This document shows, piece by piece, positions 1 through 64,000 of a DNA stretch of 64,000 nucleotides. Position numbers and translations under genes: made by a program. A model generated the notes under the pieces. It ran no database searches. It had not been told where the DNA came from and saw nothing but the letters and a program-made list of their open reading frames with translations. Where the stretch lies: assembly GCA_032718475.1 (NCBI GenBank), contig JAUCBJ010001574.1, positions 2,235 through 66,234 of the forward strand, written 5' to 3'. The DNA is from Nemertoderma westbladi (taxonomy: Eukaryota > Animalia > Xenacoelomorpha). Position 1 is the first letter of the stretch; every line of letters starts with the position of its first letter.

Positions 1-1142
1 ATGATGGGAGAAAGATCAGCCCCAACTCGACGATCTTGAACTCATTCTGCATAAGACAAACTCGATGAGTCAGATCTTGATTGCGACATATGAACTCCAG
101 GCCGACCCCATTGAACTCTAGGCTAACTCATATTATTTAGGACCCTTTATATATATATATATATTTGATTGCTTCTATAGTTCCCTTCATGGAACAAGGC
201 AGCAGTAAAAAGATTTTTCTTGTTTGTGTGGTGAAGGAAAAATTTAATTCATTTATACTGATTTATATGAATTACCTCTGGGGGAGAAATTTAATTTGTG
301 ATGTGTATTTAAATAACCTCAAAACGAAACCGCATATATGTTTGGTCAAAATTCAAAGCAAACACCAGGCAGTCATGCAGTGCAGTTTATTTTTGCAGGA
401 CAGAACTATTTTTCAAATTTCCAAAGTCTTGGCTCAGAAACCTTTTCTTTTATAACCATTTTTTTTACGAAATTTACCATGGGGGGAGTGTAATTGATTT
501 GTCACGGCTTCGTAATCAGCACTATAAAAACACACTCCCTCGTGATAATAATTTTAGATGCAGTATAAAAATTTCCATATCATTCCCCATCCACAACCCT
601 TATTCAAACAACCTATCATTGCCATCCAATATCCAACGTCCCTTGCCCTTTACAGTGACCCTCAAACACCAATAAACCCACCAGTCAGCAATATCTCCCC
701 TGGCAACTCTCCCAATTATCTCCACCCAATGGGAGAGCCTCACTCGCATTAGCCGGCCCAATCCTCTTATACATCAACCAGGGAATTATTATATCCAATA
801 ATAACTCCCAGTGACATAAAGTTCAGTGTATACGTTTATTGGACAGTTTACCTGTCAATTTCAATTATAACTTCAACGTGTATTTAACAGATTCTTGCTA
901 AAGAAAGACCACTATCCTTAGAAAGTGATAATTAGGGGTCAACTCCTTATTGACCCTGAATACCGGGTTTATAAGGGGCCACATTTCAATAATACAACAG
1001 TCTGTAACTCTTGGCCTTGTAGATGGCAGCCCTTGGCACCCTATCTTGGCTCTGTTCTCATCAGTCGGGCTGGTATGTTCCTATACCCACCTTTACTTCG
1101 CCTAATGTCGGTGGGGCTTAGGATAATAATAATAATAATTAG

Positions 1143-1250
1143 GATAATAAAGTACAACAACGAGTAACAATGAGTAACAACGTGCAACAATGAGCAACAA
1201 CGAGCAACAATGAGCAACAACGAGCAATAATGAGCAACAATGAGCAACCA
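1143..1250. repeat. 10-bp minisatellite (AACAATGAGC/AACAACGAGC), inverted relative of 5992-6718
   Basis: Tandem units read directly; includes the ATAATAAAGTACAAC variant, the reverse complement of the variant unit in the 5992-6718 array. Confidence 0.85.
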
Positions 1251-1871
1251 AAATAACAATAAATTTTGGTGGTAACCAAAACAATCAACGAAAGTTACGA
1301 CATGTTACAAGATTATGGGTCCGGTCACAAAAAGCTGAGGAAATAAGAGTCCGGTCAATAATACACAAGTAAAATATAAATCAAATATAAATCAAATATA
1401 TATCAAATATAAAGCTTCAATACGGTATTTAGAGTGTCCGGTTCGGTCAGTAGCCACTTCCCTGTGACTCCTGAGCAACTAACTGACTAACCTTAACCCA
1501 GTAACCTAAATAATAAATCAAATACAAAATAGATATGGCCTACCCCATCCCACAAGCTATACAGTAGTCTGTAATATAGAACGCTATGCAGACTTCAGGA
1601 CTGCCGGGCAATCAGGTCACTGTCGAACTGTATAAAATACGAAATAATACTACGAAAACCAGTTCACACTTCACTTCACAGTACCGTACATCAGATAGTC
1701 AGAACCAGATTATAAATTAAGGGGCGAGAGGGCCCTGAAACCGCATTGTATGTACCGACAATAGAACTACATGACTTTACGGCAATTCATTAATTATCTC
1801 CAGCATTAGGTTTTGTTAGTACTGCGGTACCGGTAAGTTTCAACGACACTATCCGAACAGAACAAGACTGA

Positions 1872-2292
1872 ACAAGCGGGTCCCGGAAGGAACATTGACT
1901 GAATGATTCCATGGAGGGAAATTTAAATGTAATAGTTGACTACTATCGCCAGTTGAGTTAGACACTAACACATTTAGGCAGTTAGGTATTTGTATTATAA
2001 CAATAAATGTATTTCAGTGTTATTGTCATCGACAACTTTTAATATTGAATGGAAGACTCATCCACATCCTGTAGTATTTGTGACAAATTATTTTCATGTG
2101 TCGGTAATTTAAACAAACATCGTAAAACTGTTCACGATCAAGAAGTTGTTACCGTTAGCGGTCGTAAGAGGAAATGCGAAGGAAGCGAAGATGACTCGTC
2201 GCCATCGGCAGTAATAGACTGCATGGTGTGCTTGTCATGGTGTGTGGTACCACGTTCACCAAGAAGAGTAACTTATATGTACATCAACGAAC
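1872..2292 (+). pseudogene. Truncated 5' end (upstream region plus first C2H2 finger) of a MULE-type transposase gene; inverted duplicate of ~5390-5794
   Basis: ORF 2049 MEDSSTSCSICDKLFSCVGNLNKHRKTVH is the same as ORF 5618(-); nucleotide near-identity extends upstream to AAGCGGGTCCCGGAAGGAAC. Confidence 0.85.
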
Positions 2293-2542
2293 GTAACCGT
2301 CAGGGTTGATTAGTTGCTTGAGATCTTCTTCATCAAAGTCGGCGAACGCCAATACGGTGTATCCGTCAATTAGTCTTCCGGTCTTCCTATCTGTAGATCC
2401 GTCGTAGGATAGTGATGATATTGCGGGCCCATGTATCTTGGTTATAGAATTATATTCTAGAACTTTCGCCTGGAAACATGGCGTTAAATAATAAATATTA
2501 ATATGAACATATAGTGCTCATAATATATATAGCGCATTTATT

Positions 2543-2926
2543 GATGGGATGGGATGGGATGGGATGGGATGGGATGGGATGGGATGGGATGGGGTGGGGT
2601 GGGGTGGGGTGGGGTGGGGTGGGGCGGGGCGGGGCGGGGCGGGGCGGGGCGGGGCGGGGCGGGGCGGGGCGGGGCGGGACGGGACGGGACGGGACGGGAC
2701 GGGACGGGACGGGACGGGACGGGACGGGACGGGACGGGACGGGACGGGACGGGACGGGACGGGACGGGACGGGACGGGACGGGACGGGACGGGACGGGAC
2801 GGGACGGGACGGGACGGGACGGGACGGGACGGGACGGGACGGGACGGGACGGGACGGGACGGGACGGGACGGGACGGGGCGGGGCGGGGCGGGACGGGAC
2901 GGGACGGGACGGGACGGGACGGGACG
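2543..2926. repeat. Compound pentanucleotide microsatellite (GGGAT)n(GGGGT)n(GGGGC)n(GGGAC)n
   Basis: Read directly. Confidence 0.97.
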
Positions 2927-3880
2927 GTCGCGAAGCCACGAAGTTGGCGGAGCCTTAGCGAATTGACACTGTTAGGGGGTGGGTCAATTTATGCAAATAG
3001 TTGTCGTCGTCGTCGTCGTCGTCGTTGCCGTCGTCGTCCTCGTCGTCGTCGTTGTCGTCGTCATTACGATTTTGACATGCTAATAACTTTGTCGGATTTA
3101 AAGCTGCCAAGTTGAAAATTTGTAGGTATCAATATGAGCAAAAGTTGAGATTTTTGAGAGACTTTCAGACACCATCAGTGCAATGGTCTCCCGCTAGAGG
3201 GCCACATGTCTAAACATTAAATGGCCACCCATTTCTTTGCTTTTAATCCGTTTAAGCTGAAACTTGGGAAGTATGTACTAGACCATTAGCTGTAAATTTC
3301 AAAGGAGGCTAATCTGTCTGCAGTTCTCCAGTCTGCCGCTAGAGGGCGAAATGTCCCGAATGTGAAATTATTCTTCCATTTAGTTGTTTATGATCTGATT
3401 ACGCTGAAACTTGTCATATATGTACTAGATGACATCCTGAGTCTTTGTGTGGATTGTAATCGGTCCGAAGTTTTCCAGTCTGCCGGTAGAGGGCCACATG
3501 TCTAAACATTAAATGGCCACCCATTTCTTTGCTTTTAATCCGTTTAAGCTGAAACTTGGGAAGTATGTACTAGACCATTAGCTGTAAATTTCAAAGGAGG
3601 CTAATCTGTCTGCAGTTCTCCAGTCTGCCGCTAGAGGGCGAAATGTCCCGAATGTGAAATTATTCTTCCATTTAGTTGTTTATGATCTGATTACGCTGAA
3701 ACTTGTCATATATGTACTAGAAGACATCCTAAGTCTTTGTGTGGACAGTAATCGGTCCGGAGTTTTCGAGTCTGCCGCTAGAGGGCGAAATGTAGGAAAG
3801 TGATAACCTTCGCGAATTCCTTGATCTTAATCTATTTAAGCTGAATTTTGGAATATACAGTACCGGTATGTACTAGAAGA
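2927..3880 (+). mobile_element. Helentron-associated (HINE/DINE-1-like) non-autonomous element with (GTC)n and a 145/147-bp core tandem repeat; right end missing
   Basis: Shares left end, (GTC)n tract and first core unit with the complete copy at 13988-14508; core motif recurs at 3191, 3336, 3483, 3628, 3775. Family assignment is from architecture only. Confidence 0.65.
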
Positions 3881-4227
3881 ATTTCTAAGCCGATGTTCCG
3901 AGGCTCAGAAAAGGTAAAACAAAAACCGTAATGCATTGCGCGGTTTTCCATAGGCCTCTGTACAAGATAAAATGAAAATCGCTCTGATTGGCTGAGCGAG
4001 CTGAACAAAGAGATGTTCCACGTTTACAGTAAATCAGCTGACAGATTTCGTCATCTGAGTTCCAGTCTTTTAGAGTATTAGGCGCATTGCGGCAGAAAAT
4101 GGCTTGTTATGTCCGCTAAAACACCCACACGGTACATTGCGGAGAAAATGGCTTGTTATGTCCGCAAAAACACCTACACGGTATATTGTGGAGAAAATGA
4201 CTTGTTATATCCGCAAAAGCTTTTACA
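3880..4227 (-). mobile_element. Bel/Pao LTR 5' (U3) fragment
   Basis: Reverse complement starts TGTAAAAGCTTTTGCGGATATAAC and is near-identical to 17824-~18115; it cuts off the MULE transposase. Confidence 0.9.
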
Positions 4228-5618
4228 CACAACCTCAGTTAGGCACCGATGAAACACTTCTTTCTCCTTTATTTCAAGTAACACTCTTAAAGTCTTGTAA
4301 ACTTCGCTCTTAAGTAAAGAATCGCCATCAATTTTGGACAACCCCTTTCTCCATGCTCTATCAATGTGCCAAATGGACCATAATTTCTTAGCCAGTTCAC
4401 CCATTATTGCTTCCCAAGCGTTAGCATAGGCCTCGGCCATATCTGTCATGATTATAACCTCTGGTATTGAACCGGCTCCACTTTCCTTTACCACTTTGAG
4501 AAATACTTTCATTGCTTCAGTGTCAACTCTGTTGCTGTAGCAAAATGCTGCAGGAAATCCCTCAGCATGGTCATCAACTACAAGGAGTGTTGTAAGCTGG
4601 AAATCATACTGATTTAGTCAATGTGTCGAATCGAGAGCAACCTCACAGCCTGGCTTACCAAACTCTTTTAACATATAAAGCTGAAATTCAGTCATTATTA
4701 TCAACATGAAGTCATCCTCTAGTAAACCGTTGTTGACTTCATCCTTGTCACCTTGATATTTTATATATCTAACCAGATTTTCGCCGCTATTTCTAGTCAT
4801 CTGTACCCATGCAGCAACGCTTTCAGCATCATTGCTATGAAATACATACGAACTCTTCAGTCCAAAATCACGCGCAATGTTTTTTATATCTTGCCGATTA
4901 ATAAGGTGCAATCTAGAAACTGACGAATTGTCTAATGATGTTCGTATCGAATCTAATACGTCGCCCATAGACACACCAGCAGATAGTTTACCAGCAACCT
5001 CGACCCTCTGCTCCGTTGTTAACCTTAAGTGACAAAGATCGTCTTCATGCCCAGCGTGATTTGGGCGAAACATTACCTCAACAACACCTGATTTATAAAA
5101 CTTGGCTGTAAGACCAGAAGGGCACACAGAATTAATTTTTACAGATTCCTGAATCTTCAGTTCCTTTTTTAAACTCCCATTACTCTCATAATATCCGCTT
5201 CTATAGCAGACGAAATACCGTATTTCGGTTTCACTGAAAACTTTTGGACCAGTTCTCGCAACGTAACGCTGGTTCGTTTTGGCTTCTTCATCAGACTTCC
5301 ATTTAAAAAAATCTTCCTTGCCGTTAAACGTTAATTTCTTAGCATCAGGTGGAATAATTTCTATATGGCTATTGACTCCATGTTTATTGATCGTTGATGT
5401 ACATATAAGTTACTCTTCTTGGTGAACGTGGTACCACACACCATGCAGTCTATTACTGCCGATGGCGACGAGTCATCTTCGCTTCCTTCGCATTTCCTCT
5501 TACGACCTCTAACGGTAACAACTTCTTGATCGTGAACAGTTTTACGATGTTTGTTTAAATTACCGACACATGAAAATAATTTGTCACAAATACTACAGGA
5601 TGTGGATGAGTCTTCCAT
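4228..5618 (-). pseudogene. Decayed Mutator-like (MULE) DDE transposase with N-terminal C2H2 zinc fingers
   Basis: Two C2H2-type motifs, then CPSG...NHAGH, ALDSTH, IIMTDMAEAY and WHIDRAW motifs typical of MULE transposase domains; broken by stops and frameshifts and truncated by an LTR at 4227. Confidence 0.8.
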
Positions 5619-5991
5619 TCAATATTAAAAGTTGTCGATGACAATAACACTGAAATACATTTATTGTTATAATACAAATACCTAACTGCCTAAATGTGTT
5701 AGTGTCTAACTCAACTGGCGATAGTAGTCAACTATTACATTTAAATTTCCCTCCATGGAATCATTCAGTCAATGTTCCTTCCGGGACCCGCTTGTAAGCC
5801 TGATAGATTGAAATCAGGTAAACTGATAAATATTTGTAGGCCTACCGGTCCCGGTATAGCAGTATTGTGCACCATCTTGATGACATTGAGGGTATGGAAG
5901 CATTTTTTATTAAGTTCTTGGTTGGGAATTTATTTATATCCTACATACAGACATATATATTCGGGATTACTGGGATACATTATACTGCTAG

Positions 5992-6718
5992 TATCATTGT
6001 TGCTCGTTGTTGTACTTTATTAATGCTCGTTGTAGCTCATTGTTGCTCGTTGTTGTTCATTTTTGTTCGTTGTTGCTCATTGTTGCTCGTTGTTGTACTT
6101 TATTATTGCTCGCTGTTGCTCATTGTTGCTCGTTGTTGCTCATTGTTGCTCGTTGTTGTACTTTATTATTGCTCGCTGTTGCTCATTGTTGCTCGTTGTT
6201 TCTCATTGTTGCTCGTTGTTGCTCATTGTTGCTCGTTGTTGTACTTTATTATTGCTCGCTGTTGCTCATTGTTGCTCGTTGTTTCTCATTGTTGCTCATT
6301 GTTGTTCGTTGTTGCTCATTGTTGCTCGTTGTTGTACTTTATTATTGCTCGCTGTTGCTCATTGTTGCTCGTTGTTGTACTTTATTATTGCTCAATGTTG
6401 CACATTGTTGCTCGTTGTTGCTCATTGTTGCTCGTTGTTGCTCATTGTTGGTCGTTGTTGCTCATTGTTGCTCGTTGTTGCTCATTGTTTTTCGTTGTTG
6501 CTCATTGTTGCTCGTTGTTGTACTTTATTATTGCTCGTTGTTGTACTTTATTATTGCTCGCTGTTGCTCATTGTTGCTCGTTGTTGTACTTTATTATTGC
6601 TCGTTGTTGCTCATTGTTGCTCGTTGTTGCTCATTGTTGCTCGTTGTTGCTCATTGTTGCTCGTTGTTGCTCATTGTTGCTCGTCGTTGCTCGTTGTTGG
6701 TCATTGTTGTTCGTTGTG
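5992..6718. repeat. 10-bp minisatellite (TTGCTCGTTG/TTGCTCATTG) with interspersed TACTTTATTA variants
   Basis: Read directly; explains the Cys/Leu-rich ORFs in all three plus frames. Confidence 0.95.
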
Positions 6719-7514
6719 CATTTTAGCATCTACCTTTCATTAGTGCATGCGCCCTCTGCCCGTAGGCTCATTGGAGCAACCTACGGTCAAACATCTGAGT
6801 CGTAGGACAAAGTAGCAGCCATAGCCAACTTCCTGCATCCAATCGGTCCCGCCCCGGTTTGGACACCGAAAGTAACCTGGTGTTTGCACTATTGCCAAGT
6901 TTCTAATAGCGTTAAGCCGCACCAAGTATTTTACGACTTATTTTCAAATACTTTATTCGACTAAAACCCTATTTTTACTAAAAACACGACTTTATTCCAT
7001 TTAGACTATTTTTCCATTAAACCTTTACAGACTGTAAATTACTTTAGCACAGAAACGACTAAATACTATATTTTCTGTTCTATCCTGTTGGTTACAATTG
7101 TTTGGATTGTATTTTTTGTACTATTTTTCGAGGCTATACTTTGGATCCTAACGAACACCCCTCACCCGGTTTCTCTTTTTCCACCTTCCCAGAGGTTTTT
7201 CTGTGGTGTTACGTAGCGTACATTATTAGTATCCAAGGAAGACATTAATAACAACTGAAAAATATAAATCACGGTGTTTTTGTACTATCATTGTAAATTA
7301 CTAGTCGTCGAAGGACCGTGTTTTATGCGGGTTAATTCAAGTCACTCATCTCGACCGAGAAACCAAAACAGTAAACGAAGTGTGTTGAGATACTTTTATA
7401 AGCTGTTTAGGAGATTATCGTGCTGAAGCCATGAGATATCCTTTACAATGGGATTCATTACAAACTAGTACACAACCTTCGAAGGACATTCATTTCAACC
7501 TAGGATAGAATTAT

Positions 7515-8608
7515 TGTTCGCGCTTTCAGACCTTTAGCAGTTTAACCTGCCAAATTTAGATGTCTTCTAGATTATAAATCGACTTTAGCCTATGACGAGT
7601 ATTTGATACACTACATTAGCCGAAGCCAGTCTATGCGCGACCATTCACCCGCTGGATATACCCGGGAGACTGGATTCGGAAGCTTTGACCTTATTGCGGT
7701 GTAGGCCTACTGTATTATTCGACTGATAGTTAATATATAATGTCTGACAAATATTATTCACTTTCGGGAAATATCAACAGTTCCTTTAGGACGTGGCGCT
7801 CTAAATATGTAAACAGAGTTATGACTTACACTAGACACAACGGGATGGCTATGGATTCACGTATAAAGCGCATTCTTTAGGAGATGCTTTGTTATCAGTC
7901 ACAATCATGCACACTACCGCACAATGCTGCACACCGATCTGCCGACCTTCACTAATTTTAGTCACATATAAAGAGAACAACAACCGACACATGTAGTGCC
8001 TGTGAAATAGCATTAGATTCACTCCAAAACCACTTTAATGTAAGTCGCAATTGCTATATGTAACCGGTCTCTTACCTTCAGTATATCAAGAAGATTGGGG
8101 GTTTTATGATTATTTATAGATATTATCCAAATATAATAATATTCCATCAACTGATATAATTAATAACCGACAGTAAATAGCAGTAAAATTGCGGTGTTTG
8201 TAGGTGACAATATGATTTGCATTGATATGCAGAGTGTTGAGTTGGTATGGTTTGATTAGTTTGTGGTTTGATTTGTGGTTTGATAACAGTTATACATTTC
8301 TATGACCAAAGCCTACTAATGTTTGGCTAAAGCCTGAAACACAGTAATTCCAAAGCCGGTCTTCTGGCTGTGGACAAAATACACATACTGACTCAATTGC
8401 ATGAGTTTCTGTATACAATCTCCAACACAGAGTGAAAACCGCTCTGATTGGTCGACCGAACAAAGAACGAACAAAGAACAAAGAAAAGTTACACGTGGAC
8501 ACATCAGCTGTTAGATGTCGTCATGGTAACTACACTGTATCAAGAGGATTTTGGCTTATTGCGACTTTGCGGGGAAAATAACTAGCTAGATCCGCAAAAG
8601 CCTTTACA
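7515..8608 (-). repeat. 3' LTR of copy A (1094 bp)
   Basis: Element-sense termini TGTAAAGGC...GCGCGAACA; PPT-like TGGGAGCGG at 8609-8617. Confidence 0.92.
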
Positions 8609-8686
8609 CCGCTCCCAGAAAATGGGATTTAATTCTATAAAATATAAAAAATCACAGTTTCTAAAATATAAAAATACTCTAAACAG

Positions 8687-9419
8687 TTACTTTTTCTTGC
8701 GCGGACGGCGTTTACGCAGTTTTTTGAGGCTAGCAAGAGTCCTTTTCTCTTTGGGGCGAGCCAGTTTACTAGGAGGGCTATAACCCTTGGGTGAAGGGTG
8801 CAATACAATTGCATCAGAAGGTTTAGGGTTATGGTCGGTGTATCCGCCAGTCGAGGTACCCGGTTGATCAGTATCAACCTCAGTGGAACGAGGTCGAACA
8901 ACCTTGAGAGCGTGTTTTGAGACAGCAGCTCTTACTGGTCCCTGACGGGTCGTCTGAACGATAGTGGTAGGTGGACCGTGTATAGTGAGAAATTTCCTCG
9001 GTTTGATGATTCTTTCCAACTCGCGTTCTCGAGCTCTATCGGAATCGATATGCTTCTCCTCGAGCTGATTTTCCTCCGCTTGTCGTTGAAAACATTTGTC
9101 CAAACTCTTGCAGAAAGTAGAGCCATCCAAGTTCGATATCTTCTTAGAGATTCTGGATTTCCTGATCGAACTGAGATAAAGCTAATTCGTTTACCGCTTG
9201 GACTTGTTGCTGCAATTTACGTTTCTCTAAACAATTGTAAGTTCCTTTTCCGATTTTCTGCCGAATAGCGTCTAACGCGTTTCGCACAACGCTCTCTTCG
9301 ACTTCAGTAACGGGTTGTATCGGGTTTAAGCCTGGACGGTTGTACGGGTTAAACGGCGATATTAGATGACCGCGTCCTAATCCGGCTAGGTAGGGTTGGC
9401 AAATATCTAGTGAGCCCAC
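8687..9419 (-). pseudogene. Disrupted extra 3' ORF of the Bel/Pao family with a Lys/Arg-rich C-terminus; function unknown
   Basis: ORFs 9144-9419 and 8687-9130 align codon-wise with ~47370-47881 (KRKLQQQVQAVNELALSQFD vs KRKLQQ*VQSINKLALSQFD; LASLKKLRKRRPRKKK vs LASFKKLRKSRPRKKD). Confidence 0.6.
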
Positions 9420-11079
9420 TACCGGATATCCTACCTGGTATAATTGCTGGTCTGGATTGATGTTGCTTGTTGTTGGTTGTTTCTAGAATGTCTAGCAAAT
9501 AGAATGGAATGAAACGAATATACGAATACAGCTTCCTTAATCTCTCGTGAGCACTTTTTTTTTACTGGTTTTACAACTCCAATGTCGGAATCAGTATCAT
9601 TTATTCGAGTGTATGATTTTCCAACCAACGAATATACAACGAGTAAGATAATGAAGAAATTATTAAGGAAATAACACAATTTCAGAGTGAGAACAAAAAA
9701 ATTAGATATGGTATCAATATATTACCATGAAGATTACAAGTGATGAATTTTAATAAAAACATTCAGTTATATATAATTTCTGAATATGTGATGTGGCATA
9801 ATCAACGTTGAAGAGATGGGATGTGGCATAACCAACGACGAATAAGAAAAGAGATGGGATGCAATGTGGATGAATGGTTGGTTGGTTGGTTGCGTGGATA
9901 GGAAATACGCGAACGAATATGAATCATTGGGTTGTGCGTAATAATAATCAATAATCAATAATTATAATAAAAACGCGCGGTATAATGTTAGTAGTAGGCT
10001 TTCAATATGCCGCAGATGCTGAGGGTTAGGTTAGGTTGAGTAATAACAATGGAAATGTGAGAACATGTACGTGACGCGTAGCGGAATTTCATGTATCATA
10101 CTGGTTGGTTGGTTGGTTGGTTAGTTTGGTGACAGCAGTTGAGTAGCTCTAGCGGTGGGTAAATCGTTGAGTTGGCAATCAATATAATATAATAGCTCGG
10201 TGTGACGTGGTATATGCGTGGTGTGCGTAGATGGCCACGTCGTCCATGACTGGCTCTATCATCGTTGTCATCATATACAGTATGTGGTAGCGTGGCGAAA
10301 AGGGGAGTAACCGGAGAGCTAGGCAAGCAAGCATCGCCGTTGGTTGGTTGGTTGGTTGGTAGGTAACAGCAGTCGAGTAGCGATGGGATGGGTATGTGGG
10401 GGCTAGCCATGCATCGTGAGGTTAGGCTACGCAAAGATGAATATGCAACGATTGGTTGATGCAACGACGCGAATCAATACTGATGGGTGGTAACAGCTGT
10501 CGAGTAAAGCGGGCATCGCGAGGTTAGGCTACGTGTAGAAGAATATCGGTGATTGGTTGATGGCAACGACGCGAATCAATACTGATGGTGACAGATGGTC
10601 ATTAAACACCGTAATTTAGCTCCGAAATTTGGCATTTTGAATAGTCCTCCGAGATATCTCCAGCCCAAGCTAGGGAGGACTATGGTGAGGAACCCTCATC
10701 CTCCACTACTATTGTGAGTCAGACAAAATAGAGTATTTATTTAAATAACTAATTAATTGAGTATTGATTATGCGTTCATATAATTTACTGAATAGTGGTA
10801 AATAGTGGCTTATTCTGTACATACATTTATATATCTAGGCCTCTTGTGCTCTTAATTTTTGCTTCATTTTTTTCCTTCTTTTTTTTTTCATACATACATA
10901 TATTAATCTGTCTGTACTATTGTGTTTTAATCAATATGTACGATAATAATAATAATAAAAATAATAATAGAAATCGGGCGGTAATTGTTTTTATCAGTAG
11001 AGTCTCCTGACTTGTTAACTTATGTAATTTTTGCGTGTTTTAGTGTTGTGGGGAAGAAGCCATGTTGTACTAATAAATT

Positions 11080-12402
11080 TATTAAGCAAGTTAAGTGAGG
11101 TGCTAGATCGTATGCGGCCATTTTTACTAATTTAATCGGAAAAGTGTCGTTAGTGGCGCAGTTATTGTCCAAATCTATAATATTATATATTACTTCAATT
11201 TCGGTTGTTTCTAGTAAATAAAATGAGTTTGTCTTGCGGTGTTTTATAAAACGTGTGGAATTTCTGTAATTACGTGGTATTTTTGCAGCTAATTTTGAAC
11301 CTACCGTAGCAAAGTGCTCGTTAAAAATATTTGCAATTTATTTTGGGTTGGTTATTTCATTAGTACCTAATGGTGTTGTATTTGTTAATTTTTTGGGTGT
11401 ATTTAAATTCTTTTTTAATTTATGTTTATTTTTATCAAATTGTGATATGTGTATTTTTTTTCTGCTGATCTAAGAATATTTGTGAGTTGGTTGCGGTATA
11501 TTTTGTATTGTTGTTGGTTTTCTGATGTAGGATTATCGAGTTGCTTCACGTATAAATTTTTTTTATTGTTGATTGTACAAGAGCTGGTGTCATCCACTGT
11601 TTTTTTGGAATTTAATTTTTACTTAGTGGTTTTTTTGGTAAGTGTTTGCCTGCAATCCAATTTAAGTCTTTATAGAAAGCTTAAATTTTTTTTTCTATTG
11701 GTGTATTAGGTTCCTTATATGTCCAACTCTGGTTTTTTTGTATATCGGAAAGAAATCTGGTTTGGTTGAATTTTGAATAATCATACATATTTAGTTGGCA
11801 TGAGTAATTTTGTATAAAAACAAATGTTGCTAAGTGGTCAGTTGTTCCTAATTGGCCAGAGAATACACCAGATGAGATTAATTTATTACATATGTTTGTT
11901 GATATGTGGTCTGTTATTGTTCTAGAATATGGTGTAATTCTCGTTGATTTGTTGATAAGTTGTTCTAGACCATTAGATTCTAGGATTTCGATGTAATTAT
12001 TGGGTGGATTGGAGCGTTTTAGTAAATCTATGTTAAAGTCACCTGTTAGCGCTATGTCTGTATAGTGTTATTAGTCAGTGTAGATAATAATGTGTTTAAG
12101 TTTTCATTGAAATCTGAGATTTTGCACGAGTCGGCTCTATATATTGTACCAACGAGAAGTGGTTTCATGGGTGAATTTTTATTTCTTTTCCTAGAGATTG
12201 TGGCCCAAGTGGATTCACAGTATGGTAATGTAATAAATATCCTTAATTTATGTCACCGTTAGTTCGTTTTTTTATATAAATTGCAGTGCCACCCCGGTTT
12301 TTCCTGGCATTCGACCTGTTTGTAGTGTAGGTAGTCTAAATTGGAATCATCAGTTAGGAAAGTTTCTGTAAAAGTTGGTATATCAAATTGATGGTTAAGT
12401 GT
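11080..12402 (-). mobile_element. Decayed CR1/L2-group LINE ORF2 (APE endonuclease and linker)
   Basis: Minus-strand translation gives LLVGTIYR, LTGDFNIDLLK, TRITPYSRTITDHI, DHLATF and YKIYRNQLTNILRSAEKKY; left boundary approximate. Confidence 0.75.
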
Positions 12403-13825
12403 TACTACTAGGATCGGCATGCTGCATTGCAGCTGCATTTTTAAGAATGCTGTACCGGCTTATCGACAAATTGCACCGCCACAACTCCCTATCACCCATG
12501 ACATTTGCTAGATCATCCGCATCGTCAAGGCCAGTGCCCTTTAAGATGCGTTTCAAGAAAGTCATTCAGGGCTGTCCACCATGCTTATTCACTCCATGAG
12601 GCTGCCAAAGTACAAGATTATGCACTGGCTGGTCCTCACGGCGAAAGCAATGTCCTGCAAAGCGGAGGCGATTTTGTTCTAGTGTCAAGCTTGGGGGAAC
12701 CAATGAGACACCTCCAATGTTATATAGTGTCTGGTTGGAGATGTGTGCATTGTACTTGACACAATGAACCCGGCGTAGCATTCTTGTGAATGTGCCATCC
12801 AGAGATTTGGTGTCCTCAGCAGTTAGAGCCCAGCATGGACTCCCATAGAGGAGTACTGGAACTACTGCTGCTCAAAATAATCAGACCTTAAGTTTCCGAT
12901 TAATTCTCGGTGACTTCCAAATCTTGGAAAGCCTATACAAGGCTGCCCATGCCTTTCCCTTACGTATTCGAAGGTCCTCACCTGACTTCCGGATCCATGA
13001 TCCCAGGTAACAGAAGTCATCCACATGCTCAAGCATACCATCTTTTGAGCTTATGCTCATCCGATCAGAGACTTGCTGAGGACTTTCAAAGTTAACTGTC
13101 AAAATTTTGGTCTTTCTGGAGTTAATAAAAATACCAACACTAGAAGCAGCATGTTCTAATGAGCTGAAGAGCCGTTGGGCTCCCTCTAGTGATTCTGAGA
13201 GTACTCCTAAGTCATCAGCAAAGTATAGATCAGTTAGGTACTTGGCAGGATTTCCTCGACTTCTGGATCCAGTAGGTGGAGTTATCATCACCCCATCATT
13301 ATTATGATGATCTAAGGACATGCGTGGAACATAGTCAACAACTATCACAACAATATAACAACATAGTCAAAATGAGCTTTAAACACTCAGGTATTTTAAA
13401 GACCTCAGGGTGAACACCATCTACTCGACTGGCACGATTGGTCTTAATGCTCTTTGCAGCAGCCTTCACTTCTGCAAAGGAGATATCAACAATGGGAATA
13501 TCTGGGAGTACAGACTCAGACACTTTTACTTCTATAAAGTTATCAGGCAATACCCTGTCATTATTGAGGAGCTTTTCAAAGTGGGCCTTCCAACCATTGA
13601 GGCGATCGGCTGGTGATTCAGCCTTAACCTTTTTCTTAACCTTAAGGCTTTTTCGACCAGCAAGAAAGTTGATCGATCTCCATACCTGGGATGATTGCCT
13701 GCTGTCGTCAGCATCATTGATGGCATCAACCTGTTGGTTTATTAGCTCCTGTAAATTAACAGAGTACTGCCTGTTCAGGGACCTAAATGCAGCCTTAACT
13801 GCATTCTTGGCCGCTGTAGGTGATC
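12403..13825 (-). mobile_element. RTE-clade LINE, 5' truncated and internally deleted, inserted in the CR1/L2 remnant
   Basis: DLYFADD, FCYLGS and RLRFAGH motifs; short (TAG)n tail; homologous to copy 36495-50060 but missing most of the RT core near 13350. Confidence 0.85.
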
Positions 13826-13985
13826 CACTATAGCGGGAAAATTTAGTTTAAGGCTCCTACAGTTCACATGAAAAATGGAAAAGTTACGGATATTTTTAGA
13901 TGGAAATGCTTTGTTAAATTTAGATTCATTGTAGTATTGACAATTTAGGTTGTTATTAGTCAGATTTGGATCAGGATCAATGCTG
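13826..13985 (-). mobile_element. N-terminal part of the same CR1/L2-group APE endonuclease
   Basis: IDPDPNL...FSIFHVNCRSLKLNF continues as TLNHQFD..FTETFL on the other side of the RTE. Confidence 0.7.
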
Positions 13986-13987
13986 AC

Positions 13988-14090
13988 TGTGGGGCGAGCC
14001 ACGAAGTTGGCGGAGCCTTAGCGAATTGACACTGTTAGGGGGTGGGTCAATTTATGCAAATAGTTGTCGTCGTCGTCGTCGTCGTTGTCG

Positions 14091-14122
<32 letters not shown>

Positions 14123-14508
14123 GTCGTCGTTACGATTTTGACATGCTAATAACTTTGTCGGATTTAAAGCTGCCAAGTTGAAAATTTGTAGGTATCAATA
14201 TGAGCAAAAGTTGAGATTTTTGAGAGACTTTCAGACACCATCAGTGCAATGGTCTCCCGCTAGAGGGCCACATGTCTAAACATTAAATGCCCTCCCATTT
14301 CTTTGCTTTTAATCCGTTTAAGCTGAAACTTGGCAGATATGTATTAGACCATTAGCTGTGACTTTCAAAGGAGGCGAATCCATCTGCAGTTCTCCAGTCT
14401 GCCGCTAGAGGGCCAACGTGACTATTTGCATAAATTGACCTACCCCCTAACCGTGTCAATTCGCAAAGGCTCTGCCAACTTCGTGCTGCGCGAAGTCCCC
14501 ACTTCGTG
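13988..14508 (+). mobile_element. Complete HINE/MITE-like non-autonomous element: ~70-bp subterminal inverted repeats, (GTC)n, core repeat, terminal hairpin
   Basis: CACGAAGTTGGCGGAGCCTTAGCGAATTGACAC...TGCAAATAGT is mirrored at ~14421-14485; perfect hairpin CGAAGT-CCCC-ACTTCG at 14491-14506. Confidence 0.8.
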
Positions 14509-14857
14509 TATATATATATATTGTAATTTCACTTTATTGATAACAATCTATTAAATATTTCATAATGAATCATCAAATTAATGTATTGAAAGAGAAGTCC
14601 TCCGATATAATTATAAAGAAAGAATCTACAGACAATGTTCCATATTCTCTTGAAGTGAAGCAACAGAACAGATCGTTTACAGATCGTCTCCCATCGAAGA
14701 TCACAACAATTTGTTCGGTGGATTAGAGGTTGTCCCTGTACTAGATGACGAAGATATTTCTTATGAACCATCTCGATATTCTTTTGTTGTCGAAAAGCGG
14801 GAAAACCACAGTCCAGACTGTTCGTTTGGTAGGTATTTTGAAGTTGCAGATACAGAT

Positions 14858-14999
14858 ACGTTCGTGGGGCCTTCGCGCAGCACGAGGCCCAGTTATGAGA
14901 TACAAATTAAAACTGAGCGACTGTATCACAAAATCAGTATTTGAGAAATTTACCCACACCACCAATCAATTAAAGAAAGAGGTACAGTACGTGTTCAGC
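14858..14999 (+). repeat. Dispersed ~140-bp repeat; second copy at 17682-17823 ends at the insertion point of copy B
   Basis: Both copies read ACGTTCGTGGGGCCTTCGCGCAGCACGAGG...GTACGTGTTCAGC. Confidence 0.85.
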
Positions 15000-15129
15000 C
15001 CTTTTAATCTGCACCCCCCCCCCCCCCCCCCCCCACCCCCACCCTTCCCACCCACCAATACATAACCGCGACATCTACCGCCCACAGAAGGGTACCACGA
15101 ACTTATTTCCAATCGCACGTTCAATATGC

Positions 15130-15560
15130 AAAGCCAGGTGGTTTATAGGAATATAATAAACGCAGTACTCGTTTTCATTATAAGCGTCGTTGCGTTCGTC
15201 CTGTTTTGTATTTAAATATATTTCTTAAACGCAGGCTAGGACGATCTTTATAATAATAATAACTAGGGATGCGATCAATGTGTGAAGCCAGGTGGTTTAT
15301 ATAATATTATAGTCAACGCAGTACTCGTCTTCTTTATAAGCCTCGTTGTGCTCGTCCTGTTTTGTATTTAAATATATTTCCTAAACGCAGACTGGCGATC
15401 TTTATAACTACCAATGCGTTCAATAGGCGCAGCCAGGTATGGTTTATAGGAATATAGTCTACGCAGTACTCGTCTTCATTATATGCCTCGTTGCGCTCGT
15501 CGCTCGTCCTGTTTTGTCATAAAATATTTTTCCTAAACGCAGACTGACGACCTTTATACA
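15130..15560. repeat. Diverged ~150-bp tandem repeat, about 3 units
   Basis: AGCCAGGT..GGTTTATA...ACGCAGTACTCGT...TCCTGTTTTGT...TAAACGCAG occurs three times. Confidence 0.8.
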
Positions 15561-16044
15561 GTTATAACTATGCGAAGTTTCGAAACTGTGCGAGTAACTG
15601 CTGATACATCTATTGTGGAGATGTGTGATACAACGCCAATGCATCGTATGCCGATGTAGTAATATGGGTATTGAAATAATATTAAATCAATGTACACTCT
15701 TAAAGCTGCAGCGAAAAATTGTAGCTAATTTCCTTGGTTACATATAAAATAATAAAATTATTTTTAAGAACATTAATTTTACTACTTTACAAAAATTCAA
15801 TTAAAAAATAACCAGACAAATATGGGGTTGTGGGTTTTTCGCACGAGGAGGTACAAGAGCTGTTGAGCGTGGTCTCTGCGAGTTAATGAATATTAATAAT
15901 AATGACCTTACTTTAATTTACTCTAAATCTGAATCTTAATGTTTTCTTTTGTGCTAATTGATTTACCCTACCTTAAACTGTGTGTACTGTAGTTATTCCA
16001 GTTCGTGTCTGTACTGATGTTTATATTATAATAATATCATGTAC

Positions 16045-16079
<35 letters not shown>

Positions 16080-16702
16080 TGTGGAATAAACTATTTCAGA
16101 TATAAGCCTACACAACAGCCATGCCATGGATAGTATTTATGTTATTATATCTGTCATTTACCTGAGATAGCAATACAACATTTATAGTAGAGTCAATAGG
16201 AATTGGAATACAGGAAGGGATGGTGGGATGTGGGATTTAAAGAATGCTGTCTGGGATGGAATAGCAATACTGGTTGCCTATTATAATTCCTCTCTGGTTA
16301 GTCTACAGCCACAACTCCCAGCCAGCTAGTTCCACACCAGCAGAGACTTGACCAATAATTGGCAGGATTAAATTTGTACTCAATAATTGTGCCGTTTAAT
16401 TACGTTTAGATCAATTAAAGACACATTTATTAAAGCAAATCACTTGAACTAATTAAAGACTATAATAGAATGGGGTATGTGGATTACATCTGTATAATTT
16501 TTAAGTATAATTATTAAAATCTTATACTGTAAAATAATTAATTTCCTTTAAAAGGCAGGTTGAAAATGGTGTTTTTACCGTAATCAAATTAATTAACTAA
16601 TTAACTGCTATTATCTTAGCTTCTCGAAGGCCACACGGAAATTCAACTTGGAAAATATCTAAACTTTTAGTTTAGGGGGGGTGGTGGTTAAGTTTGATGT
16701 AA

Positions 16703-17665
16703 ATTTGATCTGGTGTATGTAGTGTATCCCTGTTTGATCTGGTGTATGTAGTGTATCCCTGGTGTATGTAGTGTATCCCTGGTGTATGTAGTGTATCCCT
16801 GTTTGATCTGGTGTATGTAGTGTATCCCTGGTGTATGTAGTGTATCCCTAGTGTATGTGGTGTATCCCTGGTGTATGTAGTGTATCCCTGTTGTATGTAG
16901 TGTATCTCTGGTGTATGTAGTGTATCCCTGGGGTATGTAGTGTATCCCTGGTGTATGTAGTTTATCCCTGGTGTATGTAGTGTATCCCTGGTGTATGTAG
17001 TGTATCCCTATTTGATCTGGTGTATGTAGTGTATCCTTGTTTGATCTGGTGTATGTAGTGTATCCCTGGTGTATGTAGTGTATCCCTGGTGTATGTAGTG
17101 TATCCCTGGGATATGTAGTGTATCCCTGGTGTATGTAGTTTATCCCTGGTCTATGTAGTGCGTATCCCTGGTGTATGTAGTGTATCTCTGGTGTATGTAG
17201 TGTATCCCTGTTTGATCTGGTGTATGTAGTGTATCCTTGTTTGATCTGGTGTATGTAATTTATCCCTGGTGTATGTAGAGTATCCCTTGTGTATGTAGTG
17301 TATCCCTGTTTGTTTGATCTGGTGTATGTAGTGTATCCCTGTTTGATCTGGTGTATGTAGTGTATCCCTGTTTGATCTGTTGTATGTAGTGTATCCCTGT
17401 TTGATCTGGTGTATGTAATGTATCCCTGGTGTATGTAGTGTATCCCTGTTTTATCAGGTGTATGTAGTGTATCCCTGTTTGATCTGGTGTATGTAGTGTA
17501 TCCCTGTTTGATCTGGTGTATGCAGTGTATCCCTGGTGTATGTAGTGTATCCCTGTTTGATCTGGTGCATAGTAGTGTATCCCTAGTGCATGTAGTGTAT
17601 CCCTGGTGTATGTAGTGTATCCCTGGTGTATGTAGTGTATCCCTGTTTGTTTGATCTGGTGTATG
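16703..17665. repeat. Minisatellite with 20-bp unit CTGGTGTATGTAGTGTATCC and a 29-bp variant (+CTGTTTGAT)
   Basis: Read directly. Confidence 0.95.
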
Positions 17666-17823
17666 ATGCTGCAAGAAGGACACGTTCGTGGGGCCTTCGC
17701 GCAGCACGAGGCCCAGTTATGAGATACAAATTAAAATTGAGCGACTGTAACACAAAATCAGTATTTGAGAAATTTAACCACACCGCCAATCAATCAAAGA
17801 AAGGGGGACAGTACGTGTTCAGC

Positions 17824-18923
17824 TGTAAAAGCTTTTGCGGATATAACAAGTCATTTTTCTCCACAATATACCGTGTAGGTGTTTTAGCGGACATAACAAG
17901 CCATTTTCTGCCGCAATGCGCCTAATACTCTAAAAGACTGGAACTCAGATGACGAAATCTATCAGCTGATTTACTGTAAACGTGGAACATCTCTTTGTTC
18001 AGCTCGCTCAGCCAATCAGAGCGATTTTCATTTTATCTTGTACAGAGGCCTATGGAAAACCGCGCAATGCATTACGGTTTTTGTTTACTTTCTGAGCCTC
18101 AGAACATCGGCTTGGAAATTATTTCTGTGCTTCTGTGGAAGTTTCAGACTTTGGCCAACATTAGACGGCTTTGATTATAAGAACGTAAATCTATTATCTT
18201 ATCATATTGTCACATTGTCATACCGAACTGCATTATTTTACTTCTGTTTACTGTCTGTTATTAATTGTTGTTATATGTTGATGGATATGTTGTTATATTT
18301 GGAGAATACCGATAAATAATCATAAAACCCCAATCTTCTTTTCTTAATTACTGAAAGTAAGAGGGACCGGTTACCTGTAGCAATTGCGACTAACATTATA
18401 GTGGTTTTTGTGTGAATTAAATGCTATTTCATAATCCCTACATGTGTCAGTTGCTATCCTCCTTATATATGATCAAATTCAGTGACGGTCGGCAGATCAG
18501 TGTGAAGCAGTGTGAAGTCGTGTGCAGTAGTGTGACAGATAATAAAGCATCTCCTAAAGAATGCGCTATTTACGGAAATCAGTAGCCATCTAGTTGTGTT
18601 TAGTATAAGTCATAACTCTGTTTTTATACTTAAAGCGCCACAGTCCTAAAGGAACTGTTAATATTTCCCCGAAAGTGAATAATATTGTCAGAGATTATAT
18701 AGTAACGATCAATCGAATAATACAGTAGGTCTGCAACGCAATAAATTTCAAAGCACCCGAATCCAGTCTCCCTTAACTGTGGGTGAATGATCGCGCATAG
18801 ACTGGCTTCGGCTAATGTTACTTCATGTGCACTAAATAATTGTTATAGGCTAAAGTCGATTTATAAACAAGAGGACACCTAAAATTGGCAGGTTAAACTG
18901 CTAAAGGTCTGAAAGCGCGAACA
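17824..18923 (+). repeat. 5' LTR of copy B (1100 bp)
   Basis: TGTAAAAGC...GCGCGAACA; boundaries defined by the TSD-flanked copy E. Confidence 0.92.
17830..18025 (+). promoter_or_regulatory. Putative U3 enhancer/promoter: short tandem units, E-box CAGCTG and CCAAT box
   Basis: CCAATCAGAGCG and CAGCTG-like motifs are conserved at equivalent positions across LTR copies, while the GCGGACATAAC-type units vary in number. Confidence 0.5.
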
Positions 18924-18934
18924 ATAATAGATTT
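18924..18934 (+). promoter_or_regulatory. Putative self-priming PBS of copy B (ATAATAGATTT), complementary to 18187-18197
   Basis: Exact 11-nt reverse complement of AAATCTATTAT in the same LTR; no TGG-type tRNA PBS. Confidence 0.75.
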
Positions 18935-20832
18935 TTAGTTTCTTTATTGCACCGTAGGCAATAAAGTCGAAGGTACCGGTCGAACGGTAAGCTGTAGGCC
19001 TAACTGCCCAACTACCCGAACCGGTACTTACAGGTACAACAGTATTATTCGATTTTGATAATTATATACCGGTAGGTCTTGATATTTAATCAGGGACGGC
19101 CGCCCTGGTTTTTTATTGGGATTTTACTTATTTCTGTCAGTTTTATTTATCTGTAAGTGTAATATTGAGCAGAAGGTGTGTAAGCCCGCTCAAATTGTAC
19201 AGATAATTTGTAGGCTGGATTGTTGTCTGACTGTTGTTAAGTCTGAAGAGATTGCAGTGTGTGTAGAGTGTATGTCCGATAAAGTACTAGTTAGGAAGGT
19301 GGGGGCATCCAGTGCTGTAAGGTAAATCCCCCCCGAAAGAATAAGTCGTACTACTCGGTTGGAACGCCTACTAACTAACCATTTCGGAGTCTGCATATAC
19401 TGTAGTTTATTTAGGCTTGACAGTAGTCTGCCAGCGTTTGGTCTGTATTTTGTTTGTGTAGTCTGCACGGGTAGCGTAATATTTATTACTCAGAGTATAT
19501 GCGAGTATTCGCAACCTTCATAACTCCCCAAGTTTATTCCTACAGTAATTGTGCTTGTTATACATACCGTTATAGTTAAACTAACCCCGGTACTACATCA
19601 GGGCTGCTTGGCGTAGGTATATGACTGGTGATTTTATGCTCTAGTCACTCCAGCAGATACCGATGGTTCTTTTAGCTGTACAAGTATATTTAACTGCTGG
19701 TTATTTGTTGTATAAGTATTTGTTCCTAATTTAGGGTTTAGTGTACAGTACTTTCCAAAGGTAATTAGTGTGTAGGCAGTATATTTGTGTTGTAAAGTGG
19801 TTAATAGGCACGTTAGCTCTGGTTGGCTGCGGTAATTAACTTCTAGGTAAGGACACTCCGGGTACATAACGTAGTACTTATAGAGCTGTAGAGCTAAAGA
19901 CTATAAGTCGTCAGACGGTGGTATTTTCTTATCTGGACAACGCAATATATTTACTACTGCTTAATTATTTTCAAATACCGTAGTTTCCTGTCCGTTTGTA
20001 AGAACCAGAAATTCTAACTCCTTGTTAGGCTGGTTTGTAGATTTCCTGTAAAATTACCCTAAAATTTGTATGTGTAACTTTTGTGTTTATTTAGAGATTG
20101 TAATCTCACGTAGTAATTGTATCTAAATTGTAGTGATAAGTAACTTAGTAAAGTAGAAGAATTTTTATTAGTGTCCAACAAGTAGCACTTCACTGAGAGC
20201 GTTCAGCTTCTGTGCAGTGACTCCTTACCGAGAAATAATAACATTTATTTCAAACATTGACAAAACCCATTATACGGGTATATATACATTATAAATCAAC
20301 TCAAACCAATTTATAAAATAGTAGGCCTGTTATACATCAATTAGGTCTTAATATCAGTTGAGCTACTGCTTGATAACAGTAATAAAGTAAAGGAAAATAA
20401 CCCTAAAATTCAGAAATTCAGTTATTCTAAAATAATTGACATTACCGGTATTTATAGTAGGCTTATTATATTTATTTCTATAAATTTGGCTGAGATTATA
20501 TACCGGTATTCTGTAATTAATCCTAGTTTGTAATAATACTTATATATACTATAAGTGTATGCTGTATACCGGTATTTACGATAGGCTTATTGTATTTATT
20601 TCTATAAATTTATGCTGAAATTATATACCGGTATTCTGTAACTAAACCTAGTCTATAATATACTTATATATATACTATAAGTGTATACCGGTATTCTAAT
20701 ATATTATATATATATCACGTTACACTGAGTAACGGTATCGGTAATTGATCACTAGGCTTACAGTTGATACTGAATTACTAGATTTGCTTTAACTGTCGTT
20801 ATAGTAGTAGGCATTCAACTGTACAATCAAAC

Positions 20833-23703
20833 ATGGCTGACACAAAGCAAACTCTGTCAGATGGTCTCCTAGAAAGAACAGTCTGTGACTCAGACAGGAG
20901 TGCAGAACATCTGAGACCGAAGTCCAAGTCCCCTTCTACTGTAAGAAAGGTCATCCCTTCAGTAGTAGTATCAGACCCTAGGCTAGTCAAGCACCATAGG
21001 TCTATTATAGGCACTCGGGCTCAAGTCAAGCGGGACCAAGAGGCAGCTGTTAAACAGCAGCAACACCCGAACCGGGAACTTATTTCACAGCGGCCCGATA
21101 GCTCCAGTAGTTCAGACACTGTAGAGTTGACACCCGAGATCGGAGCAAGGATGGCAGAAGCGGTTTATTCGGATCCACTTCTCATTCTTCCTGCAGCCGT
21201 ACTCACTAACTAGGGTATTGATTGCGGTGGAGGAACATCAAATCGATTGGGCGAGAAGTAAGCGATCGACCAAGGACAGTTATGCGGGATACACAATGGA
21301 GGAACTGAAGTCTATTGTCGAGACGCAATGGTGCTTCCCCGGACCCGGACTCCCGTTTAACTTATCGGAAGCTGCCTGGGAAGACTTATACAGGATGGGA
21401 GTGGTAAAGGACACTAGAGATCCAGCTGTGTGGAAGAGGTCGGCAGCAGGATATGTACAGGGATTCTTCAGCTCTTTGGAGCGATTAGAGGAACAACTGT
21501 TTCAACAACCCCAAGGACCTCAAGAGCAGGGAGAGCTGCTTTATCAAGTTCGAGAACGAATCTTATGGATCAGACTAATCCTTTCCGCCTTTGAGGAAGC
21601 CTCGAAAAGAAGCCAAGACACGTCGTTGCAAGTTGCCGTAAAGACTTGGTTCCAACGGGTGATTCTTAAAGTCCAAGGAACGACACAATGGAAAATTCAG
21701 CTAACTGAGCGCGCGACCAACGGAGAATCAACAGACGCTACCTTTTCTCAAGTGGAAAGCGACGTTACATCAGAGAAACCTCAGAAGAAGGACGCTATTG
21801 ACATCTATCTGTCGGACTATCAACGATTTATACGTGACAAAGAGTTAAGGAGACGGCTAGCTGGACTTCACCCTAATAGTGAGGGAGCCAAATTTGTGTT
21901 AGACTCATTAGATGAGGAAATGTTAGCAGCGGAGCAGGCTAAATTTGATGAAAGCATCCTCATCGCTAGAGAACAGGAAGAACAATTAAAGAAAAAACGT
22001 ATAGAAGACCGAAAGGCAGCAGCAGCGGCAGCAGCAGAAGTTGAAAGAAAAGTGGCAGCGGCAGCGGCAGCGGCAGAAGCGGAAAGAAAAGAGGCAGAAG
22101 CGGAAAGAAAAGCTGCAGCGGCAGCGGCAGCGGCAGCGGCAGAAGCGGAAAGAAAAGAGGCAGAAGCGGAAAGAAAAGCTGCAGCGGCAGTGGCAGAGGC
22201 AGAAAGAAAAGCGGCAGCAGCAGAAGCGGAAAGAAAGGTGGCAGAGGCAGTGGCAGCAGCAGAACGGAGGGCATCTGAAGAAACAGCCCAACTAGAGTTG
22301 GAAAATCTTCAAGAGAAGCAAGACTACTTAAATAAACGGAGAACAGCTAGTCAAATGCAGATGATAAGTCGATATACTCCCAAGAGACAGGGATTTACAT
22401 CATCTGATGAAGGCGATACAACAGATCCTGAAGGCGGAGGAAATAGATCTCGTTCCTGCAAACGTAGAAGAACGCCCCACCGTCAGAGATTGCCTAATTT
22501 GCCCCCAGCTGTGAGAAGGCAACTAGCTAGTGCAGACTTAGGTAGTACAGAACAAACAGACCAAATTATTAGAGTAGAAAGACTCCCTACTATAGTAGAT
22601 GAGCCTGAAATAATTAGGCCTGTTCTCGAAGCCACCCCCTCTATGATAGAGACCCCTGTACTTCCAGAACCTAACTCTAAATTCCCTTTGCACAGTACTA
22701 AACTACCTGTGCCCAGTAGGACAGTTCCTGAGTCAATTCCGGTCCTGGACGCCAAGCGAGACATTAACGATTTATCGCCCGTCGTCCCTCGTCTACCCGC
22801 TACTATGTTGGCGGCTCCCGCTTCGGCGGTAGAGTGGGTGGATGAGCGACGGCGGGGGATGGATCTCCTGCTCGGGCAGATGGAGGAACATCGGGAACAT
22901 TCCTCCCAACAGGTCCGGGAGTTGGAAGGGTCTGTTCAACAGTTAAAGGGAACAGTAAGATAAGGTAGGTTAGAGTTGCAAGAAGTGCAGCAGAGTATCG
23001 CGTTAGAACGTGATAAGTTAGTAAATATACAAAAGGGTATACCACCACCCCCTGTAACAATGTGTCAACCTGTTAGGTCTGAAGTATTTCATGCGCAAGG
23101 TGTGGAGCCTACACGCATCTTTACTGCTAGTGAAGTAGAAACTCCTATAGTGAACCCTATTAAGGGTAATTATAAACCTGTTGATAATGATATTCCATAT
23201 AGACCTGATCCTAATCTGAGAAATTTATATACCGATAACTCGATATTAAATAATACGATGGCCCAAGAAAGCTTTACGCATCAAATGGCTAGAACCGAAG
23301 CCCGTCAAGCGGTAAAATTGGGAGAGATCGTCAAGTTCAATGGAGATGAGATGAAATGGTTACCTTTTAATGAATATTATAAAGATAACATACAGAACTC
23401 TGTACTATCTAATGGAGAGAAACTTAGATTCCTCATCAAGTGCTTAGAAGGACCTCCCAAGTTAATGGCGTTAAAGTTTATTGGACATCCAGATGGATTG
23501 AGACAAGTTTGGGATACACTAAACATCAGGTATGGTAATAGGACAAACATAGCTAGGTATTTGTATGCGAAATTAGTAGCGCCTCGAAAGTTCCTTAGCA
23601 GCGGGATTATAGAGTTTTCCGATGAGATTCAGGAGATCTGTAGACAACTATATTGGTTAGGTAAGTCTCATGAATATCAGAGTTCTATGGTTATTGGAGC
23701 CGT
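20833..23703 (+). pseudogene. gag: Bel/Pao gag (long N-terminal extension plus start of the DUF1759-like region), two in-frame stops, truncated
   Basis: ORFs 20833, 21218 and 22976 match copy F; KFNGDEMKWLPF...EKLRFLIKCLEG...LNIRYGN motif. Confidence 0.88.
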
Positions 23704-25159
23704 GACCTTCCAAGCATTCGATGAGGAATCTAAGTTTCTCTCCATTAGATAGCACAGAGTTCTGTATATTGTTATGGGTGATCTCTTCAGATGCTTTCCG
23801 TTCTGCTTCTGCCGCTGCCACTGCCGCTTTTCTTTCCGCTTCTATCTCTGCCGCCTTTCTTTCGGCTTCTACCTCTGCCGCCTTTCTTTCTGTTTCTATC
23901 TCTGCCGCCTTTCTTTCGGCTTCTACCTCTGCCGCCTTTCTTTCTGCTTCTGCCGCTGCCACTGCTGCTGCCACTGCCGCTGTCTTTCTGTCTTCTATAC
24001 GTTTTTTCTTTACTTGTTCTTCTTGGACTCTAGCGATACGGAGGCATTCATCAAATTTAGCTTGGTTCGCAGCTCTCATATCCGCATCGATTGCGTCCAA
24101 CACAAGCTTGGCTCCTTCACTATTAGGGCTAAGTCCCTCCAGCCTTCTCCTCAACTCTTCATCACCTACAAAGCGTTGATAGTCTGACAGATAGATGTCA
24201 ATAGCATCCCTCTTATGCGGTTTCTCTGCTGTCGCTTCACTTTCCACTTGAGAGAAGGTAGCGTCTGTTGATTCTCCAAGGGTTGAGCGCTCATCCAATT
24301 GAGATTTCCACGGGGCAGTTCTTTGAACTTGGAGACTCACCCGCTGTAACCAAGTCTTTACGGCAACTTGCAACGACGTGTCTTGTCTTCTTTTCAAAGC
24401 CTCCTCAAAGGCAGATAAGATTAGTCTGATTCTTAGAATTCTTTCTCTAACTTGATAAAGCAGCTCTCCCTGCTCTTGAGGTCCTTGTGGTTGTCTAAAC
24501 AATTGTTCTTCTAATCGCTCCATGGAGCTGAAGAATCCCTGTACATATCCGGCTGCGGACCTCTTCCACACAGCTGGATCGATGGTTTCCTTGGTTACTC
24601 CCATCCTGTGTATGTCTTCCCAGGCAGCTTCCGATAAGTCAAACGGGAGTCCGGGTCCGGGGAAGTTCCATTGCGACTCGACAATAGACTTCAGTTCTTC
24701 CCTTGTGTATCCCGCATAACTATCCTTAGTCGATTGCTTACTTCTCGCCTAATCAATCTGGTGTTCCTCCACCGCAATCAATAACCTAGTGAGTATGGCT
24801 GCAGGAAGGATGAGAAGGGGATCTGAATAAACCGCATCTGTCATCTTTGCTCCGTGCTCGGGTGTCAGCTCTACAGTATCCGCACTACTGGACCTGTCGG
24901 GCCGCTGAGAAATAAGTTCGCGGCTCGCGGGTTGTTGCTGTTCCGCTGCTTCTTGGTCCCACTTGACCTGAGCTCGAGTGCCTATGATAGACCTACGGTG
25001 TTGGACTAGCCTAGGGTCTGATACTACTACTGGAGGGATGATCTTTCTTACAGTAGGAGGTGAGTTGAACTTTGGTCTCACACGTTCCACACTCCTGTGT
25101 GGGTCACAGATGGTCATATCTAGGAGACTGTCTGACAGGTTTTGCTTTGTGTCAGACAT
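23704..25159 (-). pseudogene. gag: gag of copy C with a stop and an in-frame ~1.1-kb deletion (EEIT|HNNIQNSV)
   Basis: Comparison with the copy B and F translations. Confidence 0.85.
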
Positions 25160-26593
25160 GTTTGTTTGTACAGTTGAATGCCTACTGCTATATTACAGTT
25201 AAAGCAAGTCTAGTAATTCAGTATCAACGGTTAGCCTAGTAATTAATTACCGATACTGCTACTCAGTGTAGCGTGATATATATATATAATATATTAGAAT
25301 ACCGGTATACACTTATAGTATATATATATAAGTATTATTACAAACTAGGTTTTTCACAGAATACCGGTATGTAATTTCAGCACAAATATATATAAATATA
25401 TAATAGGCCTATTGTGAATACCGGTATACAGCTTACACTTATAGTATATATAAGTATAATTATGAACTAGAATTAATTACAGAATACCGGTATAATTTCA
25501 GCCTAAATTTATAAATATATAATAGGCCTATCGTGAATACCGGTATACAGCTTACTTATAGTATATATATAAGTATAATTACAGACTAGAATTAATTACA
25601 GAATACCGGTATGATTTCAGCCTAAATTTATAGAAATAAATATAATAAGCCTATGGTAAATACCGGTATGTCAATTATTTTAGAATAATTGAATTTCTGA
25701 AATTTTAGGGGTTACTTGGTTACTTTGCTTTACTTGATTTAAGCTTATTTAAGCAGTAGTCCAACTGATATTAAGACCTAATTGTTGTAAGACAGGCCTA
25801 CTATTTTATAAATGTATTGTATATATATAGTATGTGTAGTATATGCAGACTCCGAAATGGTTAGTTAGTATGCGTTCTAACCGAGTAGGACGACTTATTC
25901 TTTCGAGGGGGTTTACCTCACAGCACTGGAAGCCCCTACATTCCCAACTGGCACTTTATCGGACATACACTCCACACACACTGCAATCTCTTCAGACCCA
26001 ACAACAGCCAGACAACAATCCAGCCTACAAATTATCTAAATAAGAAATATTACGCTACCCGTACAGACTACACAAACAAAGTACAAACCAAACGCTGGCA
26101 GACTACTATCAAGCCTAAATAAACTACAGTATATGCAGACTCCGAAATGGTTAGTTAGTATGCGTTCTAACCGAGTAGTACGACTTATTCTTTCGAGGGG
26201 GTTTACCTCACAGCACTGGAAGCCCCTACTTTCCTAACTAGTACTTTTTCGGACATACGCTCTACACACACTACAGTCCCTTCAGACTTAACAACAGTCA
26301 GACAACAGTCCAGCCTACAAATTATCTGTACAATCTGGGCAGGCTTACACGTCTTCTGCTCAATATTAACCTACAAATAAATAAAACTGACAGAAATAAG
26401 CAAACCATACAAAGGAATAAGGGGTGATCAATCCCTAATCCCCTAACAGCCTACAATATACAATATATCACAATCGAAATAATACTGCTGTACCTGTACT
26501 GCTGTAGGTACCGGTCCGGTGGTTAGGTAGTCAGGCCTACTAGGTACCGGTTGACCGGTACTTCAGCTTTATTGCCCACTGCAATACAGAAGC

Positions 26594-26605
26594 TATATCT
26601 GTTAT
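26594..26605 (-). promoter_or_regulatory. Putative self-priming PBS of copy C (sense ATAACAGATATA), complementary to 27318-27329
   Basis: Exact 12-nt inverted match. Confidence 0.75.
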
Positions 26606-27772
26606 TGTTCGCGCTTTTAGACCTTTAGCAGTTTAACCAGCCAAATTGGGATGTCTTATAGATAATGAATCGTCTTTAGCCTATGACGAGTATTTGATAC
26701 ACTACATTAGCCGAAGCCAGTCTATGCGCGACCATTCACCCGCTGGATATACCCGGGAGACCGGATTCGGAAGCCTAACCTTATTGCGGTGTTGGCCTAC
26801 TGTATTATTCGACTGATCGTAATATATAATCTCTGACAAATATTATTCACTTTCGGGAAATATTAACAGTTCCTTTAGGACGTGGCGCTCTAAATATGTA
26901 AAGAGAGTTATGACTTAAACTAGACACAACGGGATGGCTATGAATTCACGTATATGGCGCATTCTTTAGGAGATGCTTTGTTATCAGTCACAATCATACA
27001 CAATACTGCACAATGCTGCACACCGATCTGCCGACCTTCACTAATTTTAGTCACATATAAAGAGAACAACAACCAATACATGTAGTGCCTATGAAATAGC
27101 ATTAGATTCACTTCAAAACCACTTTAATGTAAGTCGCAATCGTTATATGTAACCGGTCTCTCTTACCTTCAGTATATCAAGAATATTGAGGGTTTTGTAA
27201 TTATTTATCGGTATTCCAAATATAATATTATTCCATCAACTGATATAATGAATAACCGACAGTAAATAGCAGTAAAAATGCGGTGTTTGTAGATATGATA
27301 TGAATTGTTAAGTTAAGATAACAGATATACGTTCTATAATTAAACCTACTAATGTTGGGCTAAAGACTGAAAAACACAGATATTCCGAAGCCGGTCTTCT
27401 GGGCTCAGGACAAAATGTAAACATTGACCCATAATGCATTGCGCGATTTCCCGGAGGTTTCTGTACAAAAAGCAGGAGAATCGCTCTGATTGGTTGACCG
27501 AACAAAGAAACACCAGAGAACAAGGAAAAAGCTACACGTGTACAGCTCAGTTGTTAGCTGTCGTCATAGTAACTACACTGTTTCAAGAGGATCTAGCGCA
27601 TTGCGTCATAGAATTGCTAATTATGTCCGCTAAAGTACACATACAGAAGAAATGGCTTTTTATGTCCCCTAAAACACCAGTACAGTAAGGATACGGCTTT
27701 TTATGCCTGTTAAACCAACTACAGAGTACTTTATGGGGAAAATAACCGGCTAATTCCGCAAAAGCTTTTACA

Positions 27773-29227
27773 AATTATCTGTATAATCTGGGCAGGCTTA
27801 CACGTCTTCTGCTCAATATTAACCTACAAGTAAATAAAACTGACAGAAATAAGTAACCTCCAAAAGAAACAAGGGGTGTACAGTCCCTAATCTCTTAAAC
27901 AGCCTACTGGTATACAATATCACAATCGAAATAATACTAGTACCTGTACTGCAGTAAGTACCGGTTCGGGTGGTTAGGTAGTTAGGCCTACTAGTTACCG
28001 GTCGACCGGTACTTTTGCCCTTTATTGCCTACGTGCAATAAAGAAGCTATATCTGTTATTGTTCGCGCTTTCAGACCTTTAGCAGTTTAACCTGCCAAAT
28101 TTAGATGTCTTCTAGATTATAAATCGACTTTAGCCTATGACGAGTATTTGTTACACTACATTAGCCGAAGCCAGTCTATGCACGACCATTCACCCGCTGG
28201 ATATACCCGGGAGACTGGATCCGGAAGCCTGACCTTATTGCGATGTAGGCCTACTGTATTATTCGACTGATCGTTAAGATATAATTTCTGACCAATATTA
28301 TTCACTTTCAGGAAATATTAACAGTTCCTTTAGGACGTGGCGCTCTAAATATGTAAACAGAGTTATGACTTACACTAGACACAACGGGATGGCTATGGAT
28401 TCACGTATAAAGCGCATTCTTTAGGAGATGCTTTGTTATCAGTTACAATCATGCACACTACCGCACAATACTGCACACTGATCTGCCGACCTTCACTAAT
28501 TTTAGTCACATATAAAGAGAACAGTAACCGACTCATGTAGTGCCTATGAAATAGCATTAGATTCACTCCAAAACCACTTTAATGTAAGTCACAATTGTTA
28601 TATGTAACCGGTCTCTCTTACCTTCAGTATATCAAGAAGATTGGGGGTTTTATGATTATTTATCGATATTCCAATATAATAATATTCCATCAACTGATAT
28701 AATTAATGACCGACAGTAAATAGCAGTAAAAATGCGGTGTTTGTAGTTTACAAATAAGTAGTGATGTGTGTATGTGGTGTGATAACAGATATACGTTTCG
28801 ATGATCAAGCCTACTAATGTTGGGCTAAAGCCTGAAAACACAGAGATTCCAAAGCCGGTCTTCTGGCATCAGGAAAAAAGGTAAACATTGACCCATAATG
28901 CATTGCGCGATTTCCCGGAGGTTACTGTACAAATAACAGGAGAATCGCTCTGATTGGTTGTCCGAACAAAGAAACAAAGGAAAAGCTACACGTGTACAGA
29001 TCAGCTGTTAGCCGTCGTCATAGTAACTACACTGTGTCAAGAGGATTTTAGCGTATTGCGACATAAAATTGCTAGTTATGTCCGCTAAAGTACACATACA
29101 GAAGAAATGGCTTTTTATGTCCACTAAAACACCGGTATAGTAATGAAACGGCTTTTTATGCCCGTTAAATCAACTACAGAGTACTTTGCGGGGAAAATAA
29201 CCAGCCAATTCCGCAAAAGCTTTTACA
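27773..29227 (-). mobile_element. Bel/Pao copy C': 5' LTR 28060-29227 plus ~290 bp of leader, interrupted by copy C
   Basis: LTR termini; leader homologous to ~26320-26605; PBS-like 28048-28059 matches 28782-28793. Confidence 0.9.
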
Positions 29228-30114
29228 GCATAACTTCCATTGTTGCAGTTGCCGAGTCGATGGATGGTTGGTAGGGGTAGGCCTATTGCTATTGTTGTAT
29301 TGGCAGATTGGTATGTACATCTACATCTGATTATACCAGTTGCCGGTGCCGTCGGTCGTACCAATACATAGTCTTTAATTAACATATTTAACCGTTAACA
29401 AGAGTAGAAACCGCAAATGAAGAAATTCATTTTCTTCCGTCGCTGACAAGAGCGTAGAAATGCGGTATAGTGCTGTCGTAGTTCAGTACCGGTAGTTCTG
29501 TAGTTGGCAGTTGCTACCAGTCTGCCAGTCCGGTTCTACAGTCTGACAGTAGTAGGGCGGTACGACGCCAACCGACCCTCTAATCTAATTCAGGACCGCA
29601 GTCCAGCACTCCGGAGTCCGCACTGCAGTGCATAGCATGGCTAATTTGGGCATACAGAATTAGGCCTGTCCTGTACCAGTAGGCCTATACGTGATCTATA
29701 ATCACTGCACCGGTACCGCGGTACCAGTCAGCCAGTACCGTAAAACACCAAATACTGTATGGTATTGCAGTATTGTCTGATTGCAGGATTCCTGATTCAG
29801 GGATTGACATTGAGTATAGTACCGGTACAGGCAGACAGGCCACAATGGTATTACTGCAGTACTGTATTTTCGTAATTTGCTAGAAACCCAGCTGATTTAG
29901 TCTCCTAGCAACCTGCTGATGTCAAGCGTTATAATTTTGGATAAATAAATTTATTATAACTGTAAGACAGTTACACTGGTGCTGCACGAAGGCCCCAAGC
30001 AAATTCAACTTGGAAAATTTCTAAACTTTTGACAGACTATTTGTGTACCATGTTTGGTTACATTTCATCGAGGATTGATCGAGTTATTAACGTTCAAAAT
30101 TGAACACTGCAAAA

Positions 30115-30259
30115 AAAGCGACAGAACGACAGGTTGATTAATGGTACCCCTACACTAAGGCTCACTCACTTCGTGGCTCGCCCCACAGAACGACAGAACG
30201 ACAGGTTGATTAATGGTACCACTACGCTAAGGCTCACTCACTTCGTGGCTCGCCCCACA
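30115..30259 (-). repeat. Tandemly duplicated terminus related to the HINE-like family
   Basis: Two ~72-bp units ending CTAAGGCTCACTCACTTCGTGGCTCGCCCCACA, the reverse-complement relative of TGTGGGGCGAGCCACGAAGTTGGCGGAGCCTTAG at 13988. Confidence 0.65.
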
Positions 30260-30489
30260 TTCATGGTCATGGTCATCAATCTGCTTCTGGATTGCAGTTT
30301 ATCAGTGTAAAATCTGAAGGTTGTATTTTATTTACTGAGTCATTAGCAGAAACTCAAACTGTTAAAGAACAATTTAACGTTGCTGGTACCTCTCGTGGCA
30401 ACGTTGATCTTTACAGAGCTACTGAACCGACAATCAGTTGTGCCACACCGGTAGTTCTGGTGAAACTGTTGGAGAGTTCCAATCACCTT

Positions 30490-30885
30490 CAGATACCAGT
30501 TCCTGCTTCCATTGCAATGAATTATTTAATGATAAAGGAAATTTAGAGGGACATCTAGAATCCGTTCATAAAGACGTCAAACGTAGGTATAAATGCGATT
30601 ATTGTGAGAAATTGTTTTCAAGTAAGCGTTATGTGAAGATACATATCGACTCTAACCATAAAGGAATTAAGTATACAGTAGTTGCGGTTATTGTAATAAA
30701 GAGTTCAACCATCAATGGAGTCTAAACACTCATGTCAACTACTTTCATAAAGTAAACAGAAACTCTACAGTATATATGATTGTTCTATCTGCCATAATCA
30801 AATTTCTAATGAACTTAGAGGCACATACTGTAGTTACCCTGCGTTACATTAGAGCTTGGGAAGCTAACGCGGATCTCCATTGCGA
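30490..30885 (+). pseudogene. Frameshifted triple C2H2 zinc-finger fragment, possibly from a Helitron/Helentron RepHel gene
   Basis: CFHC..H..VH, CDYC..H..NH and, after a frameshift, CGYCNKEFNHQWSLNTHVNYFH; downstream IRAWEANADL resembles the AWxANxD motif of Helitron Rep proteins. Confidence 0.55.
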
Positions 30886-31374
30886 ATCACGTCACCGATA
30901 CTATCCAGGACGTGCATCCCGGGTTGAGAATCTTATCATATTAGTAAAGTACTAACTAATGGCAAGTTACTGGCATGATAATTTTACTAAAATTTTACAA
31001 TTACCACATTTTGCATTTGTTGGCAGTGATTTTTTATGTCCTTTTATTTGACTTTTTTGTCCTCCTTTTTTTACGAATTGTGCATAATGACCTTTGTTGT
31101 CCTTTTAATGACTTTTATTGTCCTTTTAATGACTTTTTATGTATGTATTTCTTCAAACTGTCAGACTGATGATTTCTGGACTGTCAGACAGTTGGTTTCA
31201 CTATGCCTGTGCCAAAACATTCCATGATTCCATGATTTATAGACTATGAGATAGAATTCCATATGCGCCTGTGGTAAAAGACTAAATTTAATAGTTTGTG
31301 GTTGTTGTCGATAATCGATTACCACATGACGTAGCAAAACACTCATTTTATAGCCAAAAACAATTATCAATTGA

Positions 31375-31962
31375 TGGAAAGAAGCAGGTTAAGGCCGGAT
31401 TTTCTAACCAAAACAATAAACAGTCACTTTACCAAATCAGGGAAAGGAGCAGGTTAAAGAGGCGGGATTTTCTAACCAAAACAATAAACGATCATTTAAC
31501 TAATTGAGGGAAAGGAGCAGGTTACAGAGACGGGATTTTCTAACCAAAACAATAAACGATAACATTACCAATTGAGAGAAAGGAGCAGGTTACAGATGCG
31601 GGATTTTCTAACCAAAACAATAAACAGTCACTTTACCAAATCAGGGAAAGGAGCAGGTTACAGAGACGGGATTTTCTAACCAAAACAATAAACGATAACA
31701 TTACCAATTGAGAGAAAGGAGCAGGTTACAGAGGCGGGATTTCCTAACCAAAACAATAAACGATCACTTAATTAATTGATTGAAAGGGGCAGGTTACAGA
31801 GGCGGGATTTTCTAACCAAAACAATAAACAGTCACTTTACAAAATGAAGGAAAGGAGCAGGTTACAGAGGCGGGCCTTTCTAACCAAAACAATAAACGGT
31901 CACTTTACCAAATCAGGCAAAGGAGCAGGTTACAGATGAGGCGGGATTTTCTAACCAAAACA
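31375..31962. repeat. ~61-65-bp tandem repeat, about 9-10 units
   Basis: AAGGAGCAGGTTACAGAGGCGGGATTTTCTAACCAAAACAATAAAC unit repeated head to tail. Confidence 0.95.
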
Positions 31963-32874
31963 ACCGGTCAGCCGGTAGGCCTACCAGTACCGTATTTAAA
32001 TTGTAGGCTACACAGTAGGCCTACAGCAGTACCGGTGCCGGTACCGGTACTAAAATACAGAAATGCCTGCTTTATACCTACATCTGTACATACAATACAG
32101 CAAAATAGTGCTATATACTAATACAGGTACTGATAGCCTGAGAGAACAGCAGTAGAGAAACCGGTAGCATGGAACCTAACATTGGATTTTTGGAGGACAT
32201 AAAAAATATAAAAAAAAGGACAAAAAAAGGATTTAAACGGACAATAAAAATTATTGCGTTATTTGTTAAGGAATTAAAAAATACTTTCCAAGTACAGTAT
32301 AGATTTTAAGAAATATTTGGGAGGGCACATATCATGCAATGCACTTACCAAATTCTTAACAAATTGTGTATACCTAGAATATAATTTCGGTGACTTTATA
32401 ACTTGACAAACATTTTATAAGAACTTTAATGGTGCTTGACACGCATTGCAATTATAAATCAGTCACATGATTCACCGCCAATAAATGACTCATTCAGTCA
32501 TTTTTTGCGTCAGTAGGCCTAATGCATAGTTGCGTTTATTGAGTTTTCTTTATTTACGTTTAATTGTTTAATGAATTTTGCTTACTAAAATAAAATAGTG
32601 TATAGCGTTTTGTTACTTTAATTTATACTGGTACTGTACTGTAGTTGTATTGCCGTTTGTCTACTTTACTTCAATTGTTTATTTATTTTGTTTGTACTCT
32701 GTTTATATCGTTAATGAATATTTATAATTTGCGTAATTGTCAGATTGTTGCTAATTGACAATTGTAATTGAATTAATGCCTAATTTGATACAATTAATTT
32801 CAAATTATTTAAATGTTAGTGAAATTTGATTAATAACAATTGAATTTGGAAAAATTGGAAATTAAAAAAGGCCT

Positions 32875-33459
32875 CATAATCCAAAGACATATTTAATGAA
32901 CTCCGTGATGTTGTTGGGGATCTGGCCTCTGTAGCATTTGGACCACGAAACGTGACAGACAGAACCCATAGTCAGAGACCAGCCTGAATTAAGTGGAGAG
33001 GCAGAACTTTGGTGTGATGTAGGAGTTCCAGCCCGGGCATTCAACCCGCAGACTCGGGCGTTGTTAGATATGGTATTGGTAAAGGTCAGGGTCGTAAACC
33101 TTGACGCCGAGCCATATGCGGGACGCCCCCCGATGAGGGTCCTAGAATCTGCGGGGGCCGCTAAAGCCGCACTATATGCGGAACCAGCGAGACAGAGGAG
33201 AGCGGACAATGCACCCTTCGTAGTCTCTTGCGATGGAGTTCTGGCACCGCAGGCCAACAAGCTCCTGAGGATCTTCGCTGATAGGTTGCACCACAACTGG
33301 GACAGACCTTATAGCACCGTCATGGAGTGGGTTCGCGGCCGTGTGGAGTTCGCCATAGTTCGAAGGGCTTCTCATTGCATCAGGGGGTCGGGGCTAAAGT
33401 GGCGCAGTGGTCTGGGTACGGAGGATGAAGCTGGATTGCCGACTCGTCTGACTCTGTAA
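32875..33459 (+). mobile_element. 3' end of a CRE-like non-LTR retrotransposon (restriction-like endonuclease region), 5' truncated
   Basis: RH..NELRDVVGDLAS, EPIVR, VRVVNLDAEPY, PFVVSCDGVL, WDRPYSTVMEWVRGRVEFAIVRRASHCIRGS match the C-terminal pattern of CRE-clade ORFs. Confidence 0.75.
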
Positions 33460-34582
33460 TTTGAATCTGTCAACTAGGGTGTATGTAATGTGTTGTGCTT
33501 TCTCTTATTTGTATCTGTACTAGTCTTTTTGGAATTATAGTTACTGTAGGTTCTAGTAAAATTCTCTGTGTATAATATTAATTGTAATTTCTGTGTTTAT
33601 ATTATATTATTGTTAAAGCCGTTTCATTGTACTAAACGGGGGTCTGGTGTTTGGGGGCGGCAGCTCCCAATAAAAAAATGAGATAAAAAAGTAGGCCTAC
33701 TTAAAAAAAATTTTCCCTGATTTTTTATTCTGATTTTTTCCAGATATTTTCCCAAGGAAACCGTCTTTTCTCATAGACACCGGGTAGTAACGAAATGGTA
33801 AAAAAAATTGCCCTATATAGTTACAGTATATAAAATTCAACTGGACCACCACAATGAACTGCTAATTCAGTAGTTATCCTGCATCTAATACAGTATCTAT
33901 AACGTATTACGATACCAGTACTACAGTATGGTAGCCGTTTGTAGCACTTCATTATTTGGAATTCCTTGATGGTGAACAAGACTAAAATTATTTTTAAAAA
34001 CAAATGTTAATTTGTTCATCGAACCACTATTTTCGTTGGGAAAAGTTAACCCTAATGTTCAAAATACAATTGCTACAATCCATAGTTATAATATATGATG
34101 ATTTTATTACCGGTAGTACCTTTATATGACGGGTGATAAATTTTCTATTTTATTTCGTGCTCCAAGTCGTAATCTACTGTAGCGCTTGATAAGATTACAA
34201 ATTTGAATTAAATAGTTTTATTGCATAAACAGAAATGGGGAATACCATTTATGAACTTTTTGGTTAAATTTTTCCGACGTAACTGTGTTTTAGTGTAGAC
34301 CTACAGTATTTACGCGTTTATATCTGATGTGTATACGTAACGTAGAGTAATAATATGTTTGTTGATATGTTGTTTATATTAAAAATATCAGTATCCTTAA
34401 ATAATACCTAGCTAAACATAAACATACGTAAACAAACTGTTCCAGAACGTTCGGTATTTATTAAATACTGTACACCATGACCCGTAATATAGTGTCATTT
34501 TCTGATGACACGGACCCCCCACCCCCCCCCCCCCCCCCAAATTTTTATACAAATCTTTAGGGGTCATCCATAAAAGACGTCC

Positions 34583-35295
34583 GGATATATCTTTTTACAG
34601 AACACAGCAGAACACAGTAGAACACAGCAGAACACAATAGAATACAGGCGGAACATAGGCGAACACAGCTGTAATTAAAATCTACACCAAAAAATAACAC
34701 ACTTGGGAAAGTACCGGATTTAATCATACAACTGTAAGATGTCAATTACATATTTAAATTAAATGGCGGTTTTCCATATCCTCCAAAATAAATTACTTCT
34801 CATTATCCTGTAACCATGGAGAGTTGGTTAGTTCTACAGCAGTACAGTACCGGTAGCTGAGTAGGCCTACATCAGTACATTGGTAATATACTCTACACTG
34901 TGCCCGGTAATTGCCGGTAAATGCCTACATCTGTCTGTCTGTACAATGTACAGTCTGTCAGTCTGTACATGTCTCTACAGCACTAGGCCTACGGCAGTAC
35001 TGGAACAGGCTGACAGGCAGACTGCTGGACTAGTAACAGGTACAGGCCTAACCGAACAGCTGATCGGGCAACTCTGATCAGGTAATATATTTTGGAGGAT
35101 ATGGAAAACCGCCATTTAATTTAAATATGTAATTGACATCTTACAGTTGTATGATTAAGTCCGGTACTTTCCCAAGTGTGTTATTTTTTGGTGTAGATTT
35201 TAATTACAGCTGTGTTCGCCTATGTTCCGCCTGTATTCTATTGTGTTCTGCTGTGTTCTACTGTGTTCTGCTGTGTTCTGTAAAAAGAACTATCC
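34583..35295. mobile_element. Non-autonomous Mutator-like element: ~210-bp TIRs, 9-bp TSD AAGACGTCC
   Basis: TSD at 34574-34582 and 35296-35304; termini GGATA...TATCC; near-perfect TIRs giving mirrored ORFs 34557-34745(-) and 35133(+). Confidence 0.88.
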
Positions 35296-37386
35296 AAGAC
35301 GTCCGAGAAAATCCCGAATTTTTGGACCCCCCCTCCCCCCTGTCCGCGAATGTCCGGTTTTTGACCCCCCCCCCCCCTCCCCCCTATTCGGACGTCCGAA
35401 TTTTAGAAAATAAAACAGAAAACAAATACACGAATTATTGCTGTACATTGTACAAATAGGGGGGCGACTACTAATATTAACAGTACTAATATATATATAA
35501 AACTATATAAAATACTGTAGTTTACGAGTCAGCTAGGAATGATTCCTCCCAAATTGGTGATGAGAACGTAGTGAAAACTGGCATCACATCCTCCCCATAA
35601 TCCGCAACCTTCGCTTCATCATCACCTACTTTGTCCCGGCCACACTCTGCCTCAACGATGAACGATTTCAAACAATATGATAATATCATATTGTTTGAAA
35701 TTTGAAACACAACTAGTTCAACTCACCGTGGTTGTTACCATGAAGCTGGAATTTTCGATTTCGCCTTTAAATTTTATTTATAAGCGTTTTAAAAAAGTGT
35801 CTTTTGCGAAATCGCACCCTCTGTATCATTGCCATTATTCACTTTAGTCGTAATTTTTTCACATCAATAGAAAGTTTGCGTTGAAAGGATTCCAAATATG
35901 TAGCAATATCTAAATTTCATTGAGAAACAGCTGAGAAATAGGCGTTCAAAGATTGCAAGAATTATTGTTCGCTGCAAGCCATTTATTCTATTTAATAAAT
36001 ACACAAAATTCTAGAACGTGTTATTAATTTTATGAGTTGGTAGGCAACAGCGGTATGCCTATACAATATCTATATTGCCTAGCTAATCATACATAAACAA
36101 ATTGTTCCAGAATATTGTGTATTTATTAAATAGAATAAATGGCCTGCAGTGAATTATAATTCTTGCAATCTTTGAATGCCTATTTCTCAGCTGTTTCTCA
36201 ACGAAATTCAGACATTGTTACATATTTGGAATCCTTGCAACACAAGCTTTCTATTACGACTAAAGTGAAGAATGGCAATGATACAGAGGGTGCGATTTCG
36301 CAAAAGGCACTTTTTTAAAACGCTTATAAATAAAATTTAAAGGCGAAATCGAAAATTCCGGCTTCATCGTAACAACCACGGTGAGTTGAACTAGTTGTGT
36401 TTCAAATTTCAAGCAATATGATAAAGATTTGTAGAAAAATTTCGGGGGGGGGGGGGGGGTCCGTGTCATCAAAAAATGACACTATATTACGGGTACTACT
36501 AGGATCGGCATGCTGCATTGCAGCTGCATTTTTAAGAATGCTGTGCCGGCTTGTCAACAAAATTGCACCGCCACAACTCCCTATCACCCATGACATTTGC
36601 TAGATCATCCGCATCTTTAAGGCCAGTGTCCTTTAAGATGCGTCTCAAGAAAGTCATGGGCTGTCCACCATGCTTATTCACTCCATGAGGCTGCCAAAGT
36701 ACAAGATTATGCACTGGCTGGTCCTCACGGCGAAAGCAATGTCCTGCAAAGCGGAGGCGATTTTGTTCTAGTGTCAAGCTTGGGGGAACCAATGAGACAC
36801 CTCCAATGTTATATAGTGTCTGGTTGGAGATGTGTGCATTGTACTTGACACAATGTACCCGGCGTAGCATTCTTGTGAATGTGCCATCCAGAGATTTGGT
36901 GTCCTCAGCAGTTAGAGCCCAGCATGGACTCCCGTAGAGGAGTACTGGAACTACTGCTGCTCTGAATAATCGGACCTTAAGTTTCCGATTAATTCTAGGT
37001 GACTTCCAAATCCTGGAAAGCCTATTCAAGGCTGCCCATGCCTTTCCCTTACGTATTCGAAGGTCCTCACCTGACTTCCGGATCCATGATCCCAGGTAAC
37101 AGAAGTCGTCCACATGCTCAAGCATACCATCCTTTGAGCTTATGCTCATCCGATCAGAGACTTGCTGAGGACTTTCAAAGTTAACTGTCAGAATTTTTGT
37201 CTTTCTGGAGTTAATAAAAAGACCAACACTAGAAGCAGCATGTTCTAATGAGCTGAGGAGCCGCTGGGCTCCCTCTAATGATTCTGAGAGTACTCCTAAA
37301 AGTCATCAGCAAAGTCTAGATCAGTTAGGTACTTGGCAGGATTTCCTCGACTTCTGGAGCCAGTAGGTGGAGTTATCATCACCCCA

Positions 37387-38592
37387 TGTAAAAGCTTTTG
37401 CTGAATTGTCCGGTTATTTTTCCTTATTTTTCCCGTAAAATACTCTGTAGTTGGTTTACCAGGCATAAAAAGGCCGTGTCCTTGCTGTACTGGTGTTTTA
37501 GCGGACATAAAAGCTATTTCTTCTGTATTTGTACTTTAGAGGACATAATCCGTAATTCCGTGACGTAAAAGCTCGATACTCTTGAAAACAGTGTCGCTAC
37601 CATGACGACGGCTAGCAGCTGATATTGCCACGTCGACGTTTCTTTGTTTCTCTGTTCTCTCGTTGTTCAGGTTGACCAATCAGAGCGTTTGTTGTCTCTG
37701 TGTTGGAGGTATATACAGAAACTCAGTAGTTCAGTGTTATGTTTTTGCCCAGAGCCTAAGAACCGGCTTTGGCACCTCCGTTTTTCAGTTTTTAGTCTTA
37801 CACTAGTAGGTTTAATTATAAAGGGCATATATCCTTTAACTCATGGAATCACTGCTAACTGATCATACATACTGACTGCTGAAACATTGCAAACTCATAA
37901 CAATCAGTGTTTTCATTGTTGTTTTATACTGCTATTTACCGTCAGTTCTTCATAATATGGTTGATGAATAATTATATTTGGAATAACGATAAATAACCCC
38001 GAAACCCAATATTCTTGATATACCGAAGGTAAGAGAGAAGGGTTACAGAATAACGATTGTGACTTATGTTAAAGTGGTTTGAAGTGAATCTAATGTTATT
38101 TGATAGACCCTACATGAGTCAGTCTGTGTTCCTTTTATATGTGACTAAAATCAGTGAAGATTGGCAGATTAGTGTGCAGTATTGTGCAGCATTGTGTATG
38201 AGTGAGTCTGTTAAAGAAGCAATTCCTAAAGAATGCGCCATATATGTGAATTATAATTAAGCCATATCGTTGTGAGTAGTTTAAGTCATAACTCTGTTTA
38301 TATAGATAAAGCGCCACGTCCTAAAGGAACTGTTAATATTACCGAAGGTGAATAATATTGTCAGAGATTATATAGTACTGTCAGTCGAATAATACATTAG
38401 GCTTACATAGCAATAAAATTAAACCGTCGAACCCAATCTCCCGGGAATATCCAGCGGGTGAATGATCGCGCACAGATTGGTTTCGACTAGTGTAGTGAAT
38501 CAAATACTTGTCATAGACTAAAAACCGATTTAATATCTAGAAGACATCTTAATTTGGTGGGTTAAACTGCCAAAGGTCTGAAAGCGCGAACA
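37387..38592 (+). repeat. 5' LTR of copy E (1206 bp)
   Basis: Near-identical to 47960-49165; one substitution seen by eye (38046 C vs 48619 A). Confidence 0.97.
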
Positions 38593-38604
38593 TTAAAGGA
38601 TATA
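38593..38604 (+). promoter_or_regulatory. Putative self-priming PBS of copy E (TTAAAGGATATA), complementary to 37828-37839
   Basis: Exact 12-nt reverse complement of TATATCCTTTAA. Confidence 0.78.
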
Positions 38605-40750
38605 GCTTCTGTATTGCAGTAGGCAATAAAGCTGAAGTACCGGCAACCGGTACCCAGTAGGCCTGACTACCTAACCACCCGGACCGGTACCTACAGCAGT
38701 ACAGGTACAGCAGTATTATTCGATTTTGATAATTATATACCGGTAGGCCTTAATAATTAATCAGGGAGGGCCCGCCCTGGTTTTTTATTGAGATTTTTAC
38801 TTATTTCTGTCAAGTTTTATTTATTTGTAGGCCAGTATTGAACAGAAGGCGTGTAAGCCTGATCAGATTGTACAGACGATTTGTAGGCTGAGCTGTTGTC
38901 TGATTTCTGTTAAGTCCGAACGAATTGCAGTGTGTGTAGATCACCTGTCCGATTAAGTACGATTAGGCAGTAGGGGCAGCGAACGCTGTAAGGTAAACCC
39001 CCAACTAAAGAATAAGTCGCACTACTGGGTTAGAGCGCATACTCCCTAATCATTTCGGAGTCTGCATGTCCTGTAGTTTATTTAGGCTTGAGAGTAGTCT
39101 GCCATCGTTTGGTCTGTACTTTGTTTGTGTAAGTCTGTACGGGTAGCGTATAATTTTATTTAGATAATTTGTAGGCTGGATAGTTGTCTGGCTGTTATTA
39201 GGTCTGAACGGATTGCCGCGTGTGTAGATCATCTGTCCGATTAAGTACGGTTAGGCAGTAGGGGCAGCGAACGCTGTAAGGTAAACCCCCAACTAAAGAA
39301 TAAGTCGCACTACTGGGTTAGAGCGCATACTCCCTAATCATTTCGGAGTCTGCATATACCGTAGTTTGTTTAGGCTTGATAGTAGTCTGTCAGTGTTCGG
39401 TCTGTATTTTGTTTGAGTAGTTTGTACGCGTAGCGTAATATTTATTATTCAGAGTTTATGCGATTATCCGCAACATTCATTCCCCAAGTTTGTTCCTACA
39501 GTAATTGTGTTTGTTATACATACCGCTATAGTTAAATTAACCCCGGTACTACACGGGCTGCTCGGCGTAGGTAAAGACTGGTGATTTTGTGCATCGGTCA
39601 CTCCAGCAGATGCCGTGGTTCTTTTAGCTGTTCAAGTATATTTAACTACTGATTATCTGTTATACAAGTACTCGTACCTAATTTAGGGTTTAGTGTACAG
39701 TACTTTCCGAAGTAATTAGTGTAGACATTATATCTGTGTTGTAAAGTGGTTGATAGGCACATTCGATTAGCTCTATTAACTTCTAGGTAGGAACACTCCG
39801 TGATACATAACGTAGAACCTATAGCGATACGGCTATAGGTCGTCAGGCGGTGGTATTTTCCTATCTAGACAACGCAGTGTATTTACTACTACTTATTATT
39901 TCAAATACCGTAGTACCCTGTCCGTTGTAATAACCGGTTATCTAACCCTTTGTTAGGCTGGTTTGTAGACTTCTTGTAAAATTACCCTAAAAATTCGTAT
40001 TTGTGTTTTGTAAATTTTGTGTTTATTTAGAGATTGTAATCTCACCCGAATTGTACGTAATTTGTAGTATTAAGTAACTTAGGTAAATTAGAATTATTTG
40101 TTTTAGTGTCCTATACGTAACACTTCACTAAAAGCGCACCGCTTTGTGTAGTGATTACCCCAGAAATAATAACATTTATTTCAAACATTGACTAAACCCA
40201 TTAAAACGGGTATAAATACATTATAAATCAAATCTAACGATTTATAAATAGTAGGCCTACCATAAAACCATTAGGTCTCAATATCAGTTGGATTACTGCT
40301 TAAATAACGGTAATAAAGTAAGTTAAAGTAACCAAGTAACCCTAAAGTTCAGAAATTCAATTATTCTAAAATAATTGATATACCGGTATCTACGATAGGC
40401 CTATTATCTTATTTCTATAAATCTAGGCTGAAATTATACCGGTACTTGTAATTAATTCTATTCCAGAATTATATATCCTACAAACTGTAAGCTGTATACC
40501 GGTATTCCGATAGGCCTATTATATTTTTATATATATTTGTGCTAAAATTATACCGGTATTCTGTGATAAACCTAGTCTGTAATAATAGTTATATATACTA
40601 TAAGCATACCGGTATTCTAATATATTATATATATCACGCTACACTGAGTAGCAGTACCGGTAATTAATTACTAGGCTAGCAGTTAATACTGAGTTACTAG
40701 ACTTGCTCAGACTGTAATACAGCAGTAGACATTCAACTGTACACATAAGC

Positions 40751-43700
40751 ATGTCTGACGCAAAGCAGAATCTGTCAGACAGTCTACTAGATACAACCGA
40801 GAGCGAAGTGACAGCAGAGAAACCACATAAGAGAGATGCCATTGACATCTATCTGTCAGACTATCAGCGTTTTTTAGGTGATGACGAGTTGAGGAGAAGG
40901 TTAGAGGGACTTAGCCCTAATAGTGAAGGAACCAAGCTTGTGTTGGATGCCATCGATGTGGAAATGAGGGCTGCGAATCAGGCTAAATTCGATGAACAAC
41001 TCCGCATCACACGAGTTCAAGAAGAACAAGTAAAGAAAAAACGTATAGAAGACAGAAAGAAAGCAGCAGTGGTAGCTGCAGAAGCAGAAAGAAAGGCGGC
41101 AGCGGCCAAGGCAAAGGCGGCAGAGGTAGCGGCCAAGGCAAAAGCGGCAGAGGCAGCGGCAGAGGCAAAGGCGGCAGAGGCAGCGGCCAGAGGCAAAGGC
41201 GGCAGAGGCAGCGGCCAGAGGCAAAAGCGGCAGAGGCAGCGGCCAGAGGCAAAAGCGGCAGAGGCAGCGGCAGAGGCAAAAGCGGCAGAGGCAGCGGCCG
41301 AGGCAGCGGCAGAGGCAAAAGTGGCAGAAGCAGAACGGAGAGCGGCTGAAGAAACCACCCAATTAGAATTGGAAAACATTCAGGAGAATCAAGACTGCAT
41401 AAATAAACAGTTAACAGCTAGTAATATGCAGATGATGGATCGATCTACTCCCAAAAGACAGGGATATACATCATCTGAGGAAGGCGATACCACCGATACT
41501 GAAGGCAAAGGAAATAGATCTCGTCTAAGCAGACGTAAAAGAACATTCCACCGTCAGAAATTGCCTGATTTGCCTCCAGCTGTTAGAAGGCAACTAAATA
41601 ACACCAACTTAGGTAGTACAGAGCCCACAGACCAAATAATTAAAATAGAAAGACTCCCTACTATAGTAGATGAGCCTGAAATAATTAGGCCTGTTCTTGA
41701 AATCACCCCTTCGGTGATAGACACACCTGTGCTCCCTGAAACTACTTCTAAATTCCCTCTGCATAGCACTAAGCTACCTGTGCCCCGTAGAACTGCCCCA
41801 GAGACAGTTCAGGTCCTGGACCCCGAGCGAAATATTCATAATTTGTCGCCCGTTGTCCCTCGTCCGCCCGCTACAACGTTGGCGACTCCCGCTTCGGCGG
41901 TCGAATGGGTGGACGAGAGACGGCGGGGGATGGATGGATATCCTGCTCGGGCAGATGCAGGAGACTGTCCAGCAGTTCAAGGGCACAGTAAGGGAAAGTA
42001 GGCTAGAGTTGCAAGAAGTGCAGCAAAGTATCGCGCTAGAACGCGATAAATTAGTAAATACTCAAAAGGGTATACCACCACCCTCTGTAACAATGTGTCA
42101 ACCTGTTAGGTCTGAAGTATCGCATGCGCAAGGTGTGGAGCCTACACGCATTTATACTGCTAGCGAAGTAGAAACTCCTATAGTGAACCCTATTAAGGGT
42201 AATTATAGACCTGTTGATAATGATATTCCCTATAGAACTGATCATAATCCGAGAAATTTATATACCGATAACTCGATATTAAATAGCATGATGGCCCAAG
42301 AAAGTTTTACGCGTCAAATGGCTAGAACCGAAGCCCGGCAAGCGGTAAAGGTTGGAGAGATCGTCAAGTTCAATGGAGATGAGATGAAATGGTTACCTTT
42401 TAATGAATATTACAATAATAACATACAGAACTCTGTACTATCTAATGGAGAAAAACTTAGATTCCTCATCGAGTGCTTGGAAGGATCTCCCAAGTCAATG
42501 GCGTTAAAATTTATTGGACATCCAGATGGATTAAGACAAGTTTGGGATACACTAAACATCAGGTATGGTAATAGGACTAACATAGCTAGGTATTTATATG
42601 CGAAATTAATGGCGCCCCGAAAGTTTCTTAGCAGCGGGATTATAGAGTTTTCCGATGAGATTCAGGAGATCTGTAGACAACTAGATTGGTTAGGTAAGTC
42701 TCATGAATACCAGAATTCTATGGTTGTAGGAGCCTTAGCATCTACTTTGCCCAAGGGTGGAGTAGGTACACGCTGGGACAAGAAGGTGTTATATCTGATG
42801 GAACAACAACGACGAGACCCTACCATGACTGATCTCATGTCATTCTTAGATAGAGAAGTGAAATTACAGCTCCTAAGGCAGTCCAGAGAGAAGACATTGG
42901 AAAACAAGGTAAGTGAGAAACCCGTTTCTAGGAGAAGGGTAACACCAGTATGTTATACCGACGACGGTGAAAGCCAAACTTCTCAAGGAGAGGACAGCGG
43001 GAAAGACACTGACAGATCTTATTATGTCAATAAATTGCCTAAAGATCAGGTAAGTAAATCCGAGTCTCGACCCAATGACAGAAGGGAACCGGTACAAAAA
43101 ACCCTTCCTACGTCTCCTAAAAGAATTCAGGTGAGAAAGCCCGAGGAAAGAACAAGTGTGCACCACATAGCACAGGTTAAAGTAAGTAACATCAAGCCGA
43201 AATGTGTGCTGTGCGACGGGCCCCACCATTTAAATGCGTGTGATAAATTCCTGAGGAAATCACTAAAGGATAGACGTGAAGTCATGTGGGATAAGCGGTT
43301 GTGTTATAATTGCCTCAGACGAGGACACCAACGGCGAACCTGTAACTCCGACGCAAGGTGTGCAAAGTGCGGCGCAAAACATCATATCTTGTTGCACACG
43401 GAATTCGAACGAAACAGCCCGAGTCAGGTAAGTGAGTCCGAACTACATGTCCAATTCAGTGATGTGAACGACACTGATCAATCTGAGATGGAAGGATTCT
43501 ATACGGACGAGTTCTCCGACCAAAACGAATCCTGTTACCTAATAAACACCACCGCAGTGTATCGAGCACTCGTGTATGAGAAAGACACAGACAGCGACCT
43601 TACCTTAACTACTTCCGATCAACAACCATCTTGGAAAGCGCCAACTTCCAATATCGGAATCCGAGAATTTCCTGTAGTCCAGTTACGGGTCCACGGACCT

Positions 43701-44942
43701 CAGAAGAGCTATATAGTGAACGCCCTCCTGGACTCCGGTAGCACAGGAACATTCATCGATAAAGAACTAGCCGAAGTCATCTTTGCTGGACAACCCAAGT
43801 TCCGAACCAAGCTAAACGTGTCAGGAATCATGCAAGTTTGGAAATCTACAGTAACAGCTGATTATTATGTAGGAGCGTTGTCCACCCCCCAGGACGAACT
43901 AGGAGAACATAGCATAAGGTCAGTGAAAATGGTGGCTATAAAGAACTTCGCTACTACTCAAGCAGACCTTTATAATTGGGACGAGGATGAGAGCATCCAA
44001 CATCTTAACATACCTCGATTCCAGACTGATTATCCTGGAGTGCAAATACTCATCGGCCAAAACGCGCATGAGGCGCTGGAGACATTAGAGAAACGACCTG
44101 CTCAACCGCAGCCACTACAGACCTATGCGGTAAGAACTAGAGTAGGTTGGTACCTTACTGGACCTTCCCGTAGAACGCTCAGGGAAAGACTGCTTCAAGA
44201 TCGCGTCTGCCAGGTGAGTGAATGGGAAGATGATACTAGTGAGGGAGACGACCCAACTGAGGGAACACCACACTCCTCAGATAATGACAATCTTAGCTCC
44301 AATGTAGATCAATGGAGATATTGCCCCAAGAAGTTTAATCCAACGGACATCGCTTCCAGAGGAGCAACTCCTCAAGAACTGACAGATACTATAGACCGGT
44401 TAGGTGAACCCGACTTCCTGAGTAAGGAGAATGAATGGCCTCCCCATCTTACTCCGACTGAGATTAGACCAGCCAAGGGAGCGGAGAAAGTCGAACCTGA
44501 AACCCGGACGGGTGGATCGGAGTTATTTGAACCCGGGATAGATCTGTCGGTATTACATGTTGCCAGGGACGACGCCGTGGATCTGGGCCTCCCCTCCGCG
44601 AGTGGATCCTTCATGAAGATCAGAGAGAGCGATTGGAGCTCTGGAACATCAGACGTCTCGCAGGGACTCTCACCTCTCCTGCAGAGAGCGACGGACCACT
44701 ATAGCTCCTGGAATCGGCTTTGTGACGCCGTCATATACTTTGAGCGATGTTTCTATCGTCACTATTCCAGGACGAAGAGGAAACCTGGAATTGTATTCAG
44801 GATGCAGCGACTCAATCACCCAGTCGGTCGTTTGTGTTTATCGGAAGGGAATGGAGGACTCTCCGGAAACTGTGGAAGGCAAGATTCTCTTCCCACGACC
44901 ACCTCCCTAATCCTTCAAACATCTAGGGACTCCATAACGTAA
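40751..44942 (+). pseudogene. gag: Gag-protease polyprotein of copy E: three in-frame deletions and a frameshift (GGAT duplication near 41933)
   Basis: Three Bel/Pao-type Cys/His knuckles (CVLCDGPHHLNAC, CYNCLRRGHQRRTC, CAKCGAKHHILLH), intact LLDSGS protease motif, ends at the native pol stop. Confidence 0.88.
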
Positions 44943-46598
44943 CAACATATGGAGTGGGTGTGTGACTCTATTATTTTATATTATTTTATTATTTTTATAT
45001 TTATGTATGTATTACTATGTAATTCTATTATAATCGTTTTCTTTAATTTTATTCAGTAGAATGTTATTTTAGCGATTATTTAGTAGATTAGTGCAATATA
45101 TATTCGCGTTTATTACTTAATTACGTATATATTATATTTAATGCGACGGCAAGAAATAATTCTTTTCCTTCTTCCTTACTGCTCCGTATTCTATTATAAA
45201 TACGTAACTACAGTAAGATGAAATGTCCGTACTTATTAAAGTACAATAAAGCCACTACTATATTCAAGTATTATTGGTAGGCAGAGTATTAGGAATGCAA
45301 AGTTCAGATCCTCGTGTCTCGGCTAAACCAAGCTCTGGGTAGACCTTGGAAACGACTTGCCTCTTCACACTGACATTGCTTCGTGCGATATTGCTCTCAT
45401 ACCGTATATTAAATAATACATATAGTAGCGTGATGTCCCTTTAACAGTAGCGTATAACGCAAAATAAATCTGTTAAACCCTTTGACCATCTGTAATTCTA
45501 GTCGATTAAGATATCGTGGCACCCACCGATATACTTGAAAGACAAATTATAGAATCAGTGGTTAACGTCACCAGACAAGTTCTGGAATAAATCGGTGCCC
45601 ATCTCAAATATTAATTATTTAATATTTGCAAATCTAATACGTCAAAATCTGTAAAATTCAGATCCTTCAACAATTCTAGTCAATTAAGATATCGTAGCAT
45701 TTACCGATATTCTTAAAAAAGACAATTGTCATAGAATTAAGGATCTTGTGTCCCTAGACATGTTCTAGAATCAAAATATGTCCATTTAATTATCAAATAA
45801 TAAAATTTCAGGGAATAAATTTAAATTCATGCCTTTAATGAATTTAATAAATTGCCATTTTTACGCAATTTATAAAGTTCCCAAAATTTCATTAATTAAT
45901 AGATCAAGGGAGCGGAGATTTATCTTATCATGCGTATGAGTGTGTGAAAGTCTCCCAAACATAGTCAATAGCCGATAAAATTCATAAAGTCATGTATAAA
46001 ACAGAACATTGACTATTAAAGAATACTATTAAATAACATCCCAGATCTGTATGCATTGGAACTACCCTAATTCTACCACTAGCTTTGCATAATGTCACCA
46101 TAGCAACAACCACGCTAGAATTAGAATTGAGTTAAAAGAACAATAGAAAGCTTGTCCCATTGAATAGCATAGGGAATAATAGCGCACTACTAGTATCCCA
46201 GGATACATACTAATACAGTGACATTCTGGAAGGCATTGACTAACGGACAAATGGCCCGAATGTGTGTAATTTGTGACAAGTTGTGTGTGTGGTATTTGTG
46301 AGTTTATAGGTGAATGTTACTACTAAGGTGTGTTTACAGTAGCTAGTCGCAATCGTAAAAGTAACCTAACTCTCCAAGGAAAACCTGAAGTACATCTAAG
46401 TCTTTGGGACGGACAGTCGAGTGACTTGTGTCGGTTGTCGTTGTCGTTGTGCGGCTACGTCGTTGGCGAAAGTACAGCGGCGACGACACATCGGCGCTGA
46501 GGATCTCGTACTGTCCGGGGTTGATTGGGGTAGGCAGCGACGCCCGCTCGCCTAAATATAAACTCATTATAATATGGATAAACTCATATATAGCAGAT

Positions 46599-47881
46599 AT
46601 GACGGAGTTGATAGAAGATGGTCTTGGTATCGGGGAGCAATATACTCTATTTTTGCAAGCGTTTGTTGATAGCTTAATACGCGGCGACGTTAGTCCAACT
46701 GCTGCGGAGGACGATGGTCGTTATATCGAACCGCCAATGTCCCAAGAGCAGCCCGCGCGCGAGTTGGACTATAGAAAATTCGCTGCTCGATATACGCAGC
46801 GTAATGGTACGTATATGGTCTTCTTAACAACTGGTCATCCTATCGATTTACACAATACGGACTATGTCGACTATATATCCTGCCCAGCGGAGTCGGAACC
46901 ATAAACTGAAATTCGAATGCGAAAATTCTATTCGAAATCGGCTCGAAAGAAAAGACACTAAAGAAACAAATGGACGCGGTAACTCCAAAGTATATTTGGA
47001 ATTCTTGATAGAAGCATTGTAACAACAAATAAATGTCACCCGCGTTTACCTTACCAGACGTGCGTCTTTGGTATTATTACGATAAACGCCCTAGACCCAA
47101 ATAATAAACGGAAAGACATAAACATCCATGTAAACCGAAACTTGTTGACGTATCACCTATGCTCACTCGGCTCGAACGATCCTGGAGTAAACCTACAATC
47201 AGCGTCCCGGAATACTCGGTCAAACCTCCTCATTCCTTAGTTGGACCTCAGACCTGCGATCCTGGTGGTGTCGCGGATCCTCGCGGACTGTATTCACTGT
47301 TCAAAGATCTAGTGCTACCCTAACAATTAATCGGTAACACTCCGACAGTGATTTCTAGCTAGCCGCCCATCTTACCTAGCTGGATTATGACGCAGACACC
47401 TAATATCATTATCCAACCGTATGGTCGTCCCGTTTAACGCGATACAACCCTTCATCAAAGTGAAGGAGAGCGTTGTACGAAACGAGTTAAACGCTATTCT
47501 ATAAAGATCAAAAAGAAACCTGCGTTTGTTCAGATAAACGTAAGTTACAACAGTAAGTCCAATCGATAAACAAATTGGCCTTATCTCAGTTCGATTGGGA
47601 AACCTCGAATCTCAAAGAAGATATCAAGCTTAGAAAACCCTATTCTCTGCGAGAGTTTTGGACGAACGTATCCCATGACAAGCGGAGGAAAATCAGCTCG
47701 AGGAGAAGCATATCGAAATGGACGAGACACCGACCGTAAACCCAAACCTTTTAATGCAATCATATTGCACCCTTCACCCAGGAGTTATGGCCCTCCTAGT
47801 AAAGTGGCTTCCCCCAAAGAGAAAATGGCTCTTGCTAGCTTTAAAAAACTGCGTAAAAGTCGTCCGCGCAAGAAAGACTAA
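46599..47881 (+). pseudogene. Fragmented extra 3' ORF of copy E
   Basis: 3' part is homologous in frame to 8687-9419(-); the 5' part (ORF to 46904) has no homolog in this window. Confidence 0.45.
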
Positions 47882-47959
47882 CTGTTTAGAGTATCTTTAT
47901 GTTTTAGAAACTGTGATTTTTATATTTTATAGACTGAAAATCCCATTTTCTGGGAGCGG

Positions 47960-49165
47960 TGTAAAAGCTTTTGCTGAATTGTCCGGTTATTTTTCCTTAT
48001 TTTTCCCGTAAAATACTCTGTAGTTGGTTTACCAGGCATAAAAAGGCCGTGTCCTTGCTGTACTGGTGTTTTAGCGGACATAAAAGCTATTTCTTCTGTA
48101 TTTGTACTTTAGAGGACATAATCCGTAATTCCGTGACGTAAAAGCTCGATACTCTTGAAAACAGTGTCGCTACCATGACGACGGCTAGCAGCTGATATTG
48201 CCACGTCGACGTTTCTTTGTTTCTCTGTTCTCTCGTTGTTCAGGTTGACCAATCAGAGCGTTTGTTGTCTCTGTGTTGGAGGTATATACAGAAACTCAGT
48301 AGTTCAGTGTTATGTTTTTGCCCAGAGCCTAAGAACCGGCTTTGGCACCTCCGTTTTTCAGTTTTTAGTCTTACACTAGTAGGTTTAATTATAAAGGGCA
48401 TATATCCTTTAACTCATGGAATCACTGCTAACTGATCATACATACTGACTGCTGAAACATTGCAAACTCATAACAATCAGTGTTTTCATTGTTGTTTTAT
48501 ACTGCTATTTACCGTCAGTTCTTCATAATATGGTTGATGAATAATTATATTTGGAATAACGATAAATAACCCCGAAACCCAATATTCTTGATATACCGAA
48601 GGTAAGAGAGAAGGGTTAAAGAATAACGATTGTGACTTATGTTAAAGTGGTTTGAAGTGAATCTAATGTTATTTGATAGACCCTACATGAGTCAGTCTGT
48701 GTTCCTTTTATATGTGACTAAAATCAGTGAAGATTGGCAGATTAGTGTGCAGTATTGTGCAGCATTGTGTATGAGTGAGTCTGTTAAAGAAGCAATTCCT
48801 AAAGAATGCGCCATATATGTGAATTATAATTAAGCCATATCGTTGTGAGTAGTTTAAGTCATAACTCTGTTTATATAGATAAAGCGCCACGTCCTAAAGG
48901 AACTGTTAATATTACCGAAGGTGAATAATATTGTCAGAGATTATATAGTACTGTCAGTCGAATAATACATTAGGCTTACATAGCAATAAAATTAAACCGT
49001 CGAACCCAATCTCCCGGGAATATCCAGCGGGTGAATGATCGCGCACAGATTGGTTTCGACTAGTGTAGTGAATCAAATACTTGTCATAGACTAAAAACCG
49101 ATTTAATATCTAGAAGACATCTTAATTTGGTGGGTTAAACTGCCAAAGGTCTGAAAGCGCGAACA
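47960..49165 (+). repeat. 3' LTR of copy E (1206 bp), preceded by PPT-like TGGGAGCGG
   Basis: Direct repeat of 37387-38592. Confidence 0.97.
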
Positions 49166-52100
49166 CCCCATCATCATTATGATGATCTAAGGACATGCGT
49201 AGAACATAGTCAACCACAATAATGAACAAGAATGGTGCAAGTGTGTCTCCTTGGAGGACGCCCCATAACACTTCAAATGGTTCTGTGTCACCATCAACAG
49301 TAGACACAAATGTTGTCGAACCATCGTATACTGATCTGATTGCTGCAATAATTTCACCAGGAATCCCATATAATGAAAGTATGCTGAACATACGTGAGCG
49401 AGAGACTGAATCAAAGGCCTTGAAGAAGTCAACAAAGATAACAGCCAGATGCCTGTCTTTCTTTTTTGATAACTCTTCAATTATCCTTCTAAGTGCCAAA
49501 ATGGGCTCCATGGTCCCACGACCTTTACGGAACCCATTCTGATTTCCACGTAGCAGTCTCTCAATGGGATCCCTGATGCGATTTAATAGAATTCTATTGT
49601 ATAGTTTTGCAGCAATCGAGATCAATGAGATTCCCCGAAAAGAACCATAGAGTGTTAGGTTGCCCTTCTTGGGAACTGGCACCAACTTATTTGTTTTCAT
49701 TTCTTGTGGGACTCTTGTTGTACGGTACATGTCTACTATGATGGGATAGATGAGCTTTAAACACTCAGGTATTTTAAAGACCTCAGGGGGAACACCATCT
49801 ACTCCACTGGCACGATTGGTCTTAATGCTCTTTGCAGCAGCCTTCACTTCTGCAAAGGAGATATCGCCAATGGGAATATCTGGGAGTACAGACTCAGACA
49901 CTTTTACTTCTATAAAGTTATCAGGCAATACCCTGTCATTATTGAGGAGCTTTTCAAAGTGGGCTTTCCAACCATTGAGGCGATCGGCTGGTGATTCAGC
50001 CTTAACCTTGGTGGTTGGTTGGCTTTTCCGCCCAGTAAGCAGATTGATCGATTTCCATGCTACGGGTCATGGTGTATAAATATACTGTAATATAATAATA
50101 ATATAAATTATGATATTTTTTTTCGATTCGTTATTCCCAAATATGCTTCGCTTCGTTTCGTTTTCCTTTCGTTAAAGGCCCTTCCGCGCAGCTTTTTTTT
50201 GAGCTTTTTTTCAAGCTTTTTTTAATTAAAACAATTTCTAGGAATTAATTGCTTCAAGATGAATCTGCGAATTTTCGAATACTAAAACCTAAAATATAGA
50301 ATAAAGCTCAAAAAAAGCTTGAAAAAAGGTTTGAAAAAAAACTAAAAAAAAAAGCTTGAAAAAAGCTAGAAAAGAAAGCTCAATAAATATCAATAAAATA
50401 AATAAGCCATCCCTGAATATAATATAATAATAATAATTATTATTATTATATTACCTCCAGCGAACGCTAATTATTGCAATCGTTTAATGCCTACATCTCA
50501 GGTGTTTCTAAACGAATTCAGTCATTGTTATACTGTATGTTTGGAATCCTTGCAACGTAACTTTTCTATTGATATAGATAAAACCGGTTCCTTACAAAAG
50601 CAAACCACGCCACAACGTGGGGGGTCATCAGGGGGGATTCTCCCAAGGACGTATTGATTCTCCCAAGTAGGGCGTACTGTATGTGTGACATCGATTTTAT
50701 TATTTGAAAAAGGACCTTACACAGAACGATTAATTAGAATTATATTAAGGCAACGGCAACAATGAACAGCGCAAATATCTTAGACTTCATGATTTATAGT
50801 GCACAAAGTACATGTAGGAAGTTTAGCCCAAAATCGTCACTTTAGCCAGTGAATCGCTAATATGTGTGACCGACTGTAGCGTGACCGTACTGTATGTATC
50901 TGTGTATAAATTGTCAATTTTATTCACAATATGTATAATTTTATTTACGTCATACAGCCGTACTATCTTCACATGTTCATTGTTTATAATGGTTATACGT
51001 GTCTCTTGTAGGCCTATATGTTCTTGTTAGCTCTATTTTATTTTTTATATTTAATGTCAATTAAACAATTCCAATTCCTATCCCGAAGACACTTATAATT
51101 ACAGTATATTTAATTCTTTTTATCCGTTTTCTAGCAATACAATAATCGATACGCAATCTGACAAAATTTATAGTAAACACAGTATGCCCGATCCACCTTC
51201 ACGCGGACTGAGCGCTATTTTCCTGAAAAACCGACATTGTCGGTTTGTTTTGTTATTCGCCGCAGCTTCCAAGCATGGTGAGGCCTCTTTTTCTCCGTCA
51301 TATTTGAAGTTGCGCTGCCCCTACAGCCAAATCTAAGGGCTGAAAATTGGAGGCAACTGGCCTCCACGAGAAGACTTATACTGTAAAGGCTTTTGCGGAT
51401 ATAACTAGTCATTTTCCCCGCAAAGTACTCTGTAGGTGTTTTAGCTGACATAAAAAGCCGTTTTTCTTACTGTGTAGGTGTTTTAGTGGACATAAAAAGC
51501 CATTTTTCTGTATGTGTACTTTAGCGGACATAACAAGCCATTTTATGCCGCAATACGCCAAAATACTCTTAATACAGTGTGGCTTAGATGACGAAATCTA
51601 TCAGCTGATTTTGATGTCGATGTGGAGCTTTCTTAACTCTCTTTGTTCAGCTCACTCGACCAATCAGAGCGATTTTCATTTTATTTTGTACAGAAGCCTA
51701 CGGGAAATCACGCAATGCATGACGGTTTTTGTTTACCTTTTTCCTGAGCCCAGAACATCGGCTTTGGAATTATTCTTAGTTTCAGACTTTAGCCAAACAT
51801 TCGACGGCTTTGATTATAGGAACGTATAACTGTTATCGCAGTGCCAGACTCATACCAAACTGGACACACAAATGCAGGTCATATTATACTATACGTACGG
51901 TTACCTGTAGCAATTGCGACTTACATTATAGTGGTTTTGGAGTGAATTGAATGCTATTTCATAATCCCTACATGTGTCAGTTACTATTCTCCTTATATAT
52001 GATCAAATTTAGTGAAGGTCGGCAGATCAGTGTGCAGCAGTGTGCGGTAGTGTGCATGAGTGTGACAGATAACAAAGCATTTCCTAAAGAATGCGCTTTA

Positions 52101-52360
52101 TACGAAAATCATTAGCCATCCCGTTGTGTTTAGTGTAAGTCATAACTCTGTTTACATACTTAAAGCGCCACGTCCTAAAGGAACTGTTAATATTTCCCGA
52201 AAGTAAATAATATTTGTCCGAGATTATATATTAACGATCAATCGAATAGTATAGTAAGTCTACACCGCAATAAGGTCAGAGCCTCCGAATCCAGTCTCCC
52301 TTAACTGTGGGTGAATGGTCGCGCATAGGCTGGCTTCGGCTAATGTAACTTTATATCTTA

Positions 52361-52625
52361 CTAGCAGGCAATACCCGAGGCATGTTACCCGGTATTTCCC
52401 GCTACCGGCATATGCCTACTGGCGTACTGGTACCGGTATAGGCCTACTGACGTACCGGTACCCAGTACCGGTACCGAACTTGAATTATACTTTTCGAAAA
52501 GTGGCCTATAACGACCGCTGGTTAAAGTTATACACACATGCCAAGTTCCAGCGCAATCCCTCCGCCCGTTTTGGAGGAGTTCGAACACAGAAAGAAAGAG
52601 AGAATTTGATTTTTATAGGTATAGA
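52361..52625 (-). mobile_element. 265-bp non-autonomous Helitron inside the copy F LTR
   Basis: Minus strand reads A|TC...CTAG|T with a subterminal imperfect hairpin (TACCCG...CCGGTA on plus); absent from the other LTR copies. Confidence 0.8.
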
Positions 52626-52723
52626 TATGCAACAAATACTTGTTATAGGCTAAAGTCGATTTATAAACTAGAAGACACCTAAAATTAGCGGGTTAAACTG
52701 CTAAAGGTCTAAAAGCGCGAACA

Positions 52724-52734
52724 ATAACAGTTAT
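52724..52734 (+). promoter_or_regulatory. Putative self-priming PBS of copy F (ATAACAGTTAT), complementary to 51826-51836
   Basis: Exact 11-nt reverse complement of ATAACTGTTAT. Confidence 0.75.
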
Positions 52735-54649
52735 TGTAGTTTCTTTATTGCAACGTAGGCAATAAAGTCGAAGGTACCGGTCGAACGGTGAGCTGTAGGC
52801 CTAACTGCCCAACTGCACGAACCGGTACTTACAGGTACATCAGTATTATTCGATTTTGATAATTATATACCGGTAGGTCTTGATATTTAATCAGGGACTG
52901 CAGCCCTGGTTTTTATTGGGATTTTACTTATTTCTGTCAGTTTTATTTATCTGTAAGTTAATATTGAGCAGAAGGCGTGTAAGCCTGCTCAGATTGTATA
53001 AATAATTTGTAGGCTGGATTGTTGTCTGGTTGTTGTTAAGTCTGAAGAGATTGCAGTGTGTGTAGAGTGTATGTCCGATAAAGTACTAGTTAGGAACGTG
53101 GGGGCATCCAGAGCTGTAAGGTAAATCCCCCCCCCCCCCCCCCCCCCCGAAAGAATAAGTCGTACTACTCGGTTAGAACGAGTACTAACTAACCATTTCG
53201 GAGTCTGCATATACTGTAGTTTATTTAGGCTTGATAGTAGTCTGCAGGCGTTTGGTCTGTATTTTGTTTGTGTAGTCTGTACGGGTAGCGTAATATTTAT
53301 TATTCAGAGTTTATGCGATTATTCGCAACATACACAACCCCAAGTTTATTCCTACAGTAATTGTGCTTGTTATACATACCGTTATAGTTAAATTAACCCC
53401 GGTACTACATCAGGGCTGTTTGGCGTAGGTAAAGACTGGTGATTTTATGCTCTAGTCACTCCAGCAGATACTGTGGTTCTTTTAGCTGTACAAGTATATT
53501 TAACTGCTGGTTATTTGTTGTATAAGTACTTGTACCTAATTTAGGGTTTAGTGTACAGTGCTTTCCGAAGGTAATTAGTTTGTAGGCAGTATATTTGTGT
53601 TGTAAAGTGGTTAATAGGCACGTTAGCTATAGTTGGCTGCGGTAATTAACTTCTAGGTAGGAACACTCCGGGTACATAACGTAGTACTTATAGAGCTGTA
53701 AGCTAGAGACTATAAGTCGTCAGACGGTGGTATTTTCTTATCTAGACAACGCAATATATTTACTACTGCTTAATTATTTTCAAATACCGTAGTATCCTGT
53801 CCGTTGTAATAACCAGAAATTCTAACCCCTTGTTAGGCTGGTTTGTAGATTTCTTGTAAAATTAACCCTAAAATTTGTACGTGTAATTTTTGTGTTTATT
53901 TAGAGATTGTAATCTCACCCCTTAATTGTACGTAATTTGTAGTAATAAGTAACTTAGTAAATTAGAATTATTTGTTTTAGTGTCCAATAAGTAGCACTCC
54001 ACTGAGAGCGTTCAGCTTCTGTGAAGTGACTCCTTACCTAGAAATAATAACATTTATTTCGAATATTGTCAAAACCCATTAAACGGGTATATATATATAT
54101 TATAAATCAACTCAAACCGATTTATAAAATAGTAGGCCTGTTATACATAAATTAGGTCTTAATATCAGTTGGACTACTGCTTAAATAACGGTAATAAAGT
54201 GAAGTAAAGTAACTAGGTAACCCTAAAATTCAGAAATTCAATTATTCTAAAATAATTGACATACCGGTATTTACGATAGGCTTATTATATTTATTCTATA
54301 AATTTATGCTGAAATTATATACCGGTATTCTGTAATTAATTTAGTCTATAATTATACTTATATATACTACAAGTGTAAGCTGTATACCGGTATTCACGGT
54401 AGGCTTATTATATATTTATATATATTTATGCTGAAATTATATACCGGTATTCTGTGACAAACCCTAGTCTGTAATAATACATATATATATACTATAAGTG
54501 TATACCGGTATTCTAATATATTGTATATATATCACGTTACACTGAGTAACGATATCGGTAATTAATTACTAGGCTTTTAGTTGATACTGAATTACTAGAC
54601 TTGCTTTAACTGTAGTTCTAGCAGTAGGCATTCAACTGTACAAATAAAC

Positions 54650-57600
54650 ATGGCTGACACAAAGCAAAACCTGTCAGGCAGTCTCCTAGATACAACAATC
54701 TGTGATCCAAATAGGATTGCGGAACGTTTGAGACCGAAGTTCAACTCCCCTCCTACTGTAAGAAAGGTCATCCCTCCAGTAGTAGTATCAGACCCTAGGC
54801 TAGTTAAACACCGTAGGTCTATCATAGGCACTCGGGCTCAAGTCAAGCGGGACCAAGAGGCAGCTGTTAAACAACAGCAACACTCGAGCCGAGAACTTAT
54901 TTCTCAGCGGCCCGATAGCTCCAGTAGTTCAGATACTGTAGAGTTGACACCCGAGCGCGGAGCAAAAATGGCAGATGCAGTTTATTCGGATCCACTTCTC
55001 ATTCTTCATGAAGCCGTACTCACTAGAGTATTGATTGCGGTGGAGGAACATCAAATGGATTGGGCGAGAAGTAAGCGATCGACCAAGGACAGTTATGCGG
55101 GATACACGAAGGAGGAACTGAAGTCTATTGTCGAGACGCAATGGAATTTCCCCGGACCCGGACTCCCGTTTAACTTATCAGAAGCTGCCTGGGAGGACTT
55201 ATACAGGATGGGAGTGGTAAGGGACACTAGAGATCCAGCTGTGTGGAAGAGGTCGGCAGCAGGATATGTACAGGGATTCTTCAGCTCTCTGGAGCGATTA
55301 GAGGAACAACTGTTTCAACAACCCCAAGGACCTCAAGAGCAGGGAGAGCTGCTTTATCAAGTTCGAGAAAGAATTCTAAGAATCAGACTAATCCTATCGG
55401 CCTTTGAGGAAGCTTCGAAAAGAAGCCAAGACACGTCGTTGCAATTTGCCGTAAAGACTTGGTTCCAGCGGGTGGGTCTCAAAGTTCAAGGAACGGCCCA
55501 GTGGAAATTTCAGCTGGCTGAGCGCTCAACCCACGGAGAATCAACAGACGCTACCTTTTCTCAAGTGGAAAGCGAAGCGACAGCAGAGAAACCTCAGAAG
55601 AAGGACGCTATTGACATATATCTGTCGGACTATCAACGATTTCTAGGTGATGAAGAGTTGAGGAGACGGCTGGCTGGACCTCGTCCTAATAGTGAAGGAG
55701 CCAAGTTTGTGTTGGACGCAATAGATGCGGAAAGGTTAGAAGCGGATCGAGCTAAATTTGATGAAAGAATCCGCATCGTTAGGGAACAGGAAGAACAATT
55801 AAAGAAAAAACAAAAAAGCTGCAGTGGCAGAGGCAGAAAGAAAAGCGGCAGCGGCAGCGGCAGAGGCAGAAAGAAAAGCGGCAGTGGCAGAGGCAGAAAG
55901 AAAAGCGGCAGCTGCAGAAGCCGAAAGAACTGCGGCGGAGGCAGTGGTAGAAGCAGAACGGAAGGCATCTGAAGAGACAACCCAACTAGAGTTGGAAAAT
56001 CTTCAAGAGAAGCAAGACTACTTAAATAAACATATAACAGCTAGTCAGATGCAGCTGATAAGTCGATCTACTCCCAAGCGACAGGGATTTACATCATCTG
56101 ATGAAGGCGAGACAACAGATCCTGAAGGCGGAGGAAATAGATCTCGTCTCAGCAGGCGTAGAAGAATGCCCCACCGTCAGAAATTGCCTAATTTGCCCCC
56201 AGCCGTGAGAAGGCAACTAGCTAGCACAGACTTAGGTAGTACAGAACCCACAGACCAAATTATGAGAGTAGAAAGACTCCCTATTATAGTAGATGAGCCT
56301 GAAATAATTAGGCCTGTTCTCGAAGCCACCCCTTCTGTGATAGAGACCCCTGTACTTCCAGAACTTAACTCTAAATTCCCTTTGCATAGTACTAAACTAC
56401 CTGTATCCAGTAGGACAGTTCCTCAGTCAACTCCGGTCCTGGACGCCGAGCGAGACATTAACAATTTGTCACCCTTCGTCCCTCGTCTACCCGCTACTAT
56501 GTTGGCGGCTCCCGCTTCGGCGGTAGAGTGGGTGGATGAGCGACGGCAGGGGATGGATATTCTCCTCGGGCAGATAGAGGAGAATCAGGCACGCTCCTCC
56601 CAGCAGGTCCGAGAGTTGGAGGGGACTGTTCAACAGTTAAGGGGAACAGTAAGAGAGAGTAGGTTAGAATTGCAGGAAGTGCAGCAGAGTATCGCATTAG
56701 AACGAGATAAGTTAGTAAATCTACAAAAGGGTGTACCACCACCCTCTGTAAAAATGTGTCAACCTGTTAGGTCTGAAGTATTTCATGCGCAAGGTGTGGA
56801 GCCTACACGCATCTATACTGCTAGTGAAGTAGAAACTCCTATAGTAAACCCTATTAAGGGTAATTATAAACCTGTTGACAATGATATTCCATATAGACCT
56901 GATAATAATCCGAGAAATTTATATACCGATAACTCGATATTAAATAATACGATGGCCCAAGAAAGTTTTACGCGTCAAATGGCTAGAACCGAAGCCCGTC
57001 AAGCGGTAAAGGTGGGAGAGATCGTCAAGTTCAATGGAGATGAGATGAAATGGTTACCTTTTAATGAATATTATAAAGATAACATACAGAACTCTGTGCT
57101 ATCTAACGGAGAGAAACTTAGATTCCTCATCGAGTGTTTGGAAGGACCTCCCAAGTTAATGGCATTAAAGTTTATTGGACATCCAGATGGATTAAGACAA
57201 GTTTGGGATACACTAAACATCAGGTATGGTAATAGGACAAACATAGCTAGGTATTTGTATGCAAAATTGGTAGCATCCCGAAAGTTCATTAGCAGCAGGA
57301 TTATAGAGTTTTCCGATGAGATTCAGGAGATCTGTAGACAACTAGATTGGTTAGGTAAGTCTCATGAATATCAGAGTTCCATGGTTATTGGAGCCGTAGC
57401 CTCTACTTTGCCCAAGGGTGGAGTAGGTACTCGCTGGGACAAGAAAGTGCTCTATATGATGGACCAGCAACAAAGAGACCCTACCATGGCTGATCTCATG
57501 TCATTCTTAAATGGAGAGGTAAGATTACAGCTCCTAAAGCAGTCCCGAGAGAAGACACCGGATAATAAGGTAAGTGAAAAACCCGTTTCTAGAAGAAAGG

Positions 57601-60600
57601 TAACACCAGTGTGTTATACAGACGACGGCGAAAGCCAAACCTCTCAAGAGGAGAGCAACGGGAAAGACACTGAAAGATCTTACTATGTCAACAAAACACC
57701 AAAGGATGTAAGTAAATTTAAGTCTCGAACCAGTGACAGGAGAGAACAGACAACAAAAACTCCTCCCACGTCTCCTAAGAGAATTCATGGAAGAAAGCCC
57801 GAGGAAAGAACGAGTGTGCACAACACTTCCCAAGGTAAAGTAAGTAACATCAAACCAAAATGTGCATTGTGCGACGGACCCCACCGTTTAAGTGTGTGTG
57901 AGGAATTCTTAAAGAAATCCCTAAAGGATAGACGCGAAGTCATGTGGGATAAGCGGTTGTGTTATAATTGTCTCAGACAAGGACACCAACGGCGAACCTG
58001 TTACTCCGACGCAAGGTGTGCGAAGTGCGGCGCGAAACATCATATTTTGTTGCACACCGAATTCAAAAGAAACAGCCCGAGTCAAGTAAGTGAGTCCGAA
58101 CTACATGTCCAATTCAGTGATGTGAACGACACTGACCTCAGTTCTGAGATGGAAGGATTCTACACGGATGAATTCTCCGACGAAAACGAATCCTGTTATC
58201 TAATAAACACTGCAGTGTATCGAGCACTTACGTATGAGACTGAAACTGATAGTGAGCTCCCCCTAACTATTCCAGACCGACAACCATCTTGGAAAGCGCC
58301 AACTGCCAACGTAGGAATCCGAGAATTTCCCGTAGTGCAGTTGAGAGTCCACGGGTTAGAAAAGAGCTATATAGTGAACGCCCTCCTTAACTCCGGCAGC
58401 ACAGGAACATTCATCGACAAAGAACTAGCCGAAGACATCTTTGCTGGACAACCCAAGTTCCGAACTAAATTGAACCTTTCAGGAATTATGCAGGTTTGGA
58501 AATCTACAGTAACTACAGACTACTATGTAGGCGCGTTGTCCACCCCCCAGGATGAACTAGGAGAACACAGTATAAGGTCAGTAAAAATGGTGGCGATAAA
58601 GAACTTCGCTACCAGACAAGTGGAACCTTATAACTGGGATGAAGACGATTTCACCCAGCAGCATGAGATACCTAGATTCAACACCGACTACCCAGGGGTA
58701 CAATTACTCATCGGCCAAAATGCGCATGAAGCGCTTGAGACATTAGAGAAATGGCCTGCTCAACCGCAACCACTGCAAACCTATGCGGGAAGAACCAGAG
58801 TAGGTTGGTACTTTACTGGACCTTCCCGTAGGACTCTAATGGAAAGGCTACCTAAAGAGCAAGTCTACCAGGTGAGTGAATGGGAAGGGGAAATCAGTGA
58901 AAGAGACGACACACCTGAGGGAACACCATATTCCTCAGACAATGATGATATTCATCAACTATTCGACGAGGAGAATACCATCGACCTCCTTACGAAAGTG
59001 AAACTTGGCAAAACCAAGTGAACCTGTGTCACCTCATCCATCCAGCGGGACAAGTCGATTACAACGACGAACTGAATGAAGTGATAGATCGTTACAACGC
59101 GCAGACTCGCGATGAACACGCCGTATGATTCTTTACTCAAGAGGCTGTAGAGCCCAATTCCTAGGATAAGGCCCTATCGGTAGAAGAGGAAAGAGCCAAG
59201 CAGATACAGAAAACGACTACACGTTTTCTTAAAGATCAAGGTAGGTATGAGATTGGTCTGCCTTTCCGACGGCAAGAACCCAATTTTATAAACAACAGCA
59301 AATGCTTCAGCTAAGGAGATGTACCAGACCCAGCTGAAGAAATTCATTGACAAGGGATATGCGGAGCGAGTACTGGAAGAAACACCTATAACTGAGAGAA
59401 CGTACTATTTAACACATCATTACGTTCCCAAACCCGGTAAACCCAACGAAGTCCGGGTAGTATTTGACGGCTCCGCCCTCTACATGGGACAATCCCTTAA
59501 CTCAGAGTTGTTGCCGGGACCCAACTTACTCCAATCCTTGTTGGGAATACTCTTAAGATTACGACAATATTCGATCGCTTTCGCCTCCGATATAGAAGGC
59601 ATGTTCTTACAAGTTAAGGCGCTGGATAAGGATCGGGACAGCCTACGATTTCTGTGGTGGCCTGAAGGAGACCTCAACCAGAAACCGGTGGAGTACTGGA
59701 TGACCATCCAGGCTTTTGGGATCATCTCGAGCCCTTCAAACGCCTGCTCAGTAGTGCGCACCACTGCTGATGACAACCGGGACGCCTTCTCCAAAGAGGT
59801 TATCGACAACATCAAATGGGATATATACATGGACGACAATTTAAAGTCCCTCCCATCGGTGGAAGAAGCCATTGATGTCGCCAAAGGAATGGTAGAGTGC
59901 TTGAAAAGAGGTGGATTTCGATTAACTAAATTCACCAGTAACTCCCGTGAATTTCTGGAATCGATCCCGGTAGAAGACCGAGGAGTTAAAGATCTAGACC
60001 TTATCAAGGACGATCTTCCAGAAACCAAGACGCTTGGTTTGAAATGGGACACAGAGAGAGATATCCTATTTTTCCAGCTAAAACAGCGAGATAATCCAGT
60101 TCGGACTAAACGGATTTGTCTAAGTATCCTGAGCACTTATTTCGATCCATTGGGATTTATTAGCCCAGTTATATTGATTGCTCGGAGTTTAGTACAACAA
60201 ATGTGGCTTGAAAACCACTCGTGGGACGATCCACTTAAGGGAGAACTATTAAAGAAGTGGATGAAATGGAAAGATTCTCTACCATCTATCGAGAATTTTA
60301 CAATTTCCCGTTCATATTTTGGTCATGTTCTCCCCACGTATTCCTATCAACTCCATGTGTTTGGAGACGCCAGCGATATGGGATTAGGTATAGTAGCCTA
60401 CCTGAGAGTTGAAACTCCGGATGGAATTAAGGTCGCCTTGGTTACCTCTAAGGCCTTGATAAACAACAAGTTGAAAGTTCCTCGAGCGGAGTTAAAAGCG
60501 GCTCTATGCACTACGGCCATCAGCCGGAATGTAACAGAACAGATCGACTATCCACTGGAGAAAACTGTCTATTGGACCGATGCTTTACTCGTGTTGGAGT

Positions 60601-62712
60601 ATATAACCAATGAAGTCTGTCAGTTCAGCGTCTTCGTTACCAACAGAGTAGCCATTATACTTAGTTGCACAAAGATAGATCAATGGAGACATTGCCCTGG
60701 GACGATTAATCCAGCCGACATCGCCTCCAGGGGAGCAACTCCACAAGAACTGATAGATACTCCAGACTGGTTAGGTGGACCCGACTTCCTAAGCAGGGAA
60801 TAGGATGAATGGCCTCCTCATCTTACTACGGCGGAGATTAGACAAGCCAAGGGAGCGGAGAAAGTCAAACCTAAAACCCGGGCGAGTAAATCGAAGTTAT
60901 TTAAACCCGTGATAGATCTGTCTGTACTACACACTTCCGGAGATGACGTTTTGGATCCAAAATCCTCAGCCACAAACAAGTCTGTTGTGGAAATCAGAGA
61001 GAGAGATTGGAAATCTGGAACACCAGACGTCTCGCAGGGACTCTCACCCCTCCTGCAGAGAGCGATACATCACTATAGCTCCTGGAATCGGCTTTGTAAG
61101 GCCGTTGCTTATTTGAAGCGATGTTTTCATCATCACTACTCCAGGACGAAGATCGCTAGTGATACCGCTCCACTGACATCTGCGCAGGTCCATGTTGTTA
61201 AAGATCTTCCCAAATACAAGATATCAGACAGATTTCTGAAGGAGAGGATCAGTTACCAGGAGCATGAAGAAACAAATAAGCAGATACTGAGACTCCTGCA
61301 ATGCTATGAGGATTCCGATAAGTATTTCCTGTTGTTGAGAAATCCACAGATGCGCTTAAGGGATCGTTTCTCTAGCACAATGATAGATGGGTTAATACGC
61401 GTTGGAGGAAGACTAACTAATGCTCCATTATCCTTTGACACTAAGTTTCCCATACTCATTAGAAATCTTGAAATACAAATCAAGATGATTGTAGATGTTC
61501 ACAGTAAGCTTTACCATGCTGGTTGAGAACGAGTTCTTAGCGAAATTCGAACTCGCTATTATTTTCATAAACCCCGTAGAGCTCTGAACCAAGTTCTTAG
61601 GAACTGCATACCCTGTAGGAAAGCATTCAGTAGGCCTTTAACACAGCGAGAGGCAGAATTACCTAGGGAACGAGTAAGCTTCTATGAACCACCCTTCACA
61701 AATACCGGTGTGGATTTATTTGGCCCTATTGAAGTATATCGTGCTAGGACTATAGTCAAGAGATGGTGTGTCATCTTTGTCTGTATGACTTGTAGAGCTA
61801 TCCATCTCGATATGGTGAACGATCTATCTACCAACAGCTTCATACTGAGCTTACGCCGACAGATCGCTCGCTTTGGAACTAGTAACACGATGAGATCTGA
61901 TAAGGGAACGAACTTCATTGGTGCCAACAATGAAATCAAGGCTTACGTCAAAGATTGGAACCAAAGACAGGTGGACGATCAGCTAAGGGTAACAGCGTCT
62001 AGCTGGACCTTCAACGCCGCCGACGCCCCTTGGTGGGGAGGAAGTTGGGAGAGATTAATCAGAAGCGTGAAGACCGCATTTCACTTTATAGTGCCGTGCC
62101 GTCGCGTATCTCACCGACGAACTTTTGCGGACGTTAATGGAGGAAATCGCCGCCTATCTCAACGAGAGACCGCTTATGCCAGTCTCATCGAGTCCCGATT
62201 CCCTGGAAGCGCTAACACCCGCGCACTTCCTACTGAAGAAACCTGTAGCCATGCTCCCACGATCGGAAATCACGGACGGAGACGAATACTGCCGGCAAAC
62301 TTGGCAACTTATGCAGTTGTTATCCCGTCGTTTCGCTGACCATTTCGAAAAACATTATCTGCCTACGCTACAACTTCGAACTAAGTGGTTTGCGCAGCAA
62401 GAAAACGTCAGCGCCGGAGACATGGTCCTTATTGTGGAGTCAGATCTTCCACGTAAGCGGTGGCAGACAGGTCGTATCATCGAGACTCATATCTCAGATG
62501 ATGGTTTGGTGCGATCGGTAGAACTCGTCGTCATGCGACGTAACTTTAAGAAACCCGGAATTGTGTTCGAAACACAACAACTCAATCGCCCAGTTGGTCG
62601 TTTATGTTTACTGGAAAGAGACAGAGAACTCTCCGGAAACTATGGAAGGCAAGATACTCTTCCCACGACCACCTCCCTAATCCAACCAACATCCAGGGAC
62701 TCCCCAACGTAA
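54650..62712 (+). pseudogene. gag-pol: Bel/Pao gag-pol polyprotein (Gag, PR, RT, RNase H, IN) broken by frameshifts and stops
   Basis: Triple Zn knuckle; protease LLNSGS (D>N); RT VRVVFDGS, SDIEGMFLQV, YMDD; RNase H LHVFGDAS, PRAEL, YWTDA; integrase DLFGP, SDKGTNF, WWGGSWERLIRSVK; C-terminal YLPTLQLRTKW. Confidence 0.95.
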
Positions 62713-64000
62713 CAGCGTCTGGAGTGGGTGTGTGACTATATTATTTTATATATTTTTATTATTTTATATTTATGTATGTGTTATTATGTACTTTTATTAT
62801 AATCGTTTTCTTTAATTTTATTTAGTGGAATGTTATTTTAGCGATTATCTAGTAGATTAGTGCAATAGATATTAGTCTTATTACTTAATTACTTATATTA
62901 TATATATTTAGTGCGACGGCGAGAAATAATTATTTTTCTCTTTCCTTACTGTCCGTATCATATTATAAATACGTGACTACAGTAAGATGAAATGTCCGTA
63001 CTTATTAAAGTACAATAAAGCTCCTACTATACTCAAGTATTATTGGTAAGTAGAGTATTAGGAATGCAAAGTTCAGATCCTCGTGTCTCGGCTAAACCAA
63101 GCTCTGGGTAGACCTTGGAAACGACTTGCCTCTTCTCACTGACATTGCTTCTTGCAATATTGCTCTCATACCGTATATTAAATAATACATATAGTAGCGT
63201 GATGTCCCTTTAACAGTAGCGTACGACGCAAAATAAATCTGTTAAACCCTTTGACCATCTGTAATTCTAGTCGATTAAGATATCGCGGCACCCACCGATA
63301 TACTTGAAAGACAAAATTCTAGAATCAATGGTTAACGTCCCCAGACATGTTCTGGAATAAACCGGTGCCCATCTTAAATATTAACTATTAATATTTATAA
63401 AATCTGTCAAACAAATACAATAGAGTAAATACTTAAAAGTTAACTCTAGAAAATCTATAAATTAAAATCTGTTAAATTTTAGATCCTTTAAAATTCTAGT
63501 CGATTAAGATATCGTAGCACTTACCGATACTCTTAAAAAGACAAATTTCCTAGAATCAAGGATCACAGTTCCCAGACATGCTCTGGAATAAAATTGTGCT
63601 TATTCCAACATTAAATAATAAAATTTACGGGAATAAATTTAAATTCATCTCTTTTAATGAATTTGATAAATTGTCATTTTTATACAATTTATAACATTCC
63701 CAAAATTCCATTAATTAATAGATCATGGGAGCGGAGATTCACCCTATTAAGTATATTAGTGTGCGAGAATCTCCAATATATAGTCAATAGCCGATAAAAT
63801 TCATAAAATCATGTATAAAGAGGAATATTGACAATTAAAGAATTACTATTAAATAGCATCCCAGATCTGTATGCATGAGAATTACCCTAATTCTACTGCT
63901 AGCTTTCCATAATGTCACCATGGCAACAACCACGCTAGAATTAGAAGTGAGTTAAAAGAACAATAAAGCTTGCCCCATTGAATAGCATAAGGAATAAATA

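Follow-up and report, generated by a model that had tools for sequence, protein, structure and literature searches.

The window, that is, the whole stretch of DNA analysed here, comprises 64,000 nt of Nemertoderma westbladi (GCA_032718475.1, contig JAUCBJ010001574.1, 2,235 to 66,234, forward strand). It contains one family of LTR elements in at least seven pieces, namely A, B, C, C', E, F and an LTR fragment at 3875-4227 (Table 1). Of B, C and C', only the 5' part is present, and of A only the 3' part. B (plus strand) and C (minus strand) abut within gag, tail to tail, at 23703/23775; C' is broken by C after about 290 nt of the C' leader, counted from the C' primer-binding site (PBS). Element E, 11.8 kb in total, has the features of an LTR element, including TG...CA LTRs, a 5-bp target duplication and a purine tract. 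Its LTRs show 1 difference in 1206 positions, and E is a young insertion. E lacks the part aligning to F 58946-60675 (RT and most of RNase H) and also the integrase region; being without RT, RNase H and the integrase core, it therefore moved with enzymes that were presumably borrowed. The host of E is a LINE (36494-37386 and 49166-50066; RVT_1 and DUF6451 matches), and a second LINE copy (12403-13847; 96.5% identity over 897 bp) is without the E insertion. The window also holds tandem repeat arrays at 2543-2927, 5994-6717, 16704-17665 and 31363-31963, which are unrelated to the LTR family.

Table 1. Features of the LTR family in the window (window coordinates).
Feature	Position	Strand	Description
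Fragment A	7515..8608	-	3' LTR with polypurine tract; site same as that of F; no full complement after the LTR
Element B	17824..18934	+	5' LTR 17824-18923, site 18187-18197, PBS 18924-18934; truncated in gag near 23703
Element C	26595..27772	-	5' LTR 27772-26606, site 27328-27318, PBS 26605-26595; truncated near 23775
Element C'	28049..29227	-	5' LTR 29227-28060, site 28792-28782, PBS 28059-28049
Element E, 5' LTR	37387..38592	+	1206 bp, TGT...ACA
Element E, CCAAT-box motif	37676..37687	+	identical in 7/7 aligned LTRs; distance to the downstream site 153-175 nt in the five 5' LTRs
Element E, TATA-like sequence	37710..37717	+	similar in A; absent in B, C, C', F
Element E, TTTCAG	37783..37788	+	in 7/7 aligned LTRs; distance to the downstream site about 41-46 nt; resembles an initiator or an acceptor
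Element E, predicted self-primer site	37829..37839	+	11 nt; 12th pair at 37828
Element E, splice-donor-like motif downstream of site	38029..38035	+	present in E, B, C, C', A; deleted in F
Element E, PBS at LTR+1	38593..38603	+	complement of 37829-37839
Element E, predicted leader hairpin directly 3' of PBS	38605..38638	+	in all five leaders
Element E, gag-protease region (DUF1759)	40718..44942	+	runs straight into late pol sequence
Element E, second deletion junction	44778..44780	+	lacks the part aligning to F 61153-62549 (integrase region)
Element E, polypurine tract	47952..47959	+	
Element E, 3' LTR	47960..49165	+	target duplication 49166-49170; left copy 37382-37386
Element F	51382..52734	+	5' LTR 51382-52723, site 51826-51836, PBS 52724-52734
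Element F, gag-pol	54599..62712	+	several broken frames; element continues past the window end

An earlier note on this DNA had assigned the family to Bel/Pao, and the protein domains agreed. Element F carries DUF1759, Peptidase_A17, Integrase_H2C2 and DUF5641 in the Bel/Pao order (Pfam), the Integrase_H2C2 match being weak and below the cut-off; RVT_1 itself was unmatched in F, and the RT motif YMDD was read in its translation. No chromodomain match was found in the 19 window ORFs scanned (Pfam). By its RT-RNase H, too, the family is closest to Bel/Pao elements: at least 120 longer homologs were listed, all with PF05380 and with 39-45% identity, and the named sources among them were cnidarians, echinoderms, molluscs, a nemertean and fish. 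No named Bel/Pao reference element was among the homologs retrieved, and the aquatic host range only hints at the Sinbad, Sparrow, Surcouf and Suzu clades.

In all five 5' LTRs of the window (5/5), the bases from LTR+1 are the exact reverse complement of a site inside the same LTR, as the earlier note had described. The internal sites are homologous, falling in the same alignment columns across the LTRs, and lie 712-887 nt from the LTR end. The pairing begins exactly at the LTR edge, with a spacer of 0 between LTR and PBS. The boundary of E is set by its LTR pair, by the 5-bp target duplication and by the empty target site, which is visible in the second host LINE copy at 13291-13295, and the 5' LTRs of B, C, C' and F share the final 12 bases of E. 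The 12th pair is present in E, C and C' and absent in B and F, which leaves 11 nt as the constant unit. Because C and C' are identical, the five copies provide four independent sequences. Each of these fits its own LTR, the PBS having 0 mismatches to its own site and 1-4 to the sites of the other subfamilies. Among E, B, C and F, 5/11 columns vary in site and PBS alike, and all of these changes are compensated. Variable columns in the flanking LTR amounted to 184/329 and 147/493, indicating that the site varies roughly as much as the LTR around it, with the pairing kept. An own-LTR match of at least 11 nt anywhere was reached in 1 (E), 3 (B), 1 (F), 4 (C) and 3 (C') of 2000 dinucleotide shuffles per element, where the stretch shuffled for B took in 83 flanking bases. 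The sequence after the 3' LTRs of E and of fragment A differs from the PBS, and A shares 4 nt only.

The absence of a TGG-type tRNA PBS was likewise borne out. No TGG lies within 27 nt of any of the five 5' LTR ends, and the sole TGG within 46-48 nt of them is at +28 in C. A different true LTR end hiding a TGG site was rejected in view of the target duplication and empty site, and a tRNA primer in view of the absent TGG together with the variable PBS. ARAGORN predicted no tRNA in the 64-kb window.

Several further observations concern the site and its copies. The F LTR has an insertion of about 270 nt (about 52355-52624) between the site and the LTR end and a deletion directly after the site, and its site/PBS match is intact. 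After the 3' LTR of fragment A (7500-7514, minus strand) come 4 bases identical to those with which the PBS predicted from A's own site begins. These bases may reflect chance or insertion at PBS microhomology, a process described for integrase-free Tf1 in the accessible part of PMC11042837. The PBS of F, C and C' starts with ATAAC (52724-52728, 26605-26601 and 28059-28055), the same five bases that open the Tf1 PBS according to that part of PMC11042837; this likeness is probably a coincidence. Contigs from the public run X1, whose type was guessed and which contains 57% of the words, span most of E's LTR and include the host site in its empty state. The public contigs showed no joint from the donor-like motif at 38029 in the stretch compared, and a contig resuming at 37789 after AG was read as a diverged LTR copy and not as splicing.

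Scans for relatives yielded 79 metagenome loci and 47 genome-bin loci, taken as host contamination. The latter (L080-L126) are Bel/Pao-related loci in contigs of prokaryote genome bins, and animal host contamination is their most likely source; a viral contig collection yielded no relative of the window family. Flanking repeats were sought in all 126 loci and 26 were inspected, of which 15 had a settable LTR end and 11 were dropped. Twelve of the 15 defined-end relatives lack a TGG. Nine of these match their own LTR across a GT-AG intron within the LTR, two match contiguously, and L083 has one mismatch. The nine split matches span 10-15 nt and the two contiguous ones 11 nt, and each was equalled at 0-3/100 control positions. 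The three TGG controls (3/3) matched their own LTR over 5-7 nt only, which 23-89/100 control positions equalled. L083 was not significant in this position test and pairs 10/11 across a hand-set junction; both of its LTRs share a change that is absent from the PBS. Six of the nine split relatives have the donor GTAAG, two have GTGAG and one has GTACG, and the acceptors are pyrimidine-rich YAG. L040 and L044 are near-copies. L087 has two donors of equal score, and the one homologous to that of L088 was used; between L087 and L088, 2/3 first-exon bases differ and the PBS changes with them. The predicted LTR intron of L086 is 1022 nt long (L086:2095-3116).

Blind scans, in which the LTR end was guessed too, were run on 91/126 loci with looser follow-ups, and L107 was found by eye. 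They added 18 distinct elements, giving 29 in total, of which 24 are spliced and 5 contiguous. Spurious spliced matches of at least 11 nt occurred at 3 loci on the tRNA side and at 3 loci on the self side. L046, L034 and L071 gave no match, and most other contigs had no readable LTR. In L107, the 3' LTR lacks the second half of the site and the 5' LTR retains it (4290-4700 and 9901-10283). When the boundary was left free, each non-TGG element gave 3-43 split matches of at least 10 nt, and the GT-AG match was top or tied in 5/9. Free split matches are thus common, and this control was a weak one with a partly unfavourable outcome; what counts as evidence is therefore the splice signal placed exactly at the boundary and not length alone. 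For the window family, a spliced junction brought no gain in match.

The pairing in the relatives ends sharply. With the register chosen for the longest match, 10-11/11 of the defined-end relatives show Watson-Crick pairing at each of positions 1-11 and 4/11 at position 12, and no G-U pair occurs in positions 1-11. Position 12 pairs in 1/13 of the blind matches, which were selected for at least 11. LTR and PBS are separated by 0-4 nt. Templated copying would be expected to give such a sharp end free of wobble pairs, whereas selection on an RNA helix should tolerate G-U.

The relatives with an own-LTR match also group together. In a quick IQ-TREE of 41 rows (L088 and L107 left out), rooted by midpoint only, 27 self-matching relatives group with F on one side of a branch (length 1.1, SH-aLRT 100), opposite seven TGG elements and six proteins from arthropods or nematodes. 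FastTree with 129 rows gave the same split at 0.999, both trees being built from rows without a gypsy or copia outgroup. F is an early long branch (1.55). Intron-less relatives appear at about four separate places among intron-bearing ones, with L014 sister to the intron-bearing L008, which suggests repeated intron loss. The independent origin from Tf1/sushi that had been proposed is supported on two counts, the family belonging to another superfamily and tRNA-primed Bel/Pao elements lying across the branch.

The sequence around the site bears on where transcription would start, and the earlier note had predicted the start at or near the 5' base of the 11-mer. This placement is doubtful. An intron-spanning 11-mer is present in 24/29 matching relatives, for which such a start would leave first exons of 3-7 nt. 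Among the relatives, TATAWAW precedes the site by 122-167 nt in 5 distinct elements and is absent from most of the 28 loci examined; in L022, a TATA box is located at -31 relative to the site. In 23 relatives, the 25 nt preceding the site form more stable pairing with the 25 nt that follow the PBS than swapped partners do (mean -12.9 vs -8.7 kcal/mol; 0/10000 permutations, uncorrected for relatedness). These three lines of evidence indicate that the site in the relatives is probably internal to R. In the window family, no TATAWAW lies upstream of the site, and the 5' extension of pairing was no better than in controls (9-10/23 cross pairs as good; 18-103/200 shuffles); for this family, the indirect evidence on a start at the 11-mer is neutral. 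The TATA-like sequence of E would place a start near 37733-37741. AWTAAA occurs 1-50 nt after the site in 13/28 loci of the relatives. The 3' arm of the leader hairpin contains AATAAA in all five window copies, and this hairpin could either mask a poly(A) signal or be stacked onto the primer duplex.

Taken together, the own-LTR match, its covariation, the absence of TGG and the recurrence of this signature, mostly split by a GT-AG intron, in a large related clade make self-priming with copy-back, as first proposed, the best reading and a likely one. Judged from sequence, the window family very probably primes itself in some form. For the more specific model, in which an 11-nt own-LTR site, predicted to lie inside R, would prime the minus strand of this Bel/Pao family in cis and without a tRNA, we put the chances at about even. 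According to this model, the 5' part of the genomic RNA would fold back so that the site pairs with the PBS, and a nuclease would cut 3' of the site and free a 3'-OH. In Tf1, the RNase H of the element frees the primer, and the nuclease here may by analogy be the element's own RNase H. RT would then copy U5 and R back to the cut and jump to the 3' R; as a result of this jump, both new LTRs would take the site, and the unspliced intron if there is one, from the 3' LTR. Plus-strand synthesis would copy the 11 nt of the primer into the new PBS, and site and PBS would thereby stay matched base for base. The fixed length of 11 may, more speculatively, reflect the distance between the polymerase and RNase H sites. 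In the intron-bearing relatives, the primer would come into being when the cap-proximal copy is spliced, and the unspliced 3' copy could not pair and so would escape cutting. A fully spliced RNA, if reverse transcribed, would yield intron-less LTRs like those of the window.

The cis model demands that one LTR copy be spliced and the other not, which counts against it. A self-primer could instead come from a separate molecule or end, either as a short LTR-only RNA packaged with the unspliced genome or as the 3' R copy of the genome. An LTR-only RNA, spliced and polyadenylated in the relatives, would allow the intron to be kept without differential splicing within one molecule, and the AWTAAA close after the site makes acceptor and signal resemble a terminal exon. 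The 5' extension of the pairing would also be present in a 3' R copy, and a primer from there fits L022. On the other hand, each subfamily, including the RT-less E, fits its own LTR only, which is natural in cis, although subfamily-specific pairing could also yield such a match; moreover, a primer from the 3' end takes away the R homology needed in the first jump. We consider a primer of this origin possible, if rather unlikely.

A strictly Tf1-like arrangement, in which the first base of the 11-mer is the transcription start and the opening 11 nt of the RNA serve as the primer, appears improbable. The Tf1 primer is also 11 nt long, the 11-mer begins with A preceded by T in all five window copies (an initiator-like step), and the TATA position in L022 and the lack of a significant 5' extension in the window family fit such a start. 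It would nevertheless need the very short first exons in 24 relatives, and it conflicts with the upstream TATA boxes of 5 distinct relatives and with their significant 5' extension. The CCAAT box of the window family, at 153-175 nt from the site, is also, by established promoter spacing, far for a start there.

The pairing might alternatively be a structural RNA switch under selection, serving packaging, translation or cyclisation, with a host tRNA fragment or another site as primer. Long-range pairings between LTR and leader occur in other retroelements. Some Copia elements without a PBS bear only a hairpin, as stated in the portion of PMC5445492 available. For the elements studied here, such a switch would have to account for a match that begins at LTR+1 to +5, where a PBS must be, ends at 11 and contains no G-U pairs. 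The PBS varies at 5/11 positions within one genome and widely in the clade, so that no single host RNA would fit, and no TGG lies near the LTR end. We therefore give this explanation little weight. Chance in AT-rich sequence, an assembly artefact or DNA-level template switching that copied the site beside the LTR is hardly credible, since, although the sites are AT-rich and the window alone offers only four independent sequences, shuffles reached the match in only 1-4/2000 cases per element, DNA-level copying cannot make a match to an exon-exon junction, the X1 contigs take in most of E's LTR and the empty host site, and the junction-spanning matches in independent contigs largely refute all of these.

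Self-priming from the own LTR thus remains the preferred reading, and it can be compared with known systems. In the ICTV description of Belpaoviridae, a host tRNA-Arg or tRNA-Gly acts as primer at a PBS of 18 nt (PMC8742986). The window family has in common with this profile the LTRs, the polypurine tract, the set and order of gag-pol domains and the animal hosts, whereas E, at 11.8 kb, exceeds the range of 4.2-10 kb (PMC8742986). No 18-nt tRNA-Arg or tRNA-Gly PBS was found in the window family. A tRNA PBS is absent in this family and its clade but present in other Bel/Pao loci retrieved here. The window family is Bel/Pao by protein descent only and departs from the profile in priming. A search by title and abstract start, with subscription papers, supplements, Repbase and GyDB mostly outside its range, returned no report of self-priming in Bel/Pao. 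The available main text of the Sinbad paper (PMC554778) contains no PBS statement, and that of three Bel/Pao surveys (PMC3118150, PMC6238403 and PMC2774666) no PBS or primer-binding passage; the accessible parts of PMC3601003, PMC8220671 and PMC4558846 added nothing further on the question.

The absence of a tRNA site is shared with Tf1, Tf2, Tj1, the Tf1/sushi group and plant Tcn1 (Ty3/gypsy chromoviruses). In Tf1/sushi elements, the PBS beside the 5' LTR complements a short stretch of the own LTR and is copied into the cDNA end, according to the parts consulted of PMC4600332, PMC10085805, PMC11042837 and PMC6317226. The window family likewise has a PBS complementary to its own LTR, but its Bel/Pao domains place it in another superfamily, and the chromodomain integrase of Tf1/sushi was not found. 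It would work like Tf1 yet is not a Tf1/sushi member. Tf1/sushi RNA forms a 'pretzel' of three duplexes around the PBS; the structures of this region covered in the window family were the leader hairpin and the 5' extension of the pairing. In the sections available, PMC6317226 describes self-priming for Tf1/sushi and predicts it for plant Tcn1 and the Copia TAR lineage. For the latter (plant Ty1/copia; Houba, Osr-1), the prediction is based on PBS/5' LTR complementarity of at least 10 nt (PMC6317226, same sections). This evidence is of the same kind as that for the window family, in a second superfamily; however, TAR belongs to plant Copia, and no intron-split primer is described there in the text available. 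Fungal GalEa Copia elements and bivalve TRIMs have no tRNA PBS, a mechanism that is not known and a hairpin after the 5' LTR (PMC5445492 and PMC6934838, as far as accessible). The window family shares with them the missing tRNA PBS and the hairpin. For GalEa, the authors found no LTR complement to that site (PMC5445492, in the part seen), whereas the window family has a perfect, covarying one.

The source of the first primer is a basic trait of an LTR element, and ICTV gives a host tRNA for all Bel/Pao. Weighing the relatives together with the window family, we lean towards the view that a clade of aquatic-animal Bel/Pao elements swapped tRNA priming once, independently of Tf1/sushi and plant TAR, for an 11-nt self-primer assembled by the host spliceosome from two LTR exons. 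Splicing would then license reverse transcription and mark the LTR copy that can be cut, and the window family would be a deep intron-less branch with a ready-made primer. If this is true, self-priming arose in a third LTR superfamily and spans a large clade in cnidarians, molluscs, echinoderms and fish, and an internal primer built by splicing would connect host splicing with reverse transcription in a new way. Control by tRNA fragments that target the PBS would presumably fail against elements of this kind, and annotation software that requires a tRNA site would overlook them or rank them lower. With its fixed 11 nt, the copy-back would offer a direct and testable ruler for how such enzymes start on and remove their primer.
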